Shown here: one piece after another, positions 1 to 64,000 of the stretch
Layout of the letters: each line of letters opens with the position of its first letter
Numbering within the stretch: position 1 is the stretch's first letter
From: a virus
Virus record (IMG/VR): IMGVR_UViG_3300011115_000844
Location: 10,102-74,101 of that record
Strand: one strand, 5' to 3'
Length of the DNA: 64,000 bases
Program-made: the position numbers and the translations under genes
Notes under the pieces: model-generated
Told to the model about the DNA's origin: nothing
The model's input: the letters and a program-made list of their open reading frames with translations, nothing else
The model's database searches: none

Positions 1-141
1 ATGTTGTTTTGTTAACTGAAATGGAAATTGAGTTTGAGTTGATATTTATTTTTAAAATGGCTAAGGAAATTGGGTTTGATATATTCTTTGAAAACAAACA
101 TTCCAACTAAAAAATGTAATTCATACACATAAAACAAACGA

Positions 142-459
142 ATGCTTAATTATCCCGTAGAAAAAGAAGGAATACGTTTTTACAACTATTACTTCTATCA
201 GATAGAAAAACCGATTAGTATTGAAGCCAACAACAAAGCAGATGCAAGGGTTATAATGCAAAATATCTTACCAACATTACCCGAAAAGTATAGAGAAAGT
301 AAAATAGTTGGAGAAACGATTGTAATACCTTTAAAGGGAGTTTCTGAAAAGGTTGTGAAGGGTGTTAAGTATATTTGGGTTGGAGAACAAAAATCAAGGA
401 ATGGTTGGCTTACAGAAGAACAATACAGAAGGGCAATTGCCATGAGTAAAAGAAAATAG
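142..459 (+). CDS. hypothetical protein
   Basis: 105-aa ORF in the + strand operon with an A-rich leader. Confidence 0.6.
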   Translation: MLNYPVEKEGIRFYNYYFYQIEKPISIEANNKADARVIMQNILPTLPEKYRESKIVGETIVIPLKGVSEKVVKGVKYIWVGEQKSRNGWLTEEQYRRAIAMSKRK

Positions 460-489
460 TTTTTATTTATAATTTTAAAACCGATTAAA

Positions 490-1284
490 ATGAAGTTACC
501 TAAGATTTCACAGTCTTTAATGAAAAACTACGTTGACTACCTTAATGGTAAAGAATGTGGCTTATTCTTTAAAGCTAATTACATTGACAAAGACCCCGAA
601 GCACAAAGACCTCCAAGCGATGCCATGAAAATTGGTATTTACTTTGAGTATTTATGTACGGGAGCATTACCTCGCAATGGTGTAGTACCCGAACCCGAAA
701 TGGTTTACAAGGGGAAGCCAAATGAAAAACCTTCATCTGCATACGAAAAGGCGATTGAATCTGCATCAGTATTCAAAAAAATTATTGCACACTACAACAT
801 TAAGATTAAACAGATTGGATTAAAACTTGAACACGAAGGTGTTAATGGTATCATTGATATTCATGCTGAATGGGATGGCAAAGATGTTTTTATTGATTTA
901 AAGTATAGTGGGTTGATTGATGATAAATGGAGTGAGATGGGATGGGATTTGGAATCGTTACACATGAAAGATAGTTTAATGATACAAGGGGTACACTACA
1001 AGCTACTTGCTGAAAAATGTATGGGTATTACAGATATCCCATTCTACTATTTTGTATTTTCAACAACCGACCCTACCAATGTAAAAATTATTAAGCAGGA
1101 AGTTGATGAATCTAAAATGGCTTCGCATATCGTTGCTATTCAAAACATATCACAAAAGTTAACCGATAACATTCAATACGGATTTAACCCTTTGCCTTCA
1201 ATGGCTAAATGTTCTAAATGTCCACTTGCACACAAATGCGATAGTGCAGTAGATTACCCACTTGTAGATGAAATCTTTTATTAA
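490..1284 (+). CDS. PD-(D/E)XK exonuclease (RecE/Cas4-like), likely RecT partner
   Basis: GIIDI...FIDLK...IQGVHY motifs, C-terminal CxxC-x5-C, same operon as RecT. Confidence 0.75.
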   Translation: MKLPKISQSLMKNYVDYLNGKECGLFFKANYIDKDPEAQRPPSDAMKIGIYFEYLCTGALPRNGVVPEPEMVYKGKPNEKPSSAYEKAIESASVFKKIIAHYNIKIKQIGLKLEHEGVNGIIDIHAEWDGKDVFIDLKYSGLIDDKWSEMGWDLESLHMKDSLMIQGVHYKLLAEKCMGITDIPFYYFVFSTTDPTNVKIIKQEVDESKMASHIVAIQNISQKLTDNIQYGFNPLPSMAKCSKCPLAHKCDSAVDYPLVDEIFY

Positions 1285-1301
1285 TAATTAAACAAAAAAA
1301 A

Positions 1302-1511
1302 ATGATTAAAAATTTTATTTTTAGCACTTTAATTGGTGCGTTTGTATTCGGATTATTTTACCTACTTGGTTCATTTTATTCAGTTAGTTTTAACATAAGC
1401 AAATGGAATTTCGGAACAATAGGTTTTATTTCTGCAATTGGTGGAATGTTTGCAATATTTTCTATGATAATTGCTTTTATTTTTAACTTAAATGAAAAAT
1501 TAGAAATATGA
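1302..1511 (+). CDS. small two-TM membrane protein
   Basis: Two hydrophobic segments; stop overlaps next start. Confidence 0.6.
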   Translation: MIKNFIFSTLIGAFVFGLFYLLGSFYSVSFNISKWNFGTIGFISAIGGMFAIFSMIIAFIFNLNEKLEI

Positions 1512-1708
1512 CATCAATAAAATGGTTAGAAGAGAAATTTAAAATATATCTCCCTTCAATACATCAAAAAGGACTTGAAAATGCTTTTGAACAAGCCAAA
1601 GAAATGCACGAAAAGGAAGCATTTGAATTTTGGAATGGTGGTATTAATAGTACAGAAGAGGGAGGTAAGTCATTTGAACAATATTACAATGAAAAACTAA
1701 AAATATGA
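1508..1708 (+). CDS. small phage protein of the 'TxVEWL...QAKEMEK' family
   Basis: Similar to the N-termini of the ORFs at 55972 and 59760. Confidence 0.65.
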   Translation: MTSIKWLEEKFKIYLPSIHQKGLENAFEQAKEMHEKEAFEFWNGGINSTEEGGKSFEQYYNEKLKI

Positions 1709-1956
1709 AAAAGAAAAAAGAAGAAAAACAAACAAAGTTTGAAGGTGTAATTGAACACTATCACGATTCAACTCCATTTTATATGGTCTTTGTAGATGGT
1801 GCTATTCATTCACCAAAAGTAAAACATGAAAAATACGAAGATGCTTTTAGTGAAATGCTACGATTATCAAAACAAGAAAATAAAAAAGCATACATTATGA
1901 TTTCGGTTTCACAAGTGGAGCAAATTCCAAATGTCAAATTATTTAATTTACCATAA
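1705..1956 (+). CDS. hypothetical protein
   Basis: ORF overlapping the upstream stop codon. Confidence 0.6.
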   Translation: MKKKKEEKQTKFEGVIEHYHDSTPFYMVFVDGAIHSPKVKHEKYEDAFSEMLRLSKQENKKAYIMISVSQVEQIPNVKLFNLP

Positions 1957-1975
1957 AAAATTTAAACACAAAATC

Positions 1976-2239
1976 ATGAAAAAATTTAGAAAAAAACCCG
2001 TAGTAATTGATGCAATACAAGTTATTGATAACTTTAAATGTCTTATTGATATTCCAATTTCTGATAGCAAAAATTGGAGTATAGGTGCTGATGATTTAGG
2101 ATTTTATATACTAATCCCAACACTTGAAGGAGATATGAAAGCAAGGAATACCGATTGGATTATAAGAGGGGTAAATAATGAATACTATCCCTGCAAAGCC
2201 GATATATTTGAAAAAACCTACGAAATATTTAATAACTAA
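1976..2239 (+). CDS. conserved phage protein (KKPVVIDA...TLEG...YYPCKADIF type)
   Basis: Widespread small phage family motif; start moved to the ATG at 1976. Confidence 0.7.
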   Translation: MKKFRKKPVVIDAIQVIDNFKCLIDIPISDSKNWSIGADDLGFYILIPTLEGDMKARNTDWIIRGVNNEYYPCKADIFEKTYEIFNN

Positions 2240-2252
2240 AAACTAAAAAAAA

Positions 2253-2804
2253 ATGAAAAAATTATCAATGTTTTTGGCAATATGTTTATTGTCTATTGTT
2301 ACCTATTCTCAATCAGTATTTGGAGTACAAGTTGATGGAAACAAAACCGATGTAGTTAATAAGTTTAAAGCAAAAGGTTTTAAAATACCTATTACTCCAA
2401 GTGCAACTGCCACTTCTTTACAAGGTTATATTGATGGAGTTAAGTACGATATAGTGGTTTGCAATACACCGATTACAAAAAAAGTATGGAAAATAGCCGT
2501 TTATTTACCCGAACAAAATAATTGGTATGATTTAAAAAATACTTACGAAAAGTTTTACGAATTATTTGTAAAAAAATATGGTGAACCAATTAGTTCTTAT
2601 GCTTCTTTTTCTTCTCCATACGAAGAAGGCGATGGGTATGAAATGACTGCCGTAGCAGTTGAAAAATGTAATTATAGTGCTTTTTGGGGTGAAGTTTGGA
2701 TGACTGTTTCTAAGTTTAAGCAAATACAACTTAATTATGAAAATATAGTAAACTCTGAATTATTAGATGCCGAAAAAGAAAAATTAAACACAAAAAACTT
2801 TTAA
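2253..2804 (+). CDS. exported protein with Sec signal peptide
   Basis: MKKLSMFLAICLLSIVTYS|Q, a Bacteroidota-type signal peptide followed by Gln. Confidence 0.7.
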   Translation: MKKLSMFLAICLLSIVTYSQSVFGVQVDGNKTDVVNKFKAKGFKIPITPSATATSLQGYIDGVKYDIVVCNTPITKKVWKIAVYLPEQNNWYDLKNTYEKFYELFVKKYGEPISSYASFSSPYEEGDGYEMTAVAVEKCNYSAFWGEVWMTVSKFKQIQLNYENIVNSELLDAEKEKLNTKNF

Positions 2805-2805
2805 A

Positions 2806-3444
2806 ATGCAACACGAACCAACCAAATACCAAATACCTTATTCTATCAATCTTAATAATACTGAATTTCAAAATACAGTTGACAAGTTGGTTAATGAGCA
2901 TGACTTTACAGAAATAGTAGAAACGGGTACTTACAATGGCTTAGGTAGTACACAAGTATTTGCCAAAACAAACAAGTATGTATTCAGTATTGAATGCAAT
3001 TACAACAACTTTTTAAACGCAAGTAAAAACTTAGCCATGTACGATAACGTATGTGTAATACATGGGTTATCATTAAATAGAAATGCTCTTATTACTGCAT
3101 TGCTTGAAGAAGAATTTGACTTAGATACTACATACGATAGTAAGCACCCAAAATCATTTTACATGAGGGAAATTTCGCAAACTGTTGTTGTAGAGAACGC
3201 ACTTGAATTGTTTTGCAAAAACAAAAGAAAGCAATTGGTATTCTTAGATTCAGCAGGTGGTGTTGGCTATTTGGAGTTTAAATCGTTTATGAGTATTGGC
3301 GATGCCTATTTAGAAAACAAAATTTTAATGCTTGACGATATAAACCACATTAAACACAAAAGGTCGGTTGAATTTTTACTTAAAGAAGGTCACGAAGTAA
3401 GTATTTCAAAAGATAACAGATTCGCATGGTGTATTTTTAAATAA
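2806..3444 (+). CDS. class I SAM-dependent methyltransferase-like protein
   Basis: IVETGTYNGLGST motif I, VFSIE, VFLDS, MLDD. Confidence 0.7.
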   Translation: MQHEPTKYQIPYSINLNNTEFQNTVDKLVNEHDFTEIVETGTYNGLGSTQVFAKTNKYVFSIECNYNNFLNASKNLAMYDNVCVIHGLSLNRNALITALLEEEFDLDTTYDSKHPKSFYMREISQTVVVENALELFCKNKRKQLVFLDSAGGVGYLEFKSFMSIGDAYLENKILMLDDINHIKHKRSVEFLLKEGHEVSISKDNRFAWCIFK

Positions 3445-3463
3445 TCAAAAAAAAACAATCAAA

Positions 3464-4369
3464 ATGAGCAAAACAGAAACAAATCAAATTGTAGTTTCTA
3501 AATCAAAAGAAGCTATCCAAAATTTTGAAAACTACCTTACCAATTACGAAAAGAAGGTATTGCCAAACTTATTGGAAAAACACAACATTGCGCCTTCACA
3601 ATTCGTGCAAGTAGTTTTATCTGAAATAAAAAAGAATGAGAAGCTATTACAAGCGTTTATGGAGAACCCTTCAAGTATGTTTGCCTCAATACTTGCAGGA
3701 GCAGAAGTAGGTCTTATTCCGTCTGATATGCTTGGTGAGTTCTATTTAATACCTCGTAACGTAAAACAAAGCGATGGTAAGTATAAAATGACTGTATGTC
3801 CTTTAATCGGCTATAAAGGGTTAATTAACGTGCTATTGCGTAGTGGCGATGTGGCTAAGATACATACAGAGGTTGTTTATGCAAACGATGAATTTAATGC
3901 CATATACGGATTAGAACCTAACATCATTCACAAACCAAATTTTGATAGCGAAAGGACTGCAAAAAACATTACTCATGCTTACGCAGTTGCTAAAATGAAA
4001 AATGGAGAATATCAATTTGCCGTAATGACAAGAAAGGAAATTGAAACAGTAAGAAGTATGAGTAAGTACGAAAACGATTTATACTTCAATGATAAAATGG
4101 GTATCAACCGTTGGATGGAAAGGAAAGTAGTATTAACTCAACTTGCAAAAATGTTGCCTAAAGATTATTATTCTAAAAAAGCAATTTCAATGGATGGTAT
4201 GATGGATAGTGGTGCTATGCTTACATTAGATGAAAACAATCAGATTAAAATTGTAGAATCAACAACAAGTAAACCTTCAAAGTTTAGAAGTATTTATGGT
4301 ACTTTAAATGCTCCCATAACACCCGAACCGAACAAGGATGATGATTTATTAATTGATAATGCAGAATAA
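3464..4369 (+). CDS. recT: RecT-family ssDNA annealing protein
   Basis: GLIP...GEFYLIP...IGYKGLI...VVYANDEF...AYAVA...MERKVVL...LPK pattern. Confidence 0.9.
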   Translation: MSKTETNQIVVSKSKEAIQNFENYLTNYEKKVLPNLLEKHNIAPSQFVQVVLSEIKKNEKLLQAFMENPSSMFASILAGAEVGLIPSDMLGEFYLIPRNVKQSDGKYKMTVCPLIGYKGLINVLLRSGDVAKIHTEVVYANDEFNAIYGLEPNIIHKPNFDSERTAKNITHAYAVAKMKNGEYQFAVMTRKEIETVRSMSKYENDLYFNDKMGINRWMERKVVLTQLAKMLPKDYYSKKAISMDGMMDSGAMLTLDENNQIKIVESTTSKPSKFRSIYGTLNAPITPEPNKDDDLLIDNAE

Positions 4370-4400
4370 AAAATGGTGGCTTAATTGCCACTTTTTTTTT
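4370..4400. terminator. bidirectional intrinsic terminator
   Basis: GTGGC-TTAATT-GCCAC hairpin flanked by A and T runs, between convergent genes. Confidence 0.75.
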
Positions 4401-5070
4401 AACTGTTCATTCCTACTAAATAAGAATTGTTTGCCGAAATGGTAAATGTTTCATTAAACGTAATAGCCGATGTTGTAGTATTATTATAAATGTACGTTGA
4501 AGTAGTTAAATTGTAAATGTATATGTTAGTACCCGTTGGTATTGCAGTTGTGCTACCTTGAAAAAGTATTGTATCACCTGCAACTACGGGTATGTTTCCA
4601 CTATCGGTATTAGGTGTGCCACCCGAATAAATAGTTACTGCATTTACATATATTTTTATAAGTGAAGCAACTCCACCATAATTAAACTGATAATTTAATG
4701 CAGTTGTTGATGCAGGATTAAATATTTGCAAAGTTGCAAATGCAACATTATTGTTGTAGTTATTTATGAATGTAGAACCTCCACTTGTTGTTATAAAGAA
4801 AAACCCAACATTTAAAGTATTTAAGGTATCGCAAATAGATTGAATTGTTGTTCCACTAAAAATTAATTGAGCAATTGTATATATTATTCCACTTGTTCTA
4901 TATTGAATTGAAATAGTGTTTTCGTTTGTAATCGTAAAACCCGTTAAATTCCATTGATATTTTGTTGTAGCATTGGTTGTGTCCATTGCATCAGCATTAT
5001 TACCTAATATGCTTATTGGTACTGTACCATTGGTATTATTGGTTATGTTAAACGATATAACTTCTTGCAT
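4399..5070 (-). CDS. beta-rich putative virion (vertex/spike) protein
   Basis: Thr/Asn/Ile-rich beta pattern; N-terminus resembles the first strands of the 262-aa capsid candidate. Confidence 0.55.
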   Translation of the reverse strand: MQEVISFNITNNTNGTVPISILGNNADAMDTTNATTKYQWNLTGFTITNENTISIQYRTSGIIYTIAQLIFSGTTIQSICDTLNTLNVGFFFITTSGGSTFINNYNNNVAFATLQIFNPASTTALNYQFNYGGVASLIKIYVNAVTIYSGGTPNTDSGNIPVVAGDTILFQGSTTAIPTGTNIYIYNLTTSTYIYNNTTTSAITFNETFTISANNSYLVGMNS

Positions 5071-5079
5071 AAATTAAAA

Positions 5080-5550
5080 TTAAAGAATATCAACGTATTG
5101 GTCAAAATAATTAGTATCGTTCATGTTCCTTTCTACTGAAACAAAATTATTGATGCCTTGTAAATCAAGTGCATCAGTAGTAGCTATCCTATCGCAATAA
5201 AGTCGGATTAGTAAGTTTGAATTGGGTAACATATTAAAACGTACATAATCTCTACCATCTATAACTATATTTTTTTCTTTTGTATCAATAAATATGGAAG
5301 GTTGAAACTGATAAGGACTGATAGCACTTATTACTGATTGCAAATTTTGATTACCACTACTATCATATTTAGAGTAATTAAACAACCCTTTAATTTGATT
5401 TAGTATTGAAGAAAATAAGTAAACAAAAAACACATTATAAACAAATTGACCTAAACTATTCTTGAATTGAGTATAGGTAGTATTTCCTTGTACGGTAATA
5501 CTAATTGCAGGGGTTGTATTTGTAGTAACAGTAACACCAAATGAAGCCAT
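5080..5550 (-). CDS. paralogue of the putative capsid protein (minor capsid/penton candidate)
   Basis: Aligns with 26950..27738: TYxQF, DxxGNQ, IxPYQxQ, IDG, LPN. Confidence 0.65.
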   Translation of the reverse strand: MASFGVTVTTNTTPAISITVQGNTTYTQFKNSLGQFVYNVFFVYLFSSILNQIKGLFNYSKYDSSGNQNLQSVISAISPYQFQPSIFIDTKEKNIVIDGRDYVRFNMLPNSNLLIRLYCDRIATTDALDLQGINNFVSVERNMNDTNYFDQYVDIL

Positions 5551-6158
5551 TATTTAAACTTTTTTTTATAATACCAATAACCCAATGCAGTTGACCCTAA
5601 AACTAAAATTGCTAAAAATGTGTAATTAATTTTTTTTTTATTGCTTTGATAAAATTCAATAACATTTATCAATAATAATCTTGCATTTAATCCTAAAGCA
5701 TATTTATCTGCTTCTTTTTGACCTTCGGGAGTGCTTATTTCGTGAACCCCAAAATAGTTTCTTGTTTTTAGTTTATTGGCAAATTCTTGGGCATCTTTAA
5801 CATCCCTTAATTCATTAAACCCAATACCATTTCTTGTTTTTTTATATAGTCTTTGTATTACGTCTTTTGCACTATCAATTGGATTATTATACTTTGCGTA
5901 ATAATCCCTATCAACGCAAGTACCCCCTTTTGAACAAGAATCAGACCTTTCATTTAATGGTGCGAGTGTTCCCCTTGTGGCGAGAGGTTGTTTATCTTGA
6001 CCTATAAACTTCATCCCATACATATTATTGTTGTTATTAAAGACATTAGAGCCATAGTTGGCACTTTCAAGTCTTGCTTGTGCAACAATAAGTTTTGAGG
6101 CAATTGGTGAGAAACCCTCTTGTATGGCTAAATTGTATATTTCTTGGTCTAAATTCAC
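5550..6158 (-). CDS. glucosaminidase (GH73-like) peptidoglycan hydrolase with C-terminal TM anchor
   Basis: AQARLES...NNMYGMK...YAKY motifs; C-terminal hydrophobic helix plus KKKFK. Confidence 0.8.
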   Translation of the reverse strand: MNLDQEIYNLAIQEGFSPIASKLIVAQARLESANYGSNVFNNNNNMYGMKFIGQDKQPLATRGTLAPLNERSDSCSKGGTCVDRDYYAKYNNPIDSAKDVIQRLYKKTRNGIGFNELRDVKDAQEFANKLKTRNYFGVHEISTPEGQKEADKYALGLNARLLLINVIEFYQSNKKKINYTFLAILVLGSTALGYWYYKKKFK

Positions 6159-6763
6159 TACTTAAATTTTAATGTTTTTTCAGTTTCATCAAAATACAAT
6201 CTGTTCAATTCATCTTGTGAAAAATTCCTACGGATATAACCTTTAAAAACTTTAGTGCTACCTGCACTTGCTTTACCCACAACCAATGTTCTTTTTAATT
6301 CTTCAACTCCTTGTCCTTCTCTAACACCTTTTAAATTTGTGTTTCCTTCTATCGTTAAAACATGAGTGTTATCAATTATTTCTTTTACTAAAGCGACATG
6401 ACCTTGCATACATATAATATCAGCAATTTGTGGCGTATTAGTATTTAAAAACACATATCTTTTATCGCCTCTTGCATTTAAATTAATTACATTCTCTAAA
6501 GTACCACTTGTACTGCCATTAAAATTTTTTGCTAAAAATTCTCTATCAAAAGAATAAAACTGCATATACACTAATTTGCAATAGTACATACACCATGCTT
6601 GACTACTTTTCCATCCAACTGCTTTCATCATGGCTTGAAAACTTGCATCTACAAAACCTACATTTTCTGAACCTTTTACTATTCTTTCCATTTGACCACG
6701 AAACCCTTTGCTTGTCAAAAATGGATTAAAAACTGATAATAACGGATTTGCAATATCGGGCAT
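6158..6763 (-). CDS. CHAP-domain amidase/endopeptidase
   Basis: AWC...GHVALV...TIEGNT catalytic motifs. Confidence 0.8.
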   Translation of the reverse strand: MPDIANPLLSVFNPFLTSKGFRGQMERIVKGSENVGFVDASFQAMMKAVGWKSSQAWCMYYCKLVYMQFYSFDREFLAKNFNGSTSGTLENVINLNARGDKRYVFLNTNTPQIADIICMQGHVALVKEIIDNTHVLTIEGNTNLKGVREGQGVEELKRTLVVGKASAGSTKVFKGYIRRNFSQDELNRLYFDETEKTLKFK

Positions 6764-6777
6764 AATCTTAAATTTTA

Positions 6778-6921
6778 TTAATTAAATACTTGATAATCTT
6801 TAGCTATGTTTTTAACTGACTCTTCATAAACAATACGGGTTTGTCTTTTTTTATAAAAATAAAAACCTAATGAAGCAATTGCTAATGTACTTGTAAGTAG
6901 TATAATTGATTTTTTATTCAT
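6778..6921 (-). CDS. 47-aa N-terminal TM protein (not in ORF track)
   Basis: MNKKSIILLTSTLAIASLGFYFYKKR..., fills the intergenic gap. Confidence 0.65.
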   Translation of the reverse strand: MNKKSIILLTSTLAIASLGFYFYKKRQTRIVYEESVKNIAKDYQVFN

Positions 6922-6925
6922 AGTA

Positions 6926-7309
6926 TTAATTATTTACCATTATTTCTTTTCCTTCAAGGTCGCATACAACTAATTTGTTATCGCTTTTTCTTCTGTAAAC
7001 CTTACACTTAAATTCCTTAGCAAATTCACGATTCAATTCATCAAGAACACTTTGAGGTTCGCCATTGTTATACGCACTAATGTATGCCTTTAAACAAGCA
7101 AAACCATTTTTAACTTTTGGGTCTGTTCCCATATCCTTTGCAGTTAAAGTTGGTGCAGACATTGTTTTTCTGTCCTTTGGGTCTTCCTCTTTATCAGTTA
7201 CTTTAATATTTGTAGTAGCATTAGGTTTTTTCATCTTTGGTTTAAAGATGTAAAACAATAATATCCCACCTCCAAATACAAGCAATGCTTTCTTTTGTAA
7301 ATCTGTCAT
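6926..7309 (-). CDS. N-terminal TM protein
   Basis: Hydrophobic residues ~8-22 followed by a basic stretch. Confidence 0.7.
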   Translation of the reverse strand: MTDLQKKALLVFGGGILLFYIFKPKMKKPNATTNIKVTDKEEDPKDRKTMSAPTLTAKDMGTDPKVKNGFACLKAYISAYNNGEPQSVLDELNREFAKEFKCKVYRRKSDNKLVVCDLEGKEIMVNN

Positions 7310-7650
7310 TACGCTTTATTTTTTTTGTATAAATAAACACCAACTAATAATGCTATACCCACTATTGCATACACACTAATACGTTGCATATCTTTATTCT
7401 TTAACGCTTCTAATTCACTTCTTTTTGCTTGTTGTAAAACTAAATACGCATCATTTACATCAGATTGTGTTACCGCACCAAATTTATTAAGCAACAAATC
7501 TAATTTGTCTTGTAATAATTTTGCATTGTTTGTTAATTCAGCAAAAACCGTATTTGACAAACCACCTTGTTTAATTCTATCTTTTATATCCCCAAGTTTG
7601 CTTTTTAATTCATCAACAATACTAAGTTGATTATTTGTTGTTGTTTCCAT
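7309..7650 (-). CDS. coiled-coil protein with C-terminal TM anchor
   Basis: Likely start METTT; TM followed by KKNKA. Confidence 0.7.
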   Translation of the reverse strand: METTTNNQLSIVDELKSKLGDIKDRIKQGGLSNTVFAELTNNAKLLQDKLDLLLNKFGAVTQSDVNDAYLVLQQAKRSELEALKNKDMQRISVYAIVGIALLVGVYLYKKNKA

Positions 7651-7651
7651 G

Positions 7652-7996
7652 CTATTTTTTTGTAAGTAAGTAAAGTCCTGCCAATAAAACAATAGAACCA
7701 CCTAATATAACTATTGCAGTCGTTCTTTCCCTTTGTGTCTTTGCTAATTCCTTTGATTGAATTGATGCTACACTTTGTGCTGATTTTAAAGAGGTTACTG
7801 CATTGAATAATAATTCAAGTTTTCTGTTACTATCGTTAGTTCTTGCCAAAGAATTTTCTAACGCTTGTTTTTGTCTATTATCAAGTAGTGCATACGCTTG
7901 TTCAAACTCCCTACGTTTTTTCATGTCGGAAATCTTCGCAACAGTTTCAGCAACCTGCGTACCTACTTTTATTGCATCATCTACACCAAACGCCAT
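7652..7996 (-). CDS. helical protein with C-terminal TM anchor
   Basis: TM followed by KK. Confidence 0.7.
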   Translation of the reverse strand: MAFGVDDAIKVGTQVAETVAKISDMKKRREFEQAYALLDNRQKQALENSLARTNDSNRKLELLFNAVTSLKSAQSVASIQSKELAKTQRERTTAIVILGGSIVLLAGLYLLTKK

Positions 7997-8016
7997 AATA
8001 TTTCATTTTAAATTAT

Positions 8017-8499
8017 TTAAAGACCTATTGATGCAAGTGAATTTTGCATTGATAATGCACCAATCGTTTTTTGTATTGCTTTTTGTTTTATTACGTCAAT
8101 GTCTGCTTGACTACTTACTGATTTTTTACCTAAAACTTTAAATAATGCCGTTTCAGTTTCAGTACCAAAAAACTTATCAGCACCGAATTTAGGCAATGAT
8201 TTAGAATCAACTTTTAATAACAATTCTTGTAATTTTCCTACGCTATCATTTTTTTGACTTCTTCTAATTGGAAATACAAATTCTGTATAAGTTTCTTGTG
8301 TTGATGGCGTTGTAGTTGTACTTGTTGATGGCGTTGTAGTTGTACTTGTTGTACCTACATCTTTTTTCTTATCATCAACATTATTACTCCCTTGTGGCGT
8401 TCCTTTTGCTCTTAAACCTTTTATTACAAAGTAAATGGCAGTACCTACAAAAAGTAATGAAATTACCCCGATTGCTATTGTTCCTTTTTTGTTTGTCAT
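8017..8499 (-). CDS. TM-anchored peptidoglycan-binding domain protein
   Basis: N-terminal TM, Thr-rich linker, FPIRR...VGKLQELL...ADKFFGTETETAL (PG_binding_1-like). Confidence 0.7.
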   Translation of the reverse strand: MTNKKGTIAIGVISLLFVGTAIYFVIKGLRAKGTPQGSNNVDDKKKDVGTTSTTTTPSTSTTTTPSTQETYTEFVFPIRRSQKNDSVGKLQELLLKVDSKSLPKFGADKFFGTETETALFKVLGKKSVSSQADIDVIKQKAIQKTIGALSMQNSLASIGL

Positions 8500-8529
8500 T
8501 TTTTAAATTTTACTTTAAGTTGTTATATT

Positions 8530-9255
8530 TTATTTTAATTCAAACCCATTAGGAGAAAAATAAAGTGACCTTTTCGGCTTCATATTTTCAAAATACAATC
8601 TTATATTACCTTCGGGACTTACAAATGTTTTAGTATAACCTTTTGTACTTAGTTTTGTACCATTATGATAAATATATGTTTTTGGAGTTAATACTCTTCC
8701 ATCAGTTGTATATTCTTCATAAATTACATTTGAATCTGCTAATCCATAAAAATCAAGGTTATTATTTAAACTTAAAGCATCAAGTAATTTATTTGATAAA
8801 ATAATTGCATTATCGTATGTTGTTTTTAGAAATGCTTGGTTTTCAGCAGTTGTTTTCTTTTCGTTTGCTTTCTTAATTATTGCGTCAATATCATCTTGTG
8901 AATCAGCAGTTGTTTTACCTAAAATGCTTTGTAATGCGTCTGACGTAATTTTACCAAAGTCACCATCATCACGATATTTTCCTAATAATGTGTCATCATA
9001 TAGCAATATTGCTCTTTGCAATTCTTTTACTTTACCACCTTTACTACCTTTTTTTAATGGGAATAGTTTTGCTACACTTGGGGTTACGCCACCACTACTA
9101 TTTGTTTCTACTTGACTATTTTGCTTTGGGTCATAATTGGGAGGTGCATCTTGACCTTTTCGCTTTGAATTTTTAACTGCTTTGTAAACAAAGTAAAGTC
9201 CTATTAAAGCAGGTACTCCAAAAATTACATACGGTAAAATCTTATTGTTTTTCAT
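8530..9255 (-). CDS. TM-anchored peptidoglycan-binding domain protein, paralogue of 8017..8499
   Basis: FPLKKGSKGGKVKELQRAI...DGDFGKITSDAL; start moved to MKNNK. Confidence 0.75.
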   Translation of the reverse strand: MKNNKILPYVIFGVPALIGLYFVYKAVKNSKRKGQDAPPNYDPKQNSQVETNSSGGVTPSVAKLFPLKKGSKGGKVKELQRAILLYDDTLLGKYRDDGDFGKITSDALQSILGKTTADSQDDIDAIIKKANEKKTTAENQAFLKTTYDNAIILSNKLLDALSLNNNLDFYGLADSNVIYEEYTTDGRVLTPKTYIYHNGTKLSTKGYTKTFVSPEGNIRLYFENMKPKRSLYFSPNGFELK

Positions 9256-9259
9256 TTTT

Positions 9260-9553
9260 TTATTTTTTAAATAAATACATAACGTATTGAATAATAAAAG
9301 ACCAACCAATTCCTATAATGGTTAGTCCTCCTAATATTTTGCTTTTAACCAACTTATCATTATCAACGTATGCCTTAATATCATTTAACTCATTTACTAA
9401 CCCTTTCTGACCATAAACGGGATTTCCAATAACAGTTTGATTTAATTGCGTCAATGTTTTATCCATTTCACGCAACATACCATCCATGTCATTCTGCTTA
9501 TTAATCATCTGCGATAGCATTGACTTAATACTCTCTACGTTATTCTCTTCCAT
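9260..9553 (-). CDS. coiled-coil plus C-terminal TM protein (holin/XhlA-like candidate)
   Basis: Heptad pattern, GQKGLV motif, single TM. Confidence 0.5.
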   Translation of the reverse strand: MEENNVESIKSMLSQMINKQNDMDGMLREMDKTLTQLNQTVIGNPVYGQKGLVNELNDIKAYVDNDKLVKSKILGGLTIIGIGWSFIIQYVMYLFKK

Positions 9554-9786
9554 ACTCTTTCATGTATAAAATATAAAATTGGTTTCAATATTAAATCGGA
9601 AAATCCAAGTGTTGTAGCAATACTCATATTTCCCGTTGTAATATATCCTATTCCAAAAGTAACACAAGTTCCTAATATTCGATACGTTACGGTCTTTAAA
9701 ATAGATGTTGTAATTGAATTATTTAATTTTTTATGCAACGAATTATCAATGGTATTGTCAACAATATTATAAAATTCCTTAGCCAT
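9535..9786 (-). CDS. DUF2061-like small membrane protein
   Basis: SILKTVTYRILG...YFIHERVW signature. Confidence 0.8.
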   Translation of the reverse strand: MAKEFYNIVDNTIDNSLHKKLNNSITTSILKTVTYRILGTCVTFGIGYITTGNMSIATTLGFSDLILKPILYFIHERVWKRIT

Positions 9787-9795
9787 AATTTAAGT

Positions 9796-10197
9796 TTAAA
9801 GTTTTTTTTCTAATCTCATTTCTTCTCTAATCTTAGTAGCACTTATTTCAGAAATTTCTGTTGGAGGTATGTGTTCAACTATATCGTACCCTACACCCCT
9901 GCCAAAATCAACCGAACATATATCGGGGCAAATAAAAACTTTAACCCTATTTTCTTTAATCAATTCAGCGTATTCATCCATTATGTTATTCATAACCTCT
10001 AACGGAGAAAATGGGTTTTTAAAATCGGGTTGTACTTCTCTAATGCCTATACAAACATTACCCCCTTCATCTAAAACATTTTGAAACATTTGTTTGTGTG
10101 CTAAATGTAGGGGTTGCCATCTGCCAATAAACAAACTAAACTGATTTTTATTTTTATCCATTGAACTTCTAACGTGAATCTTTTTACTCCAACTCAT
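9796..10197 (-). CDS. HIGH-superfamily nucleotidyltransferase
   Basis: FIGRWQPLHLAH and ISATKIR motifs. Confidence 0.8.
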   Translation of the reverse strand: MSWSKKIHVRSSMDKNKNQFSLFIGRWQPLHLAHKQMFQNVLDEGGNVCIGIREVQPDFKNPFSPLEVMNNIMDEYAELIKENRVKVFICPDICSVDFGRGVGYDIVEHIPPTEISEISATKIREEMRLEKKL

Positions 10198-10642
10198 AAT
10201 CTTTTTTTTGGTTTATATATTTCTTAATTTCGTGTAAACATTCATCAATACTATTTTCAGATGTATCAATTTTCAAGCAATCTGTCTTCGGCACTTCAAA
10301 ATCAATGGCAAAGTAGTTATTTCTACCCCTATCCACTTGACTATCGTAATGCAAGTATATCTCAATTAGGTTTGAGTTATTCCTCAAATATGACCTTAAC
10401 TCTTCATAAGGAGTTACAAAACTCATTAAAGGTACAAATCCACCACGTTCAAGGTAAATAGCCATATCAAATGCGTTCTTTAAATTACGCATTCTACCTT
10501 CTTTGCTATAATCTTTGTTTTTGGTTATATCACGCCAAACATCGCCATCTATTCTAACACAATTGTGGCTAAAAAATGGCACAAGTTTATCAGCTAATGT
10601 TGTCTTACCACTTGCAGGTTGACCGTACAAAAGTATTATCAT
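10184..10642 (-). CDS. cysC: adenylylsulfate (APS) kinase-like protein
   Basis: GQPASGKTTLA P-loop, IDGDVWR, YSKEGRMRN, SFVTPY, FEVP. Confidence 0.8.
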   Translation of the reverse strand: MIILLYGQPASGKTTLADKLVPFFSHNCVRIDGDVWRDITKNKDYSKEGRMRNLKNAFDMAIYLERGGFVPLMSFVTPYEELRSYLRNNSNLIEIYLHYDSQVDRGRNNYFAIDFEVPKTDCLKIDTSENSIDECLHEIKKYINQKKDYELE

Positions 10643-10887
10643 GTTATAATTGCTTTTTTATTATCCTCAAATGAAATGTTTTTTGCATTGCATGAAATGT
10701 GATATTTCTCTACATCTCTACCATCGTATGTTTTTATGATATCTTTTGAAGTAAAGCATGAGCAATTTATATCTATTTCATCAACAAGAAATTCTAATCC
10801 ATTTACTAATAACCTCCATTTAAAATCGCTTTTTATTGGATAATCAGTATTGAACCTAATTTTTACTTCAAGTAAATTATTTTCCAT
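10639..10887 (-). CDS. hypothetical protein
   Basis: ORF translationally coupled to cysC. Confidence 0.6.
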   Translation of the reverse strand: MENNLLEVKIRFNTDYPIKSDFKWRLLVNGLEFLVDEIDINCSCFTSKDIIKTYDGRDVEKYHISCNAKNISFEDNKKAIIT

Positions 10888-10893
10888 AATTAC

Positions 10894-11724
10894 TTATTTT
10901 CTGTAATTAAACTTGTTGTAATACCACTTGTAGTTTTCGTATAACCAATTAGTAATATCGCTACCCATAACTGCATCAGCATCAGACGGTTTTAATTCTA
11001 ATTTTGGTCTTATGGTATGTAAATCTTTTGTCAAACCATACACGCTATCATCTTCGGTAGTTATTTGTTGTATGTTGTCAAAATCATGCTCAAAATGTGG
11101 CACTTCCAAGTATTCGTATATCCTTATCATTGTGTTTTCGGGATATAAGCAAAGGTCTTCTGCTTTTACAAATAATATCTTATCATCGTAACCAAGACGT
11201 ATCATTTCGAATATCCTTTCAACTGCTCTTCCTATTGTGTTGTTAGGGTTCATCCATTCATCAACTCTTTTATGAACAGTAGTACCCCTTGCTTCACTAT
11301 CATTTCGTATTGGGTCTGCAATTAATTGATTTTTTCTGTAAATCTTTTCATACGAAGCAATTACATCTTTAAGATTACGTACCATGCAAATAATCTTTGG
11401 GTTAGGGTAAAATTCATTCAAAAATGAACGATAAACACCCCAACCCCTACTTTTTATCATTAAGTAAGGTTTGTTTGTCAATGCACTTGCATAACCCATG
11501 ATACCATTATAACAAAATGATTTGAATGCTTTAGCCATTAATTCGCCATCTTGTGCTTTAAATTCGGGAGAATTTGTAAAGTTACCCCTTGCACCAAAAA
11601 CCAATTCTAATAACCCATCTGTCGGTGTAACATGAAAATCGGGATTTTGTCCTAATATATTTTGAAGTGCAGTTGATAGTGAACGTGGTAAACTGCTTTG
11701 AAAAAACAATTTTTGATTAGTCAT
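10894..11724 (-). CDS. PAPS-dependent sulfotransferase family protein
   Basis: SLPRSLSTAL 5'-PSB loop, KSRGW, KIICMVRNLKDVIAS 3'-PB motif, AEDL. Confidence 0.85.
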   Translation of the reverse strand: MTNQKLFFQSSLPRSLSTALQNILGQNPDFHVTPTDGLLELVFGARGNFTNSPEFKAQDGELMAKAFKSFCYNGIMGYASALTNKPYLMIKSRGWGVYRSFLNEFYPNPKIICMVRNLKDVIASYEKIYRKNQLIADPIRNDSEARGTTVHKRVDEWMNPNNTIGRAVERIFEMIRLGYDDKILFVKAEDLCLYPENTMIRIYEYLEVPHFEHDFDNIQQITTEDDSVYGLTKDLHTIRPKLELKPSDADAVMGSDITNWLYENYKWYYNKFNYRK

Positions 11725-12409
11725 TTTTATTTGTTTTTAATAGTTTAAATTTCATTTTTTTACATTTTATATCTTTTATTATTGATTGCCTTACATTTTG
11801 ATATGTTGTTTTATATTTTTCTGCTACATCTGTATAAGAATCAAAAATCTCATTTGTATCAATACATATTACTTTAACTCCAATCGTTTTCTTTTTTGCA
11901 TCGGAAATTTTTTTTTTATGTTCAATACTTTTTGGTTTAATTAAATATTCTCTTAAAATTTCTTTATTTTTTTGTGTCATTTTATGTCCTTTAAGACCAT
12001 TTGATATTTTTTCACAAAAAGACAAAGGCATTTTTTTACCCTTGTTAACATTTGGTTTACCTTTAAATATTTTGCTTAGATGTATTTTCCTATCTTCACT
12101 CAAAGGTTTACCTCTTGTTGGGTTTTCTATAATATCACTATAATTCAACATGATATTACCTAATGATTTTAAATAATCATACCAATATTGTTCTCTTTCT
12201 ATGATTATTCTTATTTCACATTCTTCTAAAATTGAAAATTCTAAACTATCAATACCGTACTTATTGTGTATGTTTTGTAATATAGGAGTATGTCTATTAT
12301 TTCTTAATTTACTTTTATGTGAGTTCCATCTTTGACATATATTGTTACTACTACCAACGTATTTTTTATTATTTTCTTTACAAGTAATAAGATATATACC
12401 ACAAGCCAT
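11717..12409 (-). CDS. GIY-YIG homing endonuclease with NUMOD3-like repeats
   Basis: GIYLI...YVGSS...RW..H...E; SxEHKKKIS-type repeats. Confidence 0.9.
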   Translation of the reverse strand: MACGIYLITCKENNKKYVGSSNNICQRWNSHKSKLRNNRHTPILQNIHNKYGIDSLEFSILEECEIRIIIEREQYWYDYLKSLGNIMLNYSDIIENPTRGKPLSEDRKIHLSKIFKGKPNVNKGKKMPLSFCEKISNGLKGHKMTQKNKEILREYLIKPKSIEHKKKISDAKKKTIGVKVICIDTNEIFDSYTDVAEKYKTTYQNVRQSIIKDIKCKKMKFKLLKTNKND

Positions 12410-12436
12410 TTTAATCGTTTTATTTTATAAAATAAA

Positions 12437-13312
12437 TTATTTTTCTAAAGATGCAATAATATCATCTACGTTAAATATGTCCTCTACTGAATTATAAGGA
12501 AATTCAATTGGGTCACCAATGATATTAAACTTTGATAAATAACTGTTTCTTAATTCGGGTTGCTTTGTAAATGGATTGGCAAGAATGTTATCGTGCATTT
12601 CGTACCCTAATACTTTTGGATTGTTGGTTATCCAACAAACAGTTGAAGGTAAATTTAATGAAGCACAAGTATGTTGTAAGAAACTATCTATTAATAATCT
12701 TTTCTCTGATAGCAAGGTTAATGCTACTATTTCTCTGAAATTTGCGTTAATAGGTGTAGTGCCTTCATAACCCATTTGGTCTTCCTTTCTGATGTGTACA
12801 ATGTTATATTTCTCATGGAAATGATTAATAACCTTTACAACTACATTAGAAGGTAAATCACGAGCAAAACCATATTTTAATTCGGGTGTTGCACCTCCGT
12901 TGGTTTGCATTAAAAATATCGGCTTATCTGATTTGTATTTGTTTTGGAAAAAGTCCAATTCTCTTTGTGTTAAAAACAATTCGGGCATTTCACCATTGTA
13001 ATCAATGTCAAACATTTTGCACCAAATTTCAATTAAATGCTTTTTTTCTTGCACATAGTCCATTTCAAGATATGGATTGTGAAGCATTAATTTTACTTCC
13101 TTATTTTCAATATTATCGGTAAAAAAATAACTAATATTCCCATGCTGAAACGATTTGTTTACATAAGGATTGTTAAGGTAAACTTCGGGATAACCACTAA
13201 TAACAATTAGGTTATCTTTTGGATATTTTGTTTTGATTGCTTTACAAACGGCAGTAGATAAAATACATTTACCTATACCTCCATCAATTTGAAAAATAAT
13301 GTTTTTTGACAT
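12437..13312 (-). CDS. GT9 (heptosyltransferase-like) glycosyltransferase
   Basis: GGIGKCILST...IKTKYP...LNNPYV; IDSFLQH.CA.L. Confidence 0.75.
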   Translation of the reverse strand: MSKNIIFQIDGGIGKCILSTAVCKAIKTKYPKDNLIVISGYPEVYLNNPYVNKSFQHGNISYFFTDNIENKEVKLMLHNPYLEMDYVQEKKHLIEIWCKMFDIDYNGEMPELFLTQRELDFFQNKYKSDKPIFLMQTNGGATPELKYGFARDLPSNVVVKVINHFHEKYNIVHIRKEDQMGYEGTTPINANFREIVALTLLSEKRLLIDSFLQHTCASLNLPSTVCWITNNPKVLGYEMHDNILANPFTKQPELRNSYLSKFNIIGDPIEFPYNSVEDIFNVDDIIASLEK

Positions 13313-13349
13313 GGTTTTAAACGGTTTATTATTAATAATTATTTATTCG

Positions 13350-13357
13350 CAAATATA
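13350..13357 (-). promoter_or_regulatory. Bacteroidota -7 promoter element for the GT9/sulfation operon
   Basis: TATATTTG on -, about 40 bp upstream of the GT9 start. Confidence 0.55.
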
Positions 13358-13377
13358 GTATAAAAATGTTTATTTAA

Positions 13378-15534
13378 TTACCAAGCAACTTCGACTAATC
13401 TTATATTGGCAACTGCTCTAAAAGTAGAACCCGTACCTGCCGTTGTTGGTGCTTTTAATGTTAATAATAAATCATTAGAAGCACCTACTGAATACGTAAT
13501 ATCCGAACTCCCCATTGAAGCATCATTATGACTTGATACATTTGTTGGTACTGATATATCACCAACACCACCCACTTTTTTAAAGAAAAATGCTTCGGAA
13601 GTTTGATGAACTGCACCAACTGAAAGCGCTCCACTCGTTCCACTACCTAAAATAGTACAAACAATAATCCAATCTACAAACACATTCCATGCTCTATTAT
13701 TTCCTAATGGTATTATAAGATTAGTAGTACCCGTACCATCTAAACTCATGGGTGCAGTCCCCGAAGCATTTAATAATGCCTCACGCCATGCAACCAAATT
13801 AGAAGTTTGACCACTACCTAAAGTTGCAAAGCCACCCGTTGAATAAGCATCTTGACCTCGTAAATATGATAATCCTAAATAACCACCCGTTACCGATGAT
13901 AATACTGCACAAGCAGTATTATTACAACCACCTAAAACTGATGATGCTTCACCACTTGAAGTATTACATCTACCATTTACAACAGTTGAAAAATTTTGCG
14001 TAGCACAATTAAAGCATCCCCCCGATATAGAAGAAAACCCACCCGTAACACAATTGAAACAACCACTTATAATAGATGAAAAGCAACCCGTAGAATTGTT
14101 ACAACAACCCGAACCCATAAATGAATATATATTATTTGAGCAATTTTTATTACCCGAAACAATAGCACTATAATTACTTGAAGTGCAATTAGAATAACCT
14201 GCACCAATAAAAGAACCTGCACCTTGAATTTTGTTATCTTTTCCTCCTACAATTGCACTTAAATTAGAACCACTATTACATATTTGATTGTTTGAGCCAC
14301 TACCAACAAAAGAGTAATTACTCCCAACACAATTATTAATTCCCCCTACAATAACCGAACCTGCACCAATGCAATTTATAGTATTATTACTACCCCCTCC
14401 AATAAAATTCAAATTATAAGTACCACTAATCGTATTGGTACTGCCACCTACAATGGTAGAATAACAATTACCAACACATATTTTATTTAAACACCCATTT
14501 AAAATAGATGTATGATTATCTAAAGCAGAATTAATACAACCATTACCAATAAAAGAATAACAACCACTTGTTGTACTTGCTCTACCATTTAAAATTGTAT
14601 TAAAACAACACCCATTTGTAGAATTGCTAACGCCACCTCCAATAACACTATAATCACTTGTTATTGTATTTATTTGTCCACTACCAATAAAACTATATTG
14701 ATTGCGTATTGTATTATCAGCACCCGTACCTATAAAACCAAAAGAACAACAGATTGCATTTCTGTTCCCACTACCTATTACACTATTAATATGATTGGTA
14801 GTTAATAAATTACAAACACCACTTAAAATTACCCCATATTGAGAAATTCCTGTTGTATCATTAATGCAATTACAACACCCATTTAATATGCTTGAAAGAA
14901 CGGCTTGACTACCCATAATACAATTACATCTACCATTTGATATAATTGAATAATTGGAATTGCCTCCAATATTATTACAAAGACCATTTGATACTGAAGA
15001 ATATCTTGCAGATATAGTATTAGAAAGACCATTACTAACAAAAGAGAAAGCACTCCCAATAGTATTTAAGCATCCATTATCAACAAATGAAAAACAACTA
15101 TTGCAATTTGCAACATTACAGTTTCCATTAATAATAGATGTATAAAAACCACATGAAGAATTACAACACCCATTCCCTATAAAAGAATAACAACATTTTG
15201 ATGTATTATTTTTTCCATTTATAATTGTACTATAACAAGCAGATGAAGTATTATTGCACCCACCTAATGAAGAACTATATAAGGCACTTGCATTATTACC
15301 TGCACCACATCTTACAGATGATGAAACGCCACCACCTAATACGATTACTGCTTCACCGTTGTATGGCTTTGTATTGGTAACGCAAACATTTCCCGAAGTT
15401 GTGTACCCCGAACCATCTATTTGAATACCATTACAAGCCGTTACTGAAACTATTGTTACAGTACCCGTACCACCACCCCCTCCCGAAGATTCGCCTCCAA
15501 AAAAACCCGTATTCATACCACCAAAATCTGCCAT
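13378..15534 (-). CDS. Cys-rich beta-helical spike/fibre protein
   Basis: About 14-16-aa S-x-I-x-x-G-x-x-N repeats, Cys-poor C-terminal head, MADFG...GFFGGE N-terminus. Confidence 0.8.
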   Translation of the reverse strand: MADFGGMNTGFFGGESSGGGGGTGTVTIVSVTACNGIQIDGSGYTTSGNVCVTNTKPYNGEAVIVLGGGVSSSVRCGAGNNASALYSSSLGGCNNTSSACYSTIINGKNNTSKCCYSFIGNGCCNSSCGFYTSIINGNCNVANCNSCFSFVDNGCLNTIGSAFSFVSNGLSNTISARYSSVSNGLCNNIGGNSNYSIISNGRCNCIMGSQAVLSSILNGCCNCINDTTGISQYGVILSGVCNLLTTNHINSVIGSGNRNAICCSFGFIGTGADNTIRNQYSFIGSGQINTITSDYSVIGGGVSNSTNGCCFNTILNGRASTTSGCYSFIGNGCINSALDNHTSILNGCLNKICVGNCYSTIVGGSTNTISGTYNLNFIGGGSNNTINCIGAGSVIVGGINNCVGSNYSFVGSGSNNQICNSGSNLSAIVGGKDNKIQGAGSFIGAGYSNCTSSNYSAIVSGNKNCSNNIYSFMGSGCCNNSTGCFSSIISGCFNCVTGGFSSISGGCFNCATQNFSTVVNGRCNTSSGEASSVLGGCNNTACAVLSSVTGGYLGLSYLRGQDAYSTGGFATLGSGQTSNLVAWREALLNASGTAPMSLDGTGTTNLIIPLGNNRAWNVFVDWIIVCTILGSGTSGALSVGAVHQTSEAFFFKKVGGVGDISVPTNVSSHNDASMGSSDITYSVGASNDLLLTLKAPTTAGTGSTFRAVANIRLVEVAW

Positions 15535-15536
15535 AA

Positions 15537-15851
15537 TTAAATATTTTTATTAAGCAATTGATTTACCAAAACTAAATTTAATTGATTTGCTACATAAATA
15601 AAAACAATTTCATCTGACGAACCCCATTGTTGTACTATTTCAGATGGAATTTGTATATTAGCAATGTACAAATCTACTGCCGTAGGTATTCCATCAGCGT
15701 TATCTTGCATACCTAATAAACTATATGTTACCGTACCACCTTGACCATCAAAGTGATAATCAAAAAAATTAATTAACCCTAAATATGTCGCTATTGCGTT
15801 TCCACTTGGTGACCATATTGTTGTTGGTTCTATTTGTCTTGTATTTGCCAT
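15537..15851 (-). CDS. small fibre-associated protein
   Basis: Lies between fibre genes; WGSSDE motif typical of small fibre accessory proteins. Confidence 0.55.
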   Translation of the reverse strand: MANTRQIEPTTIWSPSGNAIATYLGLINFFDYHFDGQGGTVTYSLLGMQDNADGIPTAVDLYIANIQIPSEIVQQWGSSDEIVFIYVANQLNLVLVNQLLNKNI

Positions 15852-15860
15852 TTTTTTATT

Positions 15861-16766
15861 TTAATAAAGTGATAACCAATGAGTACTAACAAGCGATGTA
15901 GTTGTACTTAATGTCAAAGGTGATGGTAATGTTGATTGTGATAGTAATACTGCCGATAATCTACCTCCCGTAAAGTCAAATGGTTGAACGGTTATTATAG
16001 ATGAAGTAATTGTTACTATTGAAGGAGTTGCCGTTGCAGTACCCGAAACATTATATAATGCACCAATAAAGTAAGTACCTGCTACTTGATTTGTTAGTGG
16101 ACTACTAAATGCTTTATTACCCCAAGTATTTGATGCAAATGTTTGCCATATTGTACCATCGTTTGTAGAACTTGCAATTAATGTTATAGTACCACCCGAT
16201 ACTGAATACAATCCAACCCCATTATAAGCATCTGCTACATAATTACCTATCACAGATTGATACCATTTTACACCCGTAATTGTTGAAGTTGTTGCTAAAT
16301 AAACGGGAGTTAAAATTAATCTTGTATCTACTAATGTAGTTGCAGTAGAAATAGCCAAAGAAAGATTTAATCCAATCGGAGATGCCTTAATTGTACTTCC
16401 AAGTCCTTGATAACCTAAAACAACTTCGGTATTACTTAGTTTACTATTTATTTGAGTTTGTATGGCACTTGTTACACCCTTTACATAGCTTAATTCAGTT
16501 AATGAAGGATATGTTGTAGTACCTAATGCTTGTATTTGTTTAGTGCTATCAGTAGCCATTATTTGACTTGCAGTAAGCGAACTTAATGTAGGAGAAGTAG
16601 AAAATGTTTTAGCACCACCTACCGTTTGAGTATTACTTAAATCCACAAAGTTTTGTGTAGATGAACCCGTACCACCATCTGATATTGGCAATGGTAGTGT
16701 TATTGGCGTTGAACCACCACCTTCACCCCCAAAAAATCCATTATTTCTGTTACCAAAATCTGCCAT
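15861..16766 (-). CDS. spike/fibre protein (Cys-free)
   Basis: MADFG...GFFGGE N-terminus; QTVGGAKTF and ELSYVKGVTSAIQTQIN fibre motifs; beta-sandwich head. Confidence 0.75.
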   Translation of the reverse strand: MADFGNRNNGFFGGEGGGSTPITLPLPISDGGTGSSTQNFVDLSNTQTVGGAKTFSTSPTLSSLTASQIMATDSTKQIQALGTTTYPSLTELSYVKGVTSAIQTQINSKLSNTEVVLGYQGLGSTIKASPIGLNLSLAISTATTLVDTRLILTPVYLATTSTITGVKWYQSVIGNYVADAYNGVGLYSVSGGTITLIASSTNDGTIWQTFASNTWGNKAFSSPLTNQVAGTYFIGALYNVSGTATATPSIVTITSSIITVQPFDFTGGRLSAVLLSQSTLPSPLTLSTTTSLVSTHWLSLY

Positions 16767-16768
16767 TA

Positions 16769-19700
16769 TTATTTATTTTTAAGTAAATCAAAACAACTTT
16801 TTAACTCTTGAATTGACTTAACCAAAGTTGGTATTACTTGATTGCTATCGAAACTATAAAACCCACTTTTAGTTTTTCTAACTGTTTCGGGTAAAATCTT
16901 CATTATATCTTGTGCAACAAATCCTATATTTCTTTGACTACCTTGACATTGTGTATCGCACCAATAGTAAGTAATTGGCTTCATCTTCATTACGGCATCT
17001 AATCCATAACTACAACCTAAATCGCACACATCCCTTTTTAATCTTGAATCCGAAGTAACTTGTTGTATTACACCATTTGTATCAGAACACAAAGTTACGC
17101 CACCCGATGTTAAATTATCAGCAACTAAAAAATTTGATTTAAAAGAACACCCAACTGTGTTTACAATACTACATCCAAAAACACCTGCATAATCACCACA
17201 AGCAAAATTACCCGTACCTCCTAAAACAAGAGAAGCACAACAACAAGTACAATTGTTACTACCACTTAAAATTGCACTATTAGGAGTAGAATCTAAAATG
17301 CAGTTACTTTCACCATTTAATATTGTTCCATAAATACTTGAACCAAAAATGCAATTCTGTGTAATATTAGAAGCACCTCCATTTAAAATTTGACCATAAT
17401 TTGAACTGATATAATTATAAGAGCCATTTAAAATAGTTGAATTAGTTGGAGTGTCAATACAATTATTAGAACCCGTACCAATAAAATGAAAAGAGCCATA
17501 ATATCCACTTATCGTATTTATACATCCCGTACCTAAGAAGTTATAACAATTTCTAAACCCATTTGACACATTGGTATGCCCACCACCAATAAAAGCATAG
17601 AAACCTTCATTACTGACACAATTTTGCACACCGTTTGCTATTGTTGAATAATTGCTATTAATACTGACTAAATTTTGACAACCATTTATAATTGTTCCTG
17701 CACAACTACACGTAAAATTTTGACAACCATTTCCAACAAAGTTAAATTCATACCCATAAATTAAATTTTGCCTACCTGCACCAATAAAGTGATGAGAACC
17801 AACATTCATATTGTTGGATAAGCCATTACCCATAAAAGAATATGTTGAATCTGTGCCATTGTTATAACCATTTGAAATTGTTGAATAGTTTGAACTTAGT
17901 ATTTTATTGCAACAACCATTTACAATACTGTTGTTACAACAATTTATACTATTACAAACCCCATTTAAAATAGTGTTATTTGACCCAAGAGCAGGAGTAA
18001 TATTATCACCATTAATATTATTATTATAACCATTTAATATCGAAGAAAAATTATTGTAATTTATAGTGCTTTCGCAAACATTATGAAGAGCAGAAAATGT
18101 TGCGAATTGTCCCGTACAACTTGATATAAGTGTATTATTTTTAGCATTTATAACAGAAGAGTCACAATACCCATAAAAACCCGTATAATTACTATTAATT
18201 ATTGTAGAATCATTAGTATCATTAATTGCAATACTACAAACATTAGAAATAAAATTTTTATTGGATACGGGGTTTGAATTATACGATAATGCTAATCCAC
18301 AAGAATTGTTTATAAAATTGCAACACCCACACACTAATATTGAACTGCTATTTAATATTGTATTAAAAGCAGATTTTGCAAATAAGCAACTAATATCTGA
18401 TTTTATAAAATTATTATTAGCACAATCAAGCAATATGTTCTGCTTACCATCAATAAAATTTGATGAATTGCAACAACACAATTTATTTCCATAAGCAATT
18501 ACTGTGTTATAATTAGCATAACCCCCCGAAATGGAATTGGTTAGACCAAAGATATTATTTATTCCCGTATATGCACCCGAAATAGTATTGCCTAAGCCAA
18601 ATATTTGATTTACAAGTGTACAATAAGATGATATAGTATTATTATAACCATTTATCTGTGTGTATGAATTAAAAGAATCAGTAATTTTATTATTGCAACC
18701 CCAAACATTGTTAAAGCACCCATTAACGCAAATACAATTTTGTTCTCCTATTACTGTGCTACTACAAGTTGAATTTGCAATTAAGTTAGCACAACCACTC
18801 ATTATGTTATTATAAGAACCATTATCAACATTATCAGCACCATTTAAAATTGTATTGTATTGAGTAGTAGTATCATTTATACAATTTTTGCAACCATTTA
18901 AAATAGAACCAAAAGTCAAACTTGAAACTTTATTAGTATCACCATTGCCTATAAAATTATTTACACTACTAACATTATCAATACAATTAGTAGAACCACT
19001 TATTATTGTATTGGTTGAACCAAAAACACAATTGTCCTTACCAACACCAATAAACCCCCTTGTTCCATTAATATAATTATTTTCTCCATTTAATATCGTG
19101 CCACTACAACTACAAATACAATTTTGATACCCATTTAATATAGTGTGATATTCTCCACAAGCAAAACTACTTAAACCATTTAATATAGAATTAAAACCAT
19201 TTCCAAAACCAAAACTTGTAATACAATTACTTTGTCCATTAGATATGCTATTATTACACCCATCACAAATTATGTTTGAATCGCCTCCCGTAATTGAAGA
19301 ACGTAATGTATTTGCACCTAAAATGCAATGATTTCTACCATTAGTAACTATATTATCGCAACCATCAACGCAATTTGTTTGACCATTTATAATGGTATTA
19401 TAACAACATCCACAAATACAATTACAAGTGCCATTTAAAATAATATGATGAACCCCACAATTAACAAGATTACAAACACCATTTAAAATAGTTGATTTAC
19501 CAATAGTCGCAGAAACGCAATTACAAAATCCATTTAAAATAGCACTATTATACCCACTATTCGAATTACAACTTCCATTACCTATGATTGAATAATAACC
19601 ACTATTGGTATTACGAACTCCATCTAAAATTATTGAACGATAATTACTAATAGTGTTACAAAAACCATTTATAATGGTTGACTTATAACCACTTGCAGAA

Positions 19701-20557
19701 CATATTATATTGCATTCGCCATTTAGAATAGTCGAACAACCCGAAGCTGAACCTACAATACAATTGCAATTACCCGTACCAATTAGATTTAAAGTCCCAC
19801 TATTACCTATTAAATTACAAGCACCTCCTATTATTGTAGATTGCGTATCTAAAATGCAGTTACAAAAACCACCTACTATTGAAGAACAATAATCAGAAAT
19901 TGTATTAAATTCCCCACCTACAATTACTGATTTATCCGAATTTGGGCAAATTGTATTACATTGTCCACCACCGATAAAACTTCTATTGGAGCAGTTTTTA
20001 TTTTCTTGCCCACCACCAATAAAACTATACGAAGCCGAAATGGTATTACAATCACCACCTGCAACAACATTATTTCTTGTTGTAGTACAAATTAAATTAA
20101 GAGTACCACCACCAATAGATGAATAACAACCGTTTACACAATTACATTTTCCCGAAAATATACCACTAAAACCTCCATTATCAATGCAATGTAAATCCCC
20201 ACCACCTATAACACTTACGCAAGATTTATTTGAATTACTACACCCACTTAATATTGATGAATAAACACAACAAGAAATATTATTAGAGCCACTCAAAGCA
20301 CTACTACAATCAGCCAAAGCACAATTCGTTACGCCACATCTAATTGTAGAATTAGCACCATCTCCTAAAATCATTATACTTGGCTTCGCAGTAGCACATA
20401 TACAAATTGTACCTGCCGTATTAATTGGTGAACCCCCTAATACCGTAATTCCATCACAACCACAAATAGCAACAGAGGTGACAGTACCCGTACCACCACC
20501 TCCTCCCGAAGATTCCCCTCCAAAGAAACCCATACCTGCTGAACCAAAATCTGCCAT
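16769..20557 (-). CDS. long Cys-rich beta-helical fibre with C-terminal peptidase S74 intramolecular chaperone
   Basis: SxILNGxxN repeats; TSDSRLK...GFVAQD...LVKSIQEL. Confidence 0.88.
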   Translation of the reverse strand: MADFGSAGMGFFGGESSGGGGGTGTVTSVAICGCDGITVLGGSPINTAGTICICATAKPSIMILGDGANSTIRCGVTNCALADCSSALSGSNNISCCVYSSILSGCSNSNKSCVSVIGGGDLHCIDNGGFSGIFSGKCNCVNGCYSSIGGGTLNLICTTTRNNVVAGGDCNTISASYSFIGGGQENKNCSNRSFIGGGQCNTICPNSDKSVIVGGEFNTISDYCSSIVGGFCNCILDTQSTIIGGACNLIGNSGTLNLIGTGNCNCIVGSASGCSTILNGECNIICSASGYKSTIINGFCNTISNYRSIILDGVRNTNSGYYSIIGNGSCNSNSGYNSAILNGFCNCVSATIGKSTILNGVCNLVNCGVHHIILNGTCNCICGCCYNTIINGQTNCVDGCDNIVTNGRNHCILGANTLRSSITGGDSNIICDGCNNSISNGQSNCITSFGFGNGFNSILNGLSSFACGEYHTILNGYQNCICSCSGTILNGENNYINGTRGFIGVGKDNCVFGSTNTIISGSTNCIDNVSSVNNFIGNGDTNKVSSLTFGSILNGCKNCINDTTTQYNTILNGADNVDNGSYNNIMSGCANLIANSTCSSTVIGEQNCICVNGCFNNVWGCNNKITDSFNSYTQINGYNNTISSYCTLVNQIFGLGNTISGAYTGINNIFGLTNSISGGYANYNTVIAYGNKLCCCNSSNFIDGKQNILLDCANNNFIKSDISCLFAKSAFNTILNSSSILVCGCCNFINNSCGLALSYNSNPVSNKNFISNVCSIAINDTNDSTIINSNYTGFYGYCDSSVINAKNNTLISSCTGQFATFSALHNVCESTINYNNFSSILNGYNNNINGDNITPALGSNNTILNGVCNSINCCNNSIVNGCCNKILSSNYSTISNGYNNGTDSTYSFMGNGLSNNMNVGSHHFIGAGRQNLIYGYEFNFVGNGCQNFTCSCAGTIINGCQNLVSINSNYSTIANGVQNCVSNEGFYAFIGGGHTNVSNGFRNCYNFLGTGCINTISGYYGSFHFIGTGSNNCIDTPTNSTILNGSYNYISSNYGQILNGGASNITQNCIFGSSIYGTILNGESNCILDSTPNSAILSGSNNCTCCCASLVLGGTGNFACGDYAGVFGCSIVNTVGCSFKSNFLVADNLTSGGVTLCSDTNGVIQQVTSDSRLKRDVCDLGCSYGLDAVMKMKPITYYWCDTQCQGSQRNIGFVAQDIMKILPETVRKTKSGFYSFDSNQVIPTLVKSIQELKSCFDLLKNK

Positions 20558-20568
20558 ATCTTAAAGTT

Positions 20569-20838
20569 TTAGAAACCTATTAGAACATCAACCTGCCCAC
20601 TACCATAAGTAATGGTTATGCCATCCAAAGGCGAAGCAGGTGACAAAGCACTTATATTAATGCCTTGACCTGCACTTAGCGTAACAGTAGAAGGAGTTAA
20701 ATTCTTAAAAGGCAAATTGCCCAATACCGTACAACTACCCGTTGACGCACCACTTTGAACTGACAAAAACATTACACCATCAAGTTGATTTATTTCTATT
20801 GAACCTGCTGATGTTAGTGTGTATGTAAATACTCTCAT
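20569..20838 (-). CDS. small all-beta protein (spike base/vertex candidate)
   Basis: Alternating hydrophobic pattern; directly upstream of the fibre genes. Confidence 0.5.
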   Translation of the reverse strand: MRVFTYTLTSAGSIEINQLDGVMFLSVQSGASTGSCTVLGNLPFKNLTPSTVTLSAGQGINISALSPASPLDGITITYGSGQVDVLIGF

Positions 20839-20848
20839 AATTTTAAAT

Positions 20849-21268
20849 TTATTCAGTTATTATATCTTGTGTATCAAATAATTCTTCTAATTCAATTTGC
20901 TTTACATGAGTAATGATGTTGTATAAATACATAATCATTTTGTTTTGCTCATTAAAAAAAAGAACCACGCTTACATCTTCTTTTTCAATTTTATGTTCTT
21001 CGCAAAATCTGTTTAATGCCCCCTTTATAAATTTCGGCACAAACAAACTATACCCTTTAAAATCAATCTTTGCCCTTAATACTTGCAAAAATGTAATCTC
21101 CTTGTGCTTAACCCAATTGTTATAAATAACGTACTTCACATCGTTATTATCTTCATCTAACTTAAAAACAAGTTGTAAATCTTGTTTCTTTGTTTTTAAC
21201 TCTTTTGCATTCTCTTCTAAACACTTAGAAGCAATACTTGTAAATTTTTCTAAAATGTAATCAATCAT
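20849..21268 (-). CDS. hypothetical protein
   Basis: 139-aa ORF in operon. Confidence 0.65.
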   Translation of the reverse strand: MIDYILEKFTSIASKCLEENAKELKTKKQDLQLVFKLDEDNNDVKYVIYNNWVKHKEITFLQVLRAKIDFKGYSLFVPKFIKGALNRFCEEHKIEKEDVSVVLFFNEQNKMIMYLYNIITHVKQIELEELFDTQDIITE

Positions 21269-21287
21269 TTTTAATAGTTTTTATTGT

Positions 21288-21788
21288 TTAAGTTGTTGGT
21301 GTTAATCCTTTGAGGTACTCTTTTAATGAAGTTTCATATTTTATTGGTAATGTAGTTGATACAAAACCACTTTTTATACTTGCAAACCCATCAATTTTAA
21401 ATCTAATGTCCTTATTTTTTGCAACATTCAAAGTAAAATCAATTAAATTTTTAAAAATAGCTTTCGGGTTTATTGATACAAAAATAGGTATAGAACTTGA
21501 ACCATGTGCAGGAATTATAAATTCTTTTTCCTCCATGATATAACCAACATTCTTACCCTCTAAATATAAATCCAAATATAGCTTTTGTACTTTTGCTTCT
21601 AAGTCTGCAACACTTGTAAATAAGAAAGTTACATCAATAGCCAATTCTTCAAAAGAAAACTTACGAATTTTAAACCCTTGAATTTTCCATGTGAATTTCG
21701 ATAGCAAATCTGCTTGTGTTTTGAAGTATTTATATAATCCAAAACCTAACAAAGACAAACCACCTACGGCTAATAATACTTTTTTCAT
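21288..21788 (-). CDS. TM-anchored LEA_2/WHy-like beta-sandwich protein
   Basis: N-terminal TM; LDLYLEGKNVG...IPAHGSSSIPIFV pattern. Confidence 0.7.
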   Translation of the reverse strand: MKKVLLAVGGLSLLGFGLYKYFKTQADLLSKFTWKIQGFKIRKFSFEELAIDVTFLFTSVADLEAKVQKLYLDLYLEGKNVGYIMEEKEFIIPAHGSSSIPIFVSINPKAIFKNLIDFTLNVAKNKDIRFKIDGFASIKSGFVSTTLPIKYETSLKEYLKGLTPTT

Positions 21789-22414
21789 TATCTCTTTTTT
21801 AATACAACTAATACCCCTAAAACCAATATTAAACCACCAACGCCATACATTATGTATTTAGTTGTCTTAGATGATTTATCATCACTTGCTGATGTAGGAG
21901 GTGTTGCAGTTGCCGATGTTAATAAATCAAGCGTTTCTTTCTTTGTTGCCTCTTCTTCTGCTTTTTTTCTTGTTTCTTCGCACTTAGCTTGTGACATTGC
22001 ATTTTTATATTGAATCTCCATTTTTTTCAATGGTTCTAAAATTCTTTTTTGTGCAACTTTATCACTTGCATTAATTTCTGATTCCGAAATTATAGTGTTT
22101 TGTAATTGCTCAAATCTTGATGCTAAATAACTGCAATCACTAATTTTTGTTGGGTCAAGTTTCCAAGTATCTTGAACTTTATTTGCTTCAAAATCTGCCC
22201 TCGCTTGTTTGTCCTTATTAGAAAGGGTAGAAAAATTAGTAATCCCTAATGCGTTTGTAAATGCAAAAGGTACAATTATATTTGTCCAATTAAACCCTTT
22301 CTTTTTTTTACCACTTGCATTACTATAATTATTATCATCAACGAAGCATTTGTTACCCAAACGGCTTTCAGTTAATGCACCCATTTCGCTTCCTTCAAGC
22401 ATATTTATTCCCAT
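21788..22414 (-). CDS. C-terminally anchored membrane protein
   Basis: YSNASG motif, Cys-bracketed helical hairpin, TM followed by KKR. Confidence 0.7.
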   Translation of the reverse strand: MGINMLEGSEMGALTESRLGNKCFVDDNNYSNASGKKKKGFNWTNIIVPFAFTNALGITNFSTLSNKDKQARADFEANKVQDTWKLDPTKISDCSYLASRFEQLQNTIISESEINASDKVAQKRILEPLKKMEIQYKNAMSQAKCEETRKKAEEEATKKETLDLLTSATATPPTSASDDKSSKTTKYIMYGVGGLILVLGVLVVLKKR

Positions 22415-22425
22415 AGTTGTAAATT

Positions 22426-22989
22426 TTAAAATCTATATTTAATATTAAGTTTACTTAATGCGTCATTTATTTTACTTATTTCTCCATTATTCAATTCATC
22501 CGAAACTGCCTTTGACAACGTTGCGTTTTCAACATTTCCCATACCCCATCCACATTGGTCATAGGTTCTTATTCCCCATGCCGTACTTAATTTTAAAAAA
22601 TCTAAATCGTTTTTGAATTTAGAAATAATCATTACCAATTTCTTACCACTATTGCTATAATTATTGTAATTCCAAATTGCAAGGAAGGGGGAGTACCAAT
22701 CAGAAATATTAAAGTCACAACCATCAAATTGTGATTGTAAAGCGTCAGCCCATGCTTTGTATTGACTATCTGAAAACGTTGGTCTTAATCCCGTAGTTTC
22801 TAAATCCTTAATTTCGTTTTTTTGTTCAACTACCGTTTCCATTGCTTTTTTTTCATCTCCTTCTTTTTTTAATCTTTTAATTAAAGTGTAACCAATATAA
22901 AAAGCAATGCCTATACCACTTATAACGACTACACCTCTTGCCCAAGTAGGTAAACCCGTATAAATTTCTAATGATTTTTTTTGTACCAT
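22426..22989 (-). CDS. N-terminal TM protein with helical domain
   Basis: TM at residues ~19-36. Confidence 0.7.
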   Translation of the reverse strand: MVQKKSLEIYTGLPTWARGVVVISGIGIAFYIGYTLIKRLKKEGDEKKAMETVVEQKNEIKDLETTGLRPTFSDSQYKAWADALQSQFDGCDFNISDWYSPFLAIWNYNNYSNSGKKLVMIISKFKNDLDFLKLSTAWGIRTYDQCGWGMGNVENATLSKAVSDELNNGEISKINDALSKLNIKYRF

Positions 22990-23010
22990 GATGTTTTATT
23001 TTTATTATGC

Positions 23011-23265
23011 TTAAATTATTTTACCCGTACCAATCGAAAATGTTTTTCCACCAAACTCAAATGTTGGTAAATCTTTTCTTATTGCCATTGCCCATGCTTT
23101 TATGTAATCTTGATTCCAATCTTTTAAATAAAATGATGGGACTTTCTTCGTTACTTTTGATATAGTACGAGCATAGGAATATTTAGAAATCTTTAAATAA
23201 TAAAAACCATATCCTAAAGCTAATACAACGCCAACAACTATTGCACCTTTTGTATTCTTATTCAT
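23011..23265 (-). CDS. N-terminal TM protein
   Basis: Hydrophobic N-terminus. Confidence 0.65.
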   Translation of the reverse strand: MNKNTKGAIVVGVVLALGYGFYYLKISKYSYARTISKVTKKVPSFYLKDWNQDYIKAWAMAIRKDLPTFEFGGKTFSIGTGKII

Positions 23266-24040
23266 AAACTATATAGTTATTCTTTTCGAAATTGTCAATA
23301 AACGCTTTTATTTTATCGTATCTAACTTTATTCATTTCAGTTGGCGTACTTATAAATGTTTTCAAATACGCTTCGTGTCCTTCAAATCTTGGATAACCTA
23401 AACCTAAGTATATCAATAACCCATTCAAATCTGCTTCGCTTTCATTATCAATATCTTTGTTCACATAAAAGTGGCTATACTCATGTAGTAATATTGCCAT
23501 TCTCATTGCCACCGTATCGGGTGTAAATTTCTTTTGACTTACTTGTATAACGCCATTATCCTTGTTAATTCTTGCAGGTGTTTGTAACTCCTTACCCGAT
23601 TTGCTACTAATAATAGTAGGCAAATATTCTATTCTAAATTTCCCATCAGATGACTTGTATGTACCCGAAGATAAAACCCCTGCGTTAAAACAAAATTTTG
23701 TGCAAAAATTTATAAAACTTCTTAAATCATTATTGCTAAAATCAACAACATCTAATCTTTTTTCTAATGGAATTTTTTTAATCTCTACCACTTCAAAGCT
23801 ATTATCTTCTTTGTGTTGACCTACTTTCTCATTGTAAAGATTGATTAAAGAAATTTTACCACTTATAGGCATACGGACATAAAACGAACACTCACCATTA
23901 ACAGTTTTCCATCTATCCGTAAAAACAGTATTTTTTTGGTCAGCATCGCTAACCTTCAAATGTATTTTTTCGGGTTTATCAGTTTTTACTTTGATTAACA
24001 AAGTAAACTCTTCATATCGTGTTGGTAATCTGTATATCAT
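23258..24040 (-). CDS. zincin-like metalloprotease (candidate maturation protease)
   Basis: AILLHEYSH (HEXXH) with downstream ESEAD, located inside the virion membrane-protein cluster. Confidence 0.75.
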   Translation of the reverse strand: MIYRLPTRYEEFTLLIKVKTDKPEKIHLKVSDADQKNTVFTDRWKTVNGECSFYVRMPISGKISLINLYNEKVGQHKEDNSFEVVEIKKIPLEKRLDVVDFSNNDLRSFINFCTKFCFNAGVLSSGTYKSSDGKFRIEYLPTIISSKSGKELQTPARINKDNGVIQVSQKKFTPDTVAMRMAILLHEYSHFYVNKDIDNESEADLNGLLIYLGLGYPRFEGHEAYLKTFISTPTEMNKVRYDKIKAFIDNFEKNNYIVYE

Positions 24041-24288
24041 TAAAATTCTCTTTTTACTACCACCATTGGAGGTGCTACCGTACTAAATTTAGATGCGTTG
24101 TAATCCTTAACCATGTCATCGGGAAACAAACCACCATTACGCTTTGTTTTGTTTAAATCCAATACAATAGTTTTAGGTTCTTCCTTTTCCATTGGTGGAT
24201 TGATATCAATTACTTTAATTGGCTTTTTAACCAACCAATATGCAATGAAACCCACCCCTGCTACTAATAATAAATTTTCTAATTTCAT
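24040..24288 (-). CDS. N-terminal TM protein
   Basis: Hydrophobic residues ~6-20 followed by KK. Confidence 0.65.
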   Translation of the reverse strand: MKLENLLLVAGVGFIAYWLVKKPIKVIDINPPMEKEEPKTIVLDLNKTKRNGGLFPDDMVKDYNASKFSTVAPPMVVVKREF

Positions 24289-24290
24289 CT

Positions 24291-24584
24291 TTACTTATTT
24301 TTTTTATAAATTTTGTAACCAATAGCACCAACGATAATTACACCACCTAAAATTATAAGGTACTTATTAATTCCGAAAACAGTTTCATTACTTGTTTCGG
24401 TCTTATAACCACCTTTGGTTTGCATATCTTTTAAAGCATTTTGAATGTTACTGCTATCAACGGTTGGTTGTGGTATTTTTACGCCATCAAAACTTGCCAT
24501 CTTTTCATCTTCTCTAATTCGCCACTCTTTATAACTTAAAGTAGTGCCACTTTCTTTCCATAATTGATTCAAACTTTTTTCCAT
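24291..24584 (-). CDS. C-terminally anchored membrane protein
   Basis: TM followed by KKNK; ASFDG motif. Confidence 0.7.
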   Translation of the reverse strand: MEKSLNQLWKESGTTLSYKEWRIREDEKMASFDGVKIPQPTVDSSNIQNALKDMQTKGGYKTETSNETVFGINKYLIILGGVIIVGAIGYKIYKKNK

Positions 24585-24610
24585 GCTATAAAAATAATTA
24601 TATTTTTTAA

Positions 24611-24778
24611 CTATTCGTAAAATTTGCTTACAGAATTACCGATAAATATTCCTGCGATACCAAAACCGATTACATACAATGCAGTAGCACCGAAACCTTT
24701 ATTCTTTTTCATTGAATAAATAATGCCACTTAATACGCCTACACTACCTAATGTATTTGCTAATTTAGAATTTTGCAT
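24611..24778 (-). CDS. 55-aa two-TM protein (not in ORF track)
   Basis: MQNSKLANTLGSVGVLSGIIYSMKKNKGFGATALYVIGFGIAGIFIG... Confidence 0.65.
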   Translation of the reverse strand: MQNSKLANTLGSVGVLSGIIYSMKKNKGFGATALYVIGFGIAGIFIGNSVSKFYE

Positions 24779-24781
24779 AAC

Positions 24782-25009
24782 TTAACTATTTTTTGGACTG
24801 ATTAATTTAAAAATAAAGCCACCTGCTAAAGCACCTATTAAACCACCACCTATTAAACTCATTTGCCTTGAATGTGCTATGTATAAACCCAAAAATAAAC
24901 CTATTGCACTACCCGTCAAAGCACCTTCGCTTTGTTCAAGTAAAACCTTATTTCCACTTTTACTTTTATTCGATTTTATCTTATCAAGCATATCACTTCC
25001 GTAACTCAT
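24782..25009 (-). CDS. two-TM glycine-zipper protein
   Basis: GxxxG-rich hydrophobic helices. Confidence 0.65.
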   Translation of the reverse strand: MSYGSDMLDKIKSNKSKSGNKVLLEQSEGALTGSAIGLFLGLYIAHSRQMSLIGGGLIGALAGGFIFKLISPKNS

Positions 25010-25012
25010 AAA

Positions 25013-25414
25013 TTATTTTTTTCTAAAATAAAAAAATGCACCAACAACTAAAGCACCAACTATTATTAATTTAGTAGTTTTGCTCATGCCACTCGGTGTT
25101 GGTGGTGGAGTTGGGTTATTAGCTTCATCTAATTTTTTTGCTTCTGCTTCTAAATCTTTTTGTTCAAGTTCGGCTTTGGTTTGCTCGTTTTTTGCTTTTT
25201 GTTTATCGGCTTTGGCTTGTTCGTATTCAGCAGTTGCTTTCTCTACTTCACTTTGCGATTTGGCTTGTTCTAATTTAATTTTAGCCATTTTCATGTCATA
25301 CTCTGCTTGTGCCTCTGCTTGTTTCTTTTTAACATATTCTCTTGACCTTGTAACCCCCGACCATGTAGTTAAATTAGAATAAGAATAGTCATTTACAAAT
25401 GTTTTGTTTTCCAT
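25013..25414 (-). CDS. coiled-coil protein with C-terminal TM anchor
   Basis: E/K/A/Q-rich heptads, Pro linker, TM followed by RKK. Confidence 0.7.
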   Translation of the reverse strand: MENKTFVNDYSYSNLTTWSGVTRSREYVKKKQAEAQAEYDMKMAKIKLEQAKSQSEVEKATAEYEQAKADKQKAKNEQTKAELEQKDLEAEAKKLDEANNPTPPPTPSGMSKTTKLIIVGALVVGAFFYFRKK

Positions 25415-25418
25415 TTTT

Positions 25419-25655
25419 TTATTTTTTTTTCTTTAATAATACATAAGCAAGAATACCAACTACTAAAACGCCACCACCAATTAAAACGGGCATTAACCAC
25501 TTTTTTTTCTTAGGTTGTTCAGCAGGTGCATTAACATCATTTGACGTTGTAGCACCCGTTGTATCACCCGTAGGTTGCTCTAAACTTAATTTAGGGTTTA
25601 TACTACTTTGTCTTTGTGCTTCTTTTTGAATATTACCTATAAGACCTCTTGCCAT
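25419..25655 (-). CDS. C-terminally anchored membrane protein
   Basis: Likely start MARGL; tail nearly identical to that of the upstream gene. Confidence 0.7.
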   Translation of the reverse strand: MARGLIGNIQKEAQRQSSINPKLSLEQPTGDTTGATTSNDVNAPAEQPKKKKWLMPVLIGGGVLVVGILAYVLLKKKK

Positions 25656-25660
25656 AACAA

Positions 25661-26470
25661 TTATTTTTTCTTTTTCATCACGAAATAAATGATAGTACCT
25701 AATACCAATATACCACCACCAATTGCAACGGGCATAACCCATTTTTTCTTTTCTTTATCATCAGTAGGAGTAACTTGTGGCAATTTGCCTTGTGCTTCTA
25801 AAACCTTCGCTTGTGCTAAAGCACTATCAGTTTTTGCTTTTTCAAAATCAATAGCTTGTTGATTAGTACCTTTTTGTGCGTTAGCATTTAATCTTGTAGA
25901 AAGATAACCCATACCAACATTTAAGTAATTTTGGATGTTTTCTTGCGAAAATAAAGTAGATAAAACTTCACCTGCTTTTGTTTTTTCTTTACCCGTTCCA
26001 TTTGCAAAGTTTGAATTTAAACTTTCAATTTTAGAAAGTTTATTTCTTTTTAAATTTGGAATTGAACTTTGTGCAATTCTAATTAATGAACCATCTCTTT
26101 GATTTCTTGGCTTTGGTAATCCATCACCCGTAACTTCAGCAACTATATAATCTTGCAAATTTTGTCTAAATTTAGGACTATCTTGAATCGCTTTAAAAGT
26201 AGCATCAATAATAGATTTTTTTGAAGACAAAGGGGTTACAAATGAACCTTGTCTTTGCAACATTCTTACCAATGCAGGTTTGTCAGTTTCCGATATAACT
26301 GCAACTGCACTATTTATTGCAAATTGTGGGTCGGTAAACACCTCTTGTGTTTCAAAACTTGTTCTTTGACCTAAATTAAGTGTGTCACCACCATTTTGTA
26401 CTTGACTTGCTTTTTTTTGGTTAAGATAACCACTTGTTATTGCGTTTAAATTACCTTTACTAAACATCAT
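25661..26470 (-). CDS. C-terminally anchored membrane protein
   Basis: SNFANG motif; KKKWVMPVAIGGG-TM-KKKK tail. Confidence 0.7.
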   Translation of the reverse strand: MMFSKGNLNAITSGYLNQKKASQVQNGGDTLNLGQRTSFETQEVFTDPQFAINSAVAVISETDKPALVRMLQRQGSFVTPLSSKKSIIDATFKAIQDSPKFRQNLQDYIVAEVTGDGLPKPRNQRDGSLIRIAQSSIPNLKRNKLSKIESLNSNFANGTGKEKTKAGEVLSTLFSQENIQNYLNVGMGYLSTRLNANAQKGTNQQAIDFEKAKTDSALAQAKVLEAQGKLPQVTPTDDKEKKKWVMPVAIGGGILVLGTIIYFVMKKKK

Positions 26471-26483
26471 AATTTTTGTGTTT

Positions 26484-26876
26484 TTATTTTTTAACAATGA
26501 TTGCACTTGCTAATAATAAAGCAGATGCTATTATAATAATACCTATTTCTTTTGAAGAATTTTTGTTTTGGTTTTCGTTGCCAACAAAATTCATGTATTG
26601 CATATCATGATTACTTTTACAACCACAACCATTTGCATTACTAAAATTAGCTTCTTTTTTATTTTCAGAACTGTACTTCTCTATTAAAACATTTTTGTCG
26701 GGATGGCTATCCAAAACATCATTAAAAGCATTTTCGCCTTCATAAGCAACTACTTTTTTTAAGCAAATACCTAAATCGCCTTCATCTTTTACATTTTTAG
26801 CTGAATATCCGTATTTATGGATAATTGCTTTTGCTTGATAAGGGTTGCATGATGCAACGTAAGTGTATATATCCAT
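26484..26876 (-). CDS. C-terminally anchored membrane protein
   Basis: FSNANG and YMNFVG motifs, TM followed by KK. Confidence 0.7.
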   Translation of the reverse strand: MDIYTYVASCNPYQAKAIIHKYGYSAKNVKDEGDLGICLKKVVAYEGENAFNDVLDSHPDKNVLIEKYSSENKKEANFSNANGCGCKSNHDMQYMNFVGNENQNKNSSKEIGIIIIASALLLASAIIVKK

Positions 26877-26889
26877 GTTTTTTAAATTT

Positions 26890-26926
26890 AAAAAGGGGTA
26901 AGGGTTTTAAATCCCTACCCCTTTTT
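26890..26926 (-). terminator. intrinsic terminator downstream of the capsid candidate
   Basis: GGGGTAAGGG...CCCTACCCC hairpin flanked by A and T runs. Confidence 0.75.
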
Positions 26927-26949
26927 GTTTTGTATGTTGGGTTATAATA

Positions 26950-27738
26950 TTAACCTAAACGTGCCTTAACGGTATCGCCTCCGATTACTGCTACTGAACT
27001 CTTAACCACTTGTGGGTTAGTGAATTGACGTGAAGCAGAACGACCTGCAAGACCACGAGCAATGTTGATGTTATCAGCAGGGTAGAATTGGAATTGTACT
27101 ACTGCATTTGGTAACAAAGTAGAGATAGTTAATTTAGTGTAACCATCAATTCTGTACAATTGCTTAACTGCAACAACTGTTGTTTGTTGTTGATATGGGT
27201 CAATTGTGATTACCAACGTCTTTAATGCTTGATTACCATTAGCATCTTGTGTGTTCAAGGTGATAGGTTGAGTAATTTGAGCAGAAGAACCTCCCAAAGA
27301 TTGAATGTAAGTTAAACCTACACTAAATGGACTGTTCATTGATTGATACAAAAATTGTTGGTAAGTAACGTTACTGATACCACTTGATACAGTTACTTGA
27401 ATAGCCGTTCCCGTTGCTACTAAACTACCATTACTATATGTAGTTGTTGTAACGGGAGTTGAAGGCATTGAAGCGTTGTTGATATACTGATACGCACCTA
27501 ATACGTCAAAGTTAGAAATACTTGTATTAGAAGCATTTGAAACTGTAATGATGTAAGGTTGTGAAGTTGGTGCAGATTGCATTTGAGGTTGAGCCATTGG
27601 CATTCCACCATCAGCATTGAAGAAATCATCTCCACCCGTAAAGTACATTGAATCATCATCAATGAAACCATCTGCATTTAAGTAATTTTCGTTTGCGAAG
27701 TTTCTCGCATTTTCCATGTATTGTCTAATGTATGACAT
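26950..27738 (-). CDS. putative major capsid protein (jelly-roll-like, beta-rich)
   Basis: Downstream of the A32-like ATPase, own promoter and strong terminator, beta-rich core of about 160 aa, acidic N-terminal extension, paralogue at 5080. Fold is inferred, not demonstrated. Confidence 0.6.
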   Translation of the reverse strand: MSYIRQYMENARNFANENYLNADGFIDDDSMYFTGGDDFFNADGGMPMAQPQMQSAPTSQPYIITVSNASNTSISNFDVLGAYQYINNASMPSTPVTTTTYSNGSLVATGTAIQVTVSSGISNVTYQQFLYQSMNSPFSVGLTYIQSLGGSSAQITQPITLNTQDANGNQALKTLVITIDPYQQQTTVVAVKQLYRIDGYTKLTISTLLPNAVVQFQFYPADNINIARGLAGRSASRQFTNPQVVKSSVAVIGGDTVKARLG

Positions 27739-27772
27739 TTTGTTTAAATTTATATTTGAATAATTATTTTTC

Positions 27773-27889
27773 TTATTTTGTTGGAGCAGATACTTTTGCT
27801 TTGTTCATTTGCTCTTTAACTTTTAATGCTACAAGAACTCCTGCCGTTACAATTAGTAATTGAACTCCGATTGCTTTCCAATTTCCCAT
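27773..27889 (-). CDS. 38-aa membrane protein upstream of the capsid candidate (not in ORF track)
   Basis: MGNWKAIGVQLLIVTAGVLVALKVKEQMNKAKVSAPTK. Confidence 0.7.
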   Translation of the reverse strand: MGNWKAIGVQLLIVTAGVLVALKVKEQMNKAKVSAPTK

Positions 27890-27973
27890 TTTTTTAAATT
27901 TTAATTTTTTGATTAATGAATTTCTTTTTTGTATTTGTTTTATAAGCACGAGCCATTAAAAACATTTACACAC

Positions 27974-27981
27974 CAAATTTA
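27974..27981 (-). promoter_or_regulatory. -7 promoter element upstream of the capsid operon
   Basis: TAAATTTG on -. Confidence 0.45.
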
Positions 27982-28103
27982 TTAAGTAAAGCATTATGAT
28001 ATATTATTTCATTGAATATCAAGTCAACACGATATGGTTGATTATCAATTAAATAATCATTAATCCTATACGATTGTTCGTTGATGTTACAATGAATAAA
28101 AAA

Positions 28104-28952
28104 TTAAAATACGAAATAGTTTTTGGTTAAACTTTCGTTTGCAGACCTAAGTGCAGATTCTTCTGTATGTATTTTCTTTCCTTGCTTATCCCTTAATTGT
28201 AGCATTGGGGATATGATACGGGAGTATCTTTCAGTAATATATTGGTGTACTGCGTTATCAACTTCTTCTTTTGTAAACTTACCTCTAATCTTCATGTTCT
28301 CTACATCTACATAAACAAAGAACCTTATATCGCCATCAAAGTATCTTTTGTTTATCATGTATTCAGCAATTTGAAGTAACTCTGTTTTTTCTTCAAATTT
28401 ATTTTTGTGACGTTCAACTGTATCGTTTGTTTTGTGCAAACGTATCATGTTCAAGTTACCCAATAGTTTTGGATTACCTGCTCTACCTATGTTTTGGAAA
28501 TGGCTAACAATATCAAGACCAATATGCCTTGATGTAGCAAGTGAACCAATTAAATCAGATGGCATAGCATCACTCAAATACTTATTAATATCCTCTACCA
28601 ATAACAACCCATTACGATAGTTGTCAAGTATGATACCCAACACTTCTGCCATATCATTAATAGTCATCTTTCTTCCATCATCCCAAAATGGTCTTATTCT
28701 TCTAACCTCTACTTTCGGGTGTATAGAAAACTTCATTATATCTTTAATCGAAATGGCTTTTATAGACCTTTGTTGACCAAAAAACCAAAACGAACTAAAT
28801 TCATCATTAACATCAAAAATCAATGCTTTTCTTGGTGGAACTCCCTTAGTAGGATTACCTGCAACGTAATCATCAATCATGCGTATTGTTTCAACGGATT
28901 TACCCACACCCCTCTTGCCACACGCTATTATAATTCTACATTCTCTACTCAT
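28104..28952 (-). CDS. A32/FtsK-HerA-type genome packaging ATPase
   Basis: Walker A GKRGVGKS, Walker B LLLVED, SRHIGLDIVSHFQ Arg-finger/Gln motif; single domain with no nuclease. Confidence 0.8.
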   Translation of the reverse strand: MSRECRIIIACGKRGVGKSVETIRMIDDYVAGNPTKGVPPRKALIFDVNDEFSSFWFFGQQRSIKAISIKDIMKFSIHPKVEVRRIRPFWDDGRKMTINDMAEVLGIILDNYRNGLLLVEDINKYLSDAMPSDLIGSLATSRHIGLDIVSHFQNIGRAGNPKLLGNLNMIRLHKTNDTVERHKNKFEEKTELLQIAEYMINKRYFDGDIRFFVYVDVENMKIRGKFTKEEVDNAVHQYITERYSRIISPMLQLRDKQGKKIHTEESALRSANESLTKNYFVF

Positions 28953-28956
28953 AGTA

Positions 28957-29175
28957 TTATAGTTTACCTACAAATTTATATCCGTTTAATTCAAGTTGTT
29001 TTGTAAATTTCAACATTTGCCCTTTATCGTATGCGTTATAATCTTTCATAACATAGTCCTTTACTGAATAATCATAAAACTGATACCAAACGGTGTAACC
29101 ACCACTTGCATTATCATATACGGTATATTTTTTCAAATTATTTCTTTTTTGGTCTTCCTCTTTTACCACTACCAA
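28957..29175 (-). CDS. hypothetical protein
   Basis: Small ORF in operon; start uncertain. Confidence 0.45.
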   Translation of the reverse strand: MVVVKEEDQKRNNLKKYTVYDNASGGYTVWYQFYDYSVKDYVMKDYNAYDKGQMLKFTKQLELNGYKFVGKL

Positions 29176-30112
29176 TAGGTTTATTTGTACCTTCTGAAAT
29201 GATAGTTAATTTATTACTTGGTTCGGTAGGTTGCTCTGCAACAAACTCTTCTTGATATATTGGTTCATCAACGATTGCACCCGACATTGAATTTACAAAA
29301 TCATTCACGTTAGTATCGGGATTAAATGGTTTGCTATACGTTTGTTGTGGTGGAGGTGGAGGTGCTTGATATGTTGGTTGTGGTTGTGGTATTGGTTGTG
29401 GTGCAACATTCTGCATCTTGGTAACTTGTACTGCTTCTTTTAAAGTTTTTAAGATTTCTTTTTTTACGTTGTAACCTTGATTAAACATAAACGCACTTAC
29501 CAATACTTCTTTACCTGCTAAATACCAAAGTAATTGTTCATCGGTCATGCCGATACCCTTCTTTTCAAGAACACGAACAAGAACGGGTTTAAATTCAGTT
29601 TCAAACTCTTCTGTAACTACTAATGTACCTTTTGTTTGTTCATTGTAATCATCAATAAATTCACCTGCCGTCATAGATAGAGTTGGAGAAACTTGAATTT
29701 CAACATTCAAATCTATTTCCCCCTTCTCCTGCATTTTATTCAATTGCTTTTGATTGAATAAAAGTTGCGTATCTGCCCAACCCTTACCAAACTTGTATGT
29801 GGACATAATCATGTCTGCTACCTTTTCAGAAGCATCGTGTTTATCCTTTTTTGGCAAACTATCCATTTTAGGATTGAATGGTTGTTCTTGTGGCTTTTTT
29901 ACTTTCTCTTCCGAACTCATTTGCCCTCCCATTGGTGGTGGAATAAATGAAGGTTCGGGAATATCATTTGCAAAATCTTTAGCATCAACTTTTACATTGT
30001 GCTTGGTATATTCTTTTTCTAAAACGGGTTCACCCAATGGGTCAAAATCATCAAATACAAATTCATCGTTGATTTCTTTTTCTTCGGGTTCTTGAAATTC
30101 TTTATTACTCAT
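29138..30112 (-). CDS. hypothetical protein with C-terminal AT-hook-like KRGRPKKK
   Basis: 324-aa ORF upstream of the ATPase. Confidence 0.7.
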   Translation of the reverse strand: MSNKEFQEPEEKEINDEFVFDDFDPLGEPVLEKEYTKHNVKVDAKDFANDIPEPSFIPPPMGGQMSSEEKVKKPQEQPFNPKMDSLPKKDKHDASEKVADMIMSTYKFGKGWADTQLLFNQKQLNKMQEKGEIDLNVEIQVSPTLSMTAGEFIDDYNEQTKGTLVVTEEFETEFKPVLVRVLEKKGIGMTDEQLLWYLAGKEVLVSAFMFNQGYNVKKEILKTLKEAVQVTKMQNVAPQPIPQPQPTYQAPPPPPQQTYSKPFNPDTNVNDFVNSMSGAIVDEPIYQEEFVAEQPTEPSNKLTIISEGTNKPIGSGKRGRPKKK

Positions 30113-30114
30113 TT

Positions 30115-30543
30115 TTAAAAATTATTTTTCAGTTTAAAATCGGTTATTAGTAAATCAAAATTATTCTTAGTAGTTTTTATATTTGGGTTGTCTTCAATCA
30201 TTTGTTTGATTTCTTTTGTTGACCTACTTAACAAAGACTTATCCCTTTTAAAAAACATTTTTAAATCGCCAAAACTAAAATCAAATACTTCGTACAAATA
30301 ATAAATGGAAAACTTTAACGCCAACATTCTTTTATGTGATTTGTTGTGCGAATTAATAATATCTTCTATTGTTTGCGTGTAATGATTAGCCGTCATCTTT
30401 AACACAAACTCAACTCTTTTGTCTTGTAAACTCAATGTATTACTTCGTGCAATTTTCAAAGCATTGGTGGTAGCATCTACGCCCAAAACCTCTACGGATT
30501 TGAGTAATTCTTGAATTAAATCGGTTTCGTTTTTTTTTATCAT
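30115..30543 (-). CDS. DnaA-domain-IV/TrpR-like HTH DNA-binding protein
   Basis: TIEDIIN.H...LALKFSIYYL...SFGDL..FFKRDKS pattern. Confidence 0.5.
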   Translation of the reverse strand: MIKKNETDLIQELLKSVEVLGVDATTNALKIARSNTLSLQDKRVEFVLKMTANHYTQTIEDIINSHNKSHKRMLALKFSIYYLYEVFDFSFGDLKMFFKRDKSLLSRSTKEIKQMIEDNPNIKTTKNNFDLLITDFKLKNNF

Positions 30544-30576
30544 GCCTTAAAATACTCAACAAAGTAAACACTTTTT

Positions 30577-31662
30577 TTACAATCCTTCAACTTTTTTTAT
30601 AACAAAATGATAATGATGTTTTCTACAATAATTATTTGAAAAATTTTTATTTTCACAACCTTCAATAGAACATAATTTTACGGTATTTAAAAATTTATCT
30701 GAATCTAATAAACCCCAATCTTTTATAACTGAACTCCACTTTTTAATACTTTTGTAAACTTCACTATCAATAACTTCAAGTCTTATATTTGGGTAATACA
30801 ATTTCATTCTTTTTAATTTCGTTTTTGATTTATCATCCATCCAACCCTTAACCTCTATAAAATATGTACTACCATCATTATTTGTAATTTTAAAATCGGG
30901 TAAATATGACCTCACACCTCTTTTTATTTTTTCAAACCAAAAGGTTTCTACTTCATGTTCCCAATCTTTTATTTCATTTTTAGATTTTAAAAATTCAAGA
31001 TAAGCACTAATATTACACTCCCAAGATGACCTTGCAAAAAATGTTTTATTCCCAATAGTAACTGTTCCCCTTTTTACTCTATTATAATTATTTACTGAAT
31101 TATTCCTAACCTTTTCACTCATAAATTTTGACATATAATCTGATTTTTTTTGCCTACATTCCTGCGAATTAAATTTACTATTAGGGTCTGCCCATAACTT
31201 TTTACATCTTTCTGAAAATTTTATTTTTGATTCTTCTGTATGCTTTTTACCAAGCATCCCTTTTGGATGACCTTGTTCTTTAATCCATTTCTTAAATCTT
31301 TCCGAAGTTTCTTTACTTTTATACTTCATGGATATTCTATTATTCTTATCAGTAAGACCTAATTCGTTTGCTTTTCTTGATAAAAAACCATCTGTTCTAC
31401 CCATGATTTTAGCAAGTTTCTTTAACTCCCCAACATCTCTATATTTTTTGTAATTTTCTTTTAAAAAATCAAAATCTTTTTGAGTAAAATAATTCATTTT
31501 TTTTATTACCCCTGCTTTAGTTAAGTAAGAATGAACTATTTGACCACTCATTTTATATTTTTCTGCTACTTTCCAAATATTATTTATCTCTTTGTAAGAA
31601 TCAATTAAATCTTGCAAATTACAAATTATACTACCTTTATACTTAACGATTTTATCTTGCAT
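30577..31662 (-). CDS. homing-type PD-(D/E)XK endonuclease with NUMOD3 motif
   Basis: GKKHTEESKIK; RSSWE...WEHE...YLPDF...IEVKGW. Confidence 0.8.
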   Translation of the reverse strand: MQDKIVKYKGSIICNLQDLIDSYKEINNIWKVAEKYKMSGQIVHSYLTKAGVIKKMNYFTQKDFDFLKENYKKYRDVGELKKLAKIMGRTDGFLSRKANELGLTDKNNRISMKYKSKETSERFKKWIKEQGHPKGMLGKKHTEESKIKFSERCKKLWADPNSKFNSQECRQKKSDYMSKFMSEKVRNNSVNNYNRVKRGTVTIGNKTFFARSSWECNISAYLEFLKSKNEIKDWEHEVETFWFEKIKRGVRSYLPDFKITNNDGSTYFIEVKGWMDDKSKTKLKRMKLYYPNIRLEVIDSEVYKSIKKWSSVIKDWGLLDSDKFLNTVKLCSIEGCENKNFSNNYCRKHHYHFVIKKVEGL

Positions 31663-31685
31663 TTCATCGTTTTATTTTATACAAA

Positions 31686-32333
31686 TTATAGTTTATACTT
31701 TTCTTTGAACTCCTTATTTTTCAAAACCTTGTCAGCACAAAATATACCTACATCAATATCGCTTTGATAATGCAGTCCTAAGTAAACCCTTGAATAGCAT
31801 ATATCTTTAAAAACGTCTTGCATAAATGAATACGTCTTAGGATATATGTTACCTATAACTTCTGTAAGTAATCTTGTTTGAAATGCGTGTCCACTTGGGA
31901 ACGAAGGAGAATCAGCACTTATACTTTTGAATGGAAATAATTTTAGTTTGTAGTAATGTGCAAGTTGATATGGTCTTGGTCTTTGAAATGTGAATTTCAA
32001 TTTTGTTAGCAACGGCTTTGTATCTTCGATAATATCGGTAATTATCTTTTTTACTTCTTCTTCATTTTCGCCTCCTTTAATTAAACCATCAGTAAAATAC
32101 CTTGACAAATGTTTATCATAAACCATGTATCTGTTTATGTAGTCCTCTTTACCTTTTAAAGTATTGATGTACGATACTATTTCGTTTAACTCCTCTTGCG
32201 TTGCTTCCGATGAATTTTTTGGAAATGTATATGTAGATAATTCTTCTAATAATACATCAAGGTAGTTATTAGTAGAAATGTATTTTAATTGTTCAAGATT
32301 GGGGTTGCCATAGCTTATTTCATCTATATTCAT
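31686..32333 (-). CDS. PAP2/vanadium-haloperoxidase superfamily phosphatase
   Basis: KxxxxRPRP, SFPSGH, SRVYLGLHYQSD. Confidence 0.85.
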   Translation of the reverse strand: MNIDEISYGNPNLEQLKYISTNNYLDVLLEELSTYTFPKNSSEATQEELNEIVSYINTLKGKEDYINRYMVYDKHLSRYFTDGLIKGGENEEEVKKIITDIIEDTKPLLTKLKFTFQRPRPYQLAHYYKLKLFPFKSISADSPSFPSGHAFQTRLLTEVIGNIYPKTYSFMQDVFKDICYSRVYLGLHYQSDIDVGIFCADKVLKNKEFKEKYKL

Positions 32334-32362
32334 AGCAGTTAATTAATCGTTCTTATTTTTTA

Positions 32363-32722
32363 TTAAATAGTTTTGTACTTACCCTTCATATTGGTTTGCA
32401 TATTCATCTTGATTTCATCAATTTGTCTTTGCAATTCATTATTGATAAGTTTATCTTGTTTCAACTTAAATTGATAGTAGTATATAACGTAAGATAAACT
32501 TGCTACTCCTAAAATTGAAAATCCAATTTCCATTAAATTTAAACTTTTCCAAAAAGATTTTCCACCACCATTATCTCCACCTTCCGTACTACCACCCTCA
32601 CCCATAACCACGTTAGGCATAGGCGTAGGAGTTGGTGCAGTTGGCATAGGAGCAGGTGCAGGAGTTGGTGCAGGTGCTATTGGCGTTGTTGGTGCAGTTG
32701 GTGTTGCTATTGGTGTTTCCAT
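32363..32722 (-). CDS. Pro-rich TM protein with coiled coil
   Basis: PAPT repeats, MGEGG, TM. Confidence 0.7.
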   Translation of the reverse strand: METPIATPTAPTTPIAPAPTPAPAPMPTAPTPTPMPNVVMGEGGSTEGGDNGGGKSFWKSLNLMEIGFSILGVASLSYVIYYYQFKLKQDKLINNELQRQIDEIKMNMQTNMKGKYKTI

Positions 32723-32928
32723 TATGATTTTCCGTTAAGTCTTTTTAGTGAAATTAAAATACCAAGTGTAAATGCAAGAGTACCTACAATTAAATAACCC
32801 ATGTACAAATGTTCTTTGATATTTTGTTTCTTTTCAGTTTCAATATCTTTTTTCAATTCTTCATTTGTTTCGGGAGCATAAGCAGTTGTAGTGTTCCCAT
32901 CATTGTCTTTTAGTATTATCTTTCTCAC
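32722..32928 (-). CDS. C-terminal TM protein
   Basis: TM followed by KR. Confidence 0.65.
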   Translation of the reverse strand: MRKIILKDNDGNTTTAYAPETNEELKKDIETEKKQNIKEHLYMGYLIVGTLAFTLGILISLKRLNGKS

Positions 32929-33854
32929 TATTGTTTCTTTTTTCTTGTTAAAAAATATAATAGTGCTAACCCACCTAATATTAAATATAACCCCATGTTA
33001 CTTTTTTTCTCTTGGGGTGCTACTGTATTAGTTGGAGGTTCTCCAAATCCACCACCACCACCACCAAAAATTCCACCACCAATTGGAGGTAATACTATTG
33101 GAGCAGGGGGTGTTACATTACATTTGCCATTATAAATTGCTTGTGCTTTCGCTATTTCGGTATTGTATGCTTCTACTACGTTTTGAGCAAATGTTGATGT
33201 TGAAAGAATTGCATTATATTCAGCAATTTTATCTTTTAAGGTTGTACAATCAAGTGTTGACCAAACGGGAAAATTAGGCAAGGTATCAACTAAAGGTTTA
33301 GGACTTGTACTTGTTACACACGCACCATTAATCCAAGCACCACCACTATTAATACAAGTAGTTTCAGCAGGTAATGGTTCGGGTGCAGGACTTGTTTGAC
33401 AAGTGCCATTTACCCACAGACCACCATTTGATACACATAATTGTTGTGCAGTAGCAGGAGCAGGTTGTGAACTTATACAAGCACCATTAACCCATGTACC
33501 ACCACTATTCATACAATTAACTTCGGCAGTAGATGGACTTGTTGGTGGATATATTGGTTCTTGTGGTTGACCAATAGGCACTCCCGTACCACTATTACCC
33601 GTATTGGTAGGGTCATTAGGTGTATCGGGAGGTGGAACGTTAGCACCTGCAACCATGACAAAATGTTCATTATCGGGTTGACCAAAACCACCACGTTTAG
33701 GAACAATAAAGTTTTCTTCACCATCAAAGGGTATTACGGCTATCCTTTTTTTAACCCTTATTTTTGGTTTATTTACTAATCCCCTTGATGGTTTATTTAC
33801 TAACCCTCTTGAATCATCAATACTTGCTGATTTATTTACTAATGCTCTTCCCAT
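32928..33854 (-). CDS. C-terminally anchored protein with three CxxxGGxWxNGxC repeats
   Basis: Repeats visible in the translation; TM followed by RKKKQ. Confidence 0.75.
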   Translation of the reverse strand: MGRALVNKSASIDDSRGLVNKPSRGLVNKPKIRVKKRIAVIPFDGEENFIVPKRGGFGQPDNEHFVMVAGANVPPPDTPNDPTNTGNSGTGVPIGQPQEPIYPPTSPSTAEVNCMNSGGTWVNGACISSQPAPATAQQLCVSNGGLWVNGTCQTSPAPEPLPAETTCINSGGAWINGACVTSTSPKPLVDTLPNFPVWSTLDCTTLKDKIAEYNAILSTSTFAQNVVEAYNTEIAKAQAIYNGKCNVTPPAPIVLPPIGGGIFGGGGGGFGEPPTNTVAPQEKKSNMGLYLILGGLALLYFLTRKKKQ

Positions 33855-33858
33855 TTTA

Positions 33859-33987
33859 TTAAATTTTACCTTCTTTTTTTAATTCTTTGGTAGCACGAGA
33901 AATAGCATCAGACCATTTTTCAGTACCTTTCTTGTAAATTTTTTTTGCCCTTGCTGATATAAGGGTAATTTTACTTCCTTTTGCCAT
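33859..33987 (-). CDS. 42-aa basic protein, possible DNA-binding core protein (not in ORF track)
   Basis: MAKGSKITLISARAKKIYKKGTEKWSDAISRATKELKKEGKI. Confidence 0.6.
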   Translation of the reverse strand: MAKGSKITLISARAKKIYKKGTEKWSDAISRATKELKKEGKI

Positions 33988-33989
33988 AA

Positions 33990-34103
33990 TTATGATTTTT
34001 GACTTGAATGCCATGCTTTACCAATAACCCATACTGTACCAAATAATACTGCAAGTGATACTGCAATTCCTAAAGCACCTCCTATTAAATTTTTCTTTTC
34101 CAT
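33990..34103 (-). CDS. 37-aa TM protein (not in ORF track)
   Basis: MEKKNLIGGALGIAVSLAVLFGTVWVIGKAWHSSQKS. Confidence 0.65.
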   Translation of the reverse strand: MEKKNLIGGALGIAVSLAVLFGTVWVIGKAWHSSQKS

Positions 34104-34172
34104 TTTTTTATGTTTTATATTTAAAAAATTTGTAGTAAAGATAAAAAATAATTGCAATAATCATTACATTAA

Positions 34173-34661
34173 TTATTCTCTATTTTTCAAAATATTAACG
34201 CCTATCAAACCTCCAATAACTATACCAACAATCCACAATGCTATATTGGTTTTTTTAGGTTTTTCTTCTTGTGTTACATTACCTGCAACATTCTGCACGT
34301 TTGGTTGTGCATTTGGTTGTGGTGTAGGTTTTGCAACATTCGGTTGTTGTTGTGCATCTTTTTTAGGTCTTCCTCTGCCAACTAAGTTTTTAGAAAGATT
34401 AGCATAATGTTCTTTGTTTTTATCGAACATTGTTACTGCTTTAACTAAAACCCTATCTTGTTCTTCTAACGCATCGTTTAACTCTTCTAAATCAGTTTTC
34501 AATTCATCTACATCATCATTCAATGTAGGGTTTTCAATTGATTTTTCAAGTTCTCCAATACCATCAACAATCGTGTAATAATCTTTAATTTTGTTTCTGA
34601 TTCCTTGTGATACAGTTTCTTCTGTTAATCCAAAACCGTCAAGTGTTTGTTTCCATTTCAT
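34173..34661 (-). CDS. coiled-coil protein with AT-hook-like GRGRPKK and C-terminal TM
   Basis: Motifs visible in the translation; TAAATTTG -7 element at 34687..34694. Confidence 0.75.
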   Translation of the reverse strand: MKWKQTLDGFGLTEETVSQGIRNKIKDYYTIVDGIGELEKSIENPTLNDDVDELKTDLEELNDALEEQDRVLVKAVTMFDKNKEHYANLSKNLVGRGRPKKDAQQQPNVAKPTPQPNAQPNVQNVAGNVTQEEKPKKTNIALWIVGIVIGGLIGVNILKNRE

Positions 34662-34780
34662 AATTATAAGTTTTTAAAAGTTTTTACAAATTTAAGCATT
34701 ATCTACAATCATATCACCATCTTTATCAAAATCAGTTAAGTCAACACCTCCTATATCATCTTTCGTTGTGCCACCCCTAA

Positions 34781-37621
34781 CTAACTTTTTTTTTTACCCA
34801 TATACTTACTTCTCATTGCTCCTGCAATTCTTTTTGCTGAATCTACGGCTTCTTTTTTATCGTATGTTTTACCATAGTCTTTTTGAACACTTGGAGAAAC
34901 TTTTTTACGTTTTAATAAACTTTGAGAAATTGATTTTACCTTATCATTGAAAGTGGTTGTACCACCTTCTCCTTTACTAATAATATATTTCTTATCATAT
35001 ACCCCACCATTTTTACCACCACCACTTACCATAGTAGCATATTCATTTTTAACTTTCATTCTAAATGAATCAGCCATGTTTGGCAATTTAATAGTTACAG
35101 TTTTTCCAACGTATGTATTTTCAGATGTTTCAAATTCGTTTCTTTCTTTGTTTGTTATTATTCTTTTATAATCTTGGTTTAATTCTTTCATAGAAGAATA
35201 CCCACCTTCATAAATTCCACCACCCTTACCAAATTTCGGGAACATTTTATATGTATCATGTTTTTCTAAATGTCCATATTTGCTAAATGTTTCCTTTGAC
35301 AAATGAATTGCTTTAATTCCATTTTGTTTTTCTAAACTATCGTATTTTTCTTCGGCTTCTGATTTACTATCAAATACTAAATCATTTACCTTATTACCAT
35401 CATCCCAAATTATGTGATAATAAGTTTTATTTTTTCTTTCGCTAATACTTGGAAAATCAGTCATGCCACCCTTCGCCATTTTGCCACCAAAAACTTTATC
35501 AATGTTTGAAGCAAGTTTTTGTTCTCCATTCATTTGAGCAACATATTTAAACGCCATAGCAATGCCATATCCATCATACCCCGATTTTTGAGAAACATCA
35601 ATACCTAATTCTCTTACATTATCATCAGCATCATAGTACTTAGACGAGTAAACTGAATTATCTCTCCATTCAGAATATTGAGGCGAACCAAATTCGGGAA
35701 CGCTTGACTTATCAGCGTATGGGTCTTTTGCCCATTCGGGTCTTTTCTCCAATATGCTTATAAATTGTCTTACTTCGGAATGGCTATTAGCATCAGTCAA
35801 ACCTTCAACGAGTGCTTGTGCCAAAGCAATTGAATAATCATAACCTAAATCTTTTCTTGTTACACCTAATTCATTTGCTCTTTTTTGTGCGTATAAGTTC
35901 AAATCCCTATTAGTCATGCCACCGTCAGCAAACTTTTTGTAATGAGGATTTTTTGGTCTTGTTTTTCTTTTATAATCTTGCTCCCAACTTTGTTGCGACT
36001 TAAACATTCTATCCCTACTTAAATTCGTTTCGCCACCATCAGCATATTGCCCCATCATTGTATGCACTTTAAACGCACCTTGCACATCTTCGTTCAAATC
36101 TTGAAACTCTTGATTAGCAATTCCTACTATTTCGCTTTCCTTAACCCCTAATTCGTTAAAATGGTCAATCATGAAGTGTATTCTTTGGTCTTCAGATAAA
36201 CTGTTCCAAATGTCCTCTGTTGTTCTCCCACGATAGTTATTTGGAATACTACCACCTTTAGCCATTTTATCGGAAATAATCTCAATTTTATCAAATGATT
36301 TTTTTTGTATTCTATAATTACTGCCTTGTATTTCTTTAGGAAAATCCCCATGAAAAACTAAATCGTCATAGGACTTTCCAACTGATGATTTTATTTTACT
36401 CCCATTTTTCATAGTAACTAATAAATTCTTATTAGTTCTATTCAAATAATCCATCATATCGTAATCAATATCTTCAACTTTTATTATTCCTGCATTTGGA
36501 AATCCACCATTAGCAAGTTTTACTGCCATTTCATTAGGTGTGCTATCAGCATTCGCTAAGTAATTTTCGCCACTATCATTTTTTATAATTTGCAATTCTC
36601 CACCATCAGCAAATTTTTCTTCTCCATTTTCGTATGTTGCTATAACTTTAAAATACTTCTCCCAACCTTTTTCTTTAAAGTATTCTAAATCTTCTTCTTG
36701 ACCCCAAGTAATTCTTTCTGATAATGATGCTACTTTCCTTCCACTATCTTTATTAAATTCATAATCAAAAACATAAGTTTTAGTTTTATTCCTTTTTGAA
36801 GAATCTTTAGCATCTTTTTTCACTTCCTCAATTCTATCTTTTATTTCGCCACCATCAGCAAATTTATTTGCCATATCGTACTCTTCCTTAGATATTTCAA
36901 TAGCGTTTGGAGGTGTTGGAGAAGCAATATTTTTTACTAAATAAGTGTAATAGGTGTTACCCTCTTTATCAACTTCTTTTATTTTATAGTAATCATTTCT
37001 TAGAACACCACCGTTTGCATACGAAGGGTACATATTCAATTCATATCTACCACTATCCATTCTGTATATCTGAATATTAGCAACGCCTTCTTTAGATTTA
37101 CCTTGCAATTGTATTGGTCTTGTTATCCTTGCAGTTTCTCCATACCCAATACCACCAACAGTTACATCGGGGAAATAATTATCAGAAGTAAACAAATATC
37201 CTTCATTATGGAAAAAATCTTCTACTTCTTCTAACGCTTGTGCAAGTGTATCATGGTAAATTTTATAGCCATGAACCTTACCACCCTTTGCAAAGGTTTC
37301 GCCTTGATTTAATCTACTCAATAACTCACTTGCATTTATTGGTTGAAAATAAATATCCCTTTCAAGATTTAACCCGAATGGAGGCACTTTCATCATCTCT
37401 AAACTTTCCCTGCTTACAGAACCTACTTCTATTTCAAACAAGTTCACAATTGCCCAAATATAATCGGGGTCGCTTGGGTCTGAATTAAGCAAGTAAAAAG
37501 TTCCATTACCATAAGGATTAAATATTTTAGCTACAACCATTTGATTTTTAAGGTCATTGCCTAATTTATATTGACTAAATAATTTGTTGTCAATTTCTTT
37601 TGTAAATAATTTTTGACGCAT
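34781..37621 (-). CDS. polyvalent multi-module protein with N-terminal DUF2958-like domain and about ten [FYML]-A-x-GG linkers
   Basis: KIFNPYGNGTFYL...EVGSVS...LERDIYF; repeated FADGG/MAKGG/YANGG. Confidence 0.8.
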   Translation of the reverse strand: MRQKLFTKEIDNKLFSQYKLGNDLKNQMVVAKIFNPYGNGTFYLLNSDPSDPDYIWAIVNLFEIEVGSVSRESLEMMKVPPFGLNLERDIYFQPINASELLSRLNQGETFAKGGKVHGYKIYHDTLAQALEEVEDFFHNEGYLFTSDNYFPDVTVGGIGYGETARITRPIQLQGKSKEGVANIQIYRMDSGRYELNMYPSYANGGVLRNDYYKIKEVDKEGNTYYTYLVKNIASPTPPNAIEISKEEYDMANKFADGGEIKDRIEEVKKDAKDSSKRNKTKTYVFDYEFNKDSGRKVASLSERITWGQEEDLEYFKEKGWEKYFKVIATYENGEEKFADGGELQIIKNDSGENYLANADSTPNEMAVKLANGGFPNAGIIKVEDIDYDMMDYLNRTNKNLLVTMKNGSKIKSSVGKSYDDLVFHGDFPKEIQGSNYRIQKKSFDKIEIISDKMAKGGSIPNNYRGRTTEDIWNSLSEDQRIHFMIDHFNELGVKESEIVGIANQEFQDLNEDVQGAFKVHTMMGQYADGGETNLSRDRMFKSQQSWEQDYKRKTRPKNPHYKKFADGGMTNRDLNLYAQKRANELGVTRKDLGYDYSIALAQALVEGLTDANSHSEVRQFISILEKRPEWAKDPYADKSSVPEFGSPQYSEWRDNSVYSSKYYDADDNVRELGIDVSQKSGYDGYGIAMAFKYVAQMNGEQKLASNIDKVFGGKMAKGGMTDFPSISERKNKTYYHIIWDDGNKVNDLVFDSKSEAEEKYDSLEKQNGIKAIHLSKETFSKYGHLEKHDTYKMFPKFGKGGGIYEGGYSSMKELNQDYKRIITNKERNEFETSENTYVGKTVTIKLPNMADSFRMKVKNEYATMVSGGGKNGGVYDKKYIISKGEGGTTTFNDKVKSISQSLLKRKKVSPSVQKDYGKTYDKKEAVDSAKRIAGAMRSKYMGKKKS

Positions 37622-37624
37622 TTT

Positions 37625-38170
37625 TTAATTTTTATATTGAAACGTATGTTCTCTAACTGATTTTTGCCTTCCCATGATTGTATTGCGAATATCCGAAGAT
37701 GTGCAATTCAAATGTTTTGATGCTTTTGCTATTGATTTAAATTCATAAATAAAATTGCCATTTTTATCAAACATTAAAACAACTTTTTCATTATTAATAC
37801 TTGGCAATTTTAAACCAATTTTAAAAGCGTGTTTTTGATTTTCTGAATTAGTTGACCATTCTAAATTTATTTCAGAATTATCATTTTTAACTCCGTTAAT
37901 ATGATTTACTTGTGGTTTATTTTCTTCATTATTAATAAAAGAAGACGCAACTAATCTATGCACTTTATATATTTTACCTTTACCATTTTTATACAAATCA
38001 ACAACAACATATCCGTTTTTGTCCGAAGCCAAAGACCTAATTTTTTCTTTTAGTAATCTTTCCCCACCTTTTGAGTGCTTGACATATTTACCACAACTCT
38101 TTACCCTGCCTAAATTACTTACTTGGTAAAGTCCTTCATAGTTAACTACATCTTTCCAAACTTCGAGCAT
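37625..38170 (-). CDS. NUMOD4-HNH homing endonuclease
   Basis: EVWKDV..YEGLYQVSNLGRVKS; VHRLVA...VNHINGVKNDN...NLEW. Confidence 0.92.
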   Translation of the reverse strand: MLEVWKDVVNYEGLYQVSNLGRVKSCGKYVKHSKGGERLLKEKIRSLASDKNGYVVVDLYKNGKGKIYKVHRLVASSFINNEENKPQVNHINGVKNDNSEINLEWSTNSENQKHAFKIGLKLPSINNEKVVLMFDKNGNFIYEFKSIAKASKHLNCTSSDIRNTIMGRQKSVREHTFQYKN

Positions 38171-38197
38171 ATTTTAATTTTTATTTTTTATTACATT

Positions 38198-39163
38198 TTA
38201 GATTGCTTCTTTTCTTGTACCTTTTGAAAGGTTTACATAAGCGTATTTGCCATCGTTCATTACTCTAATAGAACTTGAATCTATATCTGAAACATCAATT
38301 ATCTTATCCCCTACTTTCAATCCATGTTCAGTCATACCACCTTTAGCATACATACCACCTTCGCTTCTATGCGTTTCTCCACCATTGGCAAACATTGGGT
38401 TTGTAATATCCATTTGTGGTGTTAAATCAACATTTGAAAATGCAGTACCACCTACGTTTTGTAAACCTGCACCACTTGTATCAGAAAGTAAATCTATTGC
38501 ACCACCATCAGCAAATTTTATACCTTCTTTGCTCATTTCTTTTCTTGCTTTAGCAATTAGTTTCAAATGCAATTCTTGTCTTTTTTTACCGTTTTCAGTT
38601 GATAAAAAACCTTCTTTGTCATGTAATTGCAATATTCTTTTTGCTTCTTTTAACTCACTTTCAGTTCCAAAATGCTTAGCCAACAAAACTACATTTTCGC
38701 TATGTGCATTTTCATCTTCATTTTCTAAATATTGGCTTTTTATTTTAGAATATGTCATGCCACCCTTTGCCATCATACCACCATCTTCTAATCTTGGGTA
38801 TTTTCTTGGAGGTTGTTTTCTATCGGTACGGTTTTCACGATATTCGTAGTAAGTGTTACCTTCTGCCGAAGTACGTCTGCCAATAGGTTTTGCAGGTCTT
38901 TGTGCATCTTGATAAATGTCTGATTTACCAAACGGTCTTGACTTGCTATATTTTCTTTTTATTTCTTTTGAAATTTCTTTAGCTTTTGAAACCTTTGATG
39001 TAGTTGCTTTTGGTTTTTCTTTTGCTTTTATATCAGCAATATCTTTTTTGAATTTATTTACCAATAAACGTGCTTTTGCCTTTGCAGGTGGTTTAGTAGC
39101 TTTACTGTTAATACCTTTTTCTAATTTAGCAATTTTTTCTTGTAATTCTTTTATTGTTGCCAT
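38198..39163 (-). CDS. basic multi-module protein with A-x-GG linkers
   Basis: LEDGG, MAKGG, FADGG, FANGG, YAKGG. Confidence 0.75.
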   Translation of the reverse strand: MATIKELQEKIAKLEKGINSKATKPPAKAKARLLVNKFKKDIADIKAKEKPKATTSKVSKAKEISKEIKRKYSKSRPFGKSDIYQDAQRPAKPIGRRTSAEGNTYYEYRENRTDRKQPPRKYPRLEDGGMMAKGGMTYSKIKSQYLENEDENAHSENVVLLAKHFGTESELKEAKRILQLHDKEGFLSTENGKKRQELHLKLIAKARKEMSKEGIKFADGGAIDLLSDTSGAGLQNVGGTAFSNVDLTPQMDITNPMFANGGETHRSEGGMYAKGGMTEHGLKVGDKIIDVSDIDSSSIRVMNDGKYAYVNLSKGTRKEAI

Positions 39164-39181
39164 TGTGTTTTTTTTATAAAA

Positions 39182-40273
39182 TTATGAATAATATCTGTTA
39201 TATAGTGAACGTAAATCTTGTAAATCTTTAATACCATCTTCATCACCTATTTCTGCCATAATCTCTGCCGAAGCAATCGCATCTTCTAATTCCTCTTTTG
39301 TAAATGGAGGTTTGTGTTCATGTTGTGAAGGCGTTGGTGGTTCGGGTGGTGTTGGAGGTGTTGGAGGTTCGGGAGGTGTTGGAGGTTCGGGTTTTGGTGT
39401 ACGAGGTTTGCGTTGTGGTGGTTGTGGTGTTGGTGGTTGTGGCGTTTGAGGTTGTGGTGTTGGTGGTAATGCGTGAACATCATTTTGTGGCAATGTTTGT
39501 TGCTCCAATTTAACATTCATGTTACCATAAAGACCTAAATTTTGTGTCCTCAAAAAATCCATCAATTGTCGCATCCACGTTACAATTAATTCAGCCAATT
39601 GTTCTTTTTGGTTTGAATCAACACTTTCACTATAAATTTCTTGCGAACCTTCAATTATCGCAACAAATTCCTTTATGTCTTCGGGAAAATTATCTGATAC
39701 TTGTTGTGGTACTTGCAAGTAATTTAAAACCTTACTACTGTTACCCGTAAATGTTGGTGCAGGTACTTGTTGTGTGGGCATTTGTGGTAACGCTTTATTT
39801 TCCAACCAACCTATATCCATGAGCATTGGTACTATGTTTTCCTTTCTTGTTTTATTTAAGAAAAACTTTGTGCCATCTGAAAACCCTATCATTGTATCAG
39901 TCAATTCGGTTATTTCTAAATTTGAATAACCACCCCCACTTGCATCTTTTACATTTAACGTATCACCAATAACTGCAAAATCAACTAACTCCCAACTTTG
40001 CCCATTTTCTAATTGAAATAATATTGTTTTATCGCCTTTTTTCCTATCTCTATCTTTATCGTCTTGTTCAAGTCCATTTGGAAACCAAAGATTCAAACTA
40101 TCATAACCAACAATTTTTGAAACAGTAAATAAAGTGCTTGACCCATCGTTTAATTTAGTATCAAAAAGTATGAAAGCGTATTTACCAAGATACGATTCAG
40201 CCAAATCCTCTAAATCTTGTTTAGAAAGCGAATTTATTTTGTCTTGTAATATCCTATTTACTTTATTTTCCAT
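39182..40273 (-). CDS. hypothetical protein with long Pro-rich linker
   Basis: 363-aa ORF with PPTPPEPP repeats. Confidence 0.7.
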   Translation of the reverse strand: MENKVNRILQDKINSLSKQDLEDLAESYLGKYAFILFDTKLNDGSSTLFTVSKIVGYDSLNLWFPNGLEQDDKDRDRKKGDKTILFQLENGQSWELVDFAVIGDTLNVKDASGGGYSNLEITELTDTMIGFSDGTKFFLNKTRKENIVPMLMDIGWLENKALPQMPTQQVPAPTFTGNSSKVLNYLQVPQQVSDNFPEDIKEFVAIIEGSQEIYSESVDSNQKEQLAELIVTWMRQLMDFLRTQNLGLYGNMNVKLEQQTLPQNDVHALPPTPQPQTPQPPTPQPPQRKPRTPKPEPPTPPEPPTPPTPPEPPTPSQHEHKPPFTKEELEDAIASAEIMAEIGDEDGIKDLQDLRSLYNRYYS

Positions 40274-40586
40274 TCCAATTAAATTTAGTTAGTCCTTGTA
40301 TGTACGTTAATATTTCATTACTGTTTCTAAACACTTCTGTCATCATGTCCATTTCGTAAAAGTTTCCATTAGGTTCAACAAAAAAGTTTTTTGTTTCAGT
40401 AACGGGAACGAAATTATCATTATAACCTTCAATAATTGTAGATACAATAACTATGTTTTTATCTTCGATATTATTCTCATTTCTAAGCACAATAAATTCG
40501 CAATAATCATCAGTTGCAAATTGGTCGCAATTCTTTTTATTTTGCTCAAAAAATGATTTAATAATTTGTAATTGTTCTTTTGTCAT
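40263..40586 (-). CDS. hypothetical protein
   Basis: Translationally coupled ORF. Confidence 0.6.
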   Translation of the reverse strand: MTKEQLQIIKSFFEQNKKNCDQFATDDYCEFIVLRNENNIEDKNIVIVSTIIEGYNDNFVPVTETKNFFVEPNGNFYEMDMMTEVFRNSNEILTYIQGLTKFNWNGK

Positions 40587-41881
40587 AAAGTAGATATTTG
40601 ATTGATAACTGTATTATAACTATCTAATGCTTCATTTTCAGTCATTGCAGGTGGCAAAACTATTTTACTATTTGATATTTGCGAAGCCAACCTATCGCTT
40701 TCACTACTTTGTTTAGAAAGATACTCTATGTAAGTGCTTTTAATATCGGAAATATTAGTATTAACACTACCTATACTACTTGTAAAATCACTTTGACTTG
40801 TATAACCTGCATCATACAAACTTGCATAAAATGTTCTAAACATTTGTACTCTAAAAAATCGCATATCACTTACCAATAAAGAAAGTTGGTTTTTGTCCAA
40901 TGGTTGATTTTCATTTTTTATGTTTACAAAATCATAAATAAATTTTCCATTAACCTTTAAACCGTAACAAGCAATTACTCTATAATCTACATTCGCTTGT
41001 GTTAATCTTTCACAAATTGAAGCCATTGCAATACTATTCCAAAAAGATTCATTACTTGTTTCGCCCCATGAATAAGAAACGGGTATAATAATATCAACTC
41101 TTGGTAGAGAACTTTCTATTTTTGGAATATTGATAAAACACTTTTTAAAAGTAGTTGCAAACTTATCTTTTCCATTTTTATCTTTTGCTTGTTTTCTTTC
41201 TACTTCGTGTCTTTTAATTTCCAATTTTTCGGGGTAATACAAAATAATTATTTTGTCTTCTCCTTCCTCTTGTAATAATTCGTTCTTATCAACATTTCTT
41301 TTTAAAACATCGCTATAATAACCACCCTTACTGCCAACATATTCTATTTCATGTTTTGGAATATAAGGATTGCCAACATAGTAATAAATCTTTTTACCAT
41401 CAGATACAGTTTCGCTTTTTACAAGATTAGGAGAAACCAATTCATTTAATAAAGGCGAATAATATTCATATACACGAATTAAACCTAACGAAGCCAAATC
41501 AAAAGAAAAAATACCAATTTCCTTTTCAGTAAATTCAATTTTCTTTACTTGGTCTATATCATTAAAATCGTATTTACTTGCTCTTGTTGTTAGTTTTGTT
41601 GATTCCGATTCAACATCGTTTATTTTGGTATATCTATCTAAATTTTGATTTACAAAATCAGAAGACAATGTTCCATATTTTTCTTCACCATCACTATCAA
41701 TTGACCTTTGTACTGTTTGTTGTAAACGTGATTTATCCCAATACCCTCTTGCAGTATTATATTGCGTTGAAGTAGTTGGCACTTTGCTAACTACTTCATC
41801 GGTAAAATCCTCTACATCTTTTATTGAATCAAAATAAAAGACAGTTTTATTGGGTGATAATTTTAGTTTTTTATACGCCAT
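40583..41881 (-). CDS. probable vWA-like partner of the MoxR-type ATPase
   Basis: Directly downstream of the AAA+ gene; degenerate vWA-like C-terminal half (DIIIPVSYS...ICERL...YRVIA). Confidence 0.5.
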   Translation of the reverse strand: MAYKKLKLSPNKTVFYFDSIKDVEDFTDEVVSKVPTTSTQYNTARGYWDKSRLQQTVQRSIDSDGEEKYGTLSSDFVNQNLDRYTKINDVESESTKLTTRASKYDFNDIDQVKKIEFTEKEIGIFSFDLASLGLIRVYEYYSPLLNELVSPNLVKSETVSDGKKIYYYVGNPYIPKHEIEYVGSKGGYYSDVLKRNVDKNELLQEEGEDKIIILYYPEKLEIKRHEVERKQAKDKNGKDKFATTFKKCFINIPKIESSLPRVDIIIPVSYSWGETSNESFWNSIAMASICERLTQANVDYRVIACYGLKVNGKFIYDFVNIKNENQPLDKNQLSLLVSDMRFFRVQMFRTFYASLYDAGYTSQSDFTSSIGSVNTNISDIKSTYIEYLSKQSSESDRLASQISNSKIVLPPAMTENEALDSYNTVINQISTL

Positions 41882-41884
41882 TTA

Positions 41885-44356
41885 TTATGGTTCTATTTTT
41901 TCAGCAACAAAGAAATCTGAATATTTTTTAAATATTGAAGAAACACTATTGGCAACACTATCATTCAAGGTTGATACCATATTGCCGTTTATAATTTCTT
42001 TAATTGTTTCATCAACCTTTGATTTTATAAACGCAGGTGTAAATTTACTTTTGGTAATAATTATATCAACCGTTGTTTTATCAAATGCTACTAAAAAGCT
42101 ATCAAACGCTTTTTGTAAAGTTTTACCTTTATTTATTCCAACATCTTTACCTTCACTTTTAGCTATTGCTCTTACTAATTCAATTTCAAATGCAACTCTA
42201 AAAGAAACCAATGTACGATAAGACACTACTGCAAGGTCATCAAGTGACAAATCTTTCAAAATTGTTCTAAGTCCTTTTGCTTCGGGTGGTGTTTGATTAT
42301 TTTTTATTGCTTCGGTATATTCATAATAGTTACCTACCAACATTTCGTAAAGAAATTTAAACCTTGAAGTCAATTCATCAATTGGTTTGCTATACTCTAC
42401 TTTATAAACGCTACCCGAAAATCTATCTAATAAAGATAAATCTTGCTGATTATTTGCCTTATATTTTTTTGGTGGTGCAGTATTTGGATAAATGTTACCC
42501 GTACCAATCAAAGCAAAATTTTCATTTCTTGGTATTGGTGCTTCTTCGGGATTTGTGCTACTAATCATAGCATTCTTTGATTCCCTTGTTTTAGAAGATT
42601 TAGCAAGTGCATCATTAAATAAACCTGCCGTATTAGGGTCAAGACGAGGCATTTCATCAAGAATTAAAATTTTACCATCCCTCCACGCATTGATTAATTT
42701 ACCTTCTTTATAACCTTCAATCGTTTGCCCACCTAAAATTTCAGTTGGCGAAGTATATTGTGAACAGTTAATAATTAAATATTCTCTTTTTAATTTTTTT
42801 GCAACTTCTTCTGCCGTATATGTATTGTGTGTTACAATATAATCATCTGTAATGTAAAGATGTGTTGGGTTAGTTACCGATATACATCTTGTTTCTAATT
42901 CTCCAACATATTCAACCTTGTCAATAAATCTTTTAATACCGTATTTTGTTGGTTTTTTATATCTATCCTTTTTATAAGTAAGTTTAAATGGTTGTATTTC
43001 ATCAGGGAAAACACAAAAAATTCTATATGCAGTATGTCCTTCTTTTTTTACTCCATTATAGTTATAGTATGGTGTTTTTTCTGTTTTTTTAGCCGTTCCA
43101 CCTAAACTTCTAACTAATTCACAATAATCATTTGCTAAACATTCGCTTGAAGTACAAAATTCAAAATGAGTATTATCGCTATAAGCATCTGTATCATTTA
43201 AACCTTGTAATAAAGCAATTCTATTTTCAATGCTATCGTATAAATACTCTTCGGGAATAAATTTATGAATAGATTTTTTGCCATGCAATTTAAGTCGAAT
43301 CAATTCCTCTTTTAATGGATTTGGTAAAGACATATTCGTTCTTACTAAGCCATAAGTTAAGCATCTATTTTCGCTTTCTCTTTCAACTAACTCAATACCT
43401 TCGGGTAATACAAGCGAATCAAATAATTCTTTACTTGGATTGCAAATTGATAATGATGTTTGACTTATACTTCCATCTCCTAAAATAACACCCAAAGTGT
43501 ATGGATTTATTTTATGTGAAATGCTATCAAATTCAATTGCTTTGTTTATATCAATATAAGCATTTGCATTATTATCGCCTATTTTGATTTTATTCATAAA
43601 TTCTTTTAATGGTAACACTCTACCATCATTACCTTTACCTCTGTCGTTCCTTGTATAAATTTTCCATAAATGTTCATCACAAGTATCAACAAAGCCACCA
43701 TCGTTCATAAAAACTCTATAAACAGATTTTTCGCCTCTATCAAAAACTCCATTTATTTCGTAAAGTTTACCATCTTCACCAAAAACTTTATCGCCTTCTT
43801 TTACATCGGCAAATGTAATCCAACCTTTATCAGATAAAACTTTTGTGTATAATGGACTTGCTTTACCACCACCTGCTTCTCCAATTAAATAAACATTATT
43901 ACCTGCCAATACATCGTCAATAACTTCAAAGAAATATGGAATTTCCGAATCTCTTTTACTTACTTCTATTTTAAACCCACCAAAATTAGGAAGTTCAAGA
44001 ATAACCTTTTGGTTTGCTTTAATAAACTCCATTACATCATTATCTAATTCCGTAAGGTTAACCTTATCAGTAACTAAGTAATCTTCAATAATTTTTCTAA
44101 CTTGAACGCTATCTACACCACTACCTTGCCCACCCATCATTGTTGCTCTTAAAGTTGCTAATGCAGTTTGAGAATAACTTGTAGGTGTTGCAGGTTGATT
44201 AGGTGTAGGCATTGGTGTTGGGTCAACTTGTGCTAATTCTATTTCTAACTTATCAATAGTTTCTTGGACTAATTTTTTTGCATTGACATCTGTAATGGTG
44301 TTCAATGCTTCCCTTAGTGTTACCAATTCATCTAATATTTCTTCTTTTCTTGTCAT
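41885..44356 (-). CDS. MoxR/CobS-like AAA+ ATPase interrupted by an intein
   Basis: GEAGGGK|T Walker A, LILDEMPR Walker B, IGTGN, DLSLLDRF. Confidence 0.85.
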   Translation of the reverse strand: MTRKEEILDELVTLREALNTITDVNAKKLVQETIDKLEIELAQVDPTPMPTPNQPATPTSYSQTALATLRATMMGGQGSGVDSVQVRKIIEDYLVTDKVNLTELDNDVMEFIKANQKVILELPNFGGFKIEVSKRDSEIPYFFEVIDDVLAGNNVYLIGEAGGGKASPLYTKVLSDKGWITFADVKEGDKVFGEDGKLYEINGVFDRGEKSVYRVFMNDGGFVDTCDEHLWKIYTRNDRGKGNDGRVLPLKEFMNKIKIGDNNANAYIDINKAIEFDSISHKINPYTLGVILGDGSISQTSLSICNPSKELFDSLVLPEGIELVERESENRCLTYGLVRTNMSLPNPLKEELIRLKLHGKKSIHKFIPEEYLYDSIENRIALLQGLNDTDAYSDNTHFEFCTSSECLANDYCELVRSLGGTAKKTEKTPYYNYNGVKKEGHTAYRIFCVFPDEIQPFKLTYKKDRYKKPTKYGIKRFIDKVEYVGELETRCISVTNPTHLYITDDYIVTHNTYTAEEVAKKLKREYLIINCSQYTSPTEILGGQTIEGYKEGKLINAWRDGKILILDEMPRLDPNTAGLFNDALAKSSKTRESKNAMISSTNPEEAPIPRNENFALIGTGNIYPNTAPPKKYKANNQQDLSLLDRFSGSVYKVEYSKPIDELTSRFKFLYEMLVGNYYEYTEAIKNNQTPPEAKGLRTILKDLSLDDLAVVSYRTLVSFRVAFEIELVRAIAKSEGKDVGINKGKTLQKAFDSFLVAFDKTTVDIIITKSKFTPAFIKSKVDETIKEIINGNMVSTLNDSVANSVSSIFKKYSDFFVAEKIEP
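42824..43861 (-). mobile_element. class 3 intein (346 aa) with LAGLIDADG endonuclease
   Basis: Starts with Ala (ASPLYTKV), block B DEHLW, block F TRCISV, block G VTHN|T; LGVILGDG and LLQGLNDTD motifs. Confidence 0.9.
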
Positions 44357-45915
44357 TTTGTGTATTTTAATGTAATGTTTAATGCTTTAATTTGATTTTC
44401 TATAATTCTTGTATTTTCATCAGTTGTAGGGTACTTTAAAACTAAATTGAGTGCTTTTATTTGATTTTCTATTGTTGCCCTATCTGATGTTGGTGTTGTT
44501 TGTGTAGGTTCATCAATAAATTTTATTCTGCCCTTATCTATCCATTCATTTTTTGCACTTACTTCACTAATCCATAAAAAATCATTAATTATATCTCCAC
44601 CCTTGTTTGTCCAATTCAAATAAATGTTATTGTTTTTAATACTGTTAACTTCATAAACAATATCTATATCATCATCTACAATTACAAATTTATCTCCAAC
44701 TTCAAATTTTCTATTTGATGTAGGAGTAGAATCGGGTTTAGGGAAAAATGCAGGGTTTAAATATGTTTTGAATTTTAAATCTTTTTGACTTTCAAAATAA
44801 TCTTGATATTCTTTGCGTTTTGTTTCTCCAAAATAACCCATTAAACCTAAAAAATTATTTAATGAATGGTAATTTTCATTTTCTAAAACATTATAAACTC
44901 TTCTTTTTTGACTTTCTTCGGCATTTATGAATAAATTAAATAAATCCTTTTTCATGTAATTTATTATTCTTGCCTCTAATCTTATTACATAATTTTCTTG
45001 CAAAGAAATATCGTTGTATAATTGACCTCCCGATTTTATTTTTAATTCATCCCATATATATTCATCGTAATCTGCAAAAGATTTTGCAATTTCACCTACT
45101 TCATCATTTGTTAAAAGAGGTTTTGATTTTGGTTCGGGTTGTGGTGTTGGCGTTGGTTCATTTTTAGGTGTGTAATATTTTAAAAGTATTTCACACAATT
45201 TTTTAGATACTTCATTTACATCAGTAATAAGACCCCACTTGCTAAATGTTTGTGTTTTCTTAGTCCACTTAAAACCCGTTTGCATATAAATATCGCCTTG
45301 AATCTCACCCCAACTTTCTCTGTTTTGAGGTGTTTCCTTGTCTTTAACTAAATTGTAAACGAAAGTATCTTGATATGCCTTTACATACAATTTCCAACCT
45401 GCACATTCTGTAACTAAATCACCCCATTCAAAATTACTTCTACCACTACTTCTGCCACCACTTGTTGTAGGACTTGCATTTTTAAGTATTTTTTCCCAAT
45501 CGGGAGCAGGTTGGTCTTTTTCTTTGCTATCGTAAGGAGGATAATTATTTACGTGCAAATATTTAGTGCCAACTGATATAGTACCTAATGATGTATCTAT
45601 TGAACCACGTTTATAATTATGCCCATCGTAATATTCAAAAATATCTAACTCTTTGATAATTTTTATTATGTACTCTTCGGGTATTCTATTAAAATAAACA
45701 TCAATAGCATCACCACCTGCAAATTTTCTACTTTTAACCCACGAAATACCTCTACCCGAAAATTTAGGATATTTGCTATCTACCCATTGCCTAATCATTT
45801 TTGAAGTACCCGTTACCGTAACTGAAATATTCGTATCGCTATAAAAGTATGCTTCGATACCTTTATACTTTACACCATCGTATGTAAAATCAATATTTTT
45901 TTTAGAATTTGCCAT
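44353..45915 (-). CDS. polyvalent-type protein with N-terminal LPD29-like domain and duplicated C-terminal IENQIKALNxxLKY
   Basis: SKMIRQWV...YPKF...VKSRKFAGGDAIDVYF. Confidence 0.65.
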   Translation of the reverse strand: MANSKKNIDFTYDGVKYKGIEAYFYSDTNISVTVTGTSKMIRQWVDSKYPKFSGRGISWVKSRKFAGGDAIDVYFNRIPEEYIIKIIKELDIFEYYDGHNYKRGSIDTSLGTISVGTKYLHVNNYPPYDSKEKDQPAPDWEKILKNASPTTSGGRSSGRSNFEWGDLVTECAGWKLYVKAYQDTFVYNLVKDKETPQNRESWGEIQGDIYMQTGFKWTKKTQTFSKWGLITDVNEVSKKLCEILLKYYTPKNEPTPTPQPEPKSKPLLTNDEVGEIAKSFADYDEYIWDELKIKSGGQLYNDISLQENYVIRLEARIINYMKKDLFNLFINAEESQKRRVYNVLENENYHSLNNFLGLMGYFGETKRKEYQDYFESQKDLKFKTYLNPAFFPKPDSTPTSNRKFEVGDKFVIVDDDIDIVYEVNSIKNNNIYLNWTNKGGDIINDFLWISEVSAKNEWIDKGRIKFIDEPTQTTPTSDRATIENQIKALNLVLKYPTTDENTRIIENQIKALNITLKYTK

Positions 45916-48900
45916 TTATTTTATTTATTAAATTTTCAACATAATTAATAGAATTACTAATTGGTTTTTTAATTACATCGTTGTAAGAAGTTGTCAATTC
46001 CTTTACAATATCAAAATCAGAAATCAAATTCCCCCCAAATTTATATTTTTTTCCCATACATTTACAAGATTTTTGATTTATTTCGCCACCTTCTTTAAAA
46101 GAAACCCCTCCACCCATTTCATTAATAGTAGAAAGTATTTCTCTATTCGTCATCATTTTACCTTCAAATTCTCTTTTTGTATTGTCTGCAACTGAACGCT
46201 TGTTTATAATAACTTCGTTTCCTTCAACCTCTAACATTTGCCCCGTATCTTTATTAACTGCCTTAATTCCACCATCTGCATGGCTTCTACCATCAAAAAA
46301 ACCACCCTTCTTCGCATCGTTGGTATGTTTACCATCGCCTTTTACTGTACCACCTTCGGCAAATTTATTTACACCAATTGTGTTTCTAAGCATTTGTGCT
46401 TTTGACATATTTTCTTGTTGCATATCTTCTTGGTTTAATTCTGTTAATGAGCCACCGTCTTCATATCTTATATCTTCTTTGAAAGGGTCAAAGTCAATGT
46501 TTCTGCCATCAGCAAGTTTAACTTGGTTAGCATCAAAAATTGTCCACGCTTTTGTAAATTCAGCAGGGTTATCTACATCGTACACTCCTTTAAACTCTTC
46601 TGCATATCTAACACCATCAAAACCATGCGACATTAAAAAGTATTTAAACTCTTTTTTAGTATCTCTTGCCATTAATAACCAAAATGGCTTATCGTCAAAT
46701 CCAAAAGTAGCATAAATGTATGTACCTATTTGTTCCAAAACTACTTTTAAAGTTTCTGCCCATTGTTCGTCTGTAATGTTTTCTCCATAATTTTTTTTGG
46801 CTATTACTTTTGAAATTTTCATTCCCCAACCAATTTGATTATCAAGTTCATCGTAAAAATCTTCTGTAATAGCCATGAACGGGTTTCTAATGTTCAAAAA
46901 GCACTTATACAACAATTCCAAACCATGTTGCCCTCTTTGTGAATTAGTAGTGAAATTTTGACTGTATTCTATGTTATCAGCGAAATATCCATAAGGTCTT
47001 CCAACTCCTTCTTTTTTGGTAACGTCAAACGTATAAAATTCCTCTTTGAAGTTAGTACCATGATACACCACTTGTGGTTCTAATGTAGTTAAATCAATAA
47101 CAATAGAACAATTTTTATAGTGTTGTAAAAAGTTACTTTTATCATCTTGTAAAAACGATTTAGCACATTTTTCCCAATCTCCAAACCACTTTTTAAATTC
47201 AGTTGTACGCACTAAAACTTGTTGAATATAATTCAGTTTTGTTGGTTGTTTTGTTGGTGTGTTTAATTTGAAAATCATATCTACTTCGCCACCGTTTGCA
47301 TAAGCCGAAATTATTTTTGGCAAATATGTATCAGCATCCATTTTCATTGTATCTAATTCCTTTTCCATTTCGCTTAATTTTTGATAATAATAAGGACTTT
47401 CGTTTAAATGGTCTAATGCTATTTTACTTGCAATAGATTTATCGTTTGTGTGTTCCATTTCAAATTTAATTCCCAATTTTAATTGCGAATTAATATATTC
47501 CAAAGGTAACTTAAATTTAGTAGCTATCTTGTGTACATTTGTGTCAATCTCGCTTTGAGTTAAACCTTGTAATTCGCCACCTTTTTTGTAAAAAGATATA
47601 TCGGCAAAATTTGGGTTGTCCATACGTTGTACTGTATCTTCTATGCGAACATCCATTTCGCCACCATCAGACATTTTATTACTATTCAATGGTTTTAATT
47701 CATAAGTTTTAATAAACTCACCAACTGTAAATAATTCAAGTTCAGTTATATTATTTTGTTTCAACTTTTTTGACATTGTATTCCAATCATCCACTCCCCA
47801 TTTGAAATTAAAACTTTCTAACTCTTTAGATTCTATTGCAATATTTGATAAATCACCTCTTCTTACATTTGCTTGAAACGAACCTTTACCTTCAAATGGA
47901 GAGTAATTATTACCAACGTAAGTTTGTTCAACATTTGTATAAATTGTTATCCCCGAAAATGTCTTTGAATATTTAAACCCTTTTGTTGCACCTCCGTTAT
48001 CGTATTTCATGATTGAACTTTTTTTAGGGTTATGCCCCCATATTAATAATGATGTATGTTTTCTTGTTTTGTTACCCTTGTCATCGTACAATTCGCCTTG
48101 CATTCCACTCATGCGACTGATAAATGATATTTGCTTATTTGCCCATTTCCACATAGTATCAGTCCACTTATCTTTTGGTGTGGTTTTCATCTTCATAATC
48201 ATTCTTGCACTTTCTCTACCACTACTAATGCCTTGTTTATTGGCTTCGCTTGTTGAAAGTCCTGCTTCTTTCCCTTCCTTTGAATCGTAAAACCTTTTCA
48301 ATTCTCCATAACTCATATTTACAATCGACTTCCATTTTGCGTAGGTTTCATTGTGTTCATCTACTTCGCCACCATCAGCATAGCCAATCGGGTCAACATC
48401 GTAATACATTCTATTGTCAAACATACAAATATGACAAACATATTTATCAAACGCTTCAGATTTTTTTGTATTCCATTCATGTCTACATCTTCTACATTTA
48501 ATGTCTTGACCTACTTCGCTACTATCAGCGTATTTTGGCAATCTTTTCATAAACTCTTTGTTCGGGGTTAATTCAAAACCAAAACTTTGATAATACTCAA
48601 TTAATTCGTTTCTTGTTTTTGTATTACCTATTGGTGTAGGTTCTAAATAAATCGTAACTCTATATTCATCGGCTTTATCAACTATTTGTTGCAAATACTT
48701 ATATGCTTTTACGGATTTATTACTTTTTTCAAACTTGTCAAAAATAACAACATTATCTTCTTTAAATGGTCTTAATTCATTTGGTAATGCAATTATTATC
48801 GTTATATCATTTTTTATACCTTTATACCAATCAATATACCATTTATAGAACAAACCTACTTCGCCACCATCAGCATATTTCATATCGGTAACATTCATTA

Positions 48901-49591
48901 ATTTATAAAAATCATTGTTCCCATCAATAGTATTAAAACCCGATTTTTGAAGCATTGATTTTATTACATCAATATTAGGTTCTGCTTTTTGAGTTATATG
49001 TCCAAAAATTAAATCGTGTCCATTTTTATCAGCATATTCAATAATGTATTGCATAACCTTAGTACCAATACCTTTCATTCTATTGCTTTTAGAAACTATT
49101 AATGATTGAACGTATAAAGGGTTTTTAGCATCAAAACCATATATTTTGCTATGCTCATTGGTTGTACTAAACATTTTTAATTCAACTACTCCATCATTAA
49201 TTAATTTATCTATTTCGCCACCTTTAGCGTATTTCATCAAATCATCATCTTGAACGTATGCTTTCTTAACCTTTGTGCCACCTGCTTTTAAAAGAAACTT
49301 ATTTACCCTTGCCATTGCCCATCCACCCCTTGTAATATTCGGTCTATGTGATGTACTGTATGCTCCCAAACCTCTACGGTAAACTGCTTTTAAATCATTT
49401 AAAGTAATATTTTCGTTATCGTGTTTTTCTCTAAATTCCTTTAACTTATTATTTAATGCCACAATAGTTTTAGCATCAAATTTTATTTCAGTTGCAGTTT
49501 TTTCTGACGAAGCACTCCCTTTTGAGTTTACCTTAGAACCTTTAATCCTATCTTTTGCAGGTGCAGGTGTTTGTGATAATGACTTAGCCAT
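45902..49591 (-). CDS. large polyvalent protein (DUF5824-like, two GNAT-like, Zn ribbon, DUF3140-like, DUF5661-like, ART-PolyVal-like) with about 12 x-x-GG linkers
   Basis: AVYRRGLGAY...WAMARV; RMKGIGTKVM; LIEYYQSFGF; CRRC...CHIC; SLLIWGHNP; GIKFEMEH...IALDHL; FKKWFGDWE...VYHGT...FLNIRNP...GFDGV. Confidence 0.8.
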   Translation of the reverse strand: MAKSLSQTPAPAKDRIKGSKVNSKGSASSEKTATEIKFDAKTIVALNNKLKEFREKHDNENITLNDLKAVYRRGLGAYSTSHRPNITRGGWAMARVNKFLLKAGGTKVKKAYVQDDDLMKYAKGGEIDKLINDGVVELKMFSTTNEHSKIYGFDAKNPLYVQSLIVSKSNRMKGIGTKVMQYIIEYADKNGHDLIFGHITQKAEPNIDVIKSMLQKSGFNTIDGNNDFYKLMNVTDMKYADGGEVGLFYKWYIDWYKGIKNDITIIIALPNELRPFKEDNVVIFDKFEKSNKSVKAYKYLQQIVDKADEYRVTIYLEPTPIGNTKTRNELIEYYQSFGFELTPNKEFMKRLPKYADSSEVGQDIKCRRCRHEWNTKKSEAFDKYVCHICMFDNRMYYDVDPIGYADGGEVDEHNETYAKWKSIVNMSYGELKRFYDSKEGKEAGLSTSEANKQGISSGRESARMIMKMKTTPKDKWTDTMWKWANKQISFISRMSGMQGELYDDKGNKTRKHTSLLIWGHNPKKSSIMKYDNGGATKGFKYSKTFSGITIYTNVEQTYVGNNYSPFEGKGSFQANVRRGDLSNIAIESKELESFNFKWGVDDWNTMSKKLKQNNITELELFTVGEFIKTYELKPLNSNKMSDGGEMDVRIEDTVQRMDNPNFADISFYKKGGELQGLTQSEIDTNVHKIATKFKLPLEYINSQLKLGIKFEMEHTNDKSIASKIALDHLNESPYYYQKLSEMEKELDTMKMDADTYLPKIISAYANGGEVDMIFKLNTPTKQPTKLNYIQQVLVRTTEFKKWFGDWEKCAKSFLQDDKSNFLQHYKNCSIVIDLTTLEPQVVYHGTNFKEEFYTFDVTKKEGVGRPYGYFADNIEYSQNFTTNSQRGQHGLELLYKCFLNIRNPFMAITEDFYDELDNQIGWGMKISKVIAKKNYGENITDEQWAETLKVVLEQIGTYIYATFGFDDKPFWLLMARDTKKEFKYFLMSHGFDGVRYAEEFKGVYDVDNPAEFTKAWTIFDANQVKLADGRNIDFDPFKEDIRYEDGGSLTELNQEDMQQENMSKAQMLRNTIGVNKFAEGGTVKGDGKHTNDAKKGGFFDGRSHADGGIKAVNKDTGQMLEVEGNEVIINKRSVADNTKREFEGKMMTNREILSTINEMGGGVSFKEGGEINQKSCKCMGKKYKFGGNLISDFDIVKELTTSYNDVIKKPISNSINYVENLINKINGKF

Positions 49592-49666
49592 AATTTAGTT
49601 TATAACCTTTTTTTATTTTATTATAAGCAAATTTCAATAAAATAATTTAATTTTTCCATAAAAACT

Positions 49667-49674
49667 TATATTTG
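49667..49674 (+). promoter_or_regulatory. -7 promoter element for the + strand micro-ORF
   Basis: TATATTTG about 33 bp upstream of the ATG at 49708. Confidence 0.55.
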
Positions 49675-49707
49675 TGCTATTATTTTATTAACCTAAAACA
49701 TTTAATC

Positions 49708-49806
49708 ATGTTTAACATTAAAGACCCAAACACTTTTTTAGGTGGTCAAAACGTACACAACCTATTAATCTTAGGTGCGTTAGCGTATATCATCTTAAAA
49801 AAGTAA
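49708..49806 (+). CDS. 32-aa membrane peptide on the opposite strand (not in ORF track)
   Basis: MFNIKDPNTFLGGQNVHNLLILGALAYIILKK; own promoter and terminator. Confidence 0.65.
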   Translation: MFNIKDPNTFLGGQNVHNLLILGALAYIILKK

Positions 49807-49831
49807 GCGATGGCTTATATGCCAATTAATT

Positions 49832-49860
49832 ATGCCTTCTACGAATTAGAAGGCATTTTT
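49832..49860 (+). terminator. intrinsic terminator
   Basis: ATGCCTTCT...AGAAGGCAT followed by a T run. Confidence 0.65.
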
Positions 49861-49864
49861 AATT

Positions 49865-49893
49865 AAAAAAACCCCTTATAGAAATAAGGGGTT
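49865..49893 (-). terminator. intrinsic terminator after the GT4 gene
   Basis: AACCCCTTAT-AGAA-ATAAGGGGTT with an A run on the left. Confidence 0.7.
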
Positions 49894-49931
49894 ATCAATC
49901 AAAACTAAGAACAAATCAAACTATTCTAAAA

Positions 49932-51200
49932 TTATAAAGTTTTTTTAAATAAATCTACCCAAGTCTTTGATATTATTTTCCAATCAAGACCTTGCATATA
50001 TTTATAAGCGTTATCAATTCTCTTATTATAGTTTTCTAAAAAATTAATATCTTCATAATCACCCTGCATTCCTTTTGCTATGTAAAGTATCATATCAGCA
50101 ACATCAATATAATCACATTGTTGTCTTATCGTATTATCAAAAGTAGTTGATATAGGAATTAGTTTATCAATTGTGTATGCTCTTTTACCGTTATCAGTCA
50201 TTTCAATAAATGAAGTTGAGTTAGGACAAATAACGGGTGTTTTAGTAGCCATTGCTTCTGTTAGTGTCAAACCCCAACCTTCGCCAAGTGTTGTGGTTAA
50301 ATATACGTCAGAGGCATTGTAAATCTTATTTAGCATTTCTATACTTGCTCCATTGTTAGCTAAATCAATATCCAATAACTTATAATCTTTCCCTTCAATT
50401 AAATCTGTTTGTGCAAGAATACATCTAATATCCCAACCCATCGGGTCTTTTGGGTGCATATGTAGGTATAAAAATGGTTCTTTCTCAATTTGATTTTCTT
50501 CCCATTGTTTTTTTGCTTCAATAAATGAAAATATAGTTGTAGGTATATCCTTTCGGGGTTGATTCCTATTTATGTTTGTAATAATAAACTTATCAGCATT
50601 TCTTCCAAAATATTCCTTTCTAAATTCTACAATTTCTTTTTGAGGTAATGGGAAAAATTGCTTTGGGTTATTACCATGAGGTATAACTTTAATTTTCTTT
50701 TTTAATTCGGGTTTGTGTTTCAAAACTTCTTTTCTACCATATTCGGTATATGCAACTATACAATCAAAAAAATCTAACCCATCTGTAAGTTTTTCAACAA
50801 GTGGTGCGTCAACGGGAAAATAAAATATGGACTTAAATTGTTTTTTGTTAGTAGCAATCTTTTCATCAATAATTGTTTTTAAAATTGATGTTATTGGCAA
50901 AATAACCCCTAAATCTTGAATGATAAAAATACCATCGTATTCGTCTGTATCTTTCAAAATTTTAAGAAAACCAAACCTACCAAAATCATCTTTCTTTGTT
51001 GCTGATTTTACTGCCGATATAACGTAAGTGCCATCTTCTTCTGTATATGGTTCTCCGAAATAATTAATAGCACAAATATCCAATTGAATATTATTTCCAA
51101 AATTATTCTTTAATTCTTTCTTTATATTGTGTGAAACTGTGGCAAACCCCGTATGGCAATTATAATCGCCTAAAAATAATACTTTGTAACTCTTTTCCAT
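49932..51200 (-). CDS. GT4 family glycosyltransferase
   Basis: TGFATVS, NRNQPRKD, YNASDVYLTTTLGEGWGLTLTEAMA. Confidence 0.9.
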   Translation of the reverse strand: MEKSYKVLFLGDYNCHTGFATVSHNIKKELKNNFGNNIQLDICAINYFGEPYTEEDGTYVISAVKSATKKDDFGRFGFLKILKDTDEYDGIFIIQDLGVILPITSILKTIIDEKIATNKKQFKSIFYFPVDAPLVEKLTDGLDFFDCIVAYTEYGRKEVLKHKPELKKKIKVIPHGNNPKQFFPLPQKEIVEFRKEYFGRNADKFIITNINRNQPRKDIPTTIFSFIEAKKQWEENQIEKEPFLYLHMHPKDPMGWDIRCILAQTDLIEGKDYKLLDIDLANNGASIEMLNKIYNASDVYLTTTLGEGWGLTLTEAMATKTPVICPNSTSFIEMTDNGKRAYTIDKLIPISTTFDNTIRQQCDYIDVADMILYIAKGMQGDYEDINFLENYNKRIDNAYKYMQGLDWKIISKTWVDLFKKTL

Positions 51201-51231
51201 TTAATAGGTTTATTTTATAAAATAAATATGT

Positions 51232-51957
51232 TTACAATGTTTTTAAAACAATTCCTCCAAATATACCAATTCCAAACCAAAATAACTTACTATCTAATAT
51301 GGTTTTTTTATCCTTAACTACAACATTTTTTAACTTGCTTACATCAAGATATGGGTTACTATTGCTAACTTCTACTACTGCTTCTTTTTTTAATTTCAAA
51401 AAACCACTTTTTTTATAGCCAAGCGTAACTACTGATTCGTTGGTTAATAAAAAACTATCCAACAACAAACCTTTCTTTTGAACCTTACCGTACATACTAA
51501 ACCATTTTTCCTCCATTTTAAATGGTTGTGGCACTATTACGCTATTGTTCAGTAAACTATCAATTAAATACCTTGAACTATCTCCTTTTTTTATTCTTGC
51601 CATCCAAACTGATGTATCGGCAAAATGTGTTGGAATAAAGGGAACAAAAATGCTATCTATTTTAATCTGTTGCTTTTGGCTAATTTGACTTTGTACTATT
51701 TTTATATCCCCATTAAGTTTTAAAACTCCCAATTTTAATGCTTCAAATTGTGATAACAACATTTGATTTTGAGTTGCTAATGTACTGCTATCCTTTAATG
51801 TTTTTTTTTGAAAGTTATTTTGAAGGTCAACATATTTAGTTGAATTATCCAATAAATTATTGTAATCTTTTTGTATTTCACAACCTTTATAAAATAACAT
51901 TATTATTATAAACGTAAGAATTACTATGATTATTCGATTAAAATTTAGTTTATTCAT
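51232..51957 (-). CDS. membrane protein with N- and C-terminal hydrophobic segments (spanin-like candidate)
   Basis: N-terminal TM ending KGC, coiled coil, NSNPY, C-terminal FWFGIGIFGG. Confidence 0.5.
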   Translation of the reverse strand: MNKLNFNRIIIVILTFIIIMLFYKGCEIQKDYNNLLDNSTKYVDLQNNFQKKTLKDSSTLATQNQMLLSQFEALKLGVLKLNGDIKIVQSQISQKQQIKIDSIFVPFIPTHFADTSVWMARIKKGDSSRYLIDSLLNNSVIVPQPFKMEEKWFSMYGKVQKKGLLLDSFLLTNESVVTLGYKKSGFLKLKKEAVVEVSNSNPYLDVSKLKNVVVKDKKTILDSKLFWFGIGIFGGIVLKTL

Positions 51958-52876
51958 TTTTTGTTTTTTTATTAAATACCATTTTAACACCTTCATTTAA
52001 TTGTATTGGGTTGAAATCTTCTCCATAAACAATAGTATAAGTTGCTGAAAGGTAATCAATATTTGCTTTTGTAAAAAATTGGTAATTAGATTCATCAAAT
52101 GGGTTATCTACATATCGAATTTGCCCTTTAGTGTGTTTTATAATTTCGTTGGCTAATTGTTCAAAAGAAACTGCCACCCCACTCCCTACATCAATAATCA
52201 ATTTGTAAGGCAAATAATCGAATACAATAAAATATTTTAATAAAAGTAAATGTACTCTATTTACATCGTCTATGTGAACGAAATCCCTTTTTATGTTTTC
52301 GCTACCATAAAACAAATCATTTTGCAAAATACCATTGTTGTAATTATCAATCCATTTGCTTACTATTGAAGCCATGCCACCTTTGTGACTTTCAGTTGAA
52401 CCATATACGTTATGATAACGTAAAGAAACCACCATATTTGCAGGTTTTGTCTTTAGATACTGTTCAACTACTGCTTTGCTATTAGCATATTCGCTTTGTG
52501 GAGCAATTTTATCATCTGTTCGCCAAGCACCATACACCGATGCTGATGAAGAAAAAACCAATGGGATATTCCTAATTGAATTTTCATTTATAAAATCAAT
52601 TGAAAAATTAATGTTTTGATATAAACATTCTTCTTTTGTTGCCCTTGTTGATGAATTTCCCCCTATATGAAAAGTAAAATCAACTAAGTTTAAAAAATCG
52701 TAGTATTTATTTTTAAAAATAAACTCCCAATCAATAAACTTTTCAATACGCAAATCTTTTCTTAATGGTTTACTATCGTAATCAATTGCAATAATGTCAT
52801 AATAATTATTATCATTAAGCATCTTAATTAATTCGCCACCAATAAAACCACTTGCACCCGTTACACAAATTCTCAT
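51950..52876 (-). CDS. NAD-dependent sugar epimerase, HldD/RfaD-like
   Basis: VTGASGFIG, SSASVYG, YANSK, RYHNVYGxxExHKGxMAS, RDFVHIDD, YQFFTKA. Confidence 0.85.
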   Translation of the reverse strand: MRICVTGASGFIGGELIKMLNDNNYYDIIAIDYDSKPLRKDLRIEKFIDWEFIFKNKYYDFLNLVDFTFHIGGNSSTRATKEECLYQNINFSIDFINENSIRNIPLVFSSSASVYGAWRTDDKIAPQSEYANSKAVVEQYLKTKPANMVVSLRYHNVYGSTESHKGGMASIVSKWIDNYNNGILQNDLFYGSENIKRDFVHIDDVNRVHLLLLKYFIVFDYLPYKLIIDVGSGVAVSFEQLANEIIKHTKGQIRYVDNPFDESNYQFFTKANIDYLSATYTIVYGEDFNPIQLNEGVKMVFNKKTKNE

Positions 52877-52877
52877 G

Positions 52878-53225
52878 TTATTTAATTTCTTCTGCTTGTT
52901 CAATATTATCCGATAATTTTTCCTCTTGCAATTTCTTTTGTTCTTTTATGAACTTGATTAAATTATCAGTAAATTCTTTACAATACTCTACATCAAATCG
53001 TTTAAAATCTTCATCCCTTAATTCCATTGTATCGTATTCCAATGGGTATTGTATCTCATGGCTTCCCGTTTCGGGTATGGTAGGTATGCTGATAACTAAA
53101 TAGTGTTTAGATATTTCATCATCAATTGCTTTTGCAACAAATACGTCTATATCGTTGTACTTAAATGTTTTTGAGTATTGATTTTCGGCTATTAAATCAA
53201 CCCCTTCGATTTTAATTAATTTCAT
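52878..53225 (-). CDS. hypothetical protein
   Basis: ORF in operon. Confidence 0.6.
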   Translation of the reverse strand: MKLIKIEGVDLIAENQYSKTFKYNDIDVFVAKAIDDEISKHYLVISIPTIPETGSHEIQYPLEYDTMELRDEDFKRFDVEYCKEFTDNLIKFIKEQKKLQEEKLSDNIEQAEEIK

Positions 53226-53243
53226 TTTATGTGTTTTTTGATT

Positions 53244-54008
53244 TTACCAACTAATTTCCCAATCTTTAAATTCTGATGCAAGGCAATCAATCTTATAATC
53301 TTTGCGACCACCTACAACTTCTTGTATTTTATTTTTGGCAGTATTTCTTATACCATTAATACCATGAGTTAATTCTAAATTGTTACCGTCTTTAATTCCT
53401 TTACGGTAATTTGATTCATTGTGCCAAATATGTAGGTTCATTTGAGAAAGCACAACTATTGCTCTAATTGTTTCAGAAGTGATTTTTTCACCACTTGCAT
53501 CAATCAGCAATTGTATATCGTGTACAATGTCTTTTATTTCTTCTGCATATTCTTTTTTATGGTCAGCAATAAATACTTCCTTTAATTGTGCAATGCTTAA
53601 TCTGTCAATTAATTCGGCAAGTGTTGGCAGGTATTTTCTTTCTTTATGGAATTTCATACTTTGAGCAGAGTTTTTAGTAAAATCCATTAAAGTATCAAAA
53701 TCAAAATTACTTGGGTCAATAGCATTGGGTAAATCCAATTTCTCTTTAGGGTTTATAATACTTTTATTTGAAGGAGCATGAAATTCATATATTTTTTGAT
53801 TCCCTTTTTCATGCCAAGTTTGTATTGAAAAATGTCCACCATGCTTTTGTATTTCTTCATGTGGATAGCCATTATCAATTACCCAATCAATTACATTCAT
53901 TTCATTTTCGGGTATAACTTTGGGGAAACCATACTTTTCTCCATTTGTGGGTAGAACCCACTTTTCTTTGTTTTTACTCATGTTGTTTATGTTAAAAGGG
54001 TCAAACAT
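53244..54008 (-). CDS. two-domain protein with DUF4254-like C-terminus
   Basis: TLAELIDRLSIAQLK...NLHIWHNE...NGIRN. Confidence 0.55.
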   Translation of the reverse strand: MFDPFNINNMSKNKEKWVLPTNGEKYGFPKVIPENEMNVIDWVIDNGYPHEEIQKHGGHFSIQTWHEKGNQKIYEFHAPSNKSIINPKEKLDLPNAIDPSNFDFDTLMDFTKNSAQSMKFHKERKYLPTLAELIDRLSIAQLKEVFIADHKKEYAEEIKDIVHDIQLLIDASGEKITSETIRAIVVLSQMNLHIWHNESNYRKGIKDGNNLELTHGINGIRNTAKNKIQEVVGGRKDYKIDCLASEFKDWEISW

Positions 54009-54012
54009 TTAA

Positions 54013-54600
54013 TTAATTATCTTTTCTTTTTAAAATTGTTAAACCATTATTATTATGGAATATTTTTTCCACCTCCCAACAACTACCTAATTCAGTATTC
54101 ATAAAATCATCAATTGCAGGTACAAGTCCTTCTTTTATTTTTTGTTTGTTTTTAACTATATCGCTAACACAATGATAATCGTTTTCATCTTTAAAACCAA
54201 AAGACGTTGTATCATGAAATGCAAGATATTTATTTACTTTATTTGAATGCAACTTTAATTCATTACTTAGTTGTTCGTAAGTATGGAATGTATCAATAAA
54301 TAAAAAATCGGTTTGTTGAATTTCTATTTTAAGAACATCAGCAATAATTAATTCCAAATTAATATTATACTCTTTACCAATTTCAATAAATTCATCTGCG
54401 TTTTGATGTCTTTCAATATCATAGCAAACTAATTTTTTTGGATTTGCTAACATTAATGCCCATGCAGAAACAAATGAACGAGTACCCATTTCAGTTACAT
54501 GATTACATTTACACGCATACTCAAATAGTGTTGGTAAATGTTCGTTTATATCAGAATAAACATTTTTTAAAGTGTCATACTTTTGTAATACTTTTTCCAT
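54013..54600 (-). CDS. class I SAM methyltransferase (Methyltransf_24-like)
   Basis: EMGTR, DFLFIDTFHTY, AFHDT, NGLTIL. Confidence 0.85.
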   Translation of the reverse strand: MEKVLQKYDTLKNVYSDINEHLPTLFEYACKCNHVTEMGTRSFVSAWALMLANPKKLVCYDIERHQNADEFIEIGKEYNINLELIIADVLKIEIQQTDFLFIDTFHTYEQLSNELKLHSNKVNKYLAFHDTTSFGFKDENDYHCVSDIVKNKQKIKEGLVPAIDDFMNTELGSCWEVEKIFHNNNGLTILKRKDN

Positions 54601-54605
54601 TTTTT

Positions 54606-54848
54606 TTATTTAAAGATTAGTAATATAATTAAAATCCAAATTATTCCATTTATGTGAATTATATTATTTCTGTTTTCATCTATTTTAATCATAAAATTAG
54701 TTATGATTTCAGTAAAATTTACCGTTGGCTCATTATTCTTTTTTGCTTCTTTAAGCACTTTTAGTACATTAAAAAACAAGTTTATTAAAAAATAAGATGT
54801 GGTTGGAAAACTGTAAATAAATAATAAAAAGGTTTTAATGCTTTGCAT
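54606..54848 (-). CDS. small membrane protein
   Basis: Hydrophobic termini. Confidence 0.5.
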   Translation of the reverse strand: MQSIKTFLLFIYSFPTTSYFLINLFFNVLKVLKEAKKNNEPTVNFTEIITNFMIKIDENRNNIIHINGIIWILIILLIFK

Positions 54849-54851
54849 AAT

Positions 54852-55223
54852 TTAAAAGTTTAATTCTTGTTGTTTGTAATAAATTTTATCCATTAATACC
54901 TGCAATCCTTTACTATGTACTCTACGCATTTTGGCTATCTTACCTTCAAATGAAGTTAGGTGCATCAATATATCGTTTGCATTGTAACTTAGGTAATAAC
55001 CATCAGTAGTTGCACATATCCAACCCTTTTCGCCACTTTCATTGGTAATATCTACGTTTACCCGTAAGTAATGAATTAATGCTCTAATCCCCGAATCGTG
55101 GAAAGCAGTAGTGTTTAAATCGGTTTGCATCAACACATCTAATTGCTGATTATTAATCATCTTTTTTTTAGAAGTGTTCTTTTTAAAATGTTCTACAACA
55201 TAATCTACAATAAATTGTTCCAT
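54852..55223 (-). CDS. winged-HTH-like protein
   Basis: IRALIHYLR...ICATTDGYY pattern. Confidence 0.55.
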   Translation of the reverse strand: MEQFIVDYVVEHFKKNTSKKKMINNQQLDVLMQTDLNTTAFHDSGIRALIHYLRVNVDITNESGEKGWICATTDGYYLSYNANDILMHLTSFEGKIAKMRRVHSKGLQVLMDKIYYKQQELNF

Positions 55224-55327
55224 GCTTTAATCTTTGTTTTTTAAAATAATGTAAAATAGTGTCAATATTATTGAAACAATAACCCCAATCAAATAACCCA
55301 AAACTATATCTTTAATAGTTTCCATGA

Positions 55328-55960
55328 TTATTTATTAAAAGGTTTTTTAAATTTTTCTTTATTCGGTACTCCACCCCACTTGCTGATGTAATATTCTTTG
55401 TTTTGTTCAACATAATCACGCAACGAACTATCTCTTTCGATACTTTGTGACGCTTGATACACATACGGGTTAATCATGGGTATAGAAAATTGCCTTTTAC
55501 CAATTAAACTCATTCTATACGCATAATCGTTATCTTCATAATATGCAGGATAAAAGTTTTCATCAAACTTACCTACTTCTTTGTATGTTTTTTTCGGAAG
55601 TATAAAGGCACACCAATCTTTTGTAGTAACAAAAAAATCTTTTTTGTAGTTAGATAACACATTATCTATTTCCCAATCTTTTTTACCCCAATAAATATCA
55701 TCATTAAGGATAATTGCGTAATCGTTTTCCTTGTAGATTAAATCACATAAAATATTCCATGAAGATGCTACCCCCATGTTCTTTTCATTTTCAATTACAA
55801 TAATGTTTGGGTGCTTTATTTTAGCCGATATATTTTGCTTACCATTATCAACTACATAAATCTTAGTATTAGGAAAATCACGCAGATAAAATAGTAATGC
55901 AGGATGCAATAAATCAATTCGGTTAATAGTTGGTATGCCAATGGCAAATTTGTTTTCCAT
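55328..55960 (-). CDS. GT2 family glycosyltransferase
   Basis: IGIPT, VVDNG, NMGVASSWN, LNDD, FDENFYPAYYEDND. Confidence 0.88.
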   Translation of the reverse strand: MENKFAIGIPTINRIDLLHPALLFYLRDFPNTKIYVVDNGKQNISAKIKHPNIIVIENEKNMGVASSWNILCDLIYKENDYAIILNDDIYWGKKDWEIDNVLSNYKKDFFVTTKDWCAFILPKKTYKEVGKFDENFYPAYYEDNDYAYRMSLIGKRQFSIPMINPYVYQASQSIERDSSLRDYVEQNKEYYISKWGGVPNKEKFKKPFNK

Positions 55961-55971
55961 TTAATCGTTTT

Positions 55972-56463
55972 TTAAATTAAAGCAAAATATTCATTGTTTT
56001 GAAAAACTATATCAAAATAAACTTTTAGATTTTCAGTTAATTGCGTACTTATATAGCTATTAATGTGTATTGGTAATGCAGTAGGTATTTGACCAAAAGG
56101 GTCTATAAAATTATGCGATACCATCCATTGTTCATTAATTCTAATTATCGTTCCATTTTCTCTTGATACCAAATGAATTTTATCCTCTTTCTCTATCTTA
56201 TCCTTATCTTCTGTTATCTTAATTTTTTCCTTATCTTTTTTTTCGCTTTCTTGAACTGCTTGTTTATACATATATTGGGATATAGCCAAAAGACAAGCAT
56301 TGGCTTCATTTTGCTTCTCCATTTCTTTAGCTTGTCTTTTTAAATCAAGATAATCACTTACATCAATTTTAAATTCTAATATTCTTGACTTAGTATGCTC
56401 TGATACATTCCCTTTCTCTTCTAATTGGTTAATTAACCATTCGACTGCTAACTGTTGCTCCAT
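55972..56463 (-). CDS. 'AVEWL...QAKEMEK' family protein
   Basis: Likely start MEQQLAVEWL. Confidence 0.65.
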   Translation of the reverse strand: MEQQLAVEWLINQLEEKGNVSEHTKSRILEFKIDVSDYLDLKRQAKEMEKQNEANACLLAISQYMYKQAVQESEKKDKEKIKITEDKDKIEKEDKIHLVSRENGTIIRINEQWMVSHNFIDPFGQIPTALPIHINSYISTQLTENLKVYFDIVFQNNEYFALI

Positions 56464-56474
56464 TTTAATCGTCT

Positions 56475-56726
56475 TTAAATTAATTCTTGTGGCTTTGTTA
56501 CATCCCATTCTACTGCTTCTAACATTGCTCGTAGTTTTTCTACTCCAACCTTGTTGCGTTTTATACGATAATACACCCACCCGTTTTTAAGTGCTTTACG
56601 TTTGATTTCCCGAAGTCCGTAGTACCTGCCATTATAAGTATATGGCAACTGATACAATTTCCCATCGCACCAACCAAAAAAGGTATCGCCTATTTTAAAT
56701 CCGAATTTTATTGATAAAACTTCCAT
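56475..56726 (-). CDS. hypothetical protein
   Basis: ORF preceded by a promoter. Confidence 0.6.
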   Translation of the reverse strand: MEVLSIKFGFKIGDTFFGWCDGKLYQLPYTYNGRYYGLREIKRKALKNGWVYYRIKRNKVGVEKLRAMLEAVEWDVTKPQELI

Positions 56727-56740
56727 GTGTAAATTTGTGG

Positions 56741-56773
56741 CAAAGTTAAGGCATTAATAAATAATCAACCAAA
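56741..56773 (-). promoter_or_regulatory. Bacteroidota primary-sigma promoter
   Basis: TTTG-N21-TAACTTTG on -. Confidence 0.6.
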
Positions 56774-56779
56774 ATTTAT

Positions 56780-57007
56780 TTATAATTTATCTTTCAAATA
56801 ATCAAGAAAGAAATTTTCCCTTGCATGATTTTTATCTATAAATAATTCATTTTTTGGCAATGGACTAAAACTTGAATGTATATTCATATAATTACTTGCA
56901 TTAAGTTCGTTGTGATATGGGTATTGAATAGGATTATTTAAAGACCTATATGCTTTTGCCATTATTGATTTGTATATTCCTAAAGGTAGTTTGTCAATTG
57001 ATTCCAT
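56780..57007 (-). CDS. hypothetical protein
   Basis: Translationally coupled ORF. Confidence 0.5.
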   Translation of the reverse strand: MESIDKLPLGIYKSIMAKAYRSLNNPIQYPYHNELNASNYMNIHSSFSPLPKNELFIDKNHARENFFLDYLKDKL

Positions 57008-57366
57008 TATAATAATATTTCTCCCGTTTCTTCATCAACAATATAATTATTCCCTATTCCTCCGTCTGAAAATAAATCTTGTACTTCCATTTTCCTATTT
57101 CTATTTCTTGGTTGCTTTTTAATTACTTCATTAAAATATAAATCATTGTACCATTTGCCATTATATAATTTAGCATCAGAATAAACAGTTCCACTTATTG
57201 TATCATTTTTTTTAATTCCCTTCTCTTCAAATTTCTTTTTCCAAATTCCAAAAATAGAAACAATAATTAAAACACTCTTACCCCTAATATTTCTGCACAA
57301 TACTATTTGTGCTGATTTATCAGATATTTTATTAATCAAAAATACTTTAGCTTTTAATTCAAACAA
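57007..57366 (-). CDS. putative OB-fold ssDNA-binding protein
   Basis: Beta-rich, YNGKWYNDL motif, acidic tail; located in the replication module. Confidence 0.5.
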   Translation of the reverse strand: MFELKAKVFLINKISDKSAQIVLCRNIRGKSVLIIVSIFGIWKKKFEEKGIKKNDTISGTVYSDAKLYNGKWYNDLYFNEVIKKQPRNRNRKMEVQDLFSDGGIGNNYIVDEETGEILL

Positions 57367-58201
57367 AATCTTCTAATTTAATTTTTGAAATTAATTCTTG
57401 AATTTTTATTTTACTGAATAATTTACCAACACAATAATTCCTTGCATGATGTTTTTGCCAATAATCAGTATCGAATTTATTTTTATTAAATAATACATCG
57501 TAGTGTTTATTAAATAACGCATTAGCTTTTTCATTTCCATACGCCATTGCTTCATCAATTAATTGTTTATCAATTTCTATATTATTTGTTCTTTTGAGAA
57601 AACTGTAAACAGTATTAAATAAATCGTTTACTTCTCCACTTGTATTATACTGCTCATAAAAATAATTAATTAAATCAATTGTGGCATCCATTTTTTCTTG
57701 TGGACTTAATTTCTTTTCTTTTTCAATTTTCTGCTTTGCAATAATTTCATTCGCTTTTAATTTATTATATACATCAAGCCGATATTGTTTGTAAGCATTT
57801 AATATCCTGCTAACATACATTGGTGTAAATGTATTATAGGTTTTAACGTCAACATCTAATTTATCAGTTAAACTTAAATCTATTGCTAATGATATTTCCT
57901 CTAATGTTAAATACGGATAATTGCTGATAACGAATTTTGATATTAATGCTAATTCTTGTGCTATTTCGTCTTCATCTTGATTGATTGAACTAACCCCCGA
58001 CATCCAACGCCATTTAGCCAATAATCCAATTAATGTATCAATATGTTCATTATTGGAATATTGCTTTATTGATTTATTATGAAATGCTAAATTGAAATTA
58101 TATTCTTCTTGATTCTGTACAAATTTAATTAAAGTATTCTCTTGCTTTTCTTGAAGCATTTGTGAGTTTTTCGATATTAGTTGGTTTTTTGACTGCTCCA
58201 T
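57359..58201 (-). CDS. replication-module protein (helicase-loader-like position)
   Basis: Follows the initiator; YPYLTLEEISLA...FTPMYVSRILNAY. Confidence 0.5.
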   Translation of the reverse strand: MEQSKNQLISKNSQMLQEKQENTLIKFVQNQEEYNFNLAFHNKSIKQYSNNEHIDTLIGLLAKWRWMSGVSSINQDEDEIAQELALISKFVISNYPYLTLEEISLAIDLSLTDKLDVDVKTYNTFTPMYVSRILNAYKQYRLDVYNKLKANEIIAKQKIEKEKKLSPQEKMDATIDLINYFYEQYNTSGEVNDLFNTVYSFLKRTNNIEIDKQLIDEAMAYGNEKANALFNKHYDVLFNKNKFDTDYWQKHHARNYCVGKLFSKIKIQELISKIKLEDFV

Positions 58202-58730
58202 TTTTTTCTTTTATTTCGTTAATCGGTTCGTTTAAATAATTTTCAAATTTACTTGTTTGAAATAAAGTAATTGGTCTTAGATATTTTTGTTGTGATGTTC
58301 CAAGCCATTGTGAACACTTTAAATCAATAACACGCTGAAAATCAGATATTGTATAACCTTCTTTAATTCGTGCCAAAATACACGCTTTATTTGTTTCTGA
58401 TAATGTATAAGATGAACTTGACTTAGAATTAAGATATTCAATAACCTTAGTAATTAATTCAATATTATTATCTGAATACTTTTTTTCTTTTTTTTCATCT
58501 ACGAATTTAAAACCATCTTTGAAAAACACCATCCCAAAATCGTATGCTTCTTTAATCGTTTCTATATTAATGTTTTTACCCTCCATATCATTAATAAATA
58601 ATTCCACAAAATCGGGTTTAAATAAATGGTCAGTATAATCTGCTAACCATTTCATCCAATAAATACGAATGTGATGATGTTTTTCGCCAATGGCTTTTAA
58701 AAATTCTAATGGTATTAAAATTGATTTCAT
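58125..58730 (-). CDS. phage replication initiator with Phg_2220_C-like domain
   Basis: IEYLN...ARIKEGYT..DF..VID.K...W...YLRPITLF..KFENYLN. Confidence 0.85.
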   Translation of the reverse strand: MKSILIPLEFLKAIGEKHHHIRIYWMKWLADYTDHLFKPDFVELFINDMEGKNINIETIKEAYDFGMVFFKDGFKFVDEKKEKKYSDNNIELITKVIEYLNSKSSSSYTLSETNKACILARIKEGYTISDFQRVIDLKCSQWLGTSQQKYLRPITLFQTSKFENYLNEPINEIKEKNGAVKKPTNIEKLTNASRKAREYFN

Positions 58731-58918
58731 TAAAAATAATTAATAATGTCTATTCTTCTGTAAAGTATTACCAATAATTCTGCTTCTTTAATTGAATCAT
58801 CAAATTTGGCTACAAATAATTCAATTAGCTTTTTACAACAATCAATGTGAAAAGTATTATTACTGCTTTCAATAGCATCTTTAACCCAATCGTAGCATTT
58901 CATTTTAATATCTTCCAT
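58730..58918 (-). CDS. hypothetical protein
   Basis: Translationally coupled ORF. Confidence 0.55.
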   Translation of the reverse strand: MEDIKMKCYDWVKDAIESSNNTFHIDCCKKLIELFVAKFDDSIKEAELLVILYRRIDIINYF

Positions 58919-58936
58919 AATTATTTATTTAATTAA

Positions 58937-59140
58937 TTACTCGACAATATCGTCAATTTTTACACCTAATGTATCTGATATTAACTTTGCAGTTTTCATC
59001 GTAACATTTTTTATTATTCCATTTACAATTTTTGAAATACGGTCATCGCCAAGAAAAACATTTTGCTTTTCTAATATTGCACGTTGCAAATCTCGTTGTG
59101 TCATGTTTTTATCAATTAGCAATTTTTGTAGCTTAGTCAT
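58937..59140 (-). CDS. XRE/Cro-like HTH regulator
   Basis: LLIDKNMTQRDL...ISKIVNG...ISDTLGVKIDDI. Confidence 0.85.
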   Translation of the reverse strand: MTKLQKLLIDKNMTQRDLQRAILEKQNVFLGDDRISKIVNGIIKNVTMKTAKLISDTLGVKIDDIVE

Positions 59141-59188
59141 TTTTTATTTATTTAATTATTTAATTAAGGATATTGGATTTTAAATTAA

Positions 59189-59449
59189 TTATTTAGGAAA
59201 CGAAACTAATTTATATAATCTGTAATGAGAAGGATTACCGTACCTATCTTTTTTATTTACATCGGTATGTGTAAATTCCCATTTGTATGTGTTTTTCAAA
59301 ATGAATATTCTTGCAGGTAATCTTGTTTCTCCAAATAATTCAATTGCCCTCCAAGTATCAATTGTTTTTTTCTTTTTAATATATTCTTTTAATTTTTTGA
59401 ATTTTGTTTCTCTTGGATTTTCCATTTTTTTGTTTTTTAAATTTTCCAT
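59189..59449 (-). CDS. winged HTH protein
   Basis: IDTWRAIELFGETRLPARIFILK...Y.L. Confidence 0.7.
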   Translation of the reverse strand: MENLKNKKMENPRETKFKKLKEYIKKKKTIDTWRAIELFGETRLPARIFILKNTYKWEFTHTDVNKKDRYGNPSHYRLYKLVSFPK

Positions 59450-59473
59450 TGTTTTTGGTTTTTGTTTTTAAAA

Positions 59474-59752
59474 TTATATTTTCTTTTCATTTAGGTATTT
59501 TTCAATATCTTTTTTTAAATCGTTGTAGTGGAGCATAAAATACCTTTCCTTATTAAATACCCCAACGTCTTGACCATGCCCATCTGCTTTAGAAGGGTCG
59601 TGAAAATCATGGCAGTAATGGTGCAATTCGTTTTTGACAACCCAATCCCAAAACTTTGAGATGGGTATATCAATAAACTTATCAGTATCAAGCAGGTGTA
59701 CTTCGATTATCTCTAAATCGGTTAATACGTCAAAACTAAAATCTATTTGCAT
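59474..59752 (-). CDS. hypothetical protein
   Basis: Likely start MQIDF. Confidence 0.55.
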   Translation of the reverse strand: MQIDFSFDVLTDLEIIEVHLLDTDKFIDIPISKFWDWVVKNELHHYCHDFHDPSKADGHGQDVGVFNKERYFMLHYNDLKKDIEKYLNEKKI

Positions 59753-59759
59753 TTTTATT

Positions 59760-60170
59760 TTATTTAATGGTTTCCAATATATTCTGAATATGCCAAGATA
59801 TTCCTTTAAGTCGTAATTTTTTTGCTTCCAATGTATCATTCATGAAGATATCATACATCATTATTACGGAATCTATAACATCTTGCTTTGTATAAATTAT
59901 TTCTTTTTCTGTGTGGGTAGTCGGCTTTTCCGACATACCACTTTCCCTACTTCTAAAAGTTTCAGCAAAATAATCATCAAAGTCACAACTTGCTCTACTT
60001 AAATTACCACCTCTTTTGCAAAACTGCTCAATAGCACTATCCCATGTATTACCATGTTGTTGCTTTTCCATTTTAATGGCTTTCTTTACAGTTATTAAAT
60101 TATCGGGTTCTCCTATTAATAACCCTTGTTGTTTTAACATATCAACTAACCATTCTACTGATGTTTGCAT
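59760..60170 (-). CDS. 'TSVEWL...AIKMEK' family protein
   Basis: Paralogous N-terminus. Confidence 0.65.
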   Translation of the reverse strand: MQTSVEWLVDMLKQQGLLIGEPDNLITVKKAIKMEKQQHGNTWDSAIEQFCKRGGNLSRASCDFDDYFAETFRSRESGMSEKPTTHTEKEIIYTKQDVIDSVIMMYDIFMNDTLEAKKLRLKGISWHIQNILETIK

Positions 60171-60182
60171 AGTATTTTATTT

Positions 60183-60410
60183 TTAATGTTTCCAACCTAA
60201 TTTTAAGTCATTAATATTTGTTAATGCAGATGTATAATTTTTAAAATTATCCCAATCTCCTGCACAATTATAAACTACTCTTACATGATTTGGAAAATCG
60301 GGTACTTCTTTTACCATACCATTTTCCCATTTATCTTCACCATAATAAGGGGGTTGATAATGAACTTTACCTCCAATCCTTAGTTTTGATATATCAATTT
60401 TCTGTTCCAT
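60183..60410 (-). CDS. small SH3-like hypothetical protein
   Basis: IGGKVHY...ENGMVK...VRVVY. Confidence 0.6.
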   Translation of the reverse strand: MEQKIDISKLRIGGKVHYQPPYYGEDKWENGMVKEVPDFPNHVRVVYNCAGDWDNFKNYTSALTNINDLKLGWKH

Positions 60411-60431
60411 AATCGTTTTGTTTTAAGTTAT

Positions 60432-61466
60432 TTATAAGTTTTCAATTTGTGTTTTTGCCCAATTCTTAAATAATTCAAACTTTATTAAAATATCAACTGC
60501 TACTTGGTCATGAATAGGAGCATCTGCAATGTCAAATTTTTCTACCCATACCATCAGTTGTTTCTTAATGGGTGCTTTAGCCAATTTCTTTGCTTCTTTA
60601 ATCGCCTTTTCTTCTTCAAGTTGTTTTAGACGGTCTGCTTCCTCAAACTCCTTTTCTATTCGGTTTAACTCCTCCACAAGTAGTTTACGTTCTAATTCAT
60701 CATCGGCTTGTTTTTTCCTCATGGCTTCATTCTCTTCACGCAATCTTTGTTGTTCGGCATCAAACTGTTCTTTACGCATCTTAGTTGATGTAACCAACCC
60801 TTCATAATACTTTTCAGATAACTTTGAAAAATTCATTTGTTTTTGGTCTTCATCTAAAAAACTCCAAAACTCAATTAATTCAGATTTTCTTTTTTCATGC
60901 AGTTTCTTACTATGCTCTTCGGCTTCTCTTTGTACATGAGCAATCCTTTCGGCTTCCATTCTTTCGTTGTAAGATTTTTTCTTTATTTCTACATACGCTA
61001 AAAAAATATCCTCTTCCATTACTTTGAAATTAAATAAATTAACTTCTTCTCCAATGGCTAAAAATGGCTTTACAACATCAAATCTTTTTTGTGCCAACTC
61101 CTGCAACCTTGCATTCTCCATTTCCTCTAAATAGTTCTCAATACGCTTTAACTCTTCTTCCTTACCTTGACTTGCGAATAGTTGTGCGTTCTTCCAACCG
61201 TCAACGTAGCGACCACCATTTAGGTAAAACGCTTTCTGCTTCTTGTGGGTGTCTTCGGTGGCTTTTCGTACAATTCGGTATTCGTTCCTTAAATCCTTCG
61301 CCAATTTTGATGTATTTACTTCACCAATAGGCATTAGAATAACCTCGTTAAACCTTTCCTCCAACTCAACCATTTTGTTGAGCATGGGGAGGAATTGGTC
61401 TTTAATGTTTTGAGCCGTTTCATCGGTCAAACCAAAATCAATCGGGTTTACTTTAATTAGTTCCAT
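60432..61466 (-). CDS. coiled-coil phage protein
   Basis: E/K/R-rich helices; HKKQKAFYLNGGRYVD. Confidence 0.7.
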   Translation of the reverse strand: MELIKVNPIDFGLTDETAQNIKDQFLPMLNKMVELEERFNEVILMPIGEVNTSKLAKDLRNEYRIVRKATEDTHKKQKAFYLNGGRYVDGWKNAQLFASQGKEEELKRIENYLEEMENARLQELAQKRFDVVKPFLAIGEEVNLFNFKVMEEDIFLAYVEIKKKSYNERMEAERIAHVQREAEEHSKKLHEKRKSELIEFWSFLDEDQKQMNFSKLSEKYYEGLVTSTKMRKEQFDAEQQRLREENEAMRKKQADDELERKLLVEELNRIEKEFEEADRLKQLEEEKAIKEAKKLAKAPIKKQLMVWVEKFDIADAPIHDQVAVDILIKFELFKNWAKTQIENL

Positions 61467-61737
61467 GAATAATGTTGTTTAAAGTGAGTAATGCTTTTTG
61501 ATATTGCTCTAAAAATGTTTCCTCTGTAACCTCTGTTCCCTTTTCTAATAATTCAGCTACTTCGTTTACAAAGTGGCTACCTTCATTGTAATTAAAATGA
61601 ACGATAATATAATCACCTGCTTTTGTCATACCCTTATCGCATATTTTTACAATAGTTGAACCATAATATGCTTTGATATACTTTGGTGTTTCAATAATAA
61701 TTGTTTCCTCTGTTGTTTTTTTGATTTTTAACTGCAT
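61453..61737 (-). CDS. hypothetical protein
   Basis: ORF in operon. Confidence 0.6.
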   Translation of the reverse strand: MQLKIKKTTEETIIIETPKYIKAYYGSTIVKICDKGMTKAGDYIIVHFNYNEGSHFVNEVAELLEKGTEVTEETFLEQYQKALLTLNNIIHGTN

Positions 61738-61775
61738 AGCGTTTGTTTTATTTGATTTTAAAATGATTTTAATGA

Positions 61776-62144
61776 TTAGTTACCCATTACAAGATTTGCG
61801 TAAGATTTCGCCTTAAATTCGCTTATAAAGTGTATTTGCTTTGATAATACTTCAATATCCGATTTTACGTCAACCGAATCGCCTTCCATATCAGTACCCA
61901 AGATAATAGCGTTCCCACACAATGGTACTTGCCAATCTTCCATAATGAACCCACCTTTAATTTTATCTACATCAAGTAGAATTTCATCGTCTGCGTAAAT
62001 AGTATCTTCATTTTCAAAAGATACGGGGCAACAAAAACAACTGCATTCGTTACCAATAGCTTCATAAATAGGGTTTAAACCATCTTCGATAGTGATGTAC
62101 TCCAATGTTTGTTTTTGAACGTCAATTTTGATTGCTTTTTTCAT
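61776..62144 (-). CDS. DUF3846-like protein
   Basis: IYEAIG...IYADDE...LCGNAIILG.D.EGDS. Confidence 0.65.
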   Translation of the reverse strand: MKKAIKIDVQKQTLEYITIEDGLNPIYEAIGNECSCFCCPVSFENEDTIYADDEILLDVDKIKGGFIMEDWQVPLCGNAIILGTDMEGDSVDVKSDIEVLSKQIHFISEFKAKSYANLVMGN

Positions 62145-62272
62145 GTTTTGATTTTTTGGTTTTGATTGATTATAAAAGGTTAAAAATAGCGTTACCCAAT
62201 AAGGATAACACTATTGCTATGATAACTACTAAGGTTGCTTGTTTTGAGGTTAAATCGTTCATGAGTAATGGA

Positions 62273-62629
62273 TTAATATGCGTAAACAATAGCTTCTTCG
62301 TTCTTACGAGCCAAATATTTTAAAAATAGGTTTTTAGCGTGTTTAAAGTCCTTTACACTTGCTTCCATAACCCAATTAGGTATGTAAATCTTTACATCCT
62401 TTTCGAAGCTACCAAAATCAACCCTGCAAATCCAACCCGTATATTTTTTGTTGGAAACTTCGTTTACATCAAGTAAGCTATGTGAACACCATTGGTAAAT
62501 ACCTTCGATAAATGAGCCACATATTTCAGCGTACTCTTGTGCTTCACCTATTCCGTAACAATGTGTAGCAATACCGATTTTAAGAATTAATGAATCGTCT
62601 GTTTCAAGATAATCTTTTAATTGTTTCAT
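62273..62629 (-). CDS. hypothetical protein
   Basis: ORF with its own promoter. Confidence 0.6.
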   Translation of the reverse strand: MKQLKDYLETDDSLILKIGIATHCYGIGEAQEYAEICGSFIEGIYQWCSHSLLDVNEVSNKKYTGWICRVDFGSFEKDVKIYIPNWVMEASVKDFKHAKNLFLKYLARKNEEAIVYAY

Positions 62630-62662
62630 GTTTTTGATTTTTAAGTTTTTGATTGATTTCTA

Positions 62663-62694
62663 CAAAATTAAAGAGGTTTGTTTTAAATAACAAA
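62663..62694 (-). promoter_or_regulatory. Bacteroidota primary-sigma promoter
   Basis: TTTG-N20-TAATTTTG on -. Confidence 0.7.
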
Positions 62695-62702
62695 TTTATT
62701 TT

Positions 62703-62975
62703 TTAAGACAAGTAATTTATTTTGATTTTATCCATAATACCCTTAATAGTTTTTCTTCGCTTAACTTTACTGACATCTACATTAACCCGAATATCCCAAC
62801 CTGCTTGTAATAGTTCGTCAATACCTTTTTCAGCATCTTCAAAAGATTTGAAATTAATTGCACCATAGCTTTTACGAACAACAAGATAATCGCCTAAACT
62901 TTTTGTTATACTTAATTTTGGTGCTTTAACACCTTCTTGTAATTCCTTTAATCTTTGATAGGTTTCTTTTTTCAT
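62703..62975 (-). CDS. hypothetical protein
   Basis: ORF in the early region. Confidence 0.55.
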   Translation of the reverse strand: MKKETYQRLKELQEGVKAPKLSITKSLGDYLVVRKSYGAINFKSFEDAEKGIDELLQAGWDIRVNVDVSKVKRRKTIKGIMDKIKINYLS

Positions 62976-62983
62976 GTTTTAAA

Positions 62984-63235
62984 TTATTGTCTTCCTATTT
63001 TAGTAATTGGTTTACCATTAAAACGCCACTCACAATTTTCGCCACAATCTACATCGTGAATATCATTCTTTATAGCACCACAAGTACATTTTCTCATATT
63101 CAAGTATTGAGGACTTTCTTTGAACCAATCTTGTTTGATTAGCCACATCTGATAAGCATTGGGAGTGTTGCAGAATTTAGTTCCTTTGTATTTACCAAAC
63201 TTCAATACAAAGTTTACGTAGTTTACATTTTCCAT
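62984..63235 (-). CDS. FGKYKG-motif (DUF3820-like) protein
   Basis: LKFGKYKG...P.AY..WL; start moved to MENVN. Confidence 0.65.
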   Translation of the reverse strand: MENVNYVNFVLKFGKYKGTKFCNTPNAYQMWLIKQDWFKESPQYLNMRKCTCGAIKNDIHDVDCGENCEWRFNGKPITKIGRQ

Positions 63236-63253
63236 GTTTTTGATTGTTTGGTG

Positions 63254-63285
63254 CAAACATACGAATGTTTATTTTATAAAACAAA
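63254..63285 (-). promoter_or_regulatory. Bacteroidota primary-sigma promoter
   Basis: TTTG-N20-TATGTTTG on -. Confidence 0.7.
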
Positions 63286-63567
63286 TTTGGTTTTTATAAC
63301 AAAGAAACTTGTTTTATTAAAATATTCACAACATTTTTAAACACTCTTTCCTTCCCTTCTTTCCTCCATCCCCTTCCCTTCACCCTACTCTTTTCCAATC
63401 CTCGATTTTTACCCCGTTTCCTGCCCTCCCACACCCCTTCTCCCCCCAAACATACATCCCGTATCTCCAACGCCACCCCAAAACTGACAAAAAAGATATA
63501 AAAAATAAAAAAATCGAATTTTTGAAAAATTGAAAAATTGAATTTATTAAATAATTATAGTATTTAA

Positions 63568-63665
63568 AGGTTACACCCACCTCTTTTAGCATAGGTTACA
63601 GTATTCTCCTTGTTACCCTTAGAGTAATACCCTTTACACCCTTCGCATAGGTTACACCCTTATCC
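63568..63665. repeat. cluster of short direct repeats (GGTTACACCC / GCATAGGTTACA / TTAC(A)CCCTT)
   Basis: GCATAGGTTACA at 63589 and 63645, GGTTACACCC at 63569 and 63650, plus variants. Confidence 0.65.
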
Positions 63666-64000
63666 TTGCTACCATGTACCTGCGTTATATCCCTTACGTT
63701 ATACTTCCCTTATCCGTACCTCGTTACACTCGGCACTCCACTCTGCTACCTTGTACCATCGTTTGTCTACCGTACACCCTATCGCACACCGTATCCGTAC
63801 AAGGCACACATCATTCGTTCCTCATTCGTACACCATACAACATTCGTTTTTCGCTTTCTTCCTCCTTTCTTCATTTTCATTTAGAAACTTGTCTTATCAA
63901 AATTTACCAATTTTTCTTTGCGACTAACGTACATGGTTATACGAAGTTGCACTAACGTATATCTACACACGCTACACACGAATATATTGTACGTATACTG

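What the first reader, a model, noticed from the sequence alone, without database searches (positions are those of the whole stretch)
34781..49591. Polyproteins of effector modules punctuated by a repeated [FYM]-A-x-G-G linker: candidate protease-processed virion cargo system
Seen: three proteins (946, 321 and 1229 aa) carry roughly 28 copies of a motif such as FADGG, MAKGG, YADGG, YANGG, YEDGG or FAEGG. In the 1229-aa protein the copies fall at the borders of recognisable domains, with about one small domain per interval. Established: adenovirus protease cuts (M/I/L)xGG|x and ASFV polyproteins are cut at GG|x during virion maturation. Inference: these are polyproteins packaged into the virion and cut at GG into many separate anti-host effectors. 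Alternatively the motif is a repeated docking tag for packaging. I do not know of this logic being described for a bacterial virus.
Basis: partly seen in the sequence, partly recalled or inferred. Interest (0 to 1): 0.9.

Follow-up and report, generated by a model that had tools for sequence, protein, structure and literature searches.

The report
Cassette proteins with repeated glycine joints
Three large proteins of an uncultured virus of Bacteroidota-type bacteria are chains of small swappable modules separated by one short conserved joint (aromatic-Ala-x-Gly-Gly), which resembles the one mapped cutting site of a phage tail ruler protein, so the joints may be where ready-made anti-host modules are cut free, though no cutting has been shown.

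Summary
Observation confirmed. The strict motif [FYM]A[DKNE]GG occurs 17 times in this 74-kb virus, against 0.17 expected. All copies lie in the three named proteins; about 26 copies count with near variants. The full joint is k-[MYF]-A-[KD]-G-G-[EMK]-[TVIML].

The joint sits at exact domain borders and in predicted coil. Its GG is 91% conserved in orthologues that are 53% identical overall. It marks the breakpoints of module exchange in more than 100 related metagenomic proteins, some up to 3,272 aa with 20-30 joints.

The proteins are polyvalent proteins in the sense of Iyer et al. 2017, carrying ART-PolyVal, GNAT, DUF2958, DUF5661, DUF5824 and DUF3140. That paper already proposed the packaged, injected and peptidase-processed logic, so the logic is not new for bacterial viruses. 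I found no description of the joint itself.

Cleavage is inferred only. In its favour, the joint matches the mapped T5 pb2 site (R|AEGGMM) and two copies in lambda gpH. A zincin with invariant HExxH..E..D and an M48-like fold lies among the structural-candidate genes in 10 of 10 joint-bearing relatives. No adenain or Ulp1-like protease was found, and the register differs from adenain sites. Virion packaging is untested and the virion type is undetermined.

This scan has noted the same kind of joint before in giant tape measure proteins of at least 30 other genomes.

The parts
45902..49591 (-). P0001, a 1229-aa polyvalent protein. Order: DUF5824 (49253-49417), GNAT (48878-49156), unknown module plus Zn-ribbon-like piece, DUF3140 (48047-48334), unknown, DUF5661 (47357-47530), ART-PolyVal (46490-47080), conserved C-terminal module (45905-46363). 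It has 11 [FYM]-type joints at residues 121, 239, 404, 530, 640, 668, 764, 1043, 1077, 1165 and 1183, plus one GG-to-SS variant (YADSS) near residue 352.
   Evidence: C-terminal module alignment
38198..39163 (-). P0003, a 321-aa carrier. It has a Lys/Arg-rich N-terminal head ending in KYPRLEDGG, then 4 further joints (residues 131, 217, 258, 272). Proteins in the same syntenic position in relatives range from 265 to 3272 aa and share the head and a short C-terminal tail.
34781..37621 (-). P0002, a 946-aa carrier. It has a DUF2958 head (37340-37606), about 9-10 joints with variable modules between them, and a conserved basic C-terminal tail (34784-34966).
23258..24040 (-). P0004, a 260-aa candidate processing protease. 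It has an N-terminal beta-sandwich and a C-terminal zincin domain. H186, E187, H190, E200 and D204 are invariant.
   Evidence: present in 10/10 joint-bearing relatives and 0/5 joint-free DUF2958 records
39182..45915 (-). Conserved syntenic block between the cassette genes: a 520-aa protein that shares one module with cassette proteins, an 823-aa AAA_5 ATPase interrupted by a LAGLIDADG intein, a 432-aa DUF7192 protein, and 107-aa and 363-aa unknowns. Whether it takes part in the system is unknown.
37625..38170 (-). HNH/NUMOD homing endonuclease gene inserted between P0003 and P0002. It is present in only some relatives and is not part of the system.

Best explanation
The three genes encode cassette-type polyvalent proteins of an uncultured family of linear, ITR-bearing viruses, probably of Bacteroidota. 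Each protein has a conserved head, a conserved tail and a variable string of small modules between them (typically 50-80 aa, some enzymes). Every module border carries the same 8-residue joint, k-[MYF]-A-[KD]-G-G-[EMK]-[TVIML].

Shown: the joint is specific to these proteins. It lies in linkers at exact domain ends, is under purifying selection, and is where relatives add, drop and swap modules.

Inferred: the joint is a proteolytic processing site of the same kind as the one cut in phage T5 tape measure pb2 (R|AEGGMM). It may be cut by the family's conserved M48-like zincin (P0004) or by another protease. Cutting would free the modules as separate small proteins, either during particle maturation or after delivery with the DNA, where they act on host defences and metabolism. 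The exact scissile bond is unknown (before Ala as in T5, or after GG). Packaging into the particle is also unshown.
For: Enrichment: 17 strict copies against 0.17 expected, all in the three proteins.

Spread: 104 of 125 related proteins carry at least 3 strict copies. IMG/VR relatives have proteins up to 3272 aa with 20-22 strict copies and about 30 by the looser pattern.

Logo from 1006 contexts: [MYF] 90%, Ala 66%, hydrophobic residue two after GG 89%.

Borders:
- Pfam domains never span an [FYM]-type joint.
- Stand-alone DUF2958 proteins (107-120 aa) in joint-free viruses end where the first joint (108-113) sits. One split gene in relatives starts at a joint, one right after a joint, and a third 17 aa after one.
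- 63% of BLAST HSP starts and 55% of ends fall within 8 aa of a joint, against 21% for random positions.

Structure: in the AF2 model of P0002 all ten joints are coil, and confidence drops at the joints flanking the two confident domains.

Selection: GG columns are 91% identical in orthologues that are 53% identical overall.

Cleavage precedent: T5 pb2 is cut after R1127 (PMC10038345) within ...FVPR|AEGGMMYP. Lambda gpH carries HFATGGFT and GYATGGYV in the C-terminal region that is processed.

Protease candidate: P0004 has invariant HExxH..E..D across 58 diverse members and a pLDDT 95 model. Its best structural match for residues 122-253 is the M48 protease BepA at Z 8.6, with Ste24 at Z 6.6. 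It co-occurs with joints in 10/10 records.

Effector content: ART-PolyVal, GNAT and other polyvalent-protein domains. The concept of injected, processed polyvalent proteins comes from PMC5512222.
Against: - No cleavage product, proteome or N-terminome exists for any member.
- The co-occurrence of zincin and joints is confounded by common descent, since all ten records belong to one virus family.
- Similar joints were reported by this scan in tape measure proteins of other phages. Whether those phages have a P0004 homologue was not checked, so the zincin need not be the cutter.
- The T5 match is a single site with Arg, not an aromatic residue, at position 0.
- Tandem joints 5 aa apart (FADGGFMNNVYADGG) would release tiny peptides.
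- Final joints lie only 6-12 aa from some C-termini, which fits a binding tag as well as a cleavage site.
- Most of the AF2 model has low confidence (mean pLDDT 49).
- No capsid, portal, terminase or A32-type marker was recognised, so 'virion cargo' rests on gene order and analogy only.
Confidence: 0.42

Rival explanations
1. The joint is not cut. It is a short linear recognition element repeated along the chain: a multivalent docking or packaging tag, or a handle for a chaperone or translocation machine. Candidates for the partner are the particle interior or the conserved AAA_5 ATPase block encoded between the genes. The proteins would travel and act as intact beads on a string.
For: - The motif is strongly specific on both sides of GG, including a conserved hydrophobic residue two positions after it.
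- Tandem copies lie 5-18 aa apart and terminal copies lie 6-12 aa from the C-terminus.
- One split-off gene starts with the joint itself.
- A conserved AAA_5/DUF7192 block sits between the cassette genes in all close relatives.
- N4 vRNAP and several plasmid polyvalent proteins are transferred uncleaved (PMC5512222).
Against: - No partner has been identified.
- The joint is not predicted to dock on neighbouring domains.
- A near-identical sequence is a mapped cleavage site in T5 pb2.
- Modules with unrelated activities (ART, GNAT) would be tethered together.
Confidence: 0.3
2. The joint matters mainly at the DNA level. Conserved codons (TTY/TAY/ATG-GCT-RAN-GGY-GGN) give microhomologies at which recombination, for example by the virus's RecT, swaps cassettes. 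The peptide is then just a tolerated flexible linker.
For: - The Ala codon in the joint is GCT in 82% of cases, against 41% elsewhere in the same proteins. The first Gly is GGY in 91%, against 69% for other Gly-Gly pairs.
- In this genome the second Gly is GGC in 47% of joints, against 11% elsewhere.
- 18 of 253 joint pairs share at least 14 identical bases, with a maximum of 22.
- Exchange breakpoints sit at joints.
- A RecT gene lies at 3464-4369.
Against: - The median shared run between joint copies is only 5 bases.
- Conservation is at the amino-acid class level across different codons (M/Y/F; K/D/N; T/V/I/M/L), including a position after GG that DNA homology would not need.
- GG is kept in diverged orthologues.
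- The codon bias could come from shared descent of copied linkers.
- This reading is compatible with, rather than exclusive of, a protein-level role.
Confidence: 0.15
3. The three proteins stand in for a tail tape measure or ejection apparatus in a highly divergent tailed phage. The joints would then be the same structural joints seen in giant tape measure proteins, with a role in assembly inside a tube.
For: - This scan has seen the same joint type in giant tape measure proteins of at least 30 genomes.
- Lambda gpH and T5 pb2 carry it.
- The P0001 C-terminal module resembles the lambda joint locally: VEGNEVIINKRSVAD against VHRGEFVFTKEATSR.
- Automatic taxonomy of P0004 clusters says Uroviricota.
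- A fibre protein has an S74 chaperone end.
Against: - The hhalign match is not significant (E 0.097, 15 columns).
- There are no long helical ruler segments in the model.
- There are three separate genes, with an ATPase block between them.
- No tail tube, sheath, portal, terminase or HK97 capsid was detected.
Confidence: 0.1

Closest known systems
Polyvalent proteins of phages and conjugative elements (Iyer, Burroughs, Anand, de Souza, Aravind 2017, PMC5512222)
   Same: - Many unrelated domains sit in one polypeptide of a virus.
- The signature families are the same (ART-PolyVal PF18760, GNAT, DUF5824, DUF5661, DUF3140, DUF2958).
- Both are predicted to travel with the DNA and to be processed by zincin-type peptidases.
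   Different: - That paper does not mention a conserved junction motif (no occurrence of 'linker', 'glycine' or 'boundar').
- Here the candidate peptidase is a separate gene among the structural candidates, not a domain of the polyprotein.
- Here most modules are tiny (50-80 aa) and unknown, with up to about 30 per protein.
- The host virus shows no portal-terminase system.
Tape measure protein maturation: T5 pb2 to pb2* plus pb2C (cut after R1127; PMC10038345), and lambda gpH to gpH*
   Same: - The sequence at the mapped T5 site (R|AEGGMM) fits the joint from its Ala onward.
- Lambda gpH has two full copies ([FY]ATGG[FY][TV]) around a small module in its processed C-terminal region.
[quoted passage not shown]
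   Different: - Those proteins have one or two joints in a helical ruler protein of tailed phages. Here there are 5-12 per protein in non-ruler proteins.
- The T5/lambda protease is unknown; the reference list of PMC10038345 cites a 1973 paper whose title reports host involvement for T5.
- Homology of the flanking module was not demonstrated.
Motif-directed cleavage of packaged head proteins by prohead proteases (T4 gp21 at [LI]xE, including Alt and the internal proteins; phiKZ/SPN3US gp175/gp245 at [SAG]xE; e.g. PMC10052503)
   Same: A short consensus marks where virion-packaged ejection proteins, including an ADP-ribosyltransferase in T4, are cut during maturation (from my own knowledge plus the abstract seen).
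   Different: - Those proteases are serine proteases of tailed-phage proheads, with Glu at P1.
- Their substrates are cut once or a few times to remove targeting or propeptide pieces. They are not strings of 10-30 cassettes.
Adenovirus protease and ASFV pS273R polyprotein processing at GG|x
   Same: Gly-Gly is the invariant core of a repeated site in virion-associated precursor proteins.
   Different: - No clan-CE cysteine protease was detectable.
- The hydrophobic residue is one position further from GG than in (M/I/L)xGG|x, and Ala occupies P4.
- The only conserved protease candidate is a metalloprotease.

Membership tests
Polyvalent proteins (Iyer et al. 2017) | Two or more domains of disparate biochemical activity in one polypeptide of a virus or mobile element | tested here: met
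   P0001 carries GNAT, ART-PolyVal, DUF5824, DUF3140 and DUF5661. P0002 carries DUF2958 plus unknown modules. The record is a virus record with 660-bp ITRs.
Polyvalent proteins (Iyer et al. 2017) | Carries domain families defined from polyvalent proteins | tested here: met
   PF18760 ART-PolyVal at E 2.3e-11, above its cut-off.
Polyvalent proteins (Iyer et al. 2017) | Encoded next to virion or packaging genes; packaged and delivered with the DNA | tested here: inconclusive
   The genes lie on the same strand directly upstream of the structural-candidate block and follow a terminator-like hairpin. No portal, terminase or capsid family was recognised. Packaging itself cannot be tested with these tools.
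Clan-CE GG|x polyprotein processing (adenain, ASFV pS273R) | Virus encodes an adenain or Ulp1-like cysteine protease | tested here: not met
   Six-frame searches of the whole genome with PF00770 and PF02902 gave no match even at E<=10, while the control genomes did give matches. A very divergent member could still escape detection.
Clan-CE GG|x polyprotein processing (adenain, ASFV pS273R) | Site consensus (M/I/L)-x-G-G|x | tested here: not met
   The logo is [MYF]-A-[KD]-G-G. The hydrophobic residue is at P5 and Ala at P4, counting from a cut after GG.
Tape measure protein processing joint (T5 pb2, lambda gpH) | Sequence A-x-G-G-[M/F/Y]-[M/T/V] at or beside the processing site | tested here: met
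   T5: FVPR|AEGGMMYP. Lambda: HFATGGFT and GYATGGYV. Here: for example FAEGGTV, YADGGEV and MAKGGMT.
Tape measure protein processing joint (T5 pb2, lambda gpH) | The host protein is a tail length ruler (long helical protein within a tail gene set) | tested here: not met
   The model has no long helical ruler segments, and no tail gene families were found apart from a fibre chaperone end.
Tape measure protein processing joint (T5 pb2, lambda gpH) | Homology of the module flanked by the joints to the lambda/T5 C-terminal module | tested here: inconclusive
   hhalign of A5 against lambda gpH aligned 15 columns at E 0.097. Against T5 pb2 it aligned 8 columns at E 0.38.
M48-like zincin metallopeptidase (for P0004) | HExxH plus a downstream acidic zinc ligand, invariant in the family | tested here: met
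   H186, E187, H190, E200 and D204 are invariant in 58 sequences of 30-55% identity.
M48-like zincin metallopeptidase (for P0004) | Catalytic-domain fold like M48 proteases | tested here: inconclusive
   BepA gave Z 8.6 (115 aligned, rmsd 4.0), 3c37 gave Z 6.7 and Ste24 gave Z 6.6. These are at the tool's borderline for helical domains. There was no Pfam, NCBIfam or PDB sequence hit.
M48-like zincin metallopeptidase (for P0004) | Peptidase activity, and activity on the joint | not testable with these tools
   This needs expression and a cleavage assay.

The most novel reading that the evidence does not exclude
The aromatic-Ala-x-Gly-Gly joint is a general cargo-release site of phages. In this virus family a dedicated virion zincin would cut strings of 10-30 small modules into a cocktail of separate anti-defence and host-takeover proteins delivered with the genome. 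The same joint would be what is cut in T5 pb2, lambda gpH and the giant cassette tape measure proteins. That would explain a processing step whose protease and rule have been unknown since the 1970s-80s. The joint would also mark off hundreds of uncharacterised small modules as candidate inhibitors of bacterial defences.
Probability: 0.25. Interest if true: 0.85.

Novelty: new variant of a known kind. Interest (0 to 1): 0.62.

Why it matters
If the joints are processing sites, they give a simple sequence rule for parsing huge unannotated viral proteins into their functional units. In these viruses the units are mostly 50-80-aa modules of unknown function, about the size of known anti-defence proteins (my own comparison).

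The rule would also connect polyvalent proteins with the long-unexplained maturation cut of tape measure proteins.

Even if the joints are not cut, they define the exchange points of a very active cassette system in an abundant, uncultured virus family. That family has 580 clusters of the marker zincin at 50% identity. No capsid, portal or terminase gene could be recognised in it.

Tried and rejected
- Adenain/Ulp1 hypothesis: Pfam C5 and C48 searches of the genome found nothing.
- Close cultured relatives: megablast of 24 kb against the phage collection found nothing, and tblastn of P0002 and P0003 found only a DUF2958 hit or nothing. P0001 modules each hit a different unrelated phage.
- Homologous domains in Actinomycetia phage DSL-LC01 and Flavobacterium phage immuto carry no joints. 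The joint is therefore lineage-specific and not part of the domains.
- Literature: no paper holds two or more of the motif variants. A first search was swamped by the word 'yangg'. DUF2958 with 'phage' gave one unrelated paper.
- Giant relatives (2781-3272 aa) have no credible Pfam domain. The only hit was DUF5642, below its cut-off. The DUF2958-headed relatives show only DUF2958.
- Virion type: PHROGs, Pfam, NCBIfam, PDB sequence search, the Atlas, and Pox_A32, Terminase_6N, HK97 and pPolB models all failed on the capsid, ATPase and structural candidates.
- The capsid candidate's N-terminal extension has a conserved F-x-N-A-D-G-F motif, but its GG is not conserved in relatives. I did not count it as a joint.
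- Internal-start idea (Met of MAKGG as a start codon): rejected as a general explanation because half the copies have Tyr or Phe.
- A Chi-like reading of GATGGTGG: rejected because it applies only to the Asp-codon variant.

Full report
**What is there.**
The window is bases 10102-74101 of a 74,101-bp IMG/VR virus record. Its two ends are inverted copies of each other over about 660 bases, so it is probably a complete linear genome. On the minus strand lie three ORFs of 1229 aa (45902-49591, P0001), 321 aa (38198-39163, P0003) and 946 aa (34781-37621, P0002).
- The strict pattern [FYM]A[DKNE]GG occurs 17 times in the 23,273-aa proteome. Every copy is in these three proteins, against 0.17 expected from composition.
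- With near variants (YEDGG, YDNGG, MSDGG, YKKGG, FKEGG, FGKGG, LEDGG, LANGG and others) there are about 26 copies.
- Two loose hits (ITRGG, LKAGG) lie inside the DUF5824 domain. They are conserved domain residues, not joints.

**The joint is longer than five residues and is widespread.**
- From 1006 distinct contexts the logo is k-[MYF]-A-[KD]-G-G-[EMK]-[TVIML]. The hydrophobic residue two positions after GG is nearly as conserved as the aromatic one.
- Forty-one IMG/VR loci encode DUF2958 relatives.
  - Most of those with 31-38% G+C carry joint-rich proteins up to 3272 aa, with 20-22 strict copies and about 30 by the looser pattern.
  - Those with 50-56% G+C have stand-alone DUF2958 proteins and no joints.
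- The same domains in a cultured Actinomycetia phage and a Flavobacterium phage also lack joints.
- Gaps between joints have two modes, 0-10 aa (tandem joints such as FADGGFMNNVYADGG) and 50-80 aa. The median is 67 aa.

**The joint marks module borders.**
- All six Pfam domains lie wholly between [FYM]-type joints. GNAT ends at 238 and a joint starts at 239; ART-PolyVal ends at 1034 and a joint starts at 1043.
- Stand-alone DUF2958 proteins of 107-120 aa end where the first joint (residues 108-113) sits in the cassette proteins. Where relatives have split genes, one new gene starts at a joint, one right after a joint, and a third 17 aa after one.
- In an all-against-all BLAST of 138 joint-rich proteins, 63% of alignment starts and 55% of ends fall within 8 residues of a joint, against 21% of random positions. 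These pairs are not independent.
- The ART module of P0001 is bounded by joints on both sides in L010 and L012, and has different neighbours in L008, L010, L012 and L041.
- The protein in P0003's syntenic position ranges from 265 to 3272 aa.
- An AlphaFold2 model of P0002 is poor overall (mean pLDDT 49). It places all ten joints in coil. For the two confident domains (1-110 and about 462-525), confidence collapses exactly at the flanking joints.
- In orthologous giant proteins that are 53% identical overall, the two Gly columns are 91% identical.

**What the proteins are.**
P0001 carries DUF5824, GNAT, DUF3140, DUF5661 and ART-PolyVal, and P0002 starts with DUF2958. Each P0001 module hits a different unrelated phage. 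This is the polyvalent-protein architecture of Iyer et al. 2017 (PMC5512222). That paper predicts such proteins are packaged, injected with the DNA and processed by zincin-like peptidases, so the logic is not new for bacterial viruses. The paper has no occurrence of 'linker', 'glycine' or 'boundar', and no searchable paper holds two of the motif variants.

Each of the two carrier families examined, those of P0002 and P0003, has a conserved head and tail around the variable part.
- The P0002 family has a DUF2958 head and a basic tail (KVKSI..LLKRKKVSP..).
- The P0003 family has a basic head (..RPAKPxGRR..YYEYRxNRxD..KYPxLExGG) and a short tail such as ..HKND.
- Most variable modules have no family at all. 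'Effector' is therefore established for only a few.

**Is the joint cut?** This cannot be shown here. Three things make it the leading reading.
1. *A mapped precedent.* Notes from this scan report (Y/F)AxGG(M/L)V joints in giant tape measure proteins of at least 30 genomes and point to T5 and lambda. I checked both.
   - T5 pb2 is cut after R1127 (PMC10038345), and the sequence there is ...NSFVPR|AEGGMMYPGVS. This fits the joint from its Ala onward.
   - Lambda gpH has HFATGGFT and GYATGGYV around a small module in its C-terminal region.
   - The conserved C-terminal module of P0001 (FAEGGTV...EVEGNEVIINKRS...FKEGGEI) resembles that lambda module locally, but not significantly (hhalign E 0.097 over 15 columns).
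2. *A conserved protease candidate.* The 260-aa product of 23258-24040 (P0004) belongs to a family with 580 clusters in a 1.84-billion-protein library.
   - H186, E187, H190, E200 and D204 are invariant.
   - It folds with pLDDT 95 into a beta-sandwich plus a helical domain.
   - The best structural matches of the helical domain are the M48 proteases BepA (Z 8.6) and Ste24 (Z 6.6) and a putative Zn peptidase (Z 6.7). The Atlas gave weak metallopeptidase leads.
   - It is present in 10 of 10 joint-bearing records and 0 of 5 joint-free ones. All ten are one virus family, so this is not independent evidence.
3. *Selection.* The strong two-sided specificity of the joint is more than a flexible linker needs.

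Against cleavage:
- No product data exist for any member.
- Tandem joints 5 aa apart and joints 6-12 aa from C-termini fit a binding tag equally well.
- The adenovirus analogy fails on both the protease and the register.
- If the tape measure joints are the same element, the cutter may not be this zincin.

**A DNA-level component.**
- Within joints the Ala codon is GCT in 82% of cases, against 41% elsewhere in the same proteins. The first Gly is GGY in 91%, against 69% for other Gly-Gly pairs.
- In this genome the second Gly is GGC in 47% of joints, against 11% elsewhere.
- Eighteen of 253 joint pairs share at least 14 identical bases, with a maximum of 22, but the median is 5.
- The virus has a RecT gene.

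Microhomology may therefore help cassette exchange. It cannot explain the amino-acid-class conservation.

**Context.**
- The three genes follow a terminator-like hairpin and are on the same strand as the structural candidates.
- Between them lies a block that is syntenic in relatives: a 520-aa protein, an AAA_5 ATPase with a LAGLIDADG intein, a DUF7192 protein and two unknowns.
- No capsid, portal, terminase, A32-type ATPase or protein-primed polymerase family was detected. Only a fibre with an S74 chaperone end was recognised. The virion type is open and 'virion cargo' is inference.
- MAG bins holding P0004 homologues are mostly Bacteroidota (5 of 8).

**Verdict.**
The cassette-plus-joint architecture is real, selected and widespread in an uncultured virus family. 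Polyvalent cargo proteins with a probable processing joint and a credible protease candidate fit the data. Cleavage, the scissile bond, the protease and packaging are all untested, and the logic has published precedents. I rate it a new variant of a known kind.

Noticed in passing
whole record G000 (window = 10102-74101 of it): The 74,101-bp record has inverted terminal repeats of about 660 bp (5 mismatches), and so does one relative (G007, 84,420 bp). CheckV's 57% completeness is probably an underestimate for a virus type it does not know. No Pfam match to protein-primed PolB was found.
   Followed up: partly
window 4399-34661: The structural-candidate block has no detectable capsid, portal, terminase, tail tube or A32 family. 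Only the 1262-aa fibre (16769-20557) matches tail-fibre families through its S74 chaperone end. A 282-aa protein (28104-28952) has Walker A (GKRGVGKS) and Walker B (LLLVED) motifs and is conserved in relatives. It is a candidate packaging ATPase of unknown type.
   Followed up: partly
window 26950-27738: The 262-aa capsid candidate has a conserved acidic N-terminal extension with two copies of F-x-N-A-[DN]-G (FLNADGFFDDD...DFMxANG) before a conserved APTSQPYII start. This looks like a propeptide with its own motif and a possible second substrate class for the zincin. The GG seen in this genome's copy is not conserved.
   Followed up: partly
window 41885-44356: The 823-aa AAA_5 (MoxR/CobS-like) ATPase is interrupted by an intein with a LAGLIDADG homing endonuclease. 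This also explains the spurious 'terminase large subunit' PHROG hits. L008 and L041 match only residues 512-811 in shorter ORFs, so they may lack the insert.
   Followed up: partly
window 37625-38170: An HNH/NUMOD homing endonuclease gene sits between P0003 and P0002. Homologues occupy the same place in L006, L007 and L024 but are absent from most relatives. It is a mobile insertion at a conserved gene junction.
   Followed up: no
window about 48530-48545 (P0001 residues about 350-356): One joint reads YADSSEVG instead of YADGGEVG, otherwise nearly identical to the copies at residues 239 and 404. It could serve as a natural 'uncleavable' control.
   Followed up: no
window 44353-45915: The 520-aa protein between P0001 and the ATPase shares one module (residues 198-393, 29% identity) with a cassette protein of a relative (L010) but has no joints. 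Modules therefore move between jointed and joint-free genes.
   Followed up: no
window 31686-32333 and 49932-56580: A PAP2 lipid phosphatase gene lies in the structural block. Upstream of P0001 there is a cluster of glycosyltransferase, epimerase and methyltransferase genes. These hint at lipid- or glycan-modifying functions of the virus.
   Followed up: no
L016:167-9985, L023:1475-9985, L020:1640-9985: Relatives encode 2781-3272-aa proteins with about 30 joints and no credible Pfam domain. The only hit was DUF5642, below its cut-off, in L020. They contain internal repeats of 70-80-aa modules (for example ...HxxxGQYAxGG units) and a conserved C-terminal end ...PTSNTHKND.
   Followed up: partly
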